Virus record (IMG/VR): IMGVR_UViG_3300025108_000056
Span: 1 to 57,294 of that record
Reading direction: 5' to 3' (one strand)
Length of the DNA stretch: 57,294 nucleotides
Source of the DNA: a virus
Lineage: Duplodnaviria; Caudoviricetes
Part shown: positions 1 through 57,294 of the stretch, piece after piece
Numbering within the stretch: the first letter of the stretch is position 1
How the letters are laid out: every line of letters begins with the position of its first letter
Made by a program: the position numbers and the translations under genes
Notes under the pieces: generated by a model
What the model saw: the letters and a program-made list of their open reading frames with translations, nothing else
What the model was told of the DNA's origin: nothing
The model's database searches: none

Positions 1-2
1 GA

Positions 3-2246
3 GGCGGCGGAGGGATGACAGGTGGGCTAATGCCATCTGCATTTAACACTCAAGGTGCTATGGGAGTATCTGCCATAGGCGGTACTGGTCTAGGTAGTGG
101 AGGTGGCTTTTCCAGCGGCTTTGGTGGTGGTTTCGGTGGAGGTCTAGGTGGTCACCCTACATCTTCTGGAGATTTGGGTAATCGTATATTACAACATTGG
201 AGTAAAAGATACATCGACTTGCCTGTAGGTTATTGGGTAGAGAAGGCCACTTTGTTAGATAATCCTGTCAAGACTGGTTTGCAGTTATGGTTGAAGCCCG
301 AAAACATAGTCGGTAATCCAAACACATCCGTAGAAACATGGAATGATGCTAGTGGTAACGGGAGACATGCTACTCAGTCTACTGCCGGGCTAAGACCGTT
401 CCATAGAATTGCATCTACTGGAGGGTTGGCCGAAGTAGTTTTCAATGGCTCTGATAGACTAGACATACCTTATAGTGCATTTTTAAACTCCGAAGAATTT
501 TGTATATTCGTTATCGCTAGGAACTTCTCGACAGGTGTAAAGCCTATTTTGAAATCCGCTACAGGCGGTTATTCGTTATCCTTCGACCAAGGTAACACAA
601 GAGTTGTGGCTGGCTGGGATGAATCTGGTGTCGCTGATTCTTTGAATTCTAATTCTGGAAGTAGCAATAGTTACAGCACTCAGTTGATATGTTACACGAT
701 GGATGACACAAACGCTAACTCAGAAGCAGACACTGTAAAGATATATTCTCGTGGCGAAGAAGTTGGCAGTAAAACATCAGGCGTTGATTACACACCTGCT
801 GGTAGCGGAGTTCTTTACTTAGGTCATGATACTAGCACTAGTTTAGATGGTGCTATACAAGAAGTGTTGATTTACAACCGAGCAGTTACTACCGACGAGC
901 GAAACCAAATAGAAGGCTATCTCGCTCGAAAATATGGCATGCACCTCAAGGAAGGTAAGTATGAGGGCTTGGCTCGATATTCTTACGACAACAAACACAT
1001 CAGAGTAGCGTTTGACAAAGAGTTAGTCGGCTCGGTCAAAGAACCACACGGTTTTCTCAATCAACGCAGGAAGACCAACATGACAATCGGCTCTATATCA
1101 GCGGGTGCGACTGTTTTACCGGTCACTGGGGGTGACCCAAGAGAGTGGTTTGAACTTACAGAAAACAATCGCCCTATGAGGATAGTGTTCAAGGAAAACG
1201 ATAGTGCTGCAAATTACCGTAAAACTAGCGGCGGTCAAGAATACTTTGGAGAAGTTACTGCTGTTACTTCTAATCAAATTACAATAAATCTATCACAAGG
1301 TAACGCTACTCACGCTACCGGAGACCAAGTGTGGATAGAGCCGTTTAGTTATGGAGATGCATCTGGCTTGAATGGTAACGATTTGTTCCCTGTAGTAATC
1401 ATACCAGTGAAGAATGCAGATACTTACGAAGCCAGCGCTTTGCCTGAAAAGGCTGTAGGGCCTGAGTTCCCTTCCCATCAAAATGGCGCTACTAGAGATA
1501 GTGGCGGAGGACTGACAAGAACCGACGAATACATTTCTTACCTGTTTTCTAAAGCAATAACTAGTGACTACATCACTTTAGGTAAAGCGGTCAATGCGGC
1601 TGGTAATCTTACTCTTGATAAAGCGTTTACTACATCAATCGGTCAATCATCTAGTGGTCACAATTCAAGAGTTACAGTTACTCAGAGTCATGAGACATCT
1701 TTGGGATTGTTAGCAGATACAATAAACACTAACTTAGGAGTAGGTCAAGCACCTGTAATCGAAGGCTTTTCTGGTGGCAAATCTGGTAAGAAAGTCAAAA
1801 GCGGCGGCGACAAAACGCAAGACATAATCGGTATATTGGCTAACAGTAATAACTTTTTGAATTTCCAACCCAGTAACAGAATTGCTAAGGTAATAGATGT
1901 AGCAAATGGCTTTGTTCAAGATACTATCTACAACACGCCGGAAGCACAAGGTGATTACATTAGAGGTATACAGATACCCTACAACTCGCTGGCTACAAAG
2001 GGTAAGTCTAATCTCGATTCGGAAGTAGCACAAAGAAATTTTTTCTTGACTACCGAAGGTAATACTAGTGACAAGTTGTCATCAATAAACAGTGTACATG
2101 CATCTCGCTTGTTTTCACATACAGCAGAAGGCCATTTCAAAAACGGCATAAGCGGCATAGTCACGGATTTCAATGTCCATCGAGAAGCGGAAATGAAAGC
2201 CTATGATTTTAGTTTGAAATTCATAGCGGCTGATATAATATTGTGA
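3..2246 (+). CDS. Tail-associated structural protein with LamG/concanavalin-A-like domain (5'-truncated by the window edge)
   Basis: The frame is open from the window start (GGGG before the Met at 15). Gly-rich linker, then a LamG-like domain LQLWLKPEN...WNDASGNGRHATQ...GAIQEVLIYNRAVTTDERNQIEGYLARKYG (~276-938). C-terminal motifs are shared with the next ORF. Confidence 0.7.
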   Translation, partial: GGGGMTGGLMPSAFNTQGAMGVSAIGGTGLGSGGGFSSGFGGGFGGGLGGHPTSSGDLGNRILQHWSKRYIDLPVGYWVEKATLLDNPVKTGLQLWLKPENIVGNPNTSVETWNDASGNGRHATQSTAGLRPFHRIASTGGLAEVVFNGSDRLDIPYSAFLNSEEFCIFVIARNFSTGVKPILKSATGGYSLSFDQGNTRVVAGWDESGVADSLNSNSGSSNSYSTQLICYTMDDTNANSEADTVKIYSRGEEVGSKTSGVDYTPAGSGVLYLGHDTSTSLDGAIQEVLIYNRAVTTDERNQIEGYLARKYGMHLKEGKYEGLARYSYDNKHIRVAFDKELVGSVKEPHGFLNQRRKTNMTIGSISAGATVLPVTGGDPREWFELTENNRPMRIVFKENDSAANYRKTSGGQEYFGEVTAVTSNQITINLSQGNATHATGDQVWIEPFSYGDASGLNGNDLFPVVIIPVKNADTYEASALPEKAVGPEFPSHQNGATRDSGGGLTRTDEYISYLFSKAITSDYITLGKAVNAAGNLTLDKAFTTSIGQSSSGHNSRVTVTQSHETSLGLLADTINTNLGVGQAPVIEGFSGGKSGKKVKSGGDKTQDIIGILANSNNFLNFQPSNRIAKVIDVANGFVQDTIYNTPEAQGDYIRGIQIPYNSLATKGKSNLDSEVAQRNFFLTTEGNTSDKLSSINSVHASRLFSHTAEGHFKNGISGIVTDFNVHREAEMKAYDFSLKFIAADIIL

Positions 2247-2255
2247 GGTGAGAAA

Positions 2256-4262
2256 ATGGCGATACCAATCAGACTATTACTTGCTAACGGTAAAGACCAG
2301 ATTGATTTGGTTGCTCAAAGCATAGACATGTCAGTCGATAGGAAAGCCAGCGCTTTTCCTACTCCCGATAACATGCTCAAGCGATTCGCAATAGACACTA
2401 ACACTCCTCAAATACAGATAGAAGTAAATGGTATATTCGTTGATGATGAAGGAGTAAACGCTAATTCTGATGGTATATTTGAGGCAGAGCCTATGAGAAG
2501 CGCAATTAATTTTGGTGCATTCTTTCCTACTAATTCATCTTCACCTTTATCCTCGTTGCAGCACTTTTGTGGAACAAACGGAGTAGATGCTATATCACTT
2601 AATGGTTTAAATTTAGATTCAGAGTTCAAAGTTATAAACAGATTAAGTAAAAACCAAAGTAATATTGTAACGGTACAGGCTTTACCGGGTTCAAATATGG
2701 AATTTGCTAGCGATAGCACTGCACAGATTGATGCTAACGCTTATCGAAATTTTAACTCTGCTTCTGTATTTTCTACTTCCTTCAACCAAATAACAGTGAA
2801 CTATTCGGGGTCTGGTACTTTCACTGCCGAAAATGAATTCAACATAGGCGACAGGTTAGTAAAGTCAAGCGGGTTGACAATAGGTGACATTCAATCTATA
2901 TCTGGTAATGTCATTACATTTACCGGTAACATAGCCAACGCTTTGTCAGCAGGTGAACAAATACATTTATCTTTACAAGTATTCGATTCTGCTGGTTTCA
3001 AAATAGGAAATATAGAACATATAACAGATGATAGCAGCATTCCAAACGGTACTAAAGCAATTTATAATATTAAATTGCATGAAACAAATACTGTACCTTT
3101 GTTAGAAAACGCTTCTATATTCATAGATAGGAGAGAAAGTATGGTTGAAAGATTCAACAATCAAGCAATTAAACTTATACCTAGTTTTTGGCTTTCTAAT
3201 CCTGACAAAGTTAACGCCCAGTCTATCGTTACTCACGACAGTTCAATGGATAGTAATCTTACTAGTTTTTCTACATCTACCATGTCTAGTTCAGTCCCAA
3301 GAATAGGAGTCAGAATACAATTTGATATAGGAAGCACTTATACAAATGCTCCGACTATAGCACTTAAAGCATTTCAGGGGAGAGCAGGTGACGCTTCTGA
3401 TGCAGCGAAATATGACGCTGTAATCAATTTACCAATCAGAGACATACATACAGTTGACAATCCTGCTTTAGAAATGGCTAACAGAGTGAAGGCAGCATTT
3501 GAGTTAAACGGCGATGCAATCGTAACTAGTTCGTATTATACTGGATTTTTGAAAAAACCTAATAACACTTTTGGCGGAGGTCGAAAGTTAAGTGATGCAT
3601 TTAGAGTAATCCAAAACGGAACTATATTGACTTTTGAACAACTACATTCACCCCCAGAGCCAATATTACATCCTTCTATAATAAGCGCTGATTTGAATTC
3701 TTTTTTTGGAGAAACTCAATTTCATAGCCAAAGTCACACACCTGTAGAGTCAAGAAAATCAGCAGGTGATAAGGCGCAAGATTTGATAGGTTTGGTTTCT
3801 AATTCAGACCGAACAGTAGACTTGTTGAGAGGTATACAGATACCTTACGACAGCCTGATACAAAGTTCTGGGGTAACTGGAGTAGCCCGTAATTTCTTTT
3901 TGACTTTTGGTGAAGTGCCCGTATTGGACAAAGGTTCAGCGAGCAACAATCGCCCCGCTTCTCAAAAAATGGACAATCTTTTGTTGAACATGACTGGGCT
4001 ACAAACAGATGACAGTCCAGACAGTTGGTTTGAAAGAAATTTGAAAGCAATTACTCCAAATGAGATAGAATCTCTATTTGGCTTTTTGGTCGGTATAGGC
4101 AAGGATGCAATATGGCTGACTCTGCAAACTAATCTTTCTAGTGTAAATGAAGGCGGTATTAGGATAATACCGGAGAAACTTCATGTGCGTTATGATGCTG
4201 GGAACAACTACTACGCTTACAGTTTGTTATTGTCAGCATCGGACTTCGTAATAGGTGTGTAA
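2256..4262 (+). CDS. Tail/baseplate structural protein, paralog of the upstream ORF (possibly distal-tail-like)
   Basis: GAGGTGA ribosome site upstream. Shares KSxGDKxQDxIG, RGIQIPYxSL, RNFFLT and a similar C-terminal strand with ORF 3..2246. Ser/Thr/Asn-rich, beta-type composition. Confidence 0.55.
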   Translation: MAIPIRLLLANGKDQIDLVAQSIDMSVDRKASAFPTPDNMLKRFAIDTNTPQIQIEVNGIFVDDEGVNANSDGIFEAEPMRSAINFGAFFPTNSSSPLSSLQHFCGTNGVDAISLNGLNLDSEFKVINRLSKNQSNIVTVQALPGSNMEFASDSTAQIDANAYRNFNSASVFSTSFNQITVNYSGSGTFTAENEFNIGDRLVKSSGLTIGDIQSISGNVITFTGNIANALSAGEQIHLSLQVFDSAGFKIGNIEHITDDSSIPNGTKAIYNIKLHETNTVPLLENASIFIDRRESMVERFNNQAIKLIPSFWLSNPDKVNAQSIVTHDSSMDSNLTSFSTSTMSSSVPRIGVRIQFDIGSTYTNAPTIALKAFQGRAGDASDAAKYDAVINLPIRDIHTVDNPALEMANRVKAAFELNGDAIVTSSYYTGFLKKPNNTFGGGRKLSDAFRVIQNGTILTFEQLHSPPEPILHPSIISADLNSFFGETQFHSQSHTPVESRKSAGDKAQDLIGLVSNSDRTVDLLRGIQIPYDSLIQSSGVTGVARNFFLTFGEVPVLDKGSASNNRPASQKMDNLLLNMTGLQTDDSPDSWFERNLKAITPNEIESLFGFLVGIGKDAIWLTLQTNLSSVNEGGIRIIPEKLHVRYDAGNNYYAYSLLLSASDFVIGV

Positions 4263-4263
4263 T

Positions 4264-7200
4264 ATGAGTTTACTAATAGATGCTGGATATGGATTGAAAT
4301 TCAACGGTATAAGCGATAGCGTTTTAGTTCCTACAAACAATACTAATTTGCATGGCGCACAGACCAAAGAAAGAAAGAGACTACCTACCTCTATGAGTTC
4401 TTTTACTTTGGAAACTTGGTTTATTCCTGATTCTGGCGGTACTATATTTGAACAAGACAATGTTATGAGGCTTACAGTAGGTTCTCCTAGTAGTTCAGCA
4501 CCTGCTTTCTTTGAGGTTAGATTGAGAAATAAAAATAATGGTAAAGACAATGTATTCACACTTAGCAGCGCAAAGGCTGTAAACAAGGCAAACGGGTTAC
4601 TTGCTTACTGGGATGGTATCCTTTTCCCAACTAACAATTCTACTATCAACTCTGCAAACTTAGGTTCAGATGTCGATACTAATGATGTTACTGCTTTTGC
4701 TGAGGGTTCCAGAGAGTTGCTGAATGTTACTGTTACATTCGACAGGAGAATACTCAGCATGCATGTCAACGGTGACTTACTCGTCGAGCAAGTGTTAGAA
4801 GAAGAACACGAACTTGTACCACAGCAAAGTCAAATGTTTTTGGGCGGTAGAGGTGGAGATTTTAGAGGGACATTAGAAACCATCCATTTGTCTGCTAGCG
4901 CTCTGCCTTCTGGTAGACAACAATTCGCACCAATTAAAGGTGATAACACACTTGGTCTATGGCGATTTGAAGAGCCAATTGACCCTATTGCTATGAGAGT
5001 AGAAACTCCCGCTTTGGTTGCATCTACGGCAAGTTATTCTACTTTTACTGTAAGTACAACTGTGGCTAATGATTTGATAAAAGAATTGACTGGTTCGACT
5101 AGTAGTTCTACAGTTTTGTTTACCAACTCTCCGTACAGTGCTGGTAAATACTCTTACAAAGTTTACACTGCTACTTCTAGCAATGACAGAGAACTAGAAA
5201 AAGTACCATTCAACTTAATTATTAATCCTTTAGGTTACGACAAAAAGACAGGTAAACCTACCAACAAAGCCCCTGAAAGAGTAAGGTTGCGCTCTATAAA
5301 TCCGAATAGTGGACAAATAACGGTTACATCAATTCACTTAGATTTCTCCGCAAATCCTACTACTGGACAAAGAGGACTACTAATGGCCCATGACGCAGGT
5401 GAGTTCGTAGTAGTGATAGGTGATTGTATAGTAGACGGTGGTAACGGCAATGTATTCCAACCACAAGGTAGCGGCACTCAGTTTTCTCAAAGACAAGGTC
5501 AGGTTATAATTGATGAAAGTGACTTTGAAAATCACGGCATTATGTTTTCTATGAGCATGGCAGTCGATTCTCACGAATACAATCAATTTTCTGCAAGTAC
5601 GACTAACATGGGTACTGATTTCTTAATTGGCCATACAGGTAGGCATATTCTAAATCATGTCAAAAGCCATCCGTTTATGGGTCTACTCCCACCGCCTGAA
5701 TCGCACAATGTCGAAAAGAAATTAGATGCAGGTAGTGATGTAGTCAATGCTACCTTTATGCCTCAGTTTGGTAACATAAAGGATATAGTACCAGTCAATA
5801 GCGTAATCTCTAGTTTTGATACTCATGGTAAAATTCCTGTAAACGATTTAGTTTATTCATCTGTTGTGTCCACCTTTATAGAAAATGGCATGTCTGATAT
5901 AGACGACACTAAAAGAGGATTATTAGCAATAGGTGGACCTCAGTTCAACACTGAACCTTTCCTATTGAAGTCTATATCTTCTACAGATGCTAAGAGCGAT
6001 ATTAAAGCGCTGATACCTTCCAACGAAGATAGAATAGCAACATTAGTTTTACCTGAGTTAGAAACTTACGACTATGCACCTTTTGTACAAATACACTATA
6101 ACGCAATAGACCGAACAGGTGAACATTTTGATGTTGGAGCCACATCCAGATTGACTGCGAACATTTCTACTGCCACGCTTACTTTACAAAGCGTAAAATC
6201 GTTTGGAGTAGACGGTACTGTAATACCAGCCAGTCGAATATCAATAAATGGGGAGACACCTTTTACTTCTTATACCAACCAAACGGCTACGATAACTTAT
6301 AGCGCTAAGACAATCGTATTTTCTGCTACTCCCAATAATAGTGCGTTCAATGCCGCTGCCGTTAACAATGCCATAGTAAAGTTATCAGATAACTTTCCTA
6401 AATTATTAATCAACAAAACTTTACCCGATGTCAGTACAATAGTTACGGGTACAACGAGTATACTTGATTTGATGAGGACATCTGCTAATACTAGCCCTCT
6501 AACTTTAGTTTCACCCGGCGGTGTTATGACATTCAAGACTCCCAATCTATTTCCGTTTGACGATGGTCAGTTAGAAGGAGACGATTCAGAAGGATTAGTT
6601 GGCGAAGGGCAACTAGATTTGAGTTTATGTCCGACTAATTATTTACCTAGCGTTGCTACAGATGCACCTCAGACTACACCTAAAGGGATAGGTTTGGCTC
6701 AATCAGAGTTATCTAACAGGTCTTCTGTATTTCATAGAGTACTTGTCCGTAATCATTTCGTCAAATCTTCTGATTACGATGAACTAGCCAATGTAAAATT
6801 AAGGAAAACGACTAACGGGGCTAGACAAAGACTAGGTTTGACTTTTAGTGCAGACTACGCTGCTTCTACTTCGACAGCAATGAATGTAACAGGTGGTACG
6901 GTAAATAACACAATAGCAGTCGATGATGTAATTTACAAAGCAAATGGTAAGCAGTTGGGTACAGTTACTGCTGTCACTAGTAGTAGTATTACTATAGGTG
7001 CAGGTACGAGTGACGCTGTAGTAAACAAAGACGAATTATTTTTAGAACCTCAAGCGGCAGGTAGAGGTAGTACAAATCAAAGCACAGTCGTGCATGAATA
7101 CTTTGACATCATAGAACATAAGTCAAGAAACAATGTTACTAGTTTAGTCATTCAGCCTACAGATAGGAGTCGTTTCGCCCAATTATCTAAAATGATAAAA

Positions 7201-10200
7201 GATACAGAAATGAGAAACCATATCAGTATTGAACACCTTATGTCGAGAGCAAGAGTGCTTTCTTTTGGAGATGACACCGATGGCAACACTGTACTTAGGG
7301 CACACGGCTTACTTAGTGATATAGCATCCTCGACTGTCAGTGTCAAAGGCTCAGCCAGTCCAGATTCTCACATTGTCAAAGAAATCATGCCGGGTGCCCC
7401 GGTAGTGACAATGACTCTTGGCGGTGGAGGTCAAGGAGCAGTCAACACAAAGGAGACTTGGGACCCAGCCCCACTCAGCAGATTGGCTTGGAACACTCGT
7501 AGAGACTGTCAAGCCAAAGTCAATGCTACTATCAGTATAGGTACAAAGAGACAGATATCAGTGCTACCTTTGAACAACAATGCTGACGATTTACAATCTT
7601 GGGGAACTTATTGTTTCCCTGCTACAGGAAGAGTTTATCTTGAATTATCAGGTAACCAAGGAGAACAAAAGCAGTTTGCCAGTGCTGAATATACCAGTAA
7701 GACAGGTACTTTATTTTCATTCAGTAACAGTACTGGACTTGTAGGTTCAGGTACATTTGTACTAGCGGATGGCTCAGAAGCGGATTCATTCAACGCTTGG
7801 GTTACTGCTACTGGAATAGATGAGACTAGCGTACTGCATGTCGATGATAAGTTTAGCGAAGAGTCAATGTGTAATGACGGGACAACAATCAACGACAGGT
7901 TGTTCCAGAGCCTAGACACGGTTCAGCACGATTACCAGTTAGGTAGTCAGTACGCAAGCACTCGTGCGCTTGTTGAAATACCTCTATTTGAGGAGTTCTT
8001 CTTTGACAATCCAGACAAGGGTATTTTCCCCGGCCCTGATAACAGTATGAAGTTGCACATAGACGCTACTCATACAGCGCATTCTTGGAACCCTAATCCA
8101 GTCGGTAGAAGAGCAGATGCTATTTCTCCTCAAGACCCTGAGATTTTTGGTCCGTTTTCTTACACTATCCAAAGAGGTACGCACCGTAGTGGTACCAAGG
8201 TAACCAGACCTTACGACTCAAGTAATTATCGTGTCTATGTCGAAGATGCTAATATCTTTCCTATACCAACAGCGCCTCCTACAGAAGTTGCTAATCTAGG
8301 TGGGCAGGCTAGATACCGAAGAGCATTTTTGCCTAACGGAGAATGGTTTACTTACAGCGCTAGAAACACCTCCGACCACTATCTTACTGTAGTCGATTCG
8401 GGAGACGACCACGCATTCAGTGCAAACTTCTTGCGAGACATCAGAGTTGGAGCACACATTACTCCTGCTCCGGGTTATCAGGATATGAATTACAACAGTA
8501 TTGCTGACAATCCAAGTTTGATTAGTGCTGGTTACGAAAGAAGAAGGTCGTTTTACTATGACCGTTCTAATGTTACAACACAAGGTGGTAACGCTGACTA
8601 CGGGATGAAGCAATATGTCAGTGCTATCGAGTTAAGGGCTGGCCCCTCTACCAATCCCCATTTACCAAAGATTATCAGTAAGCGACCTAGAGCAAAGGCG
8701 GTTTTGGTTGTTGGAAGTCCTGCGACTTCTATCAAATTAGATGATGCCAGCCTTTTCCCTATCAAAAGTCCTGACAACGATTATAATTTTAGAGTTGCTT
8801 GGGTAGATTCTAGTGGAAATGTGAAGAGAGGGTTTTACAATAATAGGTCAGGAAACACATTAACTATTACCAGCCCTGATACTGGTTTTACTCCTTCGGC
8901 AGGTGACGAAATATATGTTGAAGACTTGTACGCTACTTCTGCAAGCACTTGGCCAAAAGTCAAAGAGACATTCCTAAACAGGGCTTGGGCACATCCTTAC
9001 TGTCCGGGTGGAATTAGACAAGGTGATACAATATGGATGAACATGCACTACACCAATCCTCACGCAGTTGAAGGTCTGTTCTGTAAGAGTAGAGGAACGC
9101 TTAACGAAGCAGAGGTTTGGAAAGGCTTTAACGGCGGAGTAGGGGAAGTAGATGCTAACCCAAGGGATAGTATTCCATTAGAAAACTTCCTTATCGGAAA
9201 TAGTTGTATAGAAACGGCTCAGAACTTAGTACAGCACATTAACAAAACAATCGAATTGAACTACCTTGAGGTTGTAGGAACTTCAATAACTGCACCAGTT
9301 GTTGCTTACTTAGACCCTTACCAGTGTACGGACAATTTTGTTAGAATATTACTTTACGATGTGGGCCATGACCGTGAATTTATTGCATTCCAAGATTTAC
9401 ACATGCAGGTTCAGTCAAGCCCTGCCGCTGCTAGAATTAGCGAAGAGGATGCTAACAAAACAGGAGTTGTAAAGAATACTGTCACAGATTCAGGTACCCA
9501 ATTAGATGTTGCGGCTGGTTTCCCTAGCCAAAACAAGAGAATGAATACTACTACAAAATCTGATTTTATCGAGGCAAGTTACGCTCACGCATCTGATTGG
9601 AATGAAAGTTACTCTGGTGCAATATCGGAGCATAATGTTGGTGGGCTAACAAATATAGACAAAGACAGTTATAGCAGTAGAACTAATCCAGCAGTAGCCT
9701 CAGCAAACGAAGCATTAATCCAACATCAAGTGATTGATGACACAAGTAGAGAATCTTCTACTTTCTTTGATACCCCAGACGGTACTAGAGTTATACCTGC
9801 TTTCTTAGCCATGAAAGGTATTAGGAACTCAGTATTAGATTTAACTTCACATACTGAGGCGAGATTGCAGTATTTAGACCAATGGACTGATATGGATTTC
9901 GTCAGAAGATTAACCCTAGATTTAGGAGAAGTTGCGCTCAAAGACGGCGTGACCAATATAGAATCGGCTGCTAGAGAAGTGGTTAGGTTAATTAATCAAG
10001 CAGGTGCAAGGAATGGTAAAACACACGCTCGTAGACCAAATGACCAATTCTTAGGTGACAGTTCTAAGTTTGACTTATCTAGCCCCGGACCTAAGTCAAA
10101 TGCTTATAGTACGAATATTGACCCAGCGGCCACTCACCTTCATGCTGATTTCGCTGCTACTGCTTCAACACACGACCCTGCGCCTTTCTGGGACCCAAGC

Positions 10201-13200
10201 AAAGCGTTTTCAAGCCATGACCGTGGTACTCACATGGGATATGTTCGTGCCCATCTTGGAAGAGTCGTTCTTGACTCAGAAGATAATCCGGGCTTTTCTA
10301 TAGTAATACACTCTACTATTCCGGGTGCCGCTGGTCGTAATTTCTGTACTTGGTTAGACAGTAGTAAAGCACAGAGTCCTTACAGACCACAGTTTTTGAT
10401 AGGTCACGGTGGCCGTTTCAGAAACTATTGGTGCCAGCCCGATGAGATGACTGGAGAGAATATGCATCCTGCGCCTATGCCTATCAACAGATTCGGTAGA
10501 CCGTTTGCGCCTATCACGACATTGAAAGAGCATTTACCTCCAGAAAATCCTAGTGACCCGTTTTTGAACAACTTAAATTTCGGGCCAGACAGGACTGATA
10601 GTGCAGGTGCATTAGTGTCTGCTAATACAGAAGTTGTCAGCGGAAGGAATAGTAATACTTTACTCAATGAATCGTTTGAAACCAAGAGTCCTGCTTCTAC
10701 TTTAGTAGACGGACTCAGGATAGGTACAAGAGCCAAGGCTAGAATTAACTTTGGTGGCTTGACCCAAGCAGGAGTACCCGGTTGGGCACCTGATGTAAGT
10801 AAGTGGGGCTTTGATAATGATGGTACTCAAAATCATTTCCTATCTAAATACGGCAACCCATCAAATGTATCAGATGCTATGACAGTCACTACTGATGGTA
10901 GTAACGACGGTTATATTCCAAAAGCAGATATGAAGAAAGAAAACATAGGTAACAATCCACTTTACGGCTTTAGGTTCGTAGACCACCGAGGAGACAATCA
11001 TACAATTAGAATGGTTTACAGACAGTTTGGCCAAAGTTTTGCTAACGACAATACATACTTGCCTTCTACACTTGATGAAGAAGTTATCATCCATTTTGAT
11101 GACAGAGATGTAGGTCAGGGCGGCTTTACTATCGGTAGGCATATGGTCGGTACTGGCGAGGTGTGTGGAGAAAAGACAGGTGGTAGCACTCTAAGTAAAC
11201 TAAAAGGTAATCTTTGGAACAACTACCCTGCTCCAATTGTCGGAGTAAAGGTCGCTACAACTTACTCAAGTGGTACAATGACTGTGGTACTAGATGCTCC
11301 TTACGACACAAGCGCACCAGCGGTAATGCAAACTCACCCTGACATACTGGGTTATCTTGGATTTCCAGAAAGTGGTATGTTCCAACTTTCCACGCAAAGC
11401 GGTATCCAAGGTCTAAATTTCTACTATACTAGTAGAACGCACAACGATTACAGTGGTACTCACAAGTTCTTTGGAGTCATTGGTGGCTCTAGCAGTCATA
11501 CTAATGGCGATTGGTTTATGAGTCCTAGACTCAACTTTAGTTCTTTGCTGACCGACGAAGTGATTGCCGCAGCAGTCGAATATGCTATCAACATGCCTGA
11601 TTCAGGATTAGAAGGATTGGATGTTACGAGTTTCGATTGTACTAACATGTTCGCACCAGACGGACAAACTTTAGGCGAATGGGGAGTAAGTCCTACCGCT
11701 ATTAGAATTCATACCAGAGCAGACAGAAAGGTAGCCTTGAGTAAATTATTCGAGGCGACAAGAAGCAAAGACTGGGGATTGTTAGAAGGTGCTTCTACTG
11801 ATGCAGTTGTATCGAGTAAGCACACTGGTGGTCTGAGCGCAGGCGAAATAGATGCAGGTACAAGGTTGGATATCGGCTACATCCCTAGCACTGTGCTACA
11901 TATTACTACTAAATACCGAGGTTCTAATGCCAACACTGCTACTCCTATATTAGTTGACAGTCAAAACAACATGGTCGATATTACCACTTGGCAAAGAAAT
12001 CTCAGAGGGGAGAACTTCACCGATGTAGCAGGCGACCATATCATTCCAAGAGTAGATGCTCCTTGTCTCGAAATACACAATGTTACTTCTACTGAGGTCC
12101 ATGTTGCTAGTAATGAGTCTTGGGCTTTGTTTGGCAAGTTAGCATGTGACGATACTAACAGTTGGGGTCAACCATTTTTGATTTGGTATAGTACTACTGA
12201 TTGGGCCGAGGTTAGAAGTAAGCCGGGCACATCTAGTGTTACTCATGTAAACATAATTGCTAAGTCTGCAAACTTTTCTCCTAACAACCATGATGTTATA
12301 TTCAAGTCATATAGTAGCGACGGGTACAGTAAGGAAATAGATGGTGTCAGAAGGGCGGGTAGTAAGAAAGCCAGTCCTTTCCTTTACTTCCGTGGCGGTA
12401 GAGATAGTCCTGACCACTGGGTGCCACTGTACTTCGGCGGCGGATTCAGTGGCGCTGTTGTAGATATTAACGACGGAACTCAAAATGACTACAGTGAGTT
12501 TTACACACATCCGTATTCTTCTGGACCGACAGGCAGCGCAGGTATGCAGAATATAGGAGAAGTGGCTGGCTCTTACGCATTGTTAGATACCAATGCTATG
12601 TTGGCTATGTTCCCCGGAACTCCTTATCTCGACCAACATCGAGGACAGAATAATCCACCTTTCTTCAATCAAGATGCTTTGTTGACATTCGATATGACAA
12701 AGACTGCTAATAGCAAAGTCACAGGAATAGATTACACTGACGGGACAAATACCGTCAACGCAAATATTCCTAGCCCTATTGTCTTAAGATTTGCTCATCC
12801 TCACGCTAGATATAGCCCGTCAGGAGATGTCACAGACCATACTACCTACATGGTATTTGGCCCCGGTCAGGCTTTCCCGCACAACACAGCAGCGCATGAA
12901 CCACAAGGCTCTCGTATAGTTACACTAGGTAACGGCTACAGCGCAGTCCCTATTCATTTCAATAGCGATGCTACTAAAGATACATTCCTACCTAATCAAT
13001 TGGCTAACGGTGACTCGACTGAGCACAGTGGTTTCAACAGAGGTAGTGCTGAGGCTCACCTACCTATGACTACCTTCTTCCAGAAAAACAACGAGACTGG
13101 ATTTAACTATGTTATGAATTGGCAGCCTACCAAAGGATTCCCATCAGAAGATGCAAGTGCCACTAAAAACTACAACCAAGTTAACACTAAGGCTTTCTAT

Positions 13201-16200
13201 TACGATGGTAGCGTAGCCACCACTGCCAACTTACCTAAGCATTATCATCCGTTCAATCATGTTCCTGTAGCAATTGCTGGAGGCGCTGCTAACACTATAG
13301 GCGGCTCTAATTTCCTACAGACCAGAAAGTCTGCCGCTGTATGGCATATGGATGGTGGATATCATCCGGGCGGTCATTTCTTAGACAACTGTGTAAGCAA
13401 AAATCCGCTTCATCCAATAGGAACTAGATTGAGCACTGGTGGAGATGCTGCTCAAAATGTATCTGCATTCAGACCTTGTGGTTTGTTAGCACAGGCTTAC
13501 TTAGCCTTCTATGGCGAAAACCCTAGCAATCAGGCGGTTAATGAAAACATAGTGATTGTCGACGCAACTCGTGTGCAAAACGCAGAAGAATTGGCTACAA
13601 TTATTAGCGCTTCAATCAATACATTCCCCGGTAAAGACCCGCTCAAGGCTATGGGTGGTACATTTATGCCTTCTATGCAAAACGCTCACAAGCAAGATAG
13701 ATATGGTTGGGTTAAGACTACTATAGTAAGTTATACCGCAGAAAATAGTGGTACTGCTGCTAGTTTAGTAGTTAGTGGTAGCCTAACGACTTTACCAGAA
13801 TATGGGTGGGTAAGGGTCAGTGACGGTACTGATGCTCATTATGCACCATATGTATCTACATCTTATTCTGCACCAAATCTTACACTGACATTAGGTAAAA
13901 GTCCTGACGGCGGTTCTACTAACTTAATTAATCCTCATAACAGTAATCCGTTTAGTTTTAGCGGTAGTACTACTTACGAAGTTTATATTTGGACTAAAGC
14001 AGGTACTCATAGACACAACAACGATGCCCCTAATGCATCAAGAGACCATATGTGTCAAGTTCACTTTAGTGGATTTGTTGACGCTGTGGACCGAACTAGA
14101 CCAGTAGGTGCAGTAGGATGGCATGGTGAGAGATATTCTTATTTTAATTCATTAGATTTGGGTAGTAATACTTACGCTGCTGGATTAGGCGCTTGGCATC
14201 CTTTCTTAGGCTTTAATCCATACGGTGCAGCAGAGACTTGTTTGACTGGCTCTGCACCTGTAACTGTTACCGGAGAAACTGCTACTAATACATTTACATC
14301 TGACTATTGCGTTACTGGTTTAGCCAGTAGGCACTTGATTGTAATTAGTCACGAAAGTGAATTACCTTTGATTGCTAAGGCTGACCGTAACGGAACAAAC
14401 TGTACAGGTGATTTGCTGATTGCGAACAAAACAGATAGCAGTAACGGCGTTGGAACCATTGCTTGGGATACTACGAAGATTCACAACAAAGACCGATATG
14501 TTGGACCTGCCACTGCTGGGCCTCATGTAGAAGTACAGATACACAGTAGTCAGTTTGTCCCAGTAGTCGCTGGAGATTACCCTGCCGGAAACGCTTTACC
14601 TGCTGATAATAAGTGGCACAGGGCTTTCAAAAGCGGTGACATGGTAAGAGCCAACGCTTGTAGATACCCTACAGGTGATTTGTTTTGGGATGAAAGTTTG
14701 TTACCAAGTAATACATTGTCAGAATATGCAGGTACTTATGCTACCGAGTGCGTGGGTATAACTGGACAAGACCACTACTTAGATTCAGCCGCTAACCAAG
14801 GCCATACTGGTTTGTTCGGTTATTACAACAAGAGGAGTGCAGCAAGAAATTTCCTACCTGAACATGTCGTTTGGAAGCGTATGGATGGCGGTAGTATAAC
14901 CATGCCTGCTGTTAATGCTAGAGGTCTTGGTATGATTCCTTGGGTTAAAAGAAAAGATAGCAGTGCTACCGATTACAAACTAGTAGGAGAAAAAATACTT
15001 GGTAATGTAAGATTTAGTTTTGAGACTACAAATGCCGCTATGTTCCCAATCATCCAAGCACAGGAACTAGGACATCCTCAATTGGCAGAGCAACACCCTC
15101 TTGAAGTAAGGAATGCCTTACTTATACCAAACGAACACCTACAGTTCGACAGTGTACAGGTAGTTGATGACACAGGTCAGGAACATAGGATAGAAGGCGG
15201 CTCTCCTTTCGGTACCGTAATCATGGACTTTAGGCACATTAGTGACAGAGAAATAGAAGGCTTAGCACCTGCTCTAGCCGGTGCCGGTGTAAATCCAAAT
15301 CTCAAAATCAGATTACCGAACCCAGATGAAGTACCGGGTAACATTGTGATTAGGTCAGGTTTTGACAGAATACAAGCCTATCAGAATGAAACGATTGGTT
15401 CTGGCGGTCTACAACATCCTGCTCAGAACATAACTCAGATAAGGCAAATGTTCGACCATGAATATGCTGGACCAAGACTTTGGCCGACATGGGAAAACAA
15501 TGGTTGGGAACACCTCAGTCAGGATAGTGATGATATCTCGTTGGCTCAAGCCAATAGCAGACTAAAGTTCCCTGCTTCTAACAAAGAGGGCTGGCATGAC
15601 CATACTGATAACAACCCTCTCAAGTCTTCTTTTGAGCCTCACGACAGGTCATTATATTTCCATGTGACAAGAATGGGAGCAACTATGACACATCGGTACG
15701 ATTTAGATGAGTTGTCATTTACTGCCTACGATGAAACTAATAATGAGATTGATGTTGGCTCTACTCCCAAAGATACTACTTGGATAGACACAAGTGAACA
15801 AAGCGGCGGTAGATATTTCCTAAGAGTTTACGACCCTACTACTGACAAAGGTGTAATTGCATCTTATACAGGTAAGGGTACAAATAAATTCACAGGTGTC
15901 GTAGTATCGCCTGAATTTAAGTCATTTGTAACTGGTAAAACTGGATTGAAAGTTACCCCATCTTATTATGTCCCTGCTGGAACAACAAGAATGTTTGCTG
16001 CTCGTAGACTAAGAGACCACAGTGAGTATAGTGGTGCAAGTCCAGATATGCAAAAAATAAATTGGCATGCAATGTATAATGCTTTGCCTACCAATAGCAC
16101 AGAATTGTCAGGAAGTGCTGCTAAGATTCCACACTCTGCAATCAGCGCACCAAAAATGACACCTATGCCTATTCCAAGAATGGGTCACCACTATGTCACT

Positions 16201-19200
16201 CCGAGCATGGCATTGATGCCCGGACATTATGCTCACCCTGCCTATCAAAGATTGTATGATTTACATACTGCTTGTAAGAGTTCTAGTCATTCTTCTTTTG
16301 ACAGCGACTTGATTGGTACAATAGAAGCAAGTAGACTAGGGTTAGATTCAGAAGATGTAACCGCTAAAGGCTTTACTAGAGACCCGCTTCTGTGGTTTTC
16401 AGCAGCAAGTGCAGCGTATGGTCCAAGCGACATACACGGTGGTGCATTTACACTACTTACCGAGACCAAACTAAAGTATGAGGGATACGGTATAGCAGCC
16501 AGTGTAGGTACTAACGCAGGTGACATAAACGCAGCAGGAGGGCATACACTTGTTCTCGAAGCAGCGGCTACATACACTATGAACAATCACTTCCCAGACC
16601 CTCTGGAAGTAGGTTCTTACCAGATTATCATTCAGCCGAATGTGTTTAAGCAACAGTTACAAGGTTTCCATCAAAACCATAGTGACGCTGTAAAGGCACC
16701 TAGTGAGGCTGGTGCAAAAGTAACCGAATTAACAGGTCAGCAAGTTAACACAGTGATTGCCATAGAAAAGAATGTCAACACTAGAGGTGCTTATGCACTT
16801 ATCTTAGCCGAGGCTATGATGGCTGATGTAAGAGGATGTGAAGTAATACTTAACGAAGTCATATTGGATATCGACCCAGACCCCGGTAGTCAGTTTGCTT
16901 CTCTTCCGCCTTTGGCACTTTACAATCCACTTGGCGTACAAGAATCTACTAGCCCTTCCTTTACTAGAAGAAGCCTACCTTACAGGCCGGGTATGTTTGT
17001 AAGTTCTACTCCGGGTAGAACCTTGACCATACCATGGTGGAGCATACTGCACAAAGATGGTGCGACTGCTAGTGGTGCGAGCAAATTCAAACACCTTGAG
17101 TGGTACAAACCTGATAATTACTACGAGTTGTGTAGAGCAGGCTACGGTGCAGTCGGCGCTCAGATTACTTTGGCTGGATACCCTACAACTTTCCTTGACA
17201 TATACGAGCCACACAAGAGAGTCAGAAGTCTAAACCCTCACTGCTTAGTGATATATGCAGAAGTACGCTCTAGCGAAATATTGGTAGACAATGCTGACTT
17301 GTTCCCTGTTTATCCTTATTATGGAGAAGTATTAGAATATACAAGAGACGGTAAAAGATATACTGCTTCTTACACAGATGTTAGAGGTACACTTGCTACA
17401 GGAAGCCTAGGTGTAACAGCAGCATTCGATGGAGTTACAGAAATAACTACTGGTTTCTGGGCAAATATAAATACTAATGAAGAAATTATATTGAAGTTAA
17501 GTAGACCTTACGATAATGATGTTTCTGATGCACTTTACTTAGATTCAGAAACAAGCCTACTGACTAGAAACTTACCTCAATTGGCTAACGGCAGTAGAGA
17601 TACAAATTCCTTACACCCTGCTGATGCTTTCCTTTGCATGTGGCACCCTAATCTGGGTAGACCATTTACTTGGTACAGCGACGACTCTTCTAGGGCTATT
17701 TATACCAAAGCAGGTACCGCTGATACACCTGTAGACCAAAAGCCGTACAACCATGTACCAGAGCATTTTGAGACTATACATTATCACGATTTTAATTATG
17801 TCGCTAGTAAGGGTCCTTTTGCGCTCGGTATGAAGTGGCCAGCCCCGCCACACGACCATGATAACAATAGTAGTACCGTTTTAAGACACGACGGTACGGT
17901 TTACACTGCTTCTGAGATGGATGCACTCACTGATGGTTCTAGTACTCTGAACCATCAAGGGGGTACAGTCGGCTCCAACAAATACAATTTCTTCGGATTC
18001 TGGCCGGGTGGAAGCCATGGTGCAGGTGCCGTTAGTAGACTCGAATCATACGGCCACTCGCTAATGGGTTGGGGCAGTGATACTTTTGGCATGGACTGTG
18101 AGACATATCAAGACTCAACTGGAGTCGCCACGCTATCTTTGCCCAATGATAGAAACAGATGTTTCGGTTATAGAATGGCAGTTAGGCAATTGTACAACAG
18201 ACCAAGGTGGTCTCCTTACATTCGTGGTTGGTTAGAAGTAGCCAATTCAAACGCTATGCTTGGATACTACAACGGGCCACTAATCCAACAAGATTCTAAG
18301 ACGAATGGCTGGGATTATGTAGGTAGTGTCAGCGGTCAAACAGATGAAGATTTCAATGCACTGTATGTAGGTATACTTGAGAGGATAACACAAGTTTCAA
18401 GTTTACTCGGACAAGACCAACTTGGTCGTCAGGTCAGGTACAGTGATGGTAGAAGAATGACAGGGCCATTCGGTTGTCCTGTTAGAACTGCAAGAAATGC
18501 ATCTACTGTAACTCGTTTCTTCCCTAATGACGAAGAAGGGCAAAATATCGAGGAGTTGTCACAAGCCCACAGACATTACATGGTTGACTGGTGGGGCAAC
18601 ACTCGTGGTGAAGATGTCAGGCGTTTCCCTGTAAGAGGATTCGGGCTACGGCCTTCTTGGGACCCAGAAGATGCTTACAAAGATACGAATGTCACTCATA
18701 GACCTGCTGCAAACGGTTTGTTTGGCGGAGACGGTAACGACAGACAAAGCGGTAATGCGAACACAGTCAACAATGACGGAACCAATATGGGAACCGTTGA
18801 CTGGTTTAACCCAGCAAGTATGTTGAGAGTCGGTGACCGAGGAGATGGTAGAGGTTGTAGATGGCCTACAGTTTTCAACGAGAGTCTACTTATGGCTGTC
18901 AGTGAAAATCATGACGCTACTGGACTTGTACTGTCAAGTAACACAGCCGAACCTGTCTACGGACAAGGTTTGGTTAGACCAAGCAACGAGACATTACAGG
19001 CTGGCGAAATTGAAAGAGGAATCAGCGATAGAGTAGACCTAGATTCTGATGACGGTCTGCTCAAGCCTAGCGCACATGTCGGCGAGGCTATCGAAACTAT
19101 CAACGCAGATACTAGAGGTGCTGAACCTGTATCAAGAGATGATGTTAGATTGGGATTGGATGTAGACACTATCGCAGAACTAAACGACGGTGTAAGTAGA

Positions 19201-20748
19201 GAATACATCGTTATGTCAACAGAAGCCCACAGTCTGCACACAGACAGAGAAGTCGGACAAAGAACTAACATTAGAGGAGCATATAACTTCGGAAGTAGAA
19301 CTCTCAAAGATTTAGATATGACTGCCCTTGATTGGAGTTCTGCTCCTGTCACTGGTGTAGTTAAGCACTCCGATGCACACGCTATGTGGCCACTTGGTGG
19401 TACTTATGTGATGGACTGGAACAAACACGCTGGTAACCTAGATGTCAAAGGGTGGGGTCGTGCTTTCCCAAGAAATGGTATGGCTCTTTGGTTAAAGGCA
19501 GACACATTAGAATTAAATGACGGTGATGCCGTGACTAGTTGGAAAGATTCGGGGCCTCATGGATTTGAGTTTACACAAGCAACTGCTTCGGCTCAACCTT
19601 CTTACATAGCATCATCTAACTTGATTAACGATATGCCTGTAATAGATTGTGATGGTAATGATAAACTTACCCTTACCTTCGATGCAAGGCTCAACACCAA
19701 TGAAGTCACTTTGTTTGTAGTGGCTTGGGCAGATACTGATGATGGTAATCCTAATGGCGTATTGGAAACATTTGCAAATAGCCCTGTAACTCGTGCCGGT
19801 CACTCTCTATGGATTCGCATGGATTCTAGCAACAGATGGAGATGGCAAGGTGGTGCGAACACCACTTACACAGGTGTCTATTCTGCCAATAATAGTGCAA
19901 TTGCCGGATACCCTGAGATAGTTACTGCCCGTACATTCGGTGGAGATGGTGTAGGTGGTACCGCTACTTTCGATTTGTTCTTAAGAGGAATTAGTGTTGG
20001 CTCTACAACAGGTCCATTTTGGGTGGCAGATGAAGACCCTATGGGAATAGGCCATGTTGGTTCATTTGAATTAAACGGTAAGATTGCCGAAGTAATACAG
20101 TATAACAGGAAACTCACTGACCTTGAGCAAAGACAAGTGGAAAGTTATTTGTCTCAAAAATACGCCATTAGTACAGCGTCATTAGGTCAGACTTCTAACC
20201 CGTACCAAGATAATGACCACGACCCTATATCTCAGAACATCAACAACTCTGATAGCAACATACAATTCTTGTACAGACCAGCGTTTGGACTTGACTTCAA
20301 GCACAGTCAGATGTTCAGGTCTTATGTGGCGTTAAAAGGTAGCAGTCCTCAAGAAAACTCAAACTTCTACAGGGCTACTGCTGGCGGTAAGTATGGTATG
20401 TTCACTAGTGATGCACCGGGCGCTCGTACAGGTACTCCGAGTAATCCGCCTTACGCACCTGTTTATACCGTAGACCCAGCGACCAGTACAACTGTACCTG
20501 TCAGTCAAGGGCCGAACATACCCGGTGTCGATGTCACAGGTTATGATAAGTCAGATATTACCAGCCCAGTCGCTAGAATGGTCATGTCAGAAAATACTCT
20601 TGAGCACTTCCGAGCCGACGCAAGTCGTCGTTCTATAGATGATGATGAGGGTGATTACAGTGTTCAGCCAAGACACAGCCAGACGCTACATCCAAAGGGC
20701 AGCAAAGGGGATGCATCTTATAATACCGGAGACCATAGTGGGGAGTGA
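4264..20748 (+). CDS. Giant (~5,490 aa) virion/tail adhesin-like protein with N- and C-terminal LamG-like domains
   Basis: Uninterrupted 16.5-kb ORF; likely start is the ATG at 4264. N-terminal LamG (FTLETWF...VNGDL...LGLWRFEE) and C-terminal LamG (LWLKAD...WKDSG...NGKIAEVIQYNRKL...ESYLSQKY, ~19477-20169). Located among tail genes. Confidence 0.7.
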   Translation: MSLLIDAGYGLKFNGISDSVLVPTNNTNLHGAQTKERKRLPTSMSSFTLETWFIPDSGGTIFEQDNVMRLTVGSPSSSAPAFFEVRLRNKNNGKDNVFTLSSAKAVNKANGLLAYWDGILFPTNNSTINSANLGSDVDTNDVTAFAEGSRELLNVTVTFDRRILSMHVNGDLLVEQVLEEEHELVPQQSQMFLGGRGGDFRGTLETIHLSASALPSGRQQFAPIKGDNTLGLWRFEEPIDPIAMRVETPALVASTASYSTFTVSTTVANDLIKELTGSTSSSTVLFTNSPYSAGKYSYKVYTATSSNDRELEKVPFNLIINPLGYDKKTGKPTNKAPERVRLRSINPNSGQITVTSIHLDFSANPTTGQRGLLMAHDAGEFVVVIGDCIVDGGNGNVFQPQGSGTQFSQRQGQVIIDESDFENHGIMFSMSMAVDSHEYNQFSASTTNMGTDFLIGHTGRHILNHVKSHPFMGLLPPPESHNVEKKLDAGSDVVNATFMPQFGNIKDIVPVNSVISSFDTHGKIPVNDLVYSSVVSTFIENGMSDIDDTKRGLLAIGGPQFNTEPFLLKSISSTDAKSDIKALIPSNEDRIATLVLPELETYDYAPFVQIHYNAIDRTGEHFDVGATSRLTANISTATLTLQSVKSFGVDGTVIPASRISINGETPFTSYTNQTATITYSAKTIVFSATPNNSAFNAAAVNNAIVKLSDNFPKLLINKTLPDVSTIVTGTTSILDLMRTSANTSPLTLVSPGGVMTFKTPNLFPFDDGQLEGDDSEGLVGEGQLDLSLCPTNYLPSVATDAPQTTPKGIGLAQSELSNRSSVFHRVLVRNHFVKSSDYDELANVKLRKTTNGARQRLGLTFSADYAASTSTAMNVTGGTVNNTIAVDDVIYKANGKQLGTVTAVTSSSITIGAGTSDAVVNKDELFLEPQAAGRGSTNQSTVVHEYFDIIEHKSRNNVTSLVIQPTDRSRFAQLSKMIKDTEMRNHISIEHLMSRARVLSFGDDTDGNTVLRAHGLLSDIASSTVSVKGSASPDSHIVKEIMPGAPVVTMTLGGGGQGAVNTKETWDPAPLSRLAWNTRRDCQAKVNATISIGTKRQISVLPLNNNADDLQSWGTYCFPATGRVYLELSGNQGEQKQFASAEYTSKTGTLFSFSNSTGLVGSGTFVLADGSEADSFNAWVTATGIDETSVLHVDDKFSEESMCNDGTTINDRLFQSLDTVQHDYQLGSQYASTRALVEIPLFEEFFFDNPDKGIFPGPDNSMKLHIDATHTAHSWNPNPVGRRADAISPQDPEIFGPFSYTIQRGTHRSGTKVTRPYDSSNYRVYVEDANIFPIPTAPPTEVANLGGQARYRRAFLPNGEWFTYSARNTSDHYLTVVDSGDDHAFSANFLRDIRVGAHITPAPGYQDMNYNSIADNPSLISAGYERRRSFYYDRSNVTTQGGNADYGMKQYVSAIELRAGPSTNPHLPKIISKRPRAKAVLVVGSPATSIKLDDASLFPIKSPDNDYNFRVAWVDSSGNVKRGFYNNRSGNTLTITSPDTGFTPSAGDEIYVEDLYATSASTWPKVKETFLNRAWAHPYCPGGIRQGDTIWMNMHYTNPHAVEGLFCKSRGTLNEAEVWKGFNGGVGEVDANPRDSIPLENFLIGNSCIETAQNLVQHINKTIELNYLEVVGTSITAPVVAYLDPYQCTDNFVRILLYDVGHDREFIAFQDLHMQVQSSPAAARISEEDANKTGVVKNTVTDSGTQLDVAAGFPSQNKRMNTTTKSDFIEASYAHASDWNESYSGAISEHNVGGLTNIDKDSYSSRTNPAVASANEALIQHQVIDDTSRESSTFFDTPDGTRVIPAFLAMKGIRNSVLDLTSHTEARLQYLDQWTDMDFVRRLTLDLGEVALKDGVTNIESAAREVVRLINQAGARNGKTHARRPNDQFLGDSSKFDLSSPGPKSNAYSTNIDPAATHLHADFAATASTHDPAPFWDPSKAFSSHDRGTHMGYVRAHLGRVVLDSEDNPGFSIVIHSTIPGAAGRNFCTWLDSSKAQSPYRPQFLIGHGGRFRNYWCQPDEMTGENMHPAPMPINRFGRPFAPITTLKEHLPPENPSDPFLNNLNFGPDRTDSAGALVSANTEVVSGRNSNTLLNESFETKSPASTLVDGLRIGTRAKARINFGGLTQAGVPGWAPDVSKWGFDNDGTQNHFLSKYGNPSNVSDAMTVTTDGSNDGYIPKADMKKENIGNNPLYGFRFVDHRGDNHTIRMVYRQFGQSFANDNTYLPSTLDEEVIIHFDDRDVGQGGFTIGRHMVGTGEVCGEKTGGSTLSKLKGNLWNNYPAPIVGVKVATTYSSGTMTVVLDAPYDTSAPAVMQTHPDILGYLGFPESGMFQLSTQSGIQGLNFYYTSRTHNDYSGTHKFFGVIGGSSSHTNGDWFMSPRLNFSSLLTDEVIAAAVEYAINMPDSGLEGLDVTSFDCTNMFAPDGQTLGEWGVSPTAIRIHTRADRKVALSKLFEATRSKDWGLLEGASTDAVVSSKHTGGLSAGEIDAGTRLDIGYIPSTVLHITTKYRGSNANTATPILVDSQNNMVDITTWQRNLRGENFTDVAGDHIIPRVDAPCLEIHNVTSTEVHVASNESWALFGKLACDDTNSWGQPFLIWYSTTDWAEVRSKPGTSSVTHVNIIAKSANFSPNNHDVIFKSYSSDGYSKEIDGVRRAGSKKASPFLYFRGGRDSPDHWVPLYFGGGFSGAVVDINDGTQNDYSEFYTHPYSSGPTGSAGMQNIGEVAGSYALLDTNAMLAMFPGTPYLDQHRGQNNPPFFNQDALLTFDMTKTANSKVTGIDYTDGTNTVNANIPSPIVLRFAHPHARYSPSGDVTDHTTYMVFGPGQAFPHNTAAHEPQGSRIVTLGNGYSAVPIHFNSDATKDTFLPNQLANGDSTEHSGFNRGSAEAHLPMTTFFQKNNETGFNYVMNWQPTKGFPSEDASATKNYNQVNTKAFYYDGSVATTANLPKHYHPFNHVPVAIAGGAANTIGGSNFLQTRKSAAVWHMDGGYHPGGHFLDNCVSKNPLHPIGTRLSTGGDAAQNVSAFRPCGLLAQAYLAFYGENPSNQAVNENIVIVDATRVQNAEELATIISASINTFPGKDPLKAMGGTFMPSMQNAHKQDRYGWVKTTIVSYTAENSGTAASLVVSGSLTTLPEYGWVRVSDGTDAHYAPYVSTSYSAPNLTLTLGKSPDGGSTNLINPHNSNPFSFSGSTTYEVYIWTKAGTHRHNNDAPNASRDHMCQVHFSGFVDAVDRTRPVGAVGWHGERYSYFNSLDLGSNTYAAGLGAWHPFLGFNPYGAAETCLTGSAPVTVTGETATNTFTSDYCVTGLASRHLIVISHESELPLIAKADRNGTNCTGDLLIANKTDSSNGVGTIAWDTTKIHNKDRYVGPATAGPHVEVQIHSSQFVPVVAGDYPAGNALPADNKWHRAFKSGDMVRANACRYPTGDLFWDESLLPSNTLSEYAGTYATECVGITGQDHYLDSAANQGHTGLFGYYNKRSAARNFLPEHVVWKRMDGGSITMPAVNARGLGMIPWVKRKDSSATDYKLVGEKILGNVRFSFETTNAAMFPIIQAQELGHPQLAEQHPLEVRNALLIPNEHLQFDSVQVVDDTGQEHRIEGGSPFGTVIMDFRHISDREIEGLAPALAGAGVNPNLKIRLPNPDEVPGNIVIRSGFDRIQAYQNETIGSGGLQHPAQNITQIRQMFDHEYAGPRLWPTWENNGWEHLSQDSDDISLAQANSRLKFPASNKEGWHDHTDNNPLKSSFEPHDRSLYFHVTRMGATMTHRYDLDELSFTAYDETNNEIDVGSTPKDTTWIDTSEQSGGRYFLRVYDPTTDKGVIASYTGKGTNKFTGVVVSPEFKSFVTGKTGLKVTPSYYVPAGTTRMFAARRLRDHSEYSGASPDMQKINWHAMYNALPTNSTELSGSAAKIPHSAISAPKMTPMPIPRMGHHYVTPSMALMPGHYAHPAYQRLYDLHTACKSSSHSSFDSDLIGTIEASRLGLDSEDVTAKGFTRDPLLWFSAASAAYGPSDIHGGAFTLLTETKLKYEGYGIAASVGTNAGDINAAGGHTLVLEAAATYTMNNHFPDPLEVGSYQIIIQPNVFKQQLQGFHQNHSDAVKAPSEAGAKVTELTGQQVNTVIAIEKNVNTRGAYALILAEAMMADVRGCEVILNEVILDIDPDPGSQFASLPPLALYNPLGVQESTSPSFTRRSLPYRPGMFVSSTPGRTLTIPWWSILHKDGATASGASKFKHLEWYKPDNYYELCRAGYGAVGAQITLAGYPTTFLDIYEPHKRVRSLNPHCLVIYAEVRSSEILVDNADLFPVYPYYGEVLEYTRDGKRYTASYTDVRGTLATGSLGVTAAFDGVTEITTGFWANINTNEEIILKLSRPYDNDVSDALYLDSETSLLTRNLPQLANGSRDTNSLHPADAFLCMWHPNLGRPFTWYSDDSSRAIYTKAGTADTPVDQKPYNHVPEHFETIHYHDFNYVASKGPFALGMKWPAPPHDHDNNSSTVLRHDGTVYTASEMDALTDGSSTLNHQGGTVGSNKYNFFGFWPGGSHGAGAVSRLESYGHSLMGWGSDTFGMDCETYQDSTGVATLSLPNDRNRCFGYRMAVRQLYNRPRWSPYIRGWLEVANSNAMLGYYNGPLIQQDSKTNGWDYVGSVSGQTDEDFNALYVGILERITQVSSLLGQDQLGRQVRYSDGRRMTGPFGCPVRTARNASTVTRFFPNDEEGQNIEELSQAHRHYMVDWWGNTRGEDVRRFPVRGFGLRPSWDPEDAYKDTNVTHRPAANGLFGGDGNDRQSGNANTVNNDGTNMGTVDWFNPASMLRVGDRGDGRGCRWPTVFNESLLMAVSENHDATGLVLSSNTAEPVYGQGLVRPSNETLQAGEIERGISDRVDLDSDDGLLKPSAHVGEAIETINADTRGAEPVSRDDVRLGLDVDTIAELNDGVSREYIVMSTEAHSLHTDREVGQRTNIRGAYNFGSRTLKDLDMTALDWSSAPVTGVVKHSDAHAMWPLGGTYVMDWNKHAGNLDVKGWGRAFPRNGMALWLKADTLELNDGDAVTSWKDSGPHGFEFTQATASAQPSYIASSNLINDMPVIDCDGNDKLTLTFDARLNTNEVTLFVVAWADTDDGNPNGVLETFANSPVTRAGHSLWIRMDSSNRWRWQGGANTTYTGVYSANNSAIAGYPEIVTARTFGGDGVGGTATFDLFLRGISVGSTTGPFWVADEDPMGIGHVGSFELNGKIAEVIQYNRKLTDLEQRQVESYLSQKYAISTASLGQTSNPYQDNDHDPISQNINNSDSNIQFLYRPAFGLDFKHSQMFRSYVALKGSSPQENSNFYRATAGGKYGMFTSDAPGARTGTPSNPPYAPVYTVDPATSTTVPVSQGPNIPGVDVTGYDKSDITSPVARMVMSENTLEHFRADASRRSIDDDEGDYSVQPRHSQTLHPKGSKGDASYNTGDHSGE

Positions 20749-20753
20749 GGCGC

Positions 20754-21227
20754 ATGACACCAATGGATGAGGCTTGGATGATACTAAAGCGTCAGACTAC
20801 GCTTGGTGAACATCATCCTGATTTTCCTAGCCAATATGGAGACATTACTCATTATCATGGAACCACAGACGACAGAGGTAAAGGTATAGTGCAACAAGGA
20901 TTACTGGTGGGTGATAATGAAGCATTTGGTAGAGGAGTGTATGCTTCTCCTAACCCATCAACTGCTAAAAATTATGCAATGACAGGGGCTATGACTAATC
21001 AAAATTTACCTGCCGTATTTGCTATTAGAGGAAAAGGTTTAGAGCAAGAAAATGTAACTGATGATTATACTTTATATCCTGACAATATATCTCCCGAAAG
21101 ACTAGTTAGGATTAGAAATGTAGCGGAAATTCCAACATGGGTCGACTCTTGGAAAAATCTGCCTCTATCTCAGCAAGAATCGGCTCGTCAATCACTTGAA
21201 AATATATATTCAGATTATGGGGGATAG
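20754..21227 (+). CDS. ADP-ribosyltransferase-fold protein (H-Y class, Tpt1/KptA/PARP-like)
   Basis: Motifs HYHGT, IVQQGL, GRGVYASP, AKNYA and terminal YPDNISPERL are typical of the HYE-clade ART fold. Likely start is the ATG at 20754. Confidence 0.7.
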   Translation: MTPMDEAWMILKRQTTLGEHHPDFPSQYGDITHYHGTTDDRGKGIVQQGLLVGDNEAFGRGVYASPNPSTAKNYAMTGAMTNQNLPAVFAIRGKGLEQENVTDDYTLYPDNISPERLVRIRNVAEIPTWVDSWKNLPLSQQESARQSLENIYSDYGG

Positions 21228-21232
21228 TAAAC

Positions 21233-22885
21233 ATGGCACTAGGTAAGAATCTCTCAACAGGTCGAGCAGACGCTGCTCAGAACACTGTGATGAAGAAGAT
21301 TCGTAAGCCACGCTTTGTCGATAACGCTGTACGCCACGCCCAATACACCAAAGTAAAGGCTGGCTTTGCGGCTAATAAGCCTACTAAGACGGACTTCATA
21401 CCTACACCTGAGCGCAGATACAAACTCATCGAAGAAGAAGATACCATCCGTTTACTTCACAATCCGACAGACAGTATGACCTATGAAGGTTCATTGTTTT
21501 ATGACGGTGACAAAGTGACCACTACTAGCACTTTGCCTGCGCTGGCTGTTGGTAGTGAGAACCATACCCAAGCGCTGGTTATGTCCGAAATCAAGACATC
21601 AACTAAGGGTAACAGGTACGGAATAGAGAACTTGAAGGGCAGAAAGTTACATGATGTAGGCTTTACTGACAAAACTATCCGTTTTGCTCAGAAAGTAGGC
21701 GTGGGTTTGCGAACTTCTGACCTAGCAATTAAGTTAGGGAATACTTCACAGAGTTCAATCAACGGTTTAAGAGTGAAAAGACCAAGCGGTACATTCGTTG
21801 CTCAAGATTTCTATGGCATCGACTCACTCACCGCCATCAGATTCTTGGCCAAGCATGACTTTTACTCACCAAGAAGTGACAGATTCGGTAATCTGGTCTA
21901 CTCCCCTCAAACTCAGATAGAAAGAGAGCATCTTTTGACTGAAAACAGGGTCTCTGGAGGCACATCAGAGAACAATAATAGTGCTTTACCCAACAGAGTA
22001 GTAGTTAGAGGTAAATCTAGGGCTAACAATGATAAAAATGTTGTACAAGTAGACGATTTTGGCACACAAGGTGATTCTGTTAACGAAGTACCCGGTGGTA
22101 TTTACGCACCTACTGCCTTAACTAAAGCCAGTGCTAGAAGAATAGGCCAAAACATGCTTAGGATGTCAAAAAAGGCTAACGATTCTAAAATGTTAGTAGA
22201 TGTTTTGGAAGGCTCTCATATACAACCCGGAGATTTAGTCAGTTATCAATCAAGAACCGACAATAACAAACAAATTGTGTTGAGTGGTAATTATGATTTA
22301 ATAAATCGTAAATCTAACTTACATATCAACTCAGTAGACGGTACTTTAGAAGATGTGTTGCAGAAATTCCAAGAAGTCGACATTAGTAATACTGCTGATG
22401 ATGATTTTGACCGAAATAGGCAATTCAGCGTAGAAGAATTTAGTACTGCTTTCGGTTTCAAAGTCAAAATTAGTTGGGAGATAGCAGAAAGAGTCGATAA
22501 CAACAGAGGTGTAGGATTCAACCTTGGTCAGCCCAACAGAGACACTATACATGGGGGTCGTGTACTCCAAAGTACGGGTGTCTTGATTGACAACAGTGGT
22601 GGCCATGCTATAGGCACGACCTCGTTTACAGTAGACGGAGTAAGCGCCACTTCTGTATTTGCTACTGACAACCAACCAGTCTACACATCTAGCGGTAACA
22701 AATTAGGTCATATTCATCTAGCCGGAGTGGGGGCAAATACTGTTGTCATCAAATCAAGAAGTGTTCACTCGGTACTGGACAACGAAGAACTACTGATAAG
22801 GTCAGATACTGTTCCAGAATCAAAGAACGCTCATCTCAAGTTGGGCACAGTACAAAGTAGATACTTGAAAAACAGGAGAGGTTGA
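21233..22885 (+). CDS. Putative baseplate hub/tail-tip protein
   Basis: Segments SDRFGNLVYSP, LPNRVVVRG, ARRIGQNMLR and IQPGDLVSY resemble hub/late-control-D-type tail proteins. Located in the tail module. Confidence 0.5.
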   Translation: MALGKNLSTGRADAAQNTVMKKIRKPRFVDNAVRHAQYTKVKAGFAANKPTKTDFIPTPERRYKLIEEEDTIRLLHNPTDSMTYEGSLFYDGDKVTTTSTLPALAVGSENHTQALVMSEIKTSTKGNRYGIENLKGRKLHDVGFTDKTIRFAQKVGVGLRTSDLAIKLGNTSQSSINGLRVKRPSGTFVAQDFYGIDSLTAIRFLAKHDFYSPRSDRFGNLVYSPQTQIEREHLLTENRVSGGTSENNNSALPNRVVVRGKSRANNDKNVVQVDDFGTQGDSVNEVPGGIYAPTALTKASARRIGQNMLRMSKKANDSKMLVDVLEGSHIQPGDLVSYQSRTDNNKQIVLSGNYDLINRKSNLHINSVDGTLEDVLQKFQEVDISNTADDDFDRNRQFSVEEFSTAFGFKVKISWEIAERVDNNRGVGFNLGQPNRDTIHGGRVLQSTGVLIDNSGGHAIGTTSFTVDGVSATSVFATDNQPVYTSSGNKLGHIHLAGVGANTVVIKSRSVHSVLDNEELLIRSDTVPESKNAHLKLGTVQSRYLKNRRG

Positions 22886-22886
22886 T

Positions 22887-23243
22887 ATGCCATTATTAGA
22901 TGAAGGAACTAGATTTTTGATAGATACACTTAGAGCAAGAATTAACGAAGTGGTGTTCGGCTTTGACGGTACTGTTGCTACTCAGCAAGACGGCGGCATA
23001 GGTAGACCAGCAGTCGTCGTCAAACCAGATGTCAAAGTAATAGACGACAACACCTTGTCAGTCGAAGCAAAACTGTCATTAGATGTTAGTTTTACGCTAC
23101 CTTTGAGAGAGGTAGTTATCAGGTACAAGAATCCGAGCGATGATACGGATACTACTGACTTCTGTAGATACACTTACAACTCAATTGAAAAGACTAGTAA
23201 TAATGAAATAAAATTCACAGCAATTATCGAGGTGGGACAATGA
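22887..23243 (+). CDS. Small tail/baseplate protein (tail-collar-like)
   Basis: 118 aa, translationally coupled within the tail module; VFGFDG...LREVVI...IEKTSNNEIKF pattern. Confidence 0.4.
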   Translation: MPLLDEGTRFLIDTLRARINEVVFGFDGTVATQQDGGIGRPAVVVKPDVKVIDDNTLSVEAKLSLDVSFTLPLREVVIRYKNPSDDTDTTDFCRYTYNSIEKTSNNEIKFTAIIEVGQ

Positions 23244-24418
23244 CTAATCCAAAGGCAGGGCATACAAGCGCAACAGGTTACGGGGCTAATTCACAAGGAC
23301 TCAGAGACGGAGACGGGCTTACTAGTCCTAGTCTTACTAATTTATACGAAGGGCTACACGGCAATGGTATCTTGAGACTAAGCGATGGTGCTAAAGGTCA
23401 TTCGCTTAGAAACAGCGTGGTATCTGGTACTCCCGGTTACATCACAGCAGGTAACGCGGGCTTGATTACAGTCAACGGAGGTTACTGCAAAATAGATGGC
23501 ATCATGTATAAGTTTGCAGGAGGTCCATCGAGCACTGTCAGTTTTACTGTCAAAACAGACTCCAACTTTTCTGGCGATTTACCAAGCAATCCATCTTCTA
23601 ACTCAGAAGTATTCGTTGTAATATATTTGGTAGGTAACGGTTCACCCAAAGACAATGTCATGTACGAAATGGGTACACCAGTTGTAGCGTCAGAAGGCAC
23701 TCCCTTGATACCTAACCGATTCTTGTCTGACCCTAGTATAACAGCCAACACCGATTCTAATCACCAAAGTACAGTTTTAGCAGTGCTTAGGTATACGATA
23801 AGTACTAGTGGTGTCTTAGGTAATGACCCAATCATCTTTGACCGTAGAACATTTTTGGATAACACTGTTAACTTTTTAACACCTATGACAAAGGCAGAGA
23901 ATGGCAACATAGTTTATCCCGCTAATTCTATCAATTCCGCTGCTAACTTAGACGGTTTCTTCACCTCACCAGAAAACGGAGATTTTGCTGGTAGCACCTT
24001 TGGCGCTATATGGCAGAGTCACACTGCTGATGTAGCGGGTAATCGACATGGGCTGATATACGCAGCAAATCCAAGAAATCTACAAGCCACTCCTTCGACA
24101 GATACCCATGTATTAGGGCCAAATAGATTAGAAGTAGTGACGACCAGTGCGGATGTCACATTCAACTTTGACCAAGGTAATATATGGATAGTTACCACTG
24201 ACGCTGCTAGAAAAATAAACCCTACAGGTGATTTTCCAAGAGGTCATGTTGTCGAAGTGTATCATAAGGCTGGAAGCCATACTCTACATTTTGATTCTAC
24301 TAGCGGTGGGCACAGTAGCGGTACTAAAATAAATGTCAATGTAGCAATCAATCAGTATGCTAAGTTTGTCTATGACGGTGCTGATTGGCATAAACTAGAC
24401 TTGCATACGGTGAGTTGA
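23240..24418 (+). CDS. Putative tail fibre/receptor-binding protein
   Basis: ITVNGGYCKIDG baseplate-attachment-like N-terminal part; beta-rich C-terminus ending AKFVYDGADWHK, typical of fibre tips. Confidence 0.5.
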   Translation: MTNPKAGHTSATGYGANSQGLRDGDGLTSPSLTNLYEGLHGNGILRLSDGAKGHSLRNSVVSGTPGYITAGNAGLITVNGGYCKIDGIMYKFAGGPSSTVSFTVKTDSNFSGDLPSNPSSNSEVFVVIYLVGNGSPKDNVMYEMGTPVVASEGTPLIPNRFLSDPSITANTDSNHQSTVLAVLRYTISTSGVLGNDPIIFDRRTFLDNTVNFLTPMTKAENGNIVYPANSINSAANLDGFFTSPENGDFAGSTFGAIWQSHTADVAGNRHGLIYAANPRNLQATPSTDTHVLGPNRLEVVTTSADVTFNFDQGNIWIVTTDAARKINPTGDFPRGHVVEVYHKAGSHTLHFDSTSGGHSSGTKINVNVAINQYAKFVYDGADWHKLDLHTVS

Positions 24419-24675
24419 TGGGTAGACTAATTGACATGCTCAAGCAAAGATGCGAAAACTGTAATCGCATCTCTCTACCGTTGTCGATATCAGGTTGTTA
24501 TGTATCAGGCGAGCCCGTAGTCTTACACCAGTGTTCTTTCTGCGACTACATACGCTTTCACGGACAACTTGGATTCAAGGGTGTCCGTAAGCGCAAGGCC
24601 GAGCCCGTATCAAGAAGGGCTGGCGGTAGACTTTCCCGTTATCTCAGACAAATGGCTGAGAAGTTAGGAAGGTAA
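24415..24675 (+). CDS. Small Zn-ribbon protein with basic tail
   Basis: CENC...CSFC motifs; Arg/Lys-rich C-terminus; last gene before the strand switch. Confidence 0.55.
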   Translation: MMGRLIDMLKQRCENCNRISLPLSISGCYVSGEPVVLHQCSFCDYIRFHGQLGFKGVRKRKAEPVSRRAGGRLSRYLRQMAEKLGR

Positions 24676-24677
24676 GT

Positions 24678-25154
24678 TTATTCCGACAAACTTCTCAGTA
24701 GTTCCATTCTTTCATGAGTTGTTTGGGAAATTATACCTCCGCCCACACCATTTCCAGAAAGCATGTATTGAGGGTGTTCTCTACATAAATTTAGCAAAGT
24801 AAGCATAGCACTTACTCCCGCTTCGGTGCAATCTTCTTGATGATTAGCGACAATAGAGTTTATCATATAATAAGTATTTTCACTAAAAAATGCACCTGCT
24901 GTTTCTATATAGTCATATAATAACTCTGGACTTTCAACCATCATATTTAGAGAAACATTACCTTCTCCATCTTCCTCAGTTTCATTTTCAAAAATAGATA
25001 ACTTATGCCTAAATAGATATTCTTGACACATTTCTATAAAGTCGTCTAATTGACGCATTTGTTGTGTTATCACAGGTTCGTTAAAACCAAATATTGGTTG
25101 TTCATAATCAGGATGTACTCCCTCGCTCTTTTCTGTTATGGGTTCTTTCGCCAT
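24678..25154 (-). CDS. Hypothetical acidic protein
   Basis: 158-aa ORF, visibly AT-rich, convergent with the structural module, with its own TATA box. Confidence 0.6.
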   Translation of the reverse strand: MAKEPITEKSEGVHPDYEQPIFGFNEPVITQQMRQLDDFIEMCQEYLFRHKLSIFENETEEDGEGNVSLNMMVESPELLYDYIETAGAFFSENTYYMINSIVANHQEDCTEAGVSAMLTLLNLCREHPQYMLSGNGVGGGIISQTTHERMELLRSLSE

Positions 25155-25175
25155 AAGTTTTGGTATACCATACTA

Positions 25176-25183
25176 TACTTAAA
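25176..25183 (-). promoter_or_regulatory. Archaeal TATA box for a leaderless transcript of 24678..25154
   Basis: TTTAAGTA on the minus strand, 22-29 nt upstream of the ATG, with no ribosome site in between. Confidence 0.5.
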
Positions 25184-25226
25184 CTAATTGAGGAATCCTC
25201 ATCAGAAAGCGAGTGCATTTGAGTGG

Positions 25227-25322
25227 TCACTCTTCCTCTTCTTTTCCACGGAGGCACGCTAAGCAGTATCTAAATCCTCGGTGGGCTAGATTGAAACAAC
25301 CTCTTTTTGAGCATAGTCTCAT
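25227..25322 (-). CDS. 31-aa Cys-rich microprotein (not in ORF track)
   Basis: Manual translation MRLCSKRGCFNLAHRGFRYCLACLRGKEEEE; preceded by the GAGGAATAAATATG junction. Confidence 0.55.
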   Translation of the reverse strand: MRLCSKRGCFNLAHRGFRYCLACLRGKEEEE

Positions 25323-25324
25323 AT

Positions 25325-25840
25325 TTATTCCTCTTCTATTTCTATAAGCCCAACGCCTAGCCACTCACCTATAGTTCGCTGTTCTTTATTTTTTATTGCA
25401 GCAGCGTGTCCTAAACTACCCGGTAGAAAGGACAAAAGATTTCCTAATTCAAAAAAACAACCTTTGGCGTAGCCCAAACTTTCACCAAGCCACTTACCAC
25501 TATCTATTTCATCATGTATTTTTTCCATTCTCCACTCTAAAATTGCGACCAAAGATTTTGGACAGTTTTTTATTTCTGTGGCACTAAAAAACGCATTGTG
25601 GGCTAATGCTTCTTTGTTCTTTTCATAGAACTTTTTTGACTTCTCAGCGGCTAACTGTTGCTTTAGTTTGTAATCCTTCCTTTCTTTCATTTCTTTTACT
25701 GCATTTTGAACATGCTCTTTAGAAATCAATGATTTCAGACTTTTGTTAAAAAATAAAAAGTCTTCTATTTCCTCCTTAGTCGCTGGAGGTATTTCGTGCT
25801 CGTCACTCAAGTCACTCACCACGCTTGCCGATGATATCAT
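25325..25840 (-). CDS. Hypothetical protein with C-terminal PIP-box-like motif
   Basis: QRTIGEWL near the C-terminus; the true start may be the TTG at 25810. Confidence 0.55.
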   Translation of the reverse strand: MISSASVVSDLSDEHEIPPATKEEIEDFLFFNKSLKSLISKEHVQNAVKEMKERKDYKLKQQLAAEKSKKFYEKNKEALAHNAFFSATEIKNCPKSLVAILEWRMEKIHDEIDSGKWLGESLGYAKGCFFELGNLLSFLPGSLGHAAAIKNKEQRTIGEWLGVGLIEIEEE

Positions 25841-27308
25841 CTATGCGTAGTATACTGATTGTAACTTCACTGGCCGATTGAATAGCCTGCTTGACTAAAT
25901 CAAGTGGCTCGAATACATCTTGTTCTTTCATCGAACAAGCACCGCCGTTTTCTATATCTGGACCGCTATCAGTGTTACCCGCCTTATGTTCATTTCTTAG
26001 TGTCAGTATAGTGTCAAGTGGGTCATGACCTGCATTCTCAGCAATGGTAGCCGGTATTGACTCCAATGCGTCAGCAAATGCGTCGATAGCCATCTGCTCT
26101 CTACCACCTGCTTCCGCAGCCCTTGAGCGTAAATGCAATGCTGCATTAAGGTAAGCAGAGCCGCCTCCATAGACAACCGAATCACTGTTGTAAGCCAAAC
26201 AGACTACGCCTAGAGCATCTTCAAAGCCACGCTCAGTCTCGTCGAGAGTTTGTTTGGTAGCGCCTCTTAGTATAAGCGTAGTGACTTCTCCTTCACCCTT
26301 AACTACGACATATTTCATATCACCAATGGTCTTACACTCTGCGTCGCATTTTACCGCCTCTTGTAGGTCTTCTGTGGTATGAGCAATAGTGGTGTTGAGT
26401 AACTTGGCTAATGCTGTCATGTCACTTTCAGGTATTCTGTGCACCATGGATATGTTATGCTTGGCTAATGTAGCCCCTACAACTTCATGGACAGTGTCTC
26501 TAACAAACACTACGCCTCCCTCTGGGAGAAGGTTAGTTATGGCATTGGCCTTGTCTACCCATTGCTCTCTACCCGATTGTCGCTTGTATTGCTGATATTC
26601 AGCAGCAGAGCCAAGATTCAATTGAACATTATCATCGCTTTTGATATCACTCAGACCAGTGTTGATTAGTAAAGCCTGACCATTTGGTAGGGTAGGCATA
26701 GCAGGTAACATGAACTCTTTGTGTAAAACTACACCGCTAAAGCAAGACGAGTCATCTAGGCTACCGCCCGGCTGACATAGAACTCTGATTCTTTCAAAGT
26801 CACCTGCTGCTTTCTTGACTGCTTCTACACATAATCCACTAACATGCTCTACGCTAGATTCTAACGCTTTGCCTGTAATAGAAGTCTTTGCTACATTACT
26901 GAGATGCTTAGACCCTTTGAAAGCCAGTGATTGTATGTGGTCAGTTGCCCACTTGGAGGCTTTCCTGTAACCACGACAAATGATATTGGCATGAAGCCCC
27001 TTGTTAAACAGAAGTTCACTGTTACCTAGTAGTTCTCCGGCCAATACTACCGTACTGGTTGTTCCGTCGTAACAGATGTTCTCTTGTGTATTAGCCGCTT
27101 CGACTACCATTTTAGCCGCAGGATGACTGATGTCTAACTCTTGTAGAATAGTGGCACCGTCGTTAGTAACTATTACATTACCACCGGCATCTACCATCAT
27201 CTTGTCCATACCCATCGGGCCAAGTGTTGTCTTGACCGTCATTACGGCTCTTTTTGCTGCTCTTATATTATGCACTACTGCGCTTGTGTTGCTCTCGTTT
27301 TCGTTCAT
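25812..27308 (-). CDS. ths: Group II chaperonin (thermosome subunit)
   Basis: TTLGPMGMDKM, VTNDGATIL, DGTTSTVVLAGELL, GGGSA and ILRIDDII motifs; start MNENES at 27308. Confidence 0.95.
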   Translation of the reverse strand: MNENESNTSAVVHNIRAAKRAVMTVKTTLGPMGMDKMMVDAGGNVIVTNDGATILQELDISHPAAKMVVEAANTQENICYDGTTSTVVLAGELLGNSELLFNKGLHANIICRGYRKASKWATDHIQSLAFKGSKHLSNVAKTSITGKALESSVEHVSGLCVEAVKKAAGDFERIRVLCQPGGSLDDSSCFSGVVLHKEFMLPAMPTLPNGQALLINTGLSDIKSDDNVQLNLGSAAEYQQYKRQSGREQWVDKANAITNLLPEGGVVFVRDTVHEVVGATLAKHNISMVHRIPESDMTALAKLLNTTIAHTTEDLQEAVKCDAECKTIGDMKYVVVKGEGEVTTLILRGATKQTLDETERGFEDALGVVCLAYNSDSVVYGGGSAYLNAALHLRSRAAEAGGREQMAIDAFADALESIPATIAENAGHDPLDTILTLRNEHKAGNTDSGPDIENGGACSMKEQDVFEPLDLVKQAIQSASEVTISILRIDDIIGKRGE

Positions 27309-27432
27309 TATTTTCCCTCTCAAAATATTCTTCCAATATGGAATCTATACAGGAAGTACATACTCTATGTTTAGAGCATCTAATCCCTGACCAATTATCT
27401 CTTTCGCATACTTCGCAGACTATCATTGACAT
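27268..27432 (-). CDS. 54-aa Zn-finger microprotein (not in ORF track)
   Basis: Manual translation MSMIVCEVCERDNWSGIRCSKHRVCTSCIDSILEEYF...; TAATG coupling to the upstream gene. Confidence 0.55.
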   Translation of the reverse strand: MSMIVCEVCERDNWSGIRCSKHRVCTSCIDSILEEYFERENNERKREQHKRSSA

Positions 27433-28037
27433 TACCAGTCCACCTCGTATTCTTTGACATCCCCCGTTTTTCTACATCTCGCCTTTACGAAACCTTCTTC
27501 CATACCATGTTTCCAAAGTTCGTATACTAGTTCAGCGTCTTTCAAGCAATATTCAGCGACTTTGCTATAATTACCCTTGCGCCACTCTATCGGGGCATCG
27601 TGACTGTTCATAAGTTTACCTTTGTTCAAAGTGTGATAACAGGTATCTGATAAGGGCACTGCGTGACCCACTATACTTTTCAGCAAAACAGATGTATCAA
27701 AAACCTGCTCGGTGGATTTTTTCATTATCTCACCAACAGTGTAACAATCAAGTGCATCTCTGATAATAGGTAAGTCAAAGTTTTTCAAATTATGACCTAG
27801 TACCATACCGCCTTCGCTGACATGCTTGGCTAAGTCGTCTCCTATTATCTCAGGATGCATTTTTTTGACTACAGTACCTTCTGGTAAGTATTTAGAAACC
27901 GACTCGTTGGCATATACCACGCCTTGATTTCCATCCCATGTGGCTACTACAGTAGGCTCGAATAAATGCGTCTGACCAAAGCCACCTATATCGTGGCTAA
28001 AGTTAGCAGTTTCTATGTCGAGCGCTAGCATCTTCAT
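27432..28037 (-). CDS. DEDD-family (RNase H-like) 3'-5' exonuclease
   Basis: ExoI LDIET, ExoII GHNLKNFD, ExoIII YCLKDA. Confidence 0.85.
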   Translation of the reverse strand: MKMLALDIETANFSHDIGGFGQTHLFEPTVVATWDGNQGVVYANESVSKYLPEGTVVKKMHPEIIGDDLAKHVSEGGMVLGHNLKNFDLPIIRDALDCYTVGEIMKKSTEQVFDTSVLLKSIVGHAVPLSDTCYHTLNKGKLMNSHDAPIEWRKGNYSKVAEYCLKDAELVYELWKHGMEEGFVKARCRKTGDVKEYEVDW

Positions 28038-28177
28038 CAGTTATCCCCCGACATACAAGACAGGCACCAATCGCAGACAGCAATCCTCTTCTTACCCTTG
28101 TGACCCATGAAATAGCCTCCGATATTATCACCTAATACACTTTCGCAGCATATACATTCTATATCCCAGAAACTCAT
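28037..28177 (-). CDS. 46-aa Zn-finger microprotein (not in ORF track)
   Basis: Manual translation MSFWDIECICCESVLGDNIGGYFMGHKGKKRIAVCDWCLSCMSGDN; overlaps both neighbours (ATGA and TGATG). Confidence 0.55.
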   Translation of the reverse strand: MSFWDIECICCESVLGDNIGGYFMGHKGKKRIAVCDWCLSCMSGDN

Positions 28178-29607
28178 GAGTTACCACCTTTCGGTTGCTT
28201 GACATCTTTGTTTAGCCTAATAAATATCCTCGCCCCTTCACGAGTATCTTTGAATATTTCTTTGCCATATAATTTGAATTTGTCATTGATAGAAGCATGA
28301 CTACTGTAGTTTGCTATCTTACCAAAGTTGTCCATAACCTCTTTCTTCTTAGCCCATCCGTGACCTCTAGTGTCGTCAAAGTCAAACTTGTCTGCTTGAC
28401 CGAATGCACTAATCCAGTAACCTTCCATCTTCTTCTTTTCACTAGCACCGGCACCGATGTTTATTTCAGACTCTAGCCATTGAATCAAGTTACCGTACAA
28501 GTCTAAAAGTATTTCTTTAGCCATGTCAATGTGGTCGCCTCTGACTACCCATGTTCCTTCAATCATCGCCATATGATGTGCTAGTACATTGGTGTAGTTC
28601 TGTAGACCCATGATAAAGGAAGAACATATACCCTGTTTATCGGGACTCATTACTTCTACTGCGCTGTAATAATCATCAATGGCTGACATAAGTGCTGGTA
28701 CATAGGCTTCGTCTGGTTGGAACATTAAATGTTTCAAGTTACCCACTACTACATCTTGGTCTTCCTCTGACATCTCATCCCACTCTAGTGGTGCAATATC
28801 AGATAGTTCCAGTACTCTTCTTTTCAGTTTACGCTTCATGTCCTCAAAGAAAGTTACGACCTCTTCAAAAGATACAGTGTATGTCGGTATGTTGTAAACA
28901 GCCTCCGCTAGTAATTGATTAATGTCTTTCTTCATTTCAAGAGTCCAGTGTCTCCAGTATGTCAATACACGCTGAAAAATACCTTTGTCAAGTACATGCT
29001 CCTTGATACCTTTCGGAGGGTATGTAGTAATCCATAGAGATACCTCAGATTTGACACTGAATGTGTCTCTTGCCATGTGCTTAGTAAGTATGTTACGACC
29101 AGTACCTGCTGAATTTAGCGCCGATTGCAGGAATAGAGTGGTATTTTCATTGTGTTGACCGGACTTCAAGATTACGCTACCCTCGTCAAAGTTAAGTCCT
29201 TTTCTACCAGCCAATATACCCGGCCTTTCTACAAGCGGAGCATCTCTTACTGGACCGTCAAATTCAGGGTCAGGGATTAGTGTACCAACTAAAGCAGCAT
29301 CGTTACCAGAGTTGTAATCTTCGCTTTTCATCCCAGATTCTTTTAGCACTCTTTCTATGATTTGGTATGCTGCTGACTTACCTGTCCTAGTATCTTGAAT
29401 CCAGAATATACTAACTCTTGGGTCAAGGTTACTACCACCGACAGGTATTCTGACATAAGGTACTGCTGCTTGGCCCAGTATGAAAAAGAAAGATATTAAC
29501 CCCGGTATCTCATTATTCTTGCTCACTTGGTTAAAATGCTCAAGATACCCTTTCAGTATAGGGTATTGTTTCACGCAATCATATTTATCTGCTCTGTGTT
29601 CCATCAT
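28174..29607 (-). CDS. Divergent MCM-like AAA+ helicase/ATPase
   Basis: Walker A DTRTGKS; LVERPGILAGRKGLNFDE resembles the MCM GALVLA...IDE Walker B region; IFQR arginine finger; VRGDHIDMAKEIL lid. No obvious N-terminal Zn/OB domain. Confidence 0.6.
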   Translation of the reverse strand: MMEHRADKYDCVKQYPILKGYLEHFNQVSKNNEIPGLISFFFILGQAAVPYVRIPVGGSNLDPRVSIFWIQDTRTGKSAAYQIIERVLKESGMKSEDYNSGNDAALVGTLIPDPEFDGPVRDAPLVERPGILAGRKGLNFDEGSVILKSGQHNENTTLFLQSALNSAGTGRNILTKHMARDTFSVKSEVSLWITTYPPKGIKEHVLDKGIFQRVLTYWRHWTLEMKKDINQLLAEAVYNIPTYTVSFEEVVTFFEDMKRKLKRRVLELSDIAPLEWDEMSEEDQDVVVGNLKHLMFQPDEAYVPALMSAIDDYYSAVEVMSPDKQGICSSFIMGLQNYTNVLAHHMAMIEGTWVVRGDHIDMAKEILLDLYGNLIQWLESEINIGAGASEKKKMEGYWISAFGQADKFDFDDTRGHGWAKKKEVMDNFGKIANYSSHASINDKFKLYGKEIFKDTREGARIFIRLNKDVKQPKGGNS

Positions 29608-30319
29608 TTCCTTTCCCTCTCTTGTTGTATGTTTTCTGAATCCTAATCGGTTCTTCGGATGTCAGTACATTTAGCAATCTTTGTCGCAGAGTTGTTCCTA
29701 ACCCTCTCACTTGTTTAAGTGATTCGGGAAACAACATCTCTTCAATAGACCCGCATTTTTCAAGTAATTTATCCACTAAATCTGGACCAAAGCCCGGTAT
29801 CGTAACAAGCATATCTGCTCGTACATCATTAGTGCTCACTCTCGTTATTGCTTTTGCACCATGCTTACTAGCAGGTTTGTTCATTTTAGCATGTAACTTG
29901 GCTATGAAAATACCTGCCTCGGTGTAATCCTTTGCTCGATAAATATGACAATCGAAATCTGCTGTAAGTCTGGCAAATATCCCTAGCATCATGTCTAAGA
30001 CTTTTGGATAACTGGTAGGTCTACCTTGGTTTTTACACATTGCTACATACTTAGCAATGTCACCGTGTACAAGTAGAACAACTCTGTCGCAGTTAGCGTC
30101 TAAGTTTTCTATTTGTCTCTGTAGATGACCCTTAAATGTAGATTGAATCAAATCGGATATACTTTTGCACTCTATATGAGCATTACCTGCTTTGTAATCA
30201 CCCATGCCCTGCAAATGCTCTTTCTTTACTGAGAAGCCTTCTCTTTCGGCGGCACGAATAACAGCATCATGAAGAGGTCCTCTTTCATTAGTGTCGATTA
30301 TTAGAGGAGATTTACTCAT
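29585..30319 (-). CDS. ERCC4/XPF-family structure-specific nuclease with HhH
   Basis: IIDTNE, GDY, IECKSISDL; C-terminal IPGFG...VRGLG helix-hairpin-helix. Confidence 0.88.
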   Translation of the reverse strand: MSKSPLIIDTNERGPLHDAVIRAAEREGFSVKKEHLQGMGDYKAGNAHIECKSISDLIQSTFKGHLQRQIENLDANCDRVVLLVHGDIAKYVAMCKNQGRPTSYPKVLDMMLGIFARLTADFDCHIYRAKDYTEAGIFIAKLHAKMNKPASKHGAKAITRVSTNDVRADMLVTIPGFGPDLVDKLLEKCGSIEEMLFPESLKQVRGLGTTLRQRLLNVLTSEEPIRIQKTYNKRGKGNDGTQSR

Positions 30320-30554
30320 AGCCTTTCCTCCTACATAATGCACATTTGTCTATGTTCCTATCAAACCGAACACCATTACACAGCCGACCACTTTTGATAA
30401 TCCGTGTGCATAGCAGATTTCTTGGAACTAGTTTTTTGTACCTACAGACTTGGCAGATAATAACTGGGTCTTCGATAGATTCGTATCTATCTCTCATACT
30501 TTTGGTGGCTCTGACACGCTTTTCACAAATCTCACAATAGTGCAATGTCATCAC
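30312..30554 (-). CDS. Cys-rich Zn-finger protein
   Basis: CEIC, CQVC, C...C and CALC motifs. Confidence 0.6.
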   Translation of the reverse strand: MMTLHYCEICEKRVRATKSMRDRYESIEDPVIICQVCRYKKLVPRNLLCTRIIKSGRLCNGVRFDRNIDKCALCRRKGYE

Positions 30555-31654
30555 TCTTCCTCCTCAATAGCACCAGTTTTGTCCCAATATCTACATTTAC
30601 CTAAACACATACCCTTCTTGTAGAGCATAGAGCAGGTCTGAGGATATTCTGTCCCGACAATCGTACTAACTTGGTATCTGGTTGTCCTTTCGTCGAAGTC
30701 TGCCCATTCTAATGTCCTAATGTAATCTATGATAGTTTCTGTGTTTTTCTCGACTTTCTCTTTACTTACTCTTTCAACTGGTATGAAATTTCTCAGCCGT
30801 TTAGCCAGATACTTGACTAACTGTACCCTAGCATCATGGCTAGGGTTACTCCCTTGTCGACATGCTGCTGAGTTTAAGCATGGTAGTATTATGACACCAT
30901 CCATTGATACTGTTGGTAAATCAATTGGCTTCGATTTGGGGTTGAAAACATTGGCTCTTTTGTGCGATTCTTTGATAACTAAATCAAGCCCTTTTTCGCC
31001 ATAACTAATCACTCCGTTTTTAGGATTAAGTGCCTTGACCATAATGTGGTCTAGTCCTCTTTCTAAATCGTTAGTGGTTAATGGTATCGACCACGAACCT
31101 CTTTTGGAATTGTACGAGTTAGGTATCCTAATCATCCCGCTGGTATCGAAAGGAACAGCAGGGTCAGAGCAAAATAAGTTCATATCTTTTATCCAGTCAT
31201 TGACAACCTGCATACCTGCATCTTTGATAGCAGACAAGTGGTTACCGTTACTCGGCATGTAAGGCTTATCTAACCCCACCCATACATGAAATCCTCCCCC
31301 GCTATACCATACAGCGTGAGATATATTTTCTTTGAGTAAATAATAATGCAAAGTCTTAGTCTGTTCCATTGCTTTCTCTGGGTCAACATCAGGTCTACTC
31401 CTTTGTCGAAAGTCTTTAGGGTCGAAGTCCATAACGAAGTGCCTTACTATAGGGGTGAGTAAATCTACCCTGTTGTTATGAGGTTGCTTCGTGGCACGAT
31501 AACCGTAAACCGTCATATAAGCATTAGACACGCCGTTTTTTCCAGCCCAATATCTCTCTAGGTCGCCGCTACTTCTGACGATTTTGCGGAAGCCCCTACC
31601 ATTCTCATTTCCAAGTTCCATTACCTCTCTTGGAAAATCAAATGTTATTTTCAA
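30551..31654 (-). CDS. Archaeo-eukaryotic primase, catalytic domain fused to PriL-like Fe-S domain
   Basis: VMDFD, SGGGFHVW and DTSGMIRIPNSYN catalytic motifs; C-terminal LPCL...H..R...TCSML...MCLGKC. Confidence 0.88.
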   Translation of the reverse strand: MKITFDFPREVMELGNENGRGFRKIVRSSGDLERYWAGKNGVSNAYMTVYGYRATKQPHNNRVDLLTPIVRHFVMDFDPKDFRQRSRPDVDPEKAMEQTKTLHYYLLKENISHAVWYSGGGFHVWVGLDKPYMPSNGNHLSAIKDAGMQVVNDWIKDMNLFCSDPAVPFDTSGMIRIPNSYNSKRGSWSIPLTTNDLERGLDHIMVKALNPKNGVISYGEKGLDLVIKESHKRANVFNPKSKPIDLPTVSMDGVIILPCLNSAACRQGSNPSHDARVQLVKYLAKRLRNFIPVERVSKEKVEKNTETIIDYIRTLEWADFDERTTRYQVSTIVGTEYPQTCSMLYKKGMCLGKCRYWDKTGAIEEEE

Positions 31655-31658
31655 GGCT

Positions 31659-31916
31659 TCACTTCCTGCTTTCTATGATTTTGTCTATGGTGCTAATTAG
31701 TTCGCCTGTATCTTGTAAAAGATAGTTGTTCAGAGTGATGTACATAGGTCCCTTCGGCCCTTGTACATTCTCGTCAAACTCGTATAGCGATGTTTGAATA
31801 GCGATACTATAGTCGTTACCTTTACCTAAATGAGAAAAGTTAACTTCTACATTTCTGTCTACAACCATAGTCATCATTTTTTCTATCAAACGGCTTACCA
31901 TCCTTTTATCCATCAT
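31659..31916 (-). CDS. Hypothetical protein
   Basis: Coupled ORF within the replication operon. Confidence 0.55.
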   Translation of the reverse strand: MMDKRMVSRLIEKMMTMVVDRNVEVNFSHLGKGNDYSIAIQTSLYEFDENVQGPKGPMYITLNNYLLQDTGELISTIDKIIESRK

Positions 31917-32908
31917 TCTTCCTCCTGATAATTATCCAAATATTCTTGTGGATTGTCACTTCCTTCCCATGCCGGGCAGATTTCTTTAAAACTACACCAA
32001 GCACATTTACCCGCACTAGAACTAGTAGGGAAATCACCAGTCAGATAAGCCGTAATCAAACCTACTTTTAGTTTGTCAATTTGCTTAGTATATGTAGTAT
32101 CCATACTCTCGGTAATCCTTTCATAAAATATTTTGTTGATGCTTCTTTGCTCATAGCCGTATCTGTTGAGGGAATCTAGCCCTTCTACTGTACCCGATGG
32201 GTAAACCCAACCCCAGTGCGTCACATCTTGTAAAGGATGGTCTGCCAACTTTAGCAACTTCTTGTAAAAGGCCATTTCTCTTCTCATAGACTTTACTTTG
32301 AAATCTGAGTCTTTCCACTCATCGTTTCTTTTAGTTTGAACCCACTTGCCTGTTTTCAATTCCATGATGGCTACGCCGCCTTCTTCTTCGCTGAAACCAC
32401 GGTCAATGCTGCCCGCATAGTGAATCGGTATAGTGTGTACTTCGCCATTGAATTCAATCTCTTCTTCGATATAAGCGTGTATCTCAGATTCATTGATAAT
32501 AGGTAAATAGTCATCTACTCCTACATGCTTCAATCTCTGTAAGTCCCAGTGTATTCTGGTATCAATCGACGGTTGTTCACCCAATTGATATTCTTTGTCA
32601 GGTAAAATGGATTTAGCCAGTTCAAGTGCTTCTTTCATCTTGTCTCTTTGTACAAGAGTATGTAATTCACCTACTATTGGCATGACATTGTCATAATAAA
32701 ACTCTATAGCGTCGTGTACATTTGTACCCTTTGTCATAGCGTCTGTCGATGGCTCTGGTAAACGATGAATACGCTTGTATTCATACTGTTTAGGGCAGAA
32801 ATCGAAGTCACTGGTGAGACTAGTCTTCGTGATACGAAGCATCTTTTCATGGCCCGGCTCCCACTGATAGGTAGATTTAGCGTAGGCACTCCAGTCTCTA
32901 TCGCTCAT
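31913..32908 (-). CDS. Cas4/RecB-like PD-(D/E)xK exonuclease with Fe-S cysteines
   Basis: FCPKQY, GTNVH, GSIDR, ELKTGK, CAWCSFKEICP; start MSDRDW at 32908 overlaps the upstream stop (ATGA). Confidence 0.85.
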   Translation of the reverse strand: MSDRDWSAYAKSTYQWEPGHEKMLRITKTSLTSDFDFCPKQYEYKRIHRLPEPSTDAMTKGTNVHDAIEFYYDNVMPIVGELHTLVQRDKMKEALELAKSILPDKEYQLGEQPSIDTRIHWDLQRLKHVGVDDYLPIINESEIHAYIEEEIEFNGEVHTIPIHYAGSIDRGFSEEEGGVAIMELKTGKWVQTKRNDEWKDSDFKVKSMRREMAFYKKLLKLADHPLQDVTHWGWVYPSGTVEGLDSLNRYGYEQRSINKIFYERITESMDTTYTKQIDKLKVGLITAYLTGDFPTSSSAGKCAWCSFKEICPAWEGSDNPQEYLDNYQEEE

Positions 32909-33090
32909 TCCGTTTCCTCCTCGATTAATTTCTGTAGGTAGACAGCCAAATCCATCGCTTCCTCTTGGGCGTGGATAAGCCATTCTAGCCTAGACAAAGG
33001 TGCAGTTTCCATAGTAACTCCATACTTACTTTTACCTACTTCTGCTCTTTGCTGTATCTTTTTACATACTTCGTCTTCTATTCTACTCAT
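32905..33090 (-). CDS. Small all-alpha phage protein, possibly MazG/NTP-pyrophosphatase-like
   Basis: RAEVGKSKYG...WLIHAQEEAMDLAVY with an EExxD motif. Confidence 0.5.
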   Translation of the reverse strand: MSRIEDEVCKKIQQRAEVGKSKYGVTMETAPLSRLEWLIHAQEEAMDLAVYLQKLIEEETE

Positions 33091-33094
33091 TTTA

Positions 33095-35446
33095 TCACCA
33101 ATATTGTTTAGGCATCGCTGCCCCACTTGCTCTTTCTAAGTCCCAATCAAGGGCTTTGAATATAGGCTTTATCTTATCTTTGACTATTTTATCAACCATG
33201 AGGTCGTAATCTATAACAAAGCCATCTAGTTCACTTATGTCTTCGTAGGCTACTACAGGGGTATAAGGTAATCCGTCTTTGGACTTGGATACATAAACCC
33301 AGTTTACACTGTCTCCGTGACCAAAATGATTTCTTTGAGCAATGTGTTCATTGTAGTAACGAGCCGCCTTGACAGCACCACCGGCAGTATCCTTATACTC
33401 TGGCAACCTCTTTTGTAATCGAGTTGTAGTGGATATGTCTTTGATGCTGACATCACCCTTCATTATTTTCTTAGCGATAGGTCTGACCATACCGATTACG
33501 GTTTCTTCGTTAGCCCCTGTACAGATGGCAGTGAGTATGTCGTTTTCTAAATCCTTAGAAACTGGTGCAAGCGTACTTATTTTACCCCACCTTGCTGATT
33601 TCTTCTTACCTTTATCTTCTGGAGGATAAGAGCATATTCCGTAATATAGATTCTTACCACCTACAATCCAGTAAGGCATATAGGCTTCAAACTCTACAAT
33701 CAAATGACTCGCTTCATGGTCACGCTGTATAGTTTCAGTGAGATGCTTAGCCAAAGCCTTGGCTTCATCAAACGGTACTTCTACAAACGCTGAATCGGTA
33801 TGGCCGTACAATGCTTTGTAACCGGCCTTTTCTGATTCTTCCATCAAAGCCTTGATTGCCCTTCGACCACAGGCTGTGATTGCGCTGGCTATGTCAAAGT
33901 CTGACCAGCCCCAATAAGCACTAGCAGTCATGCCGTAGAAAGAAGCCATTACACGCTTTACTGCTAGTTGTAATGTGTTCCATCCGTTTCGCTCATTTTC
34001 GGTGGCGGATTCTCGCATTTTCTTTTTGTATTCATCACGGAGTTCAAACATCTCCGTTACAATTTTAGGAAGCAAAGCAGGTATATCCTGCCTCCAACAT
34101 GTACCATCTGGTAATTGTCTTACATGGTTTTCTTCTGCCATGTGCTTTGGAACTTGGGTCTCCCAAGATAGATTATGGCTCAGTATAATACTAGGATACA
34201 GACCCTTGTAATCTACACAAGCCACACCCTCATATCTACCGGGCTTGGGAGGTGGAATGAAAGCACCTTCGTACTCTTGCTTCTCTTGCATAGAGCGACT
34301 CGGTGCCTTCCAGTGTGTTCGTCTGTTCAACAGACCTTTGGCGAACCGTGTGACATTATGACACGATTCAAAAGAAACGCCACATAATCTTTGTAGCGAT
34401 AAAAAGAAATTTAGTACATGGTTACCTTCGTCTATCTTTTTGAGCAATAAGGTATCTTGCATACAGTAATCTACATAGTCGTCAAACCTTTCAGTCCAGC
34501 CGGTCATGACATCCATGTCAAATTTACCGCCTAGATTACAAGCCTTTGCTATAGTGTCTAGTTTCAGATTTTTAAGTTGCGGCTGACCACTGTCTTTCCA
34601 GACACGCTCAAAGCCGCTACCACTTCTTACTGGTGCAGCAGTATCAAAGCATAACCTACCTACAATAGGCTGGGCTACATAGTCATAAGCACCGCTTTTC
34701 ATAGGCTTCATGACTCTACCCAAAGGACTCAGTTTTCTGAAACGCTTTAGTCTGTCAATCAAGTGAGGTAGGTCAGCCCACATGATAGCGTGGGCGACGA
34801 ATACATCTGGATTGCATTCATCTAAGTAGTAAAGAAAGGCATCATGCATTTCTTGTTCTGAACCGTAGAGGTATCTCTCGTAGGTAAATTCTTGAACTTC
34901 GCCGTTAACTTCGTACTCTACGATTTTATTCTCTAATTGATAATCGTTATCATGTAAGCCGTTAGGATTGTACTTCTTCCAACAAAAAGCCACATGACGA
35001 TTGTTGTAGTTGTCTATAACCGCCATCACTGTGGTTTCTTTGGTCTTGACATCCCACTCTAAATCAAAGTGCCATACTCTTGGTTTCCATTCGGGCATTT
35101 CTTTGACATTGTCTATCAGATATCTGTCTTGTAGACTGTGGTCTGCTTCCCATGTCTTTCTGAACATGGCGGCCATACTCTTGACATCTGATTGCCTGTA
35201 TGCATATACCTTGACTAAGGGTTCATCGTCTCTAAGACCAACCGCTTTGTCTTCCCAGTCTATACGAGAGCCGGGGAACTGGTCGATGACCGAGTTAGCG
35301 ATTTGCTTAGAAGTATTGGCTGAAATCCAAAAGTAAGGCTCGAAGTCGGTAACAGTTTCTTCAATCAAATTACCCTCAGCGTCACGCCATCTCTTGTAGA
35401 TATGGTCGGGACCTGTGGGGTCTGGCTTGAAGATGTCAATTATCAT
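33095..35446 (-). CDS. polB: Family B DNA polymerase
   Basis: Exo motifs FDLEW and YCMQD; polymerase motifs DYKGLYPS, KRVMASFYG, YGHTDS and KNLYYG; likely start MIIDIF at 35446. Confidence 0.95.
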   Translation of the reverse strand: MIIDIFKPDPTGPDHIYKRWRDAEGNLIEETVTDFEPYFWISANTSKQIANSVIDQFPGSRIDWEDKAVGLRDDEPLVKVYAYRQSDVKSMAAMFRKTWEADHSLQDRYLIDNVKEMPEWKPRVWHFDLEWDVKTKETTVMAVIDNYNNRHVAFCWKKYNPNGLHDNDYQLENKIVEYEVNGEVQEFTYERYLYGSEQEMHDAFLYYLDECNPDVFVAHAIMWADLPHLIDRLKRFRKLSPLGRVMKPMKSGAYDYVAQPIVGRLCFDTAAPVRSGSGFERVWKDSGQPQLKNLKLDTIAKACNLGGKFDMDVMTGWTERFDDYVDYCMQDTLLLKKIDEGNHVLNFFLSLQRLCGVSFESCHNVTRFAKGLLNRRTHWKAPSRSMQEKQEYEGAFIPPPKPGRYEGVACVDYKGLYPSIILSHNLSWETQVPKHMAEENHVRQLPDGTCWRQDIPALLPKIVTEMFELRDEYKKKMRESATENERNGWNTLQLAVKRVMASFYGMTASAYWGWSDFDIASAITACGRRAIKALMEESEKAGYKALYGHTDSAFVEVPFDEAKALAKHLTETIQRDHEASHLIVEFEAYMPYWIVGGKNLYYGICSYPPEDKGKKKSARWGKISTLAPVSKDLENDILTAICTGANEETVIGMVRPIAKKIMKGDVSIKDISTTTRLQKRLPEYKDTAGGAVKAARYYNEHIAQRNHFGHGDSVNWVYVSKSKDGLPYTPVVAYEDISELDGFVIDYDLMVDKIVKDKIKPIFKALDWDLERASGAAMPKQYW

Positions 35447-35448
35447 AT

Positions 35449-35637
35449 CTATTCCTCTTCGTGTATCTGTACATAAGTTACATCGGCACCGCAAGATGAA
35501 CAGTGTAGTGTAGCCACTATACCGTCACCCTCGTAGCCGTAGTCTTCTGGGTCAAAGTCTGCGCCCCAAATGAGTCTGCCGCCGCATAGCCAACAGACAT
35601 CTCGCCTTTGGTTGTTGACATGTATGTAGTTAGTCAT
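35449..35637 (-). CDS. Zn-ribbon microprotein
   Basis: CWLCGG...CSSCGA motifs. Confidence 0.65.
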   Translation of the reverse strand: MTNYIHVNNQRRDVCWLCGGRLIWGADFDPEDYGYEGDGIVATLHCSSCGADVTYVQIHEEE

Positions 35638-35639
35638 AT

Positions 35640-36410
35640 TCAGTCCTCCTCGTATTCTTGGTCGATGACTATCATGATGAAATCTGTGCTGGGTTGCACT
35701 ACAATTAGTACGCTTTCGTTGGCAGTGTGAATCTCTACATCACCGTTAGGTATGTTAGATAACAAGTCGGGTAGCCACTTATCAAAAGCCGACCTTGCTG
35801 ATGTAGCAGGTGCTTCGAGTTGCGTTAAGGTCGCTCTAACGAACATCTTACCCGTTGCTGATTTACCACCTCTTACGATAAACTCTGAGCCGTCTGAATC
35901 GAACTCGGTTTTACAAGAATACTTGTCACCTAAGACTTTCTTGAAGCCAGTTGCCGGTTTCAATTCAAGTGAGTTGAGCGTAGCATGATGCGTCAACGGA
36001 CTGTTAAACCACATACGCCACATACTCTGCTTGGATTGCTCGATAGCCTTCTGCATAATGCCAACTCTCTTCTGCGACTCTATATGTGAAGAGGTCGGTA
36101 ATTGTAAACTACTTTTACCGCACCTTACATGAAGCGTACCTGTCTTGCCTTCTTGGTTGATTTCTAAGTCCTTTGACTTTACATTACTAAGAAAAGATTT
36201 CAACTTAGGGATATCAGTGATGTATACTTTACCACCCTTTTCCACTCCGCAGTCTATCTTTCTATAGATATAATGTGTAGATTTTCCCACCGCCGCAGAG
36301 ATACTTCCGACATTAGCGTCAATAGCAATGTCTGCCAAATCTTTACCGAAACTCCCGATAAAGTGGTTGAAGTTATCTTTGTCGATTGTGAAACTAACCA
36401 AGTCAATCAC
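35640..36410 (-). CDS. Putative PCNA-like sliding clamp
   Basis: 256 aa; alternating beta/alpha pattern in two halves, as in PCNA; located between PolB and the clamp loader; acidic C-terminus. Confidence 0.6.
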   Translation of the reverse strand: MIDLVSFTIDKDNFNHFIGSFGKDLADIAIDANVGSISAAVGKSTHYIYRKIDCGVEKGGKVYITDIPKLKSFLSNVKSKDLEINQEGKTGTLHVRCGKSSLQLPTSSHIESQKRVGIMQKAIEQSKQSMWRMWFNSPLTHHATLNSLELKPATGFKKVLGDKYSCKTEFDSDGSEFIVRGGKSATGKMFVRATLTQLEAPATSARSAFDKWLPDLLSNIPNGDVEIHTANESVLIVVQPSTDFIMIVIDQEYEED

Positions 36411-36411
36411 C

Positions 36412-37446
36412 TCAGATTACACCGTCTCGTAGTTCAGGTAAACCGTACCACTGTGCGTCTTCACCCTTCTTAGTTACGAAGTAAAGTCGTTCTTGGTTCA
36501 ACAAGTTTGGGTTAGTCTTCTGCTTGAAGAACTCAGCAGTGTATCTAACTTCGCCAGTCAAAGAGCCATCATTGTTTCTCATATACTTGTTTTTACACCA
36601 TAGTATCTGGAACAGGTCTTTGTTACCACTGGCATGCCAAGCAAACTTCCATCCGTCAAATCCTACTTTGCCATCTTTGTCTTCTTTAAGATGAGTCTCC
36701 CAATAGACATCAACACCTAGTCTGTTCAGTTTTTGACACTGAGCAGTTAGTTGCTTGAATCTTGTAGCACGAATATTCCAGTTCCAACCAATCTCGGCAT
36801 TGAGTTTGGAGTGACTGGCTTCGACAGCGTTAGTAGCAGTCATGTCCAAGTCGTAAATCTTCATACAGGTAATACACATCTCATCAAACTGGTCAACGCC
36901 AGTGACGATGAATGATTTGAGCATCGGTCCTTCAAAGTCCGGCTTGTACTGATTCTCTGCGTATTCTACAGCAAACTTAGCAAGTTCCATGACTCGGTTG
37001 TAACTGAGTAAGTAGTTGTAGGCAGTCTTGTCTTCCTGTTGCATAACCCAAGGCGAGAATATACGGAAGGCAGGGTCGTTGTTGTAGTGAGCCTGCTTAC
37101 AAGATAGGCCACCGTTATCGTGGTCAATTACAATACAAAGAGAGTCGCCATGCTTATGCTTATGAGCATCCATAGCCAGACCAGTCTTACCAGTACCTTC
37201 GTGACCAACTACGCCCATGAAAGTAGCACTAGGTTGTATAGCAGGCGCTTTCGCTTGCTCTTTCATTTCCTGTGCAATAGCAGGGAACCTACTGATAAAT
37301 TCAGTAGAGGTCTCAGGAGTTAACTTCTCCTTGATATTCTGCTCTATGTTTTCTTGAACCACAGGCTCAGCGGCTGCTGGTGCAACCGGCTGAGTTGTAG
37401 TTACTGGCTGTGCTTCGTCTCCTAGTAATGCATCCCATCCACTCAT
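36412..37446 (-). CDS. P-loop ATPase, Sak4/RadA-like recombinase
   Basis: GHEGTGKT Walker A, IDHDNG, VTGVDQF; adjacent to an SSB-like gene. Confidence 0.7.
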   Translation of the reverse strand: MSGWDALLGDEAQPVTTTQPVAPAAAEPVVQENIEQNIKEKLTPETSTEFISRFPAIAQEMKEQAKAPAIQPSATFMGVVGHEGTGKTGLAMDAHKHKHGDSLCIVIDHDNGGLSCKQAHYNNDPAFRIFSPWVMQQEDKTAYNYLLSYNRVMELAKFAVEYAENQYKPDFEGPMLKSFIVTGVDQFDEMCITCMKIYDLDMTATNAVEASHSKLNAEIGWNWNIRATRFKQLTAQCQKLNRLGVDVYWETHLKEDKDGKVGFDGWKFAWHASGNKDLFQILWCKNKYMRNNDGSLTGEVRYTAEFFKQKTNPNLLNQERLYFVTKKGEDAQWYGLPELRDGVI

Positions 37447-38699
37447 TGTTCATCTCCTCCAAATTGATTTAGGCTTGTGTTCCCACTTCCACCCGCAGGG
37501 CGAGCAGTTCTGTGTGGAATGTAAATACCAAGCGCTGATAGGCTTGGTTGCATTTCATTGTTGAATGGTCGTAGTCTCAATCTACCGACTACGATAACAT
37601 TGGTCTTTTCATTGTAGTGACCCCATTCACCCTTTGCGTTTTTGTATTCAAACACTCTGTCTTCATCGTGCATTCTACCAGATACCCAGACTGTCACCGG
37701 GTCTACATTCTGGCGATAGATGCTGAGACGATACGAGCGACCAGTCGGGTCATACTCGCTTTCCATCGGCTCTCTGTTCAGATAAGTAATTGAACCATAT
37801 GTGATTACGACAGGGTTGATTGTCATACCATTGGCCGTAGTGATTTTCTTTGCTGCGTGAGCATCAAGTAAGTTACCTAACTCTACATACTCACCATGCA
37901 TGTCACCGTTGATTAGAAGTCTCTCTGCGCTAAAGGCTACTCTAAGATGCTCAGGTAGCCAAGAGTCAGTGTATTCAACTGTTTCGTGGAAGTTGCGATT
38001 GGTATACAAAATGTCTTGGTCTTTGTTCTTGGGCTCTACTACCTTTATTCGACTCGCTACCCACTTCTCGTAACCAGCGTTCATAGACTTTCCTTGAAGG
38101 CTGATTGACCATTTCTTTATGTCACCACCACTTTCCGGTGAGCCCAAGAAGTAAGCAGTTCTACTGATACTAGTGGGTGCAATGGGTTTTCTTTCGTTGT
38201 TTCTTTCAGCCATTAGGCACAGAATCATGTCGTCAAACTCAAAGCCGTACCAAGGTAGGTCACTACCTTGAACCCTGTCGTTTGTCTCTTTACCATTGAG
38301 GTGCCACTTACCAGATTTAGCAGTTAGAATACCAATGTGACCTTCGTCAATTGCTCTATCTCTGTTAGTTTTGAACATGTTAATTGCTCTGTCATACATA
38401 CCCTTTCGGTTGTCTCTTTCAGTGTCTTCAATTCCAATAAACATACCGACATAAGTGACAGTGTCTTGCTGACGACCTGCACTTTCGTTTCTATTCTCTA
38501 TCACGAATTGTTCACTCCACTGACTTAGATAAAATGGGTCTTCATCGAATGGGTTTTCTACTGCAAACTCATCTTTCAACCACTTGTTGAATTTGTTGGC
38601 GGCTTCCCCCAACTTGATGCCGGTTCGCTCAGCATACCCATTCAGTCTTTCAATCACATCTTCTGGCCATTTGGTTCCATTATTTTCTTCCATAATCAT
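37443..38699 (-). CDS. Putative OB-fold ssDNA-binding (RPA/SSB-like) protein
   Basis: Context between RFC and the recombinase; OB-like C-terminal part (TNVIVVGRLRL...LSALGIY); tail NTSLNQF is PIP-like. Confidence 0.5.
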   Translation of the reverse strand: MIMEENNGTKWPEDVIERLNGYAERTGIKLGEAANKFNKWLKDEFAVENPFDEDPFYLSQWSEQFVIENRNESAGRQQDTVTYVGMFIGIEDTERDNRKGMYDRAINMFKTNRDRAIDEGHIGILTAKSGKWHLNGKETNDRVQGSDLPWYGFEFDDMILCLMAERNNERKPIAPTSISRTAYFLGSPESGGDIKKWSISLQGKSMNAGYEKWVASRIKVVEPKNKDQDILYTNRNFHETVEYTDSWLPEHLRVAFSAERLLINGDMHGEYVELGNLLDAHAAKKITTANGMTINPVVITYGSITYLNREPMESEYDPTGRSYRLSIYRQNVDPVTVWVSGRMHDEDRVFEYKNAKGEWGHYNEKTNVIVVGRLRLRPFNNEMQPSLSALGIYIPHRTARPAGGSGNTSLNQFGGDEQ

Positions 38700-39631
38700 T
38701 CCTCCATATTTTTCTTTAGTTTTGCTACAAAGTATTCCACAAACGACAAGTCATCATCAGGCCATTGCTGAGCCATCATAACAAACTCTCCGTAGGTGAA
38801 CATGAAATTGTACCAATCGTCTTCGCTTTCCATAAGCGACTTGGCACGAAAGCGCAAACCTTTCAGTATGTAGAATCGACCTTGTCCCGATTCTATGGCT
38901 TGCTTAAGATAAGCGGTTAACTTGGTATAATCCGAACTCATCAGATTAAGTGCTGCTTTATTTAGAAACTCTCCATCCTTTCGTATCCTATCTGAAAGAG
39001 CAGATTCTTCTTTAGGTAGGCTATCAAGTATGTCTATCGACTGTCTTAGACTACCGTTAGCGAATTTGATTAAATTAGGTAAATGCACTTTCCATTGTTT
39101 AGGCATACCTTCCTTTTCTATTATCATCTCTAACCTATCAGTGTTGTAAGGGTCGATAGGGCTGAATACAAATGTGAGACATCGGTCTCTAATCGCATTG
39201 TGGATAGGACCAATGTCGTTGGCTGTCAGAATGAAGATGGTGTTCTTGTGACTTTCTTCCATTACTTGACGAAGTGCTTTTTGAGCAGGCGCAGTGAAAC
39301 TTTCAAACTCATCTAGGAACTCAATGCGTCTACTGGCACCAAGTGCTTTGCTCTTACTAATCTGCTTTAGTTCCCTTACAGCGTCAATGCCTCTTTCATC
39401 ACTTGCATTAGTAACTCTAAAGTTGACCGAGTTAAAGAACTCTCCAAGTAAATCCTTGGCCAGAGCAATAGCAGCACTGGTCTTGCCGACACCGGGAGGG
39501 CCAACAAGTAGAATGTTAGCAGGGCATGATTCTAGTGTCCATGTCTCAGCAGAAGTAATAAACTCAGAGCATCCTGCTAGGTCTGCTAAGGTCTGCGGTC
39601 TGTACTTCTCTCGTAGGTTCATTCTAATCAT
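38696..39631 (-). CDS. rfcS: Replication factor C small subunit-like clamp loader
   Basis: EKYRP, GPPGVGKTS, NASDERGID, LDEFE, AQKALRQVME, FILTAN and IRDRC motifs. Confidence 0.95.
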   Translation of the reverse strand: MIRMNLREKYRPQTLADLAGCSEFITSAETWTLESCPANILLVGPPGVGKTSAAIALAKDLLGEFFNSVNFRVTNASDERGIDAVRELKQISKSKALGASRRIEFLDEFESFTAPAQKALRQVMEESHKNTIFILTANDIGPIHNAIRDRCLTFVFSPIDPYNTDRLEMIIEKEGMPKQWKVHLPNLIKFANGSLRQSIDILDSLPKEESALSDRIRKDGEFLNKAALNLMSSDYTKLTAYLKQAIESGQGRFYILKGLRFRAKSLMESEDDWYNFMFTYGEFVMMAQQWPDDDLSFVEYFVAKLKKNMEE

Positions 39632-39638
39632 CTCCCAT

Positions 39639-39665
39639 CCTTTGTTAGTTCTTTATATAGTCAAT
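39639..39665 (-). promoter_or_regulatory. Conserved viral TATA promoter element, copy 1 (heads the replication operon)
   Basis: ATTGACTATATAAAGAACTAACAAAGG on the minus strand, upstream of rfcS. Confidence 0.8.
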
Positions 39666-39668
39666 ATT

Positions 39669-41123
39669 TCAGTCACTCATTTCTATCAAGTCTGTTAGTT
39701 GAGAGACATCGGAAAATCCTAAGTCATCATCAAGGTATTTTATCTCACCATCAGTAACAGAAAGGTCTTGTAAAGAAAATTCTTTCATCTCCATAACTAC
39801 CACCATTCCATATTCGTCGACTGGTAACCAGTCTTGTCCAGCAAGCACTCCCTGCTGTGCTAACCTTTGACGGAGATGTTGTGCAACCGAGACGGTTAAT
39901 TTAACTTGCCCGACTTCATAACTCTCATAACCGTCTAATGCAGATAGTCTTACGAAGGTATCATATTCTTCGTCACGCTTTACTGCGTTAACGAGTAACT
40001 GTATGTGGAATGCGTCTTTCATTACTAACCATCCACCTTGCCCTCCAGCAACTATGCCGTCAGTGTTAGTAAGCCTCAGTCTTTCAGTGGGCTCTATTGT
40101 TTCTAACATATTAGTGAAGTCGGTAGCGTTGGATACGAACTTACCAGATTTAATAGGCTTACTCAAATTCAATTGTTCCAACATATTCACCCTGTCTCTA
40201 TAATCTGATTTGTGAATATCCCAATCCTTGTCTAGTGATAATATATCAGTGACGAACTTTATGTCTAGTCCATCTACTTCTACTTCCAAGATAGCCTCTT
40301 GTTCAATAGGTAGGCTGAGAGGCTTACCCATAAGTTGTCGATGCCTATCATAAAGAACACCTTTGAAGTTACCTTTTGGAAACTCGGTGATGTGTAAGTA
40401 TCTTCTTGGATTTGATATCACTTCTACAAACACATCTGTAGGAGTGGTGAATTTGTCCCATGCTTTGTAAACAGGGCCGACAAAAGGTTGACCCGGTTGC
40501 ATGGTTCTTACTTCGATTGGTTTTTGAGTACCAATCATTCTCTGTGCTATCTCTGCCGGTAGCATCGTTTGGAGTAGGATATTGATTGATTGTAATGTTT
40601 GAGGGTTCTCGCCAACTACATAGGATATTATTTGTAAAAAGCGATTGATAGGGATGGGTGGTCTTTCACCTGTGGCTCTTGCCCAGAATACTAATGCTTC
40701 TTTCTCATTTATTTTGCTGGCAATTTCGAGGAAGCCTAGGTCTTTTATTCGAGACATTAGATTGAGTCCTTGCTTGACGGTCAATCCGTCGCCTCCGTAC
40801 TCTGGGGATTCAAGTGCTAACAGTGGCACCATCGGTTTACCTGCCAGTGCTTCATCCCAAACCAAAGGAGAGATTGACAACTTCTTGCATACATCGTCTC
40901 TCAGGTCTCGAAAAGAAACATACTGTCTTGGATATTTAGAATAAGAAGGATAGAACATATCTATTAGTTGGTTCAAATCATCTATAGAATCACGCACTGC
41001 GAGGCTAACTGTATCTATCAACTTGTTAAAGTATTGAGAACGGTTCTCACTATCTCGCATGTAGTTGCGATAATAATTACGCAGTTCTTCGGATATCTGA
41101 GATGCCTCAGCCAGTAACATCAA
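39669..41123 (-). CDS. ATP-dependent DNA ligase-like protein with degenerate catalytic motifs
   Basis: DBD-like N-terminus (GLTVKQ, EKEALVF), PGQPFVGP, ILEVEV, VTDIL, YRDRVNML, GWLVMK and an OB-like C-terminus (YEVGQV). The motif I KxDG is absent. Confidence 0.65.
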   Translation of the reverse strand: MMLLAEASQISEELRNYYRNYMRDSENRSQYFNKLIDTVSLAVRDSIDDLNQLIDMFYPSYSKYPRQYVSFRDLRDDVCKKLSISPLVWDEALAGKPMVPLLALESPEYGGDGLTVKQGLNLMSRIKDLGFLEIASKINEKEALVFWARATGERPPIPINRFLQIISYVVGENPQTLQSINILLQTMLPAEIAQRMIGTQKPIEVRTMQPGQPFVGPVYKAWDKFTTPTDVFVEVISNPRRYLHITEFPKGNFKGVLYDRHRQLMGKPLSLPIEQEAILEVEVDGLDIKFVTDILSLDKDWDIHKSDYRDRVNMLEQLNLSKPIKSGKFVSNATDFTNMLETIEPTERLRLTNTDGIVAGGQGGWLVMKDAFHIQLLVNAVKRDEEYDTFVRLSALDGYESYEVGQVKLTVSVAQHLRQRLAQQGVLAGQDWLPVDEYGMVVVMEMKEFSLQDLSVTDGEIKYLDDDLGFSDVSQLTDLIEMSD

Positions 41124-41539
41124 TCGTTTCCTCCAAAATTATATTGCTTTTTTAAAGCATCCTCACGGTTGTTAAATTGATATACATTAGGAGTAGATAG
41201 TGTGATGCGTTTTTTGCGACCACAGTATCGACAAGTAGGCATTATTTCTTTATTGTCAGAAAATTTATTTTTAGTTGAAAAGATACTCCATTTACCGCAT
41301 CCAGTCTGTATAGGTATACCTCTTGGTTTCATCGTTCTATTATAATCATTTAATTCACATCTCCATAAAAGATAATTTCTCTTAGGTTTATCGCTGTGTT
41401 TGGTCACTACATCTAATTTATTTTTAGAAATTACTTCTGCGCTATGCTTAGATAAGAGTTCACCTAAGTCACTAATCAATTCGTCATACTTAGAAGCCTT
41501 CACTTCTAATTGCTTTATCATATCACTTATTGATGTCAT
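41120..41539 (-). CDS. Hypothetical protein with Zn-ribbon
   Basis: WRC...GCGKW...CRYCG motifs; AT-rich. Confidence 0.55.
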   Translation of the reverse strand: MTSISDMIKQLEVKASKYDELISDLGELLSKHSAEVISKNKLDVVTKHSDKPKRNYLLWRCELNDYNRTMKPRGIPIQTGCGKWSIFSTKNKFSDNKEIMPTCRYCGRKKRITLSTPNVYQFNNREDALKKQYNFGGND

Positions 41540-41813
41540 CTGTTTCCCTCAGTTCTTCGAGGGTATGTGTTAATGCTTTGATTAGAGTGCTTGTATCTTC
41601 AAGTGACAACCTTACGCCCTCTCTCGTAAAGCCTTCACCCTTCGGATGCTCTATTGTTCTTCGAGTTCTAATATCAATGGCAGGTTTACCTCGACCTTTA
41701 GGAGTAGCAACGCTCATGACTATCTCAGCCTTTCCTTTCCACTTAGCAGTGGTTGAAGGAACACGCCACTTAATCTCTTGGTCGAATGCACTCAAGCAAC
41801 CACTTCCCACCAA
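41523..41813 (-). CDS. PC4-like ssDNA-binding/transcription cofactor
   Basis: GKPAIDIR...FTREGVRLS matches the PC4 family pattern (yIDIR...PTKKGISL); start uncertain. Confidence 0.65.
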   Translation of the reverse strand: MVGSGCLSAFDQEIKWRVPSTTAKWKGKAEIVMSVATPKGRGKPAIDIRTRRTIEHPKGEGFTREGVRLSLEDTSTLIKALTHTLEELRETDDINK

Positions 41814-42298
41814 GTAGGAACATCGGCTCGGATATATCTTACACCGCCTTTACTGTATTCCTTAGACTTGTAGTAAGACCTGTAGGCTTTGACTACATCA
41901 TCGTCTTTGTATTCGTCGGGCATGGCCTGTGCGAATGGTGTGAGTCCAGTGTTAGGAATTATTTTTTGCAAACCTATCATGTGGTAGATAGGGTCAGTAC
42001 AAGCATGCATTTTATTGAATCGTTTGTAGTATTCTTCACACAATTGCATAGCGTGATGAGCAAGCCACATCCAATTCTCTTGACTGTCGCCAGCCCATAT
42101 TGTGCATGGGTGGTGTTTGTAGCCACCAATGTAAGGCGTTCCTTTCTTAGTCAGAGGCATCTCTTCATCAGTAGCACCATGCCTACGCAGGGCTGATGCC
42201 ATCATTTGTGCGCTTTCTACACACATCTTAGGTAGTCTGACATCATCTAGGTATCTAGCGGCTTGCGCTGGGTCTTCGTCTAATACAAATATATTCAT
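41792..42298 (-). CDS. Pyrimidine-dimer DNA glycosylase (DenV/endonuclease V)-like protein
   Basis: MNIFVLDEDP...KMCVESAQM...HHPCTIW...EYYKRFNKMH...FAQAMPDEYK...AYRSYY. Confidence 0.8.
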   Translation of the reverse strand: MNIFVLDEDPAQAARYLDDVRLPKMCVESAQMMASALRRHGATDEEMPLTKKGTPYIGGYKHHPCTIWAGDSQENWMWLAHHAMQLCEEYYKRFNKMHACTDPIYHMIGLQKIIPNTGLTPFAQAMPDEYKDDDVVKAYRSYYKSKEYSKGGVRYIRADVPTWWEVVA

Positions 42299-42300
42299 AT

Positions 42301-42579
42301 CTATTCCTCTCTGTCTCTAGTAATTACTGCAACAGCCATACCTTTGGTCATCTGTTCCATGCACCACAGACCCATTTTCATTTCCGACCAACCCTTCCTA
42401 TAGTATTCATCGTTACAATTCAAACACCAATCAGTGTCTTCTTTGGCTAACAATTCATGGTCATAACAGGGCTTACCGCAATTTTCACAAGGTTTACTGA
42501 CATCATCTTTGGTCACTACTAACGCTCTGATAAACGGTAAGTAATCACCGTCTATTGATTGTAACATTTCTACTCTCAT
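42301..42579 (-). CDS. Zn-finger protein
   Basis: CENCG...CLNC motifs. Confidence 0.6.
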   Translation of the reverse strand: MRVEMLQSIDGDYLPFIRALVVTKDDVSKPCENCGKPCYDHELLAKEDTDWCLNCNDEYYRKGWSEMKMGLWCMEQMTKGMAVAVITRDREE

Positions 42580-43283
42580 TCTTCTTCGCTCCTTTCTATT
42601 TCTTTGAATGTAACAACTGCACCTCTTACATGAGGAGGCAGTAGGTCACCGTTGAACGGACAGAATGTACCTAGTATCAATAAAGAATCACCTTCTTGAA
42701 AATCTATCATGTTAATAATCGCAGGTCGGTCAATCGCAGTGTAAACTATTTTGTTGGTTTTGTAAGTTAGCATTGCTTCGTCGTCGCCAGCGAGCAAGCC
42801 GTAGTCGTAAGGTTCGGTTGGTATCTCTGCATCACAAGTAGGGCAAGTTATCAAGACATGCCATTGTTCAACCATCTCGGTCTCACCATTAGGTAATATC
42901 ATCTCTTGTTGACCTTCGTGCTTCCATACACCTTCTTCAAGTGGGAAGGCTGACAATGGAGTACCGCAAGAGCATTTCCAACTCTGTGCTAATTCTTGTC
43001 GCATCTGCATTTCTTTGACATGCTTCTGCTCTGGAGTCAAATGTTCTACTTCAACAAGTTGACAAGTAGTTTCGTCTACAGTCCATCCGACATCCTCAAG
43101 TAGCAACCTCATTCTTATCCTTGCTTGAGCACTCATAGGAGTATTTTCTTGCGCTGTCAGTGTGACTTTGTTATTACCTTCTTTGACATAGGATAATCCC
43201 AAGCCTTGTGGTTGCCAAAGCCCTCCTTCTCTCAGTCGTTCTAGTATTAGTTTCACTGCTTCTTCTGGTGTTTCTTCGTTCAT
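42576..43283 (-). CDS. Hypothetical protein with Zn-ribbon
   Basis: CSCG...CPTC motifs. Confidence 0.6.
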   Translation of the reverse strand: MNEETPEEAVKLILERLREGGLWQPQGLGLSYVKEGNNKVTLTAQENTPMSAQARIRMRLLLEDVGWTVDETTCQLVEVEHLTPEQKHVKEMQMRQELAQSWKCSCGTPLSAFPLEEGVWKHEGQQEMILPNGETEMVEQWHVLITCPTCDAEIPTEPYDYGLLAGDDEAMLTYKTNKIVYTAIDRPAIINMIDFQEGDSLLILGTFCPFNGDLLPPHVRGAVVTFKEIERSEEE

Positions 43284-43429
43284 GTTTAATCCTCCAATTC
43301 TTTTTGCATGTCATTTAGTATGTCAACCAACAAGTCATGTGCCTTGTATAAGTTTCTATCAAACAACAATATATTTCTGGCCTTTTTCACTCTATCAAAT
43401 ACTTCTTGCATGTCCATATTCAATTCACC

Positions 43430-44986
43430 TCAGTATAAAATTTGACTGAACATTGGTATGTTCTCAAGTTGCTTCTCAATAGATACTCCGTCAATACTCT
43501 TCCTTGTAATATCGCCAAGCACTTTGTGAACTGTCTGTAGTCTGTCAGTCATGGTGTTGTAGTTGAGCGTAGAACCTTTCAGATTAGTTCCCTTACCGTC
43601 TGTCCACTCTGGCTTGTGTGTGATAGCACCTGTTAGTATGTTCATGACTTGGTATAGAGTTCCTTGGTCTTTGGGACTGACTGCTACCCAAGGCTCGCTT
43701 GGATTAGTCCAACCTTGTCCCATAAGTCTCCACATGTAGCCCCTGCTCAATCCAGTAACATTACCTGCGTCGTCTCTCTTGACAACTGGCTTAGTGATTA
43801 GTTTCTTTCTTTGACAGATAGTCATTAGTTTCTCAAAGACATCTCTGTTGATTTGTATATCTTTCATTGACTCGGCTACAATGATTTCTTGAGCCGCTAC
43901 TTCTAATACTTCCATTATCTTCTCAGCCAAGCCTTCAAAGTCATAGTTACCTAGTGCATTGGTTGTGTGCTTGAGGTTGACAATGGTAGCACTGTCGCCC
44001 AACACCTGTCCGTTTGAACACTGTAGTCTTTCAGCAACTGCTTGGACTTTGAACGCTGATGAGCCATCGAGACTGTTGTAGATAGCGAAACCAATACGAT
44101 AGTCGCCTTGGTTACGGAAGCCTCTTCTTGTCCACTTGTCTCCTAAGTGAGAGGTAGCCTTTTCCCAATCTACATTGCTGGTAGCGTCTACAAACATAGC
44201 AGACGCTTTACCTTCGTTCCATGCAAGGACTTGCGCTGGCCAACCTTTCTCAGCAGCCATATCCAATATTGGGCCATATCCTTTTCGATAAGGCATAGGA
44301 TAGTATGTCGGACTGAATGTTCCCAAGTAAGCACCAGCAGGTCGCTTGTTACTTTGGTAGAGTGGATTGAAGATGTGGTAAGCGATTGGCTCACCTGCTT
44401 CGTTATTTACTCTAGCAACAGTAGCGCCTTCTTGACCCTCTTCATGAACTACGAAAGCAGGTTTTCTTACAGGCTCAAAGTCCCAGTTGATTGTGTCTTT
44501 CTTCTTTCTTCCGCCACTAAACAGCATTTCATCGAATGGGCCATCTGGCATGACCACCGTTTCAGTGCCACTGTCCTCGTCTACTAATGTAATAGTCGGT
44601 GCTTCTTGTGGCGAAGACCATACAGGTACATCATCCGATTCCTCTGCTTGTGTAGTCGTTGGGATGTCTTCGTGGTTTTCCATAGCAGTCACTATGTCAA
44701 TTTGTTCTTGGGTTACATGAAGTGGTGCCCAGTCGCCTTGAACTATCTTAGCAATATGTGCGCCTCTTACTGTTCCGTCATCCGGTCTTACCAACAATGC
44801 AACTCTGCCACCTTCGATGCGCTCGAATCGTGCTATCATTGTCCTCGTCAATCTGAGAGTGTGAACGCCCGTTACTGTTGGGTATTCGACCTCTACCAAA
44901 TTCTGTGTGCTCTGTGTTATCTTGCCTATCAATACTACTTCTGTCATATTTTGTTCCTCCTTGTTTCTGTTTATATTTCTTACCAT
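43430..44986 (-). CDS. DUF932/DUF945-family protein with N-terminal extension
   Basis: IYNSLDGSSAF...RLQCSNG...HT and TLYQVMNILT signature. Confidence 0.75.
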   Translation of the reverse strand: MVRNINRNKEEQNMTEVVLIGKITQSTQNLVEVEYPTVTGVHTLRLTRTMIARFERIEGGRVALLVRPDDGTVRGAHIAKIVQGDWAPLHVTQEQIDIVTAMENHEDIPTTTQAEESDDVPVWSSPQEAPTITLVDEDSGTETVVMPDGPFDEMLFSGGRKKKDTINWDFEPVRKPAFVVHEEGQEGATVARVNNEAGEPIAYHIFNPLYQSNKRPAGAYLGTFSPTYYPMPYRKGYGPILDMAAEKGWPAQVLAWNEGKASAMFVDATSNVDWEKATSHLGDKWTRRGFRNQGDYRIGFAIYNSLDGSSAFKVQAVAERLQCSNGQVLGDSATIVNLKHTTNALGNYDFEGLAEKIMEVLEVAAQEIIVAESMKDIQINRDVFEKLMTICQRKKLITKPVVKRDDAGNVTGLSRGYMWRLMGQGWTNPSEPWVAVSPKDQGTLYQVMNILTGAITHKPEWTDGKGTNLKGSTLNYNTMTDRLQTVHKVLGDITRKSIDGVSIEKQLENIPMFSQILY

Positions 44987-45016
44987 TCGTTTTGCTGGTT
45001 TTTGTTCGCTACCGTT

Positions 45017-45043
45017 CCTTTGTTAGTTCTTTATATAGTGAAT
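45017..45043 (-). promoter_or_regulatory. Conserved viral TATA promoter element, copy 2
   Basis: ATTCACTATATAAAGAACTAACAAAGG upstream of the DUF932 gene. Confidence 0.8.
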
Positions 45044-45049
45044 CTGCGT

Positions 45050-45310
45050 TCAATCGAACAGAAAAACGCATGGAATCGGTGTACTCCGCTTGATTTTATA
45101 CTCTTCACGGTCAAGTAGAATACCTCTTTGGATAACCGAAGAACTATCATGGTTCATTTTTCCTAGCCCTTCGTCTAAAACTTCCAACATATCTTGAATG
45201 GTTTTACCTTCATGTGGAAATAACTGAACGCACTTAGTGCCCTCGATGTCGTGTAATACTATTGTACCAACTTCACTAAAGTCTATCATGATATCAACCT
45301 CTTGATACAT
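45050..45310 (-). CDS. Hypothetical protein
   Basis: ORF in a coupled run; true start probably MIDFSE. Confidence 0.5.
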   Translation of the reverse strand: MYQEVDIMIDFSEVGTIVLHDIEGTKCVQLFPHEGKTIQDMLEVLDEGLGKMNHDSSSVIQRGILLDREEYKIKRSTPIPCVFLFD

Positions 45311-45609
45311 CTAACTGCTTTGACATGATTTCCCTCTAAGTGTTTAACCATCAGTTGCCTACTGCAAGATTTCCATCCATGGTCGTTAAGAAAATTCTCA
45401 CTGATACAATGAAGTATTCTTTCTACAGGAATGTGATTATTGTAATGCATTTTGTGACCAGTCTTTGCGTAGTACTTTTCGTAAACTACTGCGTAATAAT
45501 CTCTTTTGACTACATGCTCTTGGTCATCGGATATCTCGTCAAGTGCTTCTACAGCCGCTTCTCTGACGGACTTCCAATCCAAACTTTTCTGAGAGCCTCT
45601 TCCCATCAC
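45286..45609 (-). CDS. Hypothetical protein
   Basis: Coupled to the helicase stop codon. Confidence 0.55.
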   Translation of the reverse strand: MMGRGSQKSLDWKSVREAAVEALDEISDDQEHVVKRDYYAVVYEKYYAKTGHKMHYNNHIPVERILHCISENFLNDHGWKSCSRQLMVKHLEGNHVKAVRCIKRLIS

Positions 45610-47711
45610 TTGAACCTCCAGCCTCGCTCTTTCTTCAATCGCTTAACTAGTTCACTGACAAGACCCTTTCGCTGTTGAACATTACCACCGTCGAGAACAG
45701 CCTTGACAACTTGTCGCTTCTGCTCTACAACCCTGTCAAAGTGTTCGTCAATTGTTCCAACACATGACAGGTAGACAGCGTGTACATGCTGGCTCTCTTG
45801 TCCAATACGATATACACGGTCTTCGGCTTGCTCTTCGTCAGTCGGTGTCCATTCTCTTTCGATGAACAAGACTGTGTCAGCCTTAGTAAGAGTGATACCT
45901 TCCTTCGCTGCAATAGTATTACAGACTAAGACACCAATCTTACCTGCTTGAAAATCGTCAACAAGTTCTTGCCTTGTCTTTGAATCAGTCGCACCGGATA
46001 TTATCTTACCGTTCACTTTCTTAGCCAGCCTTTCGACTACCTCACGGTGATGTGCGAATACCACTATCGGTTTACCTGTTTGTTCTCTGTACTGTTCAAT
46101 CCAGTCAGCCGCATAGTTGACCTTGATGTGACCACATATCTGTCGCAGGTCGTTAATCATAGTGAGCATGATACCTTTCGGCAAAGGTTGGCCATTTAGA
46201 TAGTAAGAATCAATCTGCCTGTCCCATTCTTCTTGAGCGAAATCGTATGGGCTTCTTACCGCTTTATCTAATTCGATAGGGAAGAAAGTCCGTGTCTTCG
46301 GTGGTAGTTCGGGTAGCACCTCACTCTTGAGTCTACGGATACACAAGTCTCTTGTGCGTTCATTGAGTTCTTTGATGTTAGATGCACCGTTGAAGTTCCA
46401 ACCAAACCCGTCATTATATGGGTCGCAGTATCTTTGTGCAAAGTCCCAAAATGAATTGAACTGACTCGGCCTCATGAGATTGAGAGTATTGAAGAACTCT
46501 TTTGGTCTACTAGATATGGCAGTACCAGACAAAGCAATCACTTTAGGACTGGCGTGTGCTATTGTTAGAGTAGCCGTAGTTCTTTGAACAGGATTCTTTT
46601 TGCTCCCGACATTTTTGATGTAATGACTCTCGTCAAGGATTACTAACTTGAGCATCTTTGAGTAAAGTGACTTGTTATATTTCATCATCATATCGTAGTT
46701 GATGATTATGAAATCGACATCTGGTATGTATTTGTCAGCAAAGATACCTCTGCTCTCCAAAAACTTTTCAGCCGTTTTCCTCGTTTTCAAGTCGGATTCT
46801 TTTGCACCTTTTTCTTTGGCAATGTTCTTGACATCAGCCGCTTTGATATCGGAAGAAGGAGTTACCACATGAACAGTCTCATTAGGTAACCACTTGTTCA
46901 GTTCCTTCTTCCAGTTGAATTTGACATTGGATGGACAGACAACCAAAGCAGGTCGGGCTTTAGAATTGATAGCCGCATAACCTATGGCACTGATTGTCTT
47001 ACCAATACCCATTTCATCTCCGATAAGGCACCTACCTTTACTGGCCTCAGCAAAAGCAACTGCTACTTTTTGGAATGGGTATAGGTCAAGACCTTCGGGA
47101 AACTTACCCGCTAGTCTTTCGTTAATACTTTCAAGGCTGACAACATCAAGTTCAGCCGCACCGCTAAGTTCTACTCTCTCGATGCTACTCTCAATCTCAG
47201 CCTTGACCGAGTCATCTGTTCGGATGGCTTCGGCTAGAGGCTCGTAGAAATCTGCAAGCATACTGTATAGAGTAGAAGCCTGTGCGATTGGAATACTCCA
47301 ACACTTATCGTCAGCGTGGAACTTCCAACCTGCCACACTTCTTACAGTCAAACGAACCTTGTTTCTTAGGTCTTCGTCTCGAATAAAAGGCCAGTGAAGA
47401 TAGAGCCGTGTACGCTTTTTCTTCACCCAGCAGTTAGATTTGTTTCGCCCGTTTTTGGAAAAAGATTTGGTGTATGTTTTTACGACGCTGACATCATAGC
47501 CAAGTTTGTCTAACAGTTCACAAGCGTCGTTTACTGTTTCGGGACTTGCGTCAATACTCCACAGTTTCTTTTCGACATCGAACATATATCTAGGGAAAGG
47601 GATGTTATCTTTCAAGTAATGAAAGGTATCTAAGTTATACCGCATCTTCAATCCAACTCGCTCACCAAACTGAGCGTGTTTGTAAAGTTCAACGGTTACT
47701 AATTCTTGCAT
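45606..47711 (-). CDS. SNF2-family (SMARCAL1/HARP-like) helicase
   Basis: LYPFQ, GDEMGIGKT, DESHYIKN, LSGT, EGITLT, QAEDRVYRIGQ; two N-terminal HARP-like repeats (FDVEKKLWSI, FHADDKCWSI). Confidence 0.92.
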   Translation of the reverse strand: MQELVTVELYKHAQFGERVGLKMRYNLDTFHYLKDNIPFPRYMFDVEKKLWSIDASPETVNDACELLDKLGYDVSVVKTYTKSFSKNGRNKSNCWVKKKRTRLYLHWPFIRDEDLRNKVRLTVRSVAGWKFHADDKCWSIPIAQASTLYSMLADFYEPLAEAIRTDDSVKAEIESSIERVELSGAAELDVVSLESINERLAGKFPEGLDLYPFQKVAVAFAEASKGRCLIGDEMGIGKTISAIGYAAINSKARPALVVCPSNVKFNWKKELNKWLPNETVHVVTPSSDIKAADVKNIAKEKGAKESDLKTRKTAEKFLESRGIFADKYIPDVDFIIINYDMMMKYNKSLYSKMLKLVILDESHYIKNVGSKKNPVQRTTATLTIAHASPKVIALSGTAISSRPKEFFNTLNLMRPSQFNSFWDFAQRYCDPYNDGFGWNFNGASNIKELNERTRDLCIRRLKSEVLPELPPKTRTFFPIELDKAVRSPYDFAQEEWDRQIDSYYLNGQPLPKGIMLTMINDLRQICGHIKVNYAADWIEQYREQTGKPIVVFAHHREVVERLAKKVNGKIISGATDSKTRQELVDDFQAGKIGVLVCNTIAAKEGITLTKADTVLFIEREWTPTDEEQAEDRVYRIGQESQHVHAVYLSCVGTIDEHFDRVVEQKRQVVKAVLDGGNVQQRKGLVSELVKRLKKERGWRFK

Positions 47712-47715
47712 CTTA

Positions 47716-47958
47716 TCACAGCCTTCCGTTTGCTATCCAATATCTGTCAGCGATAACGCCATCTACTTCTACCTTACAGTCAGAGCAAAGGTTGTCGTAT
47801 TCTTCTTCTTCACCGATACATGCTTTGCATGGTATCTCGAAGCCGTTGTAGTGTAAGCACCTGTCACAACAGACTTCGCCATCTGGGTGACATTCTTTAC
47901 AGAAAACTTCGTATTCTGTTTCTCCATCTGCTGATTCAACTATGTGTATTTTTCTCAT
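47716..47958 (-). CDS. Cys-rich Zn-binding protein
   Basis: Start reassigned to MRKIHI at 47958 because a separate 46-aa ORF occupies 47963..48103; four CxxC motifs. Confidence 0.55.
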   Translation of the reverse strand: MRKIHIVESADGETEYEVFCKECHPDGEVCCDRCLHYNGFEIPCKACIGEEEEYDNLCSDCKVEVDGVIADRYWIANGRL

Positions 47959-48167
47959 GCCGTCACTCTCCGTTGTATGTAGCGCCGTTGGCCAACTGAA
48001 CCAGTTGGTCAATTGCATACTCTCTGTCCTTTTGACTAGTGCTGTCTTTAGCAATCAGTTCTAGGAATCTAATGTAACCTGCTTTCTTAGGTGTCATGTT
48101 CATATTCAAGCCCCCGTGTATTCTTCGTAGATGTATTCTTCTGTTTCGATTCTAAGTTTTAGTTCAC

Positions 48168-48422
48168 TCATTCTTCTTCGCCTCTGTATCTAATTTTATT
48201 TATGAAGTCAAAGGCATCCAATTGATTTTTTCCTTCACCCTCCTGTAAAAAGGAGATGTAGTTTTTCACTAGTGCTTTTAGGTTTTCATTTTCAGTCGCC
48301 TGTGCCCATCTAAGTATCATTGCAGATTGGTGAAAATCAAAATCATCTTCGTTCAATTCCCAGACAGGAACATGTAATTTCCGTGTGGTTGAATAATATT
48401 CCTTTGGTAGCGAGTTACTCAT
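48168..48422 (-). CDS. Hypothetical protein
   Basis: Coupled small ORF ending RGEEE. Confidence 0.55.
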   Translation of the reverse strand: MSNSLPKEYYSTTRKLHVPVWELNEDDFDFHQSAMILRWAQATENENLKALVKNYISFLQEGEGKNQLDAFDFINKIRYRGEEE

Positions 48423-48607
48423 TCTTCTTCACCTCTGTCAAACTGATTTACTTCTACTGGGTCAAGAGTGACTTCAATCTTACCGACTACACTTGCGATG
48501 TTCGGCTGAGGGTCAATCCCTTTCTCAATCAAATAGTTCATTCTCCAAACTTCAATTGCATGCTTTAGTTCATTCATTATTCCATCATTGTATGTCATTT
48601 TTCTCAC
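48419..48607 (-). CDS. Hypothetical protein
   Basis: First gene after promoter copy 3; ends RGEEE. Confidence 0.55.
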   Translation of the reverse strand: MRKMTYNDGIMNELKHAIEVWRMNYLIEKGIDPQPNIASVVGKIEVTLDPVEVNQFDRGEEE

Positions 48608-48614
48608 TTCTCTT

Positions 48615-48641
48615 CCTTTATTAGTTCTTTATATACTGAAT
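48615..48641 (-). promoter_or_regulatory. Conserved viral TATA promoter element, copy 3
   Basis: ATTCAGTATATAAAGAACTAATAAAGG. Confidence 0.8.
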
Positions 48642-48877
48642 CACTCCAGTGGATGGTCTATGTTCATATCTCCTAGTGTCCATCGAAGGGCTTTGACCAC
48701 ACCCTCCAACGCTTTGTAATTCCTCATGTGATACATACGGTCTTTTCTTTTACATCTCTGCATAGCAGTGTAATGTTGATTCTGTTTTTTCTCTGCTCTA
48801 TCAAGCATGTTGTGTATGTCTTCCCATGTTCTGTTGTATGCGAAGTGGTCACTATCTTGATGGTCGCTCATTGTCAT
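48641..48877 (-). CDS. Hypothetical protein
   Basis: 78-aa helical ORF (RNYKALEGVVKALRWTLG). Confidence 0.6.
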   Translation of the reverse strand: MTMSDHQDSDHFAYNRTWEDIHNMLDRAEKKQNQHYTAMQRCKRKDRMYHMRNYKALEGVVKALRWTLGDMNIDHPLE

Positions 48878-48879
48878 GT

Positions 48880-49347
48880 TTATTCCTCTTCATCGAATAA
48901 TATCTGTGCGAACCTCGAAGGTTCAAGGGTCTGCCATCCGTCTGATGATTCAATTATAAACTCAAATTTGTCGGGTTTGTATTCGTTTAAATCGACATTC
49001 ACTTTTAGTAATTTGAGCCAAACATCATCATAGTCTAATGAATCTATGATAGTCTTTGAGTATCGAGCGTAGTCGATTATCAATCCAATCCTTCTTGTGT
49101 TTAATGAGTCTAAGTAAAACTGTAAATCTAATGCTTGTTCAGTTTCCTTGTGCTGTTCCTCCATGACATCTAAGAATATGTCAGCCTTGCTTCCATCGAC
49201 TGTTTCTAACCAACCAACTCCATAGTCATCCTTCACGGCTTGCCATTCGTCTCTATCGTATTTATTACGGAGTTCTTGTTCGACGCTGATTCGATTACAT
49301 TTTTCCATCAGCGTAGAGTTATCTCCAAACGGAAAACTTCGCCTCAT
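48880..49347 (-). CDS. Hypothetical protein
   Basis: Coupled ORF with acidic tail. Confidence 0.6.
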   Translation of the reverse strand: MRRSFPFGDNSTLMEKCNRISVEQELRNKYDRDEWQAVKDDYGVGWLETVDGSKADIFLDVMEEQHKETEQALDLQFYLDSLNTRRIGLIIDYARYSKTIIDSLDYDDVWLKLLKVNVDLNEYKPDKFEFIIESSDGWQTLEPSRFAQILFDEEE

Positions 49348-49779
49348 TTATTCCTCTCCTTTCATGTTCTTTACTATGTTAGAGACATCGACTTTGTAAG
49401 TGCCGCTTTCAGTGGCTTCGGTCTCCAGTGGAAGTGTAGGTTTCTCATCTGTTTCTGTGGTTTCTTGAGAAGGTTGGTCGACATCTATCTCAATGTCTTT
49501 GAGTTTCTTACCTGCTAAATCTCCAAACAATCTTGGGTCGTTTGGTATCTCCATCAGCATAGGTGTCTTGGGTTCGATGAGATAGTTAGCACCAGATACG
49601 GTACAGATAACCTCTATCAAATCTATCTTACCGAACTCACTGCTATGAACATGGGTTTCAAACTCATGTCCAAATTGCATAGCGTTCTGTAAGTAATTGT
49701 ATGTCTGTATAGTCTTTTCAAGTTTAATCGCTTGCTCGTTTAATTCTTGTACTTGCTTTTCGTAATCTTCTTTTTTCAT
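49348..49779 (-). CDS. Hypothetical protein with N-terminal coiled coil
   Basis: Coupled ORF. Confidence 0.6.
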   Translation of the reverse strand: MKKEDYEKQVQELNEQAIKLEKTIQTYNYLQNAMQFGHEFETHVHSSEFGKIDLIEVICTVSGANYLIEPKTPMLMEIPNDPRLFGDLAGKKLKDIEIDVDQPSQETTETDEKPTLPLETEATESGTYKVDVSNIVKNMKGEE

Positions 49780-50039
49780 TCTTCATCCCTACCTAGCATA
49801 TCTTCTATAGAGTAATCTTTGATACCTGCTTCTAACAATCTATCATATAGAGTATTTAGAAAGTGAGTCAGGTCTTTTATTCTGTCATTGATTGGTTTCG
49901 CTGTTTGTTTCAAAAAGTAAAGTTCCTCAAAGACTCGCCTCGCTACTATCCTAGTATTGTTAATCTGTAATTTATCATTGTTCATATTAATCACCTCTGC
50001 TAAATGGGTTCTTTGTGGTAGACCTCCAGCACTCATCAC
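49776..50039 (-). CDS. Hypothetical protein
   Basis: True start probably MNNDKL, after a GAGGTGA site. Confidence 0.5.
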   Translation of the reverse strand: MMSAGGLPQRTHLAEVINMNNDKLQINNTRIVARRVFEELYFLKQTAKPINDRIKDLTHFLNTLYDRLLEAGIKDYSIEDMLGRDEE

Positions 50040-50105
50040 ATACCTTGTAGACAGGATGAATGTTGACGCTGGTTCTTCTTTTACATCGCTTGCATTCTAA
50101 GTCTT

Positions 50106-50231
50106 TCATTCTTCTTCCTCTTCAAGTTCTTCACGCAACCGCTTGACTTCGGCAACTAAATCCCAAAATATTCTTACCTTGTAATCATTAGTCCATTGTT
50201 TCATATTCTCTATTTCTTCTATGTCAATCAT
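50106..50231 (-). CDS. 41-aa remote member of the MID...EVKRLRE family (not in ORF track)
   Basis: MIDIEEIENMKQWTNDYKVRIFWDLVAEVKRLREELEEEEE; carries the identical 22-bp block at 50129-50150. Confidence 0.65.
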   Translation of the reverse strand: MIDIEEIENMKQWTNDYKVRIFWDLVAEVKRLREELEEEEE

Positions 50232-50422
50232 TCGTTAATCAACTCCAATATTACCTCTAGTGTTCCGTTTCTGTGTTCTATCAAATAGAGAGGCATTGCC
50301 TCTCCATGTCTTGTCTGTATAATCTGTTCATTCATTGTTATCACTCCTTAGTTGCTCATTCTCTTGTTCTAATTGTTTTATTCTCTTTCTTGCTTTCGCT
50401 AATTGTATTGCTAATCCTTTAC

Positions 50423-50620
50423 TCATTTCTTATACCCCCTTCTTTTAGTGTAAGGCATACACTTGTCATGCCTAATCGTGAGTTCTTTCTTGACCAGTAG
50501 CATCCTTGAACATGATTGACATACGGGTTCTCCGCATTTGTCACATCGAGTAACCGAATCTTTACTTCCGCACTCAGCACATTTGTCCAGTGCTACATAA
50601 GTTCCAATCATGTAAGTCAT
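50423..50620 (-). CDS. Zn-finger microprotein
   Basis: CAEC, CDKC, CQSC and H..C motifs. Confidence 0.6.
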   Translation of the reverse strand: MTYMIGTYVALDKCAECGSKDSVTRCDKCGEPVCQSCSRMLLVKKELTIRHDKCMPYTKRRGYKK

Positions 50621-50799
50621 TCATTCACCTCAATTTCATATTCGTTTCTTTCTAATGCATGTTCGATTGCATCCTTCCAACACTTGAGGAAGTAGTCTAG
50701 GTCATCTTTGACACAGCAATTCAGTAGGTCATGTTGGATATCTTCTAAGACTGATTGGTAGATTAGTTCTTTGTTAATGTAATACTTTGTCATTGTTCA

Positions 50800-51072
50800 T
50801 CACCATATCCTGTAACTGTTGAATAGTTCTTTTGTTTCACGACTCATCGGTTGTTTAAATTCAACTGCGGCAAGTGCCTCCATACCATAAACCCAATATG
50901 TATTACTTTTGCTGAACTTACCATCATCCAAGCAAGCATCCTCATCAATACAATGTTGTATCAATTTTTCATCCGACCATTCGGCTTGCTCTTTTGTTAG
51001 GATAGTATCGTAAGTGTGTTCTCTTTCTCCATCTCTTATCCAAAATGTCACCAATACAAATTCGTCTGTCAT
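50800..51072 (-). CDS. Hypothetical protein
   Basis: Preceded by GAGGAGGAATAAATATG. Confidence 0.6.
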   Translation of the reverse strand: MTDEFVLVTFWIRDGEREHTYDTILTKEQAEWSDEKLIQHCIDEDACLDDGKFSKSNTYWVYGMEALAAVEFKQPMSRETKELFNSYRIW

Positions 51073-51074
51073 AT

Positions 51075-51191
51075 TTATTCCTCCTCTTGAGTCACTTGCG
51101 CTTCTTTCAATCTCTTATTCTTCAACAATCGCTTGATGAATTTCGCTCGGTATCTGCTGTTACTTGCTTTCTTTTGGTTCTTCGTTGGCAT
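51075..51191 (-). CDS. 38-aa highly basic peptide (not in ORF track)
   Basis: MPTKNQKKASNSRYRAKFIKRLLKNKRLKEAQVTQEEE, directly downstream of promoter copy 4. Confidence 0.55.
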   Translation of the reverse strand: MPTKNQKKASNSRYRAKFIKRLLKNKRLKEAQVTQEEE

Positions 51192-51208
51192 TTTTCTCAC
51201 TTCCCTTT

Positions 51209-51235
51209 CCTTTGTTAGTTCTTTATATACTGAAA
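51209..51235 (-). promoter_or_regulatory. Conserved viral TATA promoter element, copy 4
   Basis: TTTCAGTATATAAAGAACTAACAAAGG. Confidence 0.8.
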
Positions 51236-51236
51236 A

Positions 51237-52475
51237 TTATTCTTCCTCTTCTCTAACATAAATATTGCTTACAACAGGGTCTGGGCAAAACTGCATGTAT
51301 TGCTCAACTGTTTTGACATTAGTATTCTGAGTTTCGTTAAATGTATTGAACTGCTCAGCAATCAAAGCCTCGCCACCAATCGGTGCATGTTCGATGATGT
51401 AGGATTGCATTCCTAGCATTTCCATACTAAGTTGTAAAATTTCTTGTCGCTTTTTTTCAAACTTCACGGAAGGGCAGGCTTGCTCTAACTCATAACTGTA
51501 TTCTCTTATCTTATTAGCGATAGAGTAGTCTTCAATCAAATTAGTTCGCCTGTAACGGTCATTTCGCCAATCTGTAACCAAATCGTTAAGAGAATGTTCA
51601 ACACCGTAGAAGTTTATCATTGCTTGCGCTACTGATGCACCCTTCTCGATTTTCTTTCGGTGTTCGGCTACTTTGTCATGAAGTCCATGGTGGTCATTAT
51701 AGTATTCAGTGGCCGCTTCGTAGTGTTGGGCTATTCTATTACCAAGTTGTTCGGCTTTGTTTTTCACAATTTTTCTAGTCTGTTCTGCTTGAGATTTCTT
51801 AAGGCATCGTGTAATGAAGCCGATGTTCTCAGCATACCAATCGTCGAATGCCCTCATAGTGTCAGCCGTTATGAGCATCTTATCATTATGATTAGGTAAT
51901 CTGTAGTTGGTCTGTGAATATGCAAGATAATTTCTCTTACGCTTGACTTCCTCTCCGTTAGGTAACTTACCAACGGAATGACTTACGCCTTTTTCCTTGA
52001 TTACTGCTTGCATCTCTAATGGTATATCGAATATACGGATGTCTTTGTTTTTGTTAGGGTTGTTAAGGGCTGATGTAAATACTACCATCCCTTTGTCTTT
52101 GATGTCCCATGATAGTTCCTTCAATACTTTGAGTCGGTTGAATAATGTATGTAAGTAGCCTAAGTATGGCATTTCTCCTTTGGATTCAGTGCGAAGGTAA
52201 GGTCTTGAGTCTACACCTTTGTTAGCACAACCTTCGCTGTCCCAGTAATAGTTGCTGTGCCATGTCTTGAGTAAAGGATATTGCTCGTCAGCCTGTTGCA
52301 TTCGATAGACCATCTTCTGTAGTCTGTTCATCCATTGAGTACCATCCCAGTTACCATCGGCATCTGCGACATACACAAATTCTCCTCTATTGAGTTGAGT
52401 GAGTGCATCCCACTGAGTGAGTGTTCCTTCGTTTCTTCTTGCTTTCAATTTTATCCTTTCTGTTTTCGTCATCAT
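51237..52475 (-). CDS. Hypothetical protein (412 aa, helical C-terminal half)
   Basis: Long ORF with ribosome site; no recognised motif. Confidence 0.7.
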   Translation of the reverse strand: MMTKTERIKLKARRNEGTLTQWDALTQLNRGEFVYVADADGNWDGTQWMNRLQKMVYRMQQADEQYPLLKTWHSNYYWDSEGCANKGVDSRPYLRTESKGEMPYLGYLHTLFNRLKVLKELSWDIKDKGMVVFTSALNNPNKNKDIRIFDIPLEMQAVIKEKGVSHSVGKLPNGEEVKRKRNYLAYSQTNYRLPNHNDKMLITADTMRAFDDWYAENIGFITRCLKKSQAEQTRKIVKNKAEQLGNRIAQHYEAATEYYNDHHGLHDKVAEHRKKIEKGASVAQAMINFYGVEHSLNDLVTDWRNDRYRRTNLIEDYSIANKIREYSYELEQACPSVKFEKKRQEILQLSMEMLGMQSYIIEHAPIGGEALIAEQFNTFNETQNTNVKTVEQYMQFCPDPVVSNIYVREEEE

Positions 52476-52566
52476 ATTTATTCCTCCTTGTTTTGTTTCT
52501 TTTTATTTGGGTCTTGGTAATCTTCTATACCGAGAATGTGTGCTATCAATTCATTGAGTGTCTTCA

Positions 52567-52839
52567 TCAATATCCCTCCGCTATCAAATGTTCTTGCCCG
52601 TAGTCTAACATCATCTGTTTCAATTCCTCTTGTGTATTAGGAAACTCATCATAGTCCGGTAAGTCAATTGCACCGAGAATAGAAACTATGTCTTTACGCA
52701 ACCTCTTGACTTCTTCAAGGAGAAGTGGTGCGTCATAGATTAAGTTCTCATCAGCCTTGTTAAATGGCATCTGTCCGAAATTGTATTTCCTTCTCCAATG
52801 CTTAGGTGTATGTCCTTCGTATTTGTCTGTGTCAATCAT
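52567..52839 (-). CDS. MIDTDKY-family paralog A
   Basis: MIDTDKYEGHTP...DAPLLLEEVKRLRK. Confidence 0.75.
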   Translation of the reverse strand: MIDTDKYEGHTPKHWRRKYNFGQMPFNKADENLIYDAPLLLEEVKRLRKDIVSILGAIDLPDYDEFPNTQEELKQMMLDYGQEHLIAEGY

Positions 52840-53159
52840 TCAATCACCTCTAATATATATTCCCATTCTTGCTTTTCTAATATGTCATCATGCTGTGCAT
52901 TGATACTAGCACAGTCTTTGATTTTCTTTATCACTTCACGCAACCGCTTGACTTCTGCGAGTAGTAGTGGTGCGTCTGCAATCAAGTTTGCATCAGCATT
53001 GGAAAATTCAATGACCTTATCTCCATCTTCATTAGGTTGAACATAAGCAATGAATCTGTCGTTAGGACATTTACCATTTGACACGAAATTGTTGTTTATT
53101 CTCCAACCAACTTCATTATCACCTTTAGTATGTCCTTTGTATTTGTCTGTGTCAATCAT
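52836..53159 (-). CDS. MIDTDKY-family paralog B
   Basis: MIDTDKYKGHT...ANLIADAPLLLAEVKRLRE...VIE. Confidence 0.75.
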   Translation of the reverse strand: MIDTDKYKGHTKGDNEVGWRINNNFVSNGKCPNDRFIAYVQPNEDGDKVIEFSNADANLIADAPLLLAEVKRLREVIKKIKDCASINAQHDDILEKQEWEYILEVIE

Positions 53160-53431
53160 TCAATCACCTTCTTCAATTCTTTCCAACCTTCTTCTTGCCC
53201 ATGTCTTAACCGAATGTGAAGTGCATGTTCAATACCTTCACGCAACCGCTTGACTTCTGCTAAGAGAAGTGGTGCGTCTACGGCAAGTAGTCGGTCAGCC
53301 ATCGGAACTTGAATCCAATTTTCTGTTTCGTCTAAGCCATCAACAGTCCACACCTTGATGGCCTGAACATCATATCCACCTGTCTTCCAAGGCGCAGGTG
53401 TATGTCCTTTGTATTTGTCTGTGTCAATCAT
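53156..53431 (-). CDS. MIDTDKY-family paralog C
   Basis: MIDTDKYKGHTPAPW...DAPLLLAEVKRLRE...VIE. Confidence 0.75.
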   Translation of the reverse strand: MIDTDKYKGHTPAPWKTGGYDVQAIKVWTVDGLDETENWIQVPMADRLLAVDAPLLLAEVKRLREGIEHALHIRLRHGQEEGWKELKKVIE

Positions 53432-53634
53432 TCAATCACCTCTTTAGGATTGAACCCCTCAAAATACAAGAAGGATTCATACTTCTTATTCTCTTCACGC
53501 AACCGCTTGACTTCGGCTAGAAGTTTTGGTGCGTCTGCTATGAGTTGTTTGTCAATGCTACCAACTGGGCAGTATTCACTCAACTTATCCCACGGTGCAG
53601 GTGTATGTCCTTCGTATTTGTCTGTGTCAATCAT
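53428..53634 (-). CDS. MIDTDKY-family paralog D
   Basis: MIDTDKYEGHTPAPW...LIADAPKLLAEVKRLRE...VIE. Confidence 0.75.
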   Translation of the reverse strand: MIDTDKYEGHTPAPWDKLSEYCPVGSIDKQLIADAPKLLAEVKRLREENKKYESFLYFEGFNPKEVIE

Positions 53635-53879
53635 TCTTCATCCCTCGGATTGATTACCATAATTGGTTTGTTTATATTATAAGCGTCTATTGATGCTTTA
53701 CAGTCATGCGCTTTGCCAGTGACGAGGTTGAATCTACCAAGCATAAACAACAGCCCGTTAGTAGTATATCCTTCTTCGATATAACAGATTATCTTTTTAC
53801 GCATGGTTTCTTCTGCTTCGTTCTTGATTGTGTTAGCATAATCGTCTAGTTCTTGTAATGTTATTTCCATTTTTCTCAC
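53631..53879 (-). CDS. Hypothetical protein
   Basis: First gene after promoter copy 5; coupled to the paralog array. Confidence 0.6.
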   Translation of the reverse strand: MRKMEITLQELDDYANTIKNEAEETMRKKIICYIEEGYTTNGLLFMLGRFNLVTGKAHDCKASIDAYNINKPIMVINPRDEE

Positions 53880-53886
53880 TTCCTTT

Positions 53887-53913
53887 CCTTTGTTAGTTCT
53901 TTATATAGTCAAT
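53887..53913 (-). promoter_or_regulatory. Conserved viral TATA promoter element, copy 5
   Basis: ATTGACTATATAAAGAACTAACAAAGG; its TGA is the stop of the upstream ORF. Confidence 0.8.
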
Positions 53914-54202
53914 CTTGGCTGTAGAGGTCAAAATGCTTCTCAATGAATTGAAAAGCCTCCATGATTTTATCCTCAGCATATTGTATTGTTTTGTTTAAGG
54001 CTTTTTCATTGTCGTATCTCAAGTTATCTTCGCCTCCGAACTCGACATACTTCTGATAGAAATTACATTGTTCGTGTAGTGGTGTGCTGTTCCAAGGTTC
54101 AGAAATCCAATGCCAGCATTTTTCACTGAACAATTCCATACCTTCCTCACCCAAGAAAATTGCACTTAACATCCATCCTTTATCTTCATCTGTCAATTTC
54201 AT
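53909..54202 (-). CDS. Hypothetical protein
   Basis: GAGGAATAAATATG junction upstream. Confidence 0.6.
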   Translation of the reverse strand: MKLTDEDKGWMLSAIFLGEEGMELFSEKCWHWISEPWNSTPLHEQCNFYQKYVEFGGEDNLRYDNEKALNKTIQYAEDKIMEAFQFIEKHFDLYSQD

Positions 54203-54204
54203 AT

Positions 54205-54432
54205 TTATTCCTCTTGTTCAATATCCCTGTAGTCTTGTAGTTTAGCGTATCTTATGACTTCGATTACATGACCGCATTCTTCCCAATCCTCTTCTTCTAT
54301 TTCGTTGTCACAATAATGTGTGAATCTAAAGGATAGATGGCCGTCAGCCACATCCTCTAAGTCCCCTTGCCACATATCTTCATCATCTACATCTGTTATT
54401 TTACAGCACTTTGCACATCTTATTTCTGTCAT
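54205..54432 (-). CDS. Acidic Zn-ribbon protein
   Basis: CAKC...C...CGH motifs. Confidence 0.6.
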   Translation of the reverse strand: MTEIRCAKCCKITDVDDEDMWQGDLEDVADGHLSFRFTHYCDNEIEEEDWEECGHVIEVIRYAKLQDYRDIEQEE

Positions 54433-54450
54433 ATTTATTCATCTCCTTAT

Positions 54451-54476
54451 CTTTGTTAGTTCTTTATATAGTCAAT
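54451..54476 (-). promoter_or_regulatory. Conserved viral TATA promoter element, copy 6
   Basis: ATTGACTATATAAAGAACTAACAAAG. Confidence 0.8.
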
Positions 54477-54508
54477 CGCTTCTTTCTCGTATTGTGTTAT
54501 CTCTTCAT

Positions 54509-54802
54509 TCATATTAGTTCACCTTCCTCATTGTATTCCCATAGTCCAAAGTCTCCATCTTCCCATGCCCAAAAGACATTGTCTGGTCTTTCAGTTTCCA
54601 CATTGAGGTATTCAATTGCTTCATCTACAAAGCAAATCAGAACATCAAGGTCTGTCATTTCTTCTGCGTTAAGGTCAGTAGCATCCCAACCATGTTGATA
54701 TGTGAACTCAATTATCCTTCTCGTGTTGTATTCAAATCCGAATGCCGCATCGAAGTAGCATCCTATGTCTTCTCTTGTGTATTTATCTTTCATGTTCTTC
54801 AT
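54509..54802 (-). CDS. Hypothetical acidic protein
   Basis: EAIEYLN...WEDGDFGLW. Confidence 0.6.
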   Translation of the reverse strand: MKNMKDKYTREDIGCYFDAAFGFEYNTRRIIEFTYQHGWDATDLNAEEMTDLDVLICFVDEAIEYLNVETERPDNVFWAWEDGDFGLWEYNEEGELI

Positions 54803-54981
54803 CTCCTTACTATTTCATATTCTACCTTAGCCGTTATCATGATATTCATTAGTCGCCAAAGAGCCGTATCGCTATACTTTGCCAATTCAGCAAAATCCTC
54901 AATGTCTTTTATGATGCTGTTAAATTTGTTCTCTTCTAGTTCTTTGTGTCTACCATTTGTAAAAATCTCATTCTGTTGCAT
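54799..54981 (-). CDS. Hypothetical protein
   Basis: Coupled small ORF. Confidence 0.5.
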   Translation of the reverse strand: MQQNEIFTNGRHKELEENKFNSIIKDIEDFAELAKYSDTALWRLMNIMITAKVEYEIVRR

Positions 54982-54983
54982 AT

Positions 54984-55943
54984 TTATTCATCTCCTTTTT
55001 TGATTGATTCAATCATGTAGTCAGCCGCTTTTTGGGCTTCGTGGAATGCTAGACCTAGAGCCTCATCTTTGTCTTCACAGGACTTCAACCATGACTGTAA
55101 GTAAGCCGCATTGTTAGCGTTCTCTTCTTGCACTGAATCCGGTACGAATTCACCACCGAGCCGCATGACTACAAGCATGGATGATAGTTCTGCTATCAGT
55201 TCTTCAAAGGCGTATGCTTTGGTGCCGAAACCGTTGCCTAGTGGCCGCTTCAATCTACTTGAGTGACCTGTCGAATGACCTGCTTCGTGGAATGCTGTCA
55301 TGACCTCACCGATTGGAGTGATGAAAGAGTCATGGGTAGGTAGTTGGATAAGGTCAGCACTGCTTCGATAGAAAGCCCTGTTGCCGCCAGTCTTGAAGGT
55401 GATACCTTCGTTCTTGATGTAGTCGTTAAAGTGCTTCATCATATCATGAGTCGGCTTGACTTCTGCTGTCGGGTCAGGCTTTGGTGCTTCGTAGTCCTCG
55501 CACTGCTCAATGTTGAATACCTCATACCACTTTCTAATCCATCGGTATTTGATTTCGATAGTGCCGTCGTCTTGTTCTTCTTCGTATGGCTTTCGCTCAG
55601 CATACTTGACGATGCAACCGCTACCATTCTTGAGTCCCTTGATAGAAAGTCCTGCGTTGATTAGTTGCTTTCTTGTAGCGAATCTTAGGTCAGTCCAACC
55701 TCTAAACATTCCTTCAATCATAAGCCTCATGGTATTGCCACCTCGATACTCTTTCTTACTTGCTAGGTTCATCGGTATGCCGTCAAATCCAGTGCCGTTA
55801 GGCTTCCATGGCTTTTGCCACGGAAGGTGGTTTGTTTGAATTGCCTCAGCAAATGTGTCGAACCATGCTTGCTCGCATTTCTCATTCCATTCTTTTGATT
55901 TCTTTGGGTTGTATTTTCTCTTGCTCTTTGCCATAATTTTCAT
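54984..55943 (-). CDS. ardC: ArdC-like antirestriction protein (ssDNA-binding domain plus zincin-like domain)
   Basis: LPWQKPW, NLASKKEYRGGN, FATRKQ, VFNIEQ, RAFY...DLIQLP, FHEAGHSTGH..RLKR, YAFEELIAE, AAYLQSW, AQKAADY. Confidence 0.92.
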   Translation of the reverse strand: MKIMAKSKRKYNPKKSKEWNEKCEQAWFDTFAEAIQTNHLPWQKPWKPNGTGFDGIPMNLASKKEYRGGNTMRLMIEGMFRGWTDLRFATRKQLINAGLSIKGLKNGSGCIVKYAERKPYEEEQDDGTIEIKYRWIRKWYEVFNIEQCEDYEAPKPDPTAEVKPTHDMMKHFNDYIKNEGITFKTGGNRAFYRSSADLIQLPTHDSFITPIGEVMTAFHEAGHSTGHSSRLKRPLGNGFGTKAYAFEELIAELSSMLVVMRLGGEFVPDSVQEENANNAAYLQSWLKSCEDKDEALGLAFHEAQKAADYMIESIKKGDE

Positions 55944-55951
55944 CTCCTTTT

Positions 55952-55977
55952 CTTTGTTAGTTCTTTATATAGTCAAT
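55952..55977 (-). promoter_or_regulatory. Conserved viral TATA promoter element, copy 7
   Basis: ATTGACTATATAAAGAACTAACAAAG upstream of ardC; its TGA is the stop of the upstream ORF. Confidence 0.8.
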
Positions 55978-56419
55978 TTTCTTTTAGCCCTTCACTGTAC
56001 TGATTGTTCAACCATGCGTTCTCGGCTGATGTCGTGAATCTGTAGCCGTTTTTCATAGCGTGACAGCATTCGTAACAGAAGTCCTCGTTTGCTTCTTTTT
56101 CACCTTTACACTTTCCATTATAGTGCCAGTTGAAGTGTTTATCTTTTCTTCGTGGGTTCCCATCATCATCAAATGTAACTTCGCTGAGTGGTATTTCCGA
56201 CCATGCTCTACCGTTGTTAGGGCAATCGGTATATTCGGTAATTGAAGTGACTTTAGGTTTGTAGTCGTGAAGGCCATAAGCGTCGTTGTAATGAGCCTCG
56301 TGGTTTTCTACCATTCTCAATGCTTCTGCTTTCGATGTCGCTTCGACTGCAAAGCAGTACGCTGTTTTTTCAATTCTTTCAATGTTATAAACTCTCTTTG
56401 TTATTTTCATTTTATTCAC
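55973..56419 (-). CDS. Hypothetical protein with Cys cluster
   Basis: VEATSKAEALR motif; C-terminal C...C...CYEC. Confidence 0.6.
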   Translation of the reverse strand: MNKMKITKRVYNIERIEKTAYCFAVEATSKAEALRMVENHEAHYNDAYGLHDYKPKVTSITEYTDCPNNGRAWSEIPLSEVTFDDDGNPRRKDKHFNWHYNGKCKGEKEANEDFCYECCHAMKNGYRFTTSAENAWLNNQYSEGLKEN

Positions 56420-56424
56420 CTCTA

Positions 56425-56470
56425 CATTTTCATTTGTATCTCGACAACATTTTCATTTGTATCTCGACAA
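56425..56470. repeat. Perfect 23-bp tandem duplication
   Basis: cattttcatttgtatctcgacaa occurs twice (56425-56447 and 56448-56470). Confidence 0.9.
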
Positions 56471-56663
56471 TAGTGCCGTAATAGTGTGTTAATTTAGACC
56501 TCCAAACCCATTGAGGGTATTGAGTTCTCAAATACTTGAGTAGTCCTCTAACAGTGGGGAAGTGGCGACTAGTATGAGAATGACTGCCACCTATAAGTTT
56601 GTAGTCGTTAGTTAATGTTAATCCTGCTTTTTTATCGTAGCAGTATTGTGTTCTCCATGTCAT
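56430..56663 (-). CDS. Hypothetical basic protein
   Basis: GGTGAATAAATATG junction upstream; C-terminus altered by the tandem duplication. Confidence 0.55.
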   Translation of the reverse strand: MTWRTQYCYDKKAGLTLTNDYKLIGGSHSHTSRHFPTVRGLLKYLRTQYPQWVWRSKLTHYYGTIVEIQMKMLSRYK

Positions 56664-56817
56664 ATTTATTCACCTATTATTTCTGCTAATTCTTCAAATT
56701 CGTCAAGTACTTGGTTGATTGATTCCATCATTTCGATAGCGTGGTCGTGTAGTGGCGTGTTCAACAATGATAGTACTTTGTCTAGTATTGTGTCTTTGGT
56801 TGTTTGAAACATTTGAT

Positions 56818-57279
56818 TCACTCCTCTTCCTCGTCGAATACTGATTCTCTAAATTCGCTTACCTTATCCCATTTAGGTTGATTGATATGTTGGCCAGTTG
56901 TTTCAACTTTGACTTTGAATTGAATGTTGTATTCATCAACCTCAATGGTAAATTCATTTTCTGCGGTATTGTAACCGTTTTCTAAATTCCTTTCGATGTC
57001 ATTTAATCCGCTTTTCCAGTAGCCTTCAAGTAGTTGTCTTGCTTGTTGAATGCCGACTTCTATACTTGCTCTTGTGAAGATGCCGCAGTAGACATTGAAT
57101 TTGGTTGGTAGTGGTTCATCGTTATAGAGACTCTTTGAGTGACCTCTTTCAGTCCAGTATTTTTGATATTGAATTGCATCCTTGAGCATTTGTTTTGCTT
57201 CTTTCAAATCCCTAGTCTTCCATTCTTGTTCTTCGTATTCTGTTTGCTGTGCAATTATGTGCATTAATCTGTTACTCAT
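56818..57279 (-). CDS. Hypothetical protein
   Basis: 153-aa ORF with AGGAGATG upstream and an acidic tail. Confidence 0.6.
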   Translation of the reverse strand: MSNRLMHIIAQQTEYEEQEWKTRDLKEAKQMLKDAIQYQKYWTERGHSKSLYNDEPLPTKFNVYCGIFTRASIEVGIQQARQLLEGYWKSGLNDIERNLENGYNTAENEFTIEVDEYNIQFKVKVETTGQHINQPKWDKVSEFRESVFDEEEE

Positions 57280-57294
57280 TTTTCTTCATCTCCT

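Follow-up and report, generated by a model that had tools for sequence, protein, structure and literature searches.

In-frame sequence blocks conserved at synonymous sites border exchanged modules in a small-gene array of a magrovirus-like virus

Results

Array of coupled paralogues with constant and variable segments

The sequence analyzed here, hereafter the window, is the full 57,294-nt stretch of IMG/VR record IMGVR_UViG_3300025108_000056. Its minus strand carries four head-to-tail genes (g1 to g4), each joined to its successor by an ATGA overlap, and an 82-aa gene upstream overlaps g1 likewise. The four genes share two sequence blocks, R1 at the gene junction and R2 at the end of an internal constant block, which alternate with two variable segments, V1 and V2. 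By ORF analysis and block matching, this arrangement was found to be as described in an earlier note on the same DNA, including the lengths given there for V1 (about 20 to 50 aa) and V2 (about 20 to 40 aa). The start-to-start spacings of 320, 272 and 203 bp were recomputed with the same values. The features of the array and its surroundings are as follows.

53887..53907, minus strand: core of the TATA-like, putative promoter/leader cassette TATATAAAGAACTAACAAAGG, heading the array operon
53631..53879, minus strand: ORF, 82-aa first gene of the operon and conserved left flank of the array (93.7% nt identity in locus L074, 73% in L077)
53428..53634, minus strand: g1, ORF of a 68-aa paralogue (R1, 22-aa V1, constant block, 21-aa V2)
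53156..53431, minus strand: g2, ORF of a 91-aa paralogue (V1 40 aa, V2 26 aa)
52836..53159, minus strand: g3, ORF of a 107-aa paralogue (V1 50 aa, V2 32 aa), with the best family signal
52567..52839, minus strand: g4, ORF of a 90-aa paralogue (V1 24 aa, V2 41 aa)
53603..53636, minus strand: R1 copy 1, a junction cassette that takes in the upstream stop, the start codon and 10 initial codons
53400..53433, minus strand: R1 copy 2
53128..53161, minus strand: R1 copy 3
52808..52841, minus strand: R1 copy 4
53493..53535, minus strand: constant block of g1 (GACGCACCA, 12-nt core and R2)
53236..53278, minus strand: constant block of g2
52934..52976, minus strand: constant block of g3
52692..52734, minus strand: constant block of g4, its R2 with 2 mismatches
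52478..52570, minus strand: short ORF, the conserved flank on the right of the array (88-96% nt identity in L012, L141 and L077)
50106..50231, minus strand: degenerate fifth member (ORF, 41 aa); its R1 head is decayed, its R2 at 50129-50150 exact

Across the four proteins, identity to g1 is 47-54%, and nearly all of the 25 invariant columns lie within the constant blocks; the V segments are unalignable between the four paralogues. The R1 34-mer, with its one variable (R) position, matched all four copies with 0 mismatches (0/100 shuffles matched), and three copies carry the AGGTGATT extension, all as first reported. Within R1, ATGATTGA contains the start codon together with stops in both other frames and is followed by eight fixed codons; a Shine-Dalgarno-like GAGGTGAT, located in the tail of the upstream gene, often lies 5' of it. 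The upstream ORF ends inside ATGA or ATGATTGA in 171/195 R1 contexts. The constant block runs in the order GACGCACCA (5' of R2 in 4/4 genes), 12 nt, and then the 22-nt R2; the 12-nt core is polymorphic and consists of Leu/Lys codons plus one Ala/Glu codon. R2 had been described as a 22-bp block preceded by the residues DAP, and this was exact for g1, g2 and g3 but not for g4, which differs by CGG>AGG and GAA>AAA; the exact copy in the fifth member had been overlooked.

Seven copies of the TATATAAAGAACTAACAAAGG cassette (≤1 mismatch) were detected in the window, each lying upstream of a gene start on the minus strand, and its TATA-like sequence and position suggest that it is a promoter. In L074 and L077, array content downstream of the 82-aa gene differs from that of the window. 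The cassette of the fifth member is replaced in L118 and missing from L141, the breaks falling at the start junction. A simple R2-by-R2 deletion of the window array was ruled out as the origin of L077, which holds other genes and a paralogue with its own V segments.

By comparison to PHROG profiles, g3 matched phrog_1273 (E 8.5e-5), the matches of g4 (0.034) and g1 (0.064) were weak, and g2 had none at E≤0.1. A search with g3 found 1370 homologues at E≤1e-3; among the 120 listed, 15 carry the precomputed label PF27050 (Phage_P22_Y8K6), including P0001, which is 99% identical to g3. PF27050 and PHROG 1273 are both small phage protein families, and any kinship of the array to them would be through g3. 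Judged from these profile and homology matches, the array would be best explained as a set of four paralogues, coupled in translation, from a PF27050-like family of small accessory proteins. An Ead/Ea22-like assignment, as initially suggested, was not upheld: Pfam Ead_Ea22 (PF13935) had no match to g1-g4 at E≤1. The only pointer to Ead_Ea22 came from an Atlas cluster (rank 26, feature score 0.83) and is no more than a lead. Sequence-profile search of the PDB gave weak coiled-coil-like matches only (best E 0.039), and NCBIfam gave nothing relevant. In the INPHARED phage collection, 7.3 kb of the window had no blastn match, and g3 had no tblastn match at E≤0.01 among 50,697 records.

Replication genes and candidate recombination helpers

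Magroviruses are viruses of marine group II archaea. The excerpts available from PMC5434244 describe a chaperonin gene in the magrovirus replication cluster and an SNF2 helicase in group A. The window was found to encode a family B DNA polymerase (PF00136, 1e-36), an RFC-like clamp loader (AAA 6.7e-15, DNA_pol3_delta2 1.8e-11), a chaperonin (PF00118 Cpn60_TCP1, 1e-129) and SNF2 (PF00176, 9.6e-34); a primase large subunit match was weak (6.2e-4, 19.6 bits, below the 22.4-bit cutoff). An archaeal-type replication module is present together with chaperonin and SNF2, and by these genes the window looks like a magrovirus-like archaeal virus, in agreement with the original guess. A tRNA scan found none.

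Three genes are candidates for a part in recombination.

36412..37446, minus strand: Sak4-like ATPase, candidate recombination helper (phrog_124, E 6.6e-6; no Pfam match)
31913..32983, minus strand: PD-(D/E)XK exonuclease, candidate recombination helper (PF12705 E 1.1e-14; phrog_1218 E 8e-13)
29585..30343, minus strand: ERCC4-domain nuclease, candidate structure-specific nuclease (PF02732, E 4.8e-9)

Of the helpers named in the earlier note, the exonuclease was confirmed as a PD-(D/E)XK protein and the Sak4-like ATPase was recovered weakly, but an SSB was not found in profile scans of the window. The ERCC4 nuclease is a further candidate beyond those of the earlier note.

Distribution of the blocks in diverged viruses

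Both blocks recur exactly beyond this genome. An R1 21-mer was detected in at least 118 IMG/VR stretches (1 to 5 exact copies per stretch) and the R2 22-mer in 50; among 185,579 species genomes, R1 was present in one 9-kb contig only. The background divergence of these viruses was gauged from the SNF2 gene, for which 57 loci compared to the window had amino-acid identities of 35-70% and four-fold-site identities of 0.20-0.45, with values of 0.88-0.90 in two loci of one near-identical contig. Thus, viruses that share R1 and R2 have saturated synonymous sites in SNF2. The promoter/leader cassette is exact in 3/213 other loci: L074, L048 and L191, of which L048 and L191 are one stretch. Exact copies of this cassette are thus limited to the closest relatives, whereas R1 and R2 are shared by lineages whose SNF2 proteins are 35% identical.

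Conservation at synonymous sites

Codon counts and synonymous differences were taken from loci found by amino-acid pattern. In random pairs, the synonymous difference per site was 0.134 in R1, 0.088 in DAP and 0.193 in R2, compared to 0.591 in the three Leu codons (LLL) between DAP and R2. By this comparison of sites inside and outside the blocks, which the earlier note had proposed, the anchors are 3 to 7 times better conserved at synonymous sites than adjacent codons, and third positions in R1, DAP and R2 are conserved equally to first and second positions. Among 123 sets of MIDTDKY codons, ATT and ACA were used in 123/123, GAC in 114 and 120 at its two positions, AAA in 117 and TAC in 115; among 119 sets of EVKRLR codons, GTC was used in 112, CGG in 100, TTG in 109 and CGT in 105. 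In the long ORFs of the window, CGG and CGT make up 1% and 12% of Arg codons and GTC 23% of Val codons, and ACA and ATT account for 32% each of the Thr and Ile codons, respectively. Codon bias was ruled out as the cause of block conservation, since the fixed codons are minor or non-preferred. An overlapping gene was likewise rejected, because the R1-to-R2 region is rarely open in the other frames (+1 in 5/119 genes, +2 in 1/119). These results support a synonymous-site conservation of R1 and R2 that far exceeds paralogue drift or codon bias, as had been argued from the four window copies.

Reassortment of V1 and V2 at the blocks

Linkage between the variable segments was examined in gene pairs counted after identical genes had been collapsed, a step that lowers the class in which both segments are shared. 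V1 was at least 60% identical in 33 pairs, with V2 shared in 4 and below 35% in 28; V2 was shared in 20 pairs, with V1 below 35% in 13. In this test, which had been suggested from the outset, linkage was not fixed. Tracts of high identity were found between contigs from different datasets with unrelated flanks: 97.7% over 131 nt, exactly R1 to R2 (L098/L116); 96.4% over 111 nt (L109/L119); and 95.2% over 165 nt (L159/L183). For V2, modules reaching from the constant block to the stop were 95% identical over 159 nt (L128/L159) and 94.8% over 153 nt (L144/L169). When ends of tracts with ≥90% identity were mapped between loci of different groups, 263/698 fell in R1 or the constant block, compared to about 23 expected from the blocks' share of length. 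These results support the view that V1 and V2 are largely unlinked and that the blocks mark the borders of exchanged modules.

Whole genes behave similarly. Both flanks differ in 11/17 pairs with similar gene bodies, and close relatives with 90-95% identical flanks hold different array content. R1 also heads 27 proteins, in at least 18 clusters, that are unrelated to the array family, a set that remained after checks for DAP-like blocks and body similarity. The 12-nt core was identical in 1/28 V1-only pairs, 0/13 V2-only pairs and 3% of unrelated pairs; it is coupled to neither side, as would be expected of a crossover zone.

The earlier note had suggested that the blocks act as recombination or gene-conversion anchors that shuffle variable segments. 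The shuffling part is supported by the lack of linkage between V1 and V2 and by the tract ends, as mosaicism at the population level. Gene conversion between copies fared differently: with locus groups formed by single linkage, and so coarse, R1 copies had mean differences of 6.56 within compared to 6.98 between groups (24/300 permutations as low), and constant blocks 19.28 compared to 19.19. Within-genome gene conversion is thus not supported, because copies within a group are no more alike than those between groups.

Discussion

We consider it reasonably probable that R1 and the constant block are in-frame recombination anchors for module shuffling in a diverged magrovirus population, acting via general homologous recombination. 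R1 would be the universal gene junction, and the constant block, composed of (LIA)DAP, the 12-nt polymorphic core and R2, would be the internal joint. Related or co-infecting viruses would recombine homologously with crossovers inside the anchor blocks, possibly with help from the viral Sak4-like, PD-(D/E)XK and ERCC4 genes. Exchanges of this kind would swap half-genes (R1-V1-block, or block-V2-next R1) as well as whole small genes, and frame and translational coupling would survive each swap. The sequences themselves show that the blocks are conserved at the nucleotide level, that V1 and V2 are unlinked and that tracts end at the blocks; general homologous recombination is the mechanism that we infer from this, and k=31 Logan contigs, which break at the repeats, contained no directly visible recombination event. 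The blocks may be invariant because only intact anchors keep spreading, by drive or second-order selection, and not through a separate cis function.

A cis function is nevertheless a compatible alternative, although we regard it as unlikely. On this view, R1 and R2 would be kept as cis-acting RNA or DNA elements and would recombine as a consequence of being identical, with R1 serving as a cassette for termination-reinitiation or translation start, or as an operator, and the constant block as an mRNA hairpin or binding site. The conservation is site-specific in a manner that fits such a role: third positions in R1, DAP and R2 are as constant as the first two, and those of the Leu codons, 12 nt wide between the invariant blocks, are near saturation. 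Recombination drive alone does not predict this pattern, and site-specific nucleotide selection would predict it more simply. The coupled stop-start junctions at 171/195 R1 copies also agree with a cis role. In structure predictions, R1 is largely unpaired (0.65, compared to 0.46 in other positions), R2 has an unpaired value of 0.34 and finds its partner mainly in the DAP-Leu stretch, and a 13-bp two-helix hairpin can be formed in 92.8% of cells over 100 sequences. This hairpin was, however, derived from the consensus and shows compensatory change in 0/13 pairs, the fold z-scores are weak (-1.3, -1.4, +0.3 and -2.2), and a hairpin is lacking at the fifth R2 copy. R2 letters are kept even in contexts that lack the DAP arm, Rfam 15 gave 0 matches at E≤1 on both strands of 49500-54500, and the promoter/leader cassette, a clear case of a regulatory element in this genome, has exact copies in the closest relatives only (3/213 other loci). 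Pairing between R1 and R2 was negligible (0.07 bp on average).

A dedicated, programmed diversifier, in which R1 and R2 would be the recognition sites of a sequence-specific enzyme that rearranges the cassettes in the course of infection, in the manner of V(D)J, integron or pilin systems, appears improbable. The sites are short and sharply bounded, the polymorphic core lies between imperfect inverted arms (ACGCACC and GGTTGCGT) and is uncoupled from both flanks, and a stretch may hold up to five exact R1 copies, all of which would fit such a system. By contrast, no candidate recombinase was identified beside the arrays, and no joints attributable to this virus were detected in k=31 Logan contigs, the 24-42-nt sides of the listed joints fitting anchors of relatives. 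Each V segment was also present at flank-like depth in two independent samples, and general homologous recombination is sufficient for the pattern.

The related sequences are all metagenome contigs, and k=31 unitigs break exactly at R1 and R2, so the mosaics, and perhaps the array too, might be assembly chimeras joined at repeats of co-occurring strains. This we judge very improbable. Joins of this kind are unlikely, since the repeats measure 18-43 nt, which would be less than a usual read and less than the larger k values used in assembly. In two independent samples, the window V segments had 0 differences at flank-like depth; in sample X7, the V-segment depths were 110.7, 136.3, 123.6 and 91.9, compared to 127.6 and 113.8 for the flanks, and public runs X11 and X12 held only parts or relatives of the window. 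In addition, the same modules recur across contigs of different datasets, and 204 unique R1-headed genes keep frame and coupling. Ordinary recent tandem duplication, with the blocks shared through recency, protein constraint or codon bias, is hardly credible: the blocks do encode conserved family residues, but minor codons are fixed, Leu sites within the block are near saturation when their neighbours are not, the V segments are unalignable, and the same blocks occur in viruses with saturated synonymous sites.

The reading of R1 and the constant block as anchors may be compared to known systems. The idea that phages evolve by shuffling modules at conserved linkers is old, and clean examples of it are, to our knowledge, few. 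Botstein's modular theory of 1980 reportedly placed homologous linker sequences between the functional modules of lambdoid phages, in intergenic positions. R1 behaves like the linker of that theory: it is short and conserved, lies where modules meet and would direct legitimate recombination; it differs in being coding, with a stop, a start and eight codons. In the gonococcal pilE/pilS system, silent donor copies feed one expression site within a single genome, with high-frequency switching. The array is similar in that variable segments are framed by short conserved crossover blocks among many copies, but its copies are all intact coupled genes, and exchange is seen between genomes.

PeSLs are said to have been described by Comeau et al. 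in 2014 as mobile regulatory cassettes of T4-type phages. According to the excerpts available from Arbiol et al. (2010, PMC2839356), they are intergenic elements of about 100 bp in T4-type phages, with a promoter and a terminator stem-loop, that lie in a hyperplastic region of small genes of unknown function and were proposed as homologous-recombination sites shuffling the genes they flank; mini-circles were shown for them. As with PeSLs, short conserved elements flank genes that differ between close relatives, and gene gain, loss or replacement between relatives breaks at a repeated element. R1 and R2 differ in being 18-34 nt long and in frame inside coding sequence, in also swapping half-genes, and in occurring in archaeal viruses across far deeper divergence; they are known here from sequence, whereas mini-circles were shown for PeSLs. 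Neither is an intergenic promoter with terminator, and the promoter/leader cassette is a separate repeat. In the gp38 adhesins of T-even phages, conserved glycine-rich motifs separate hypervariable segments, as stated in the available part of Trojet et al. (2011, PMC3157838). The constant-variable-constant-variable layout within one protein is alike, but gp38 is another protein, with a receptor-binding function and another host domain, and the array anchors also form the gene junction, head unrelated genes and have a synonymous conservation measured group-wide. In the magrovirus papers searched, among them PMC5434244, no mention was found of recombination or mosaic structure. The present case offers sharp, measurable anchors that would work between and inside genes.

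Marine group II archaea are among the most abundant archaea of the surface ocean, and their viruses are uncultured. We also entertain, as an unlikely extension of anchored shuffling, that R1 and (LIA)DAP-core-R2 form a population-wide 'plug-and-socket' system, kept letter-perfect by selection or drive for recombinability, that would assemble a combinatorial repertoire of host-interaction proteins from half-genes and whole genes of very distant relatives, with frame and translational coupling preserved. A stronger form, with active anchor-guided reshuffling by viral enzymes during infection, is best regarded as speculation. If the anchors are kept for recombinability, they would offer a natural setting in which to test whether second-order selection acts on evolvability, and a natural template for in-frame module swapping.

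Structure of the array

The array is made up of four small, paralogous genes (g1 to g4), which are listed here together with a fifth member of the family.

53634-53428, minus strand: g1, 68 aa
53431-53156, minus strand: g2, 91 aa
53159-52836, minus strand: g3, 107 aa
52839-52567, minus strand: g4, 90 aa
50106-50231, minus strand: fifth family member, a 41-aa ORF in which the R1 head has decayed and R2, at 50129-50150, is exact

An ATGA overlap was found to join each of g1 to g4 to its neighbor, as well as the 82-aa gene upstream. All four proteins begin with MIDTDKY[EK]GHT, within the 34-nt start block R1, and carry DAP[LK]LL[AE]EVKRLR[EK], which includes the 22-nt block R2; they are unalignable between these constant blocks (segment V1) and after them (segment V2). 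The R1 34-mer was matched at four of four sites in the window with 0 mismatches (0 of 100 shuffles matched), R2 was letter-exact in g1 to g3 with two mismatches in g4, and the array spacings were 320, 272 and 203 nt, the values reported in the earlier note. Coordinates, translations and exact block matches thus bear out that note's description of four coupled genes with shared blocks, and the observation proved wider than first reported. In the close relative L118, the place of the 41-aa ORF is taken by a different R1-headed gene of 119 aa, the break lying 14 nt inside R1; the ORF is absent from the related locus L141.

The V segments of the window were recovered from two independent public samples with 0 differences and at flank-like depth (in one of these samples, X7, 110.7, 136.3, 123.6 and 91.9 versus 127.6 and 113.8 for the flanks). 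The contigs of these samples (k=31) are broken at repeats and leave segment order unproven; the joints listed in them match the anchors of other viruses and gave no evidence of rearrangement.

No family in a local Pfam copy matched g1 to g4, including Ead_Ea22, to which the proteins had earlier been likened. In PHROG, g3 matched phrog_1273 (E 8.5e-5), with weak matches for g4 and g1 and none for g2. At E<=1e-3, g3 had 1370 relatives; PF27050 (Phage_P22_Y8K6 by Atlas name) was carried by 15 of the 120 listed, one of them 99% identical to g3.

Genome context and putative promoter

The window is an entire, linear IMG/VR virus record, estimated to be 55% complete. It encodes a family B DNA polymerase, an RFC-like AAA protein, an SNF2 helicase, a Cpn60/TCP-1 chaperonin and a PD-(D/E)XK exonuclease, with weak matches to a primase large subunit and a Sak4-like ATPase. 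Three further genes lie near the replication genes, and a 21-nt TATA-like core, TATATAAAGAACTAACAAAGG, recurs upstream of gene starts.

29585-30343, minus strand: ERCC4-domain nuclease
41792-42298, minus strand: pyrimidine-dimer DNA glycosylase domain
54984-55943, minus strand: ArdC-like protein with zincin-like peptidase domain
39639-39659, 45017-45037, 48615-48635, 51209-51229, 53887-53907, 54450-54470 and 55951-55971, minus strand: the seven promoter/leader core copies

This gene content is consistent with a magrovirus: Philosof et al. describe similar content, with SNF2 occurring in group A (PMC5434244). The INPHARED phage collection yielded no match to 7.3 kb of the window by blastn or to g3 by tblastn. 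On the plus strand, 4255-20748 is a single ORF of 5497 aa, neither half of which matched Pfam at E<=1e-4, and the surrounding plus-strand genes include one matching a PHROG virion structural protein family.

After each TATA-like core come a Shine-Dalgarno-like stretch and ATG, and one core stands directly upstream of the 82-aa gene, the first of the array's operon. Among 213 other loci, this cassette was exact only in the window's closest relatives, L048, L074 and L191 (the same stretch as L048); it is lineage-specific, in contrast to R1 and R2. Many small minus-strand genes at 48000-57294 have acidic tails (..EEE, ..DEE, ..VIE), because the Shine-Dalgarno-like sequence of the next gene and the ATGA overlap fall in their last codons; in related loci, the commonest ends before R1 were GEEE, EMIE, EVIE, DEEE and KVIE. 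The array is some 4 kb away from the window's right end, and in many contigs of 80-110 kb (L002, L008, L009, L015, L029, L030, L075 and others) the R1-bearing stretch is roughly 5-25 kb from a contig end.

Conservation of the blocks at synonymous sites

Letter-exact copies of the R1 21-mer were recovered from at least 118 IMG/VR stretches, and those of the R2 22-mer from 50. Among 185,579 species genomes, R1 occurred on one 9-kb contig only (NZMJ01000078.1, 9259 bases, the sole cellular-genome record with the 21-mer, in a MAG labelled Maricaulis); as it is short and has five R1 copies, this contig is probably viral and was binned with a bacterium. In 57 loci compared with the window, the SNF2 gene had 35-70% amino-acid identity and a four-fold-site identity of 0.20-0.45, which indicates saturation; L048 and L191, two loci on one contig, were alone close to the window (0.88-0.90). 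R1 and R2 are thus a property of the whole viral group.

Codons were counted in loci found through back-translated peptide patterns, which avoided choice by nucleotide identity (145 of 207 matching stretches were confirmed, and 77 loci were retained). In 123 occurrences of MIDTDKY in unique contexts, ATT and ACA were each used 123 times, GAC 114 and 120, AAA 117 and TAC 115. For EVKRLR, which played no part in ascertainment, the counts in 119 occurrences were GAA 116, GTC 112, AAG 116, CGG 100, TTG 109 and CGT 105. Between random pairs, the uncorrected difference per synonymous site was 0.134 in R1, 0.088 in DAP and 0.193 in R2, versus 0.591 in the three Leu codons between DAP and R2; third positions held 1.3-2.0 bits in R1 and R2 versus 0.1-0.3 bits in the Leu codons. 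The fixed codons differ from those preferred in the window's long ORFs, where CGG and CGT account for 1% and 12% of Arg, GTC for 23% of Val, and ACA and ATT for 32% each of Thr and Ile, respectively. Given the saturated SNF2 sites, the synonymous-site data and the non-preferred codons, the blocks are explained neither by codon bias or protein constraint nor by recent duplication. An overlapping reading frame was likewise rejected: of 119 genes, 5 had a +1 frame that stays open between R1 and R2, and 1 had such a +2 frame. The only 21-mers common to at least 12 of 52 locus groups were pieces of R1, R2 and (LIA)DAP, the blocks through which the loci were chosen.

R1 at gene junctions

The upstream ORF ended in ATGA in 147 of 195 unique R1 contexts and in ATGATTGA in 24, and therefore the first eight letters of R1 provide a start together with stops in both other frames. 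Among 207 unique R1-headed proteins, 120 had an R2-like motif and another 49 had a block resembling DAP. The other 38 comprised 11 that resemble family bodies and 27, in 18 clusters, unrelated to the family, including small CxxC proteins and a 193-aa protein. R1 appears from these contexts to be a portable gene junction.

Module sharing and probable exchange between viruses

Linkage of V1 and V2 was analyzed in 119 unique genes with R1 and an R2-like motif, identical nucleotide sequences having been collapsed first, which lowers the class sharing both segments. With this set, V1 was at least 60% identical in protein in 33 pairs, of which 4 also shared V2 and 28 had V2 below 35%; conversely, V1 was below 35% in 13 of the 20 V2-sharing pairs. 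Near-identical tracts were found on contigs from different datasets, with flanks lacking similarity.

L098 and L116: 97.7% over 131 nt, spanning precisely R1 through the end of R2
L109 and L119: 96.4% over 111 nt
L159 and L183: 95.2% over 165 nt
L128 and L159: V2 module, 95% over 159 nt, constant block to stop
L144 and L169: V2 module, 94.8% over 153 nt, constant block to stop

When loci of different groups were compared, tracts with at least 90% identity had 698 ends, of which 263 fell within R1 or the constant block, versus about 23 predicted by the fraction of length that the blocks occupy. The window's close relatives had flanks 90-95% identical and different array content, and among 17 gene pairs with similar bodies both flanks differed in 11, both were the same in 5 and 1 was mixed. 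Within shared modules, pN/pS was 0.27 across 15 pairs for V1 and 0.17 across 9 pairs for V2, and the variable parts therefore encode protein under selection. The blocks, as the earlier note had proposed, appear at the population level to be the borders of shuffled modules, with V1 and V2 largely unlinked and tracts stopping at the blocks.

The 12 nt between GACGCACCA and R2 (e.g., 53515-53526) show a few recurring haplotypes in 100 aligned copies, among them CTTCTCCTTGAA, CTTCTCTTAGCA, CTACTGCTCGCA and AAACTTCTAGCA, linked to neither V1 nor V2. This core was identical in 1 of 28 V1-only pairs and 0 of 13 V2-only pairs, versus 3% of unrelated pairs, while the LIADAP stretch tracked V1 (identical in 7 of 28) and the codons after R2 tracked V2 (4 of 13). 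A core unlinked to both sides would be expected if crossovers and heteroduplex repair concentrate there.

Mechanism and maintenance of the anchors

The best-supported reading, at the population level, is that homologous recombination between related genomes would occur at in-frame anchors. This agrees with the linker idea reportedly due to Botstein. The PeSL cassettes of T4-type phages work similarly (PMC2839356), and conserved motifs of gp38 frame hypervariable segments much as the anchors do (PMC3157838).

What keeps the anchors fixed may be explained in two ways. For the near-saturated Leu sites between two invariant blocks, a site-specific nucleotide function is at least as good an account as drive. 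A hairpin of the DAP arm with R2 can form in 92.8% of cells, but it showed no compensatory change and weak z-scores and is missing where R2 stands alone; Rfam gave no family match. Drive, by which intact anchors alone keep spreading, is consistent with the rare codons of the blocks, with their portability and with the way they differ from the promoter cassette, which is lineage-specific. Nothing here requires a programmed, enzyme-guided diversifier, an unlikely though possible reading. Within-group homogenization was not detected, copies in one locus group being no more alike than those of different groups. The early anti-defense diversifier of the earlier note stays a suggestion.

A term search of three magrovirus papers, main texts only, found no mention of recombination, mosaic, hypervariable, paralog or tandem. 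Recombination at in-frame anchors would be a case of modular shuffling at conserved linkers, a known kind of process. These anchors are unusual in being coding sequence, in acting within genes and not just between them, and in their conservation across archaeal viruses that have diverged deeply.
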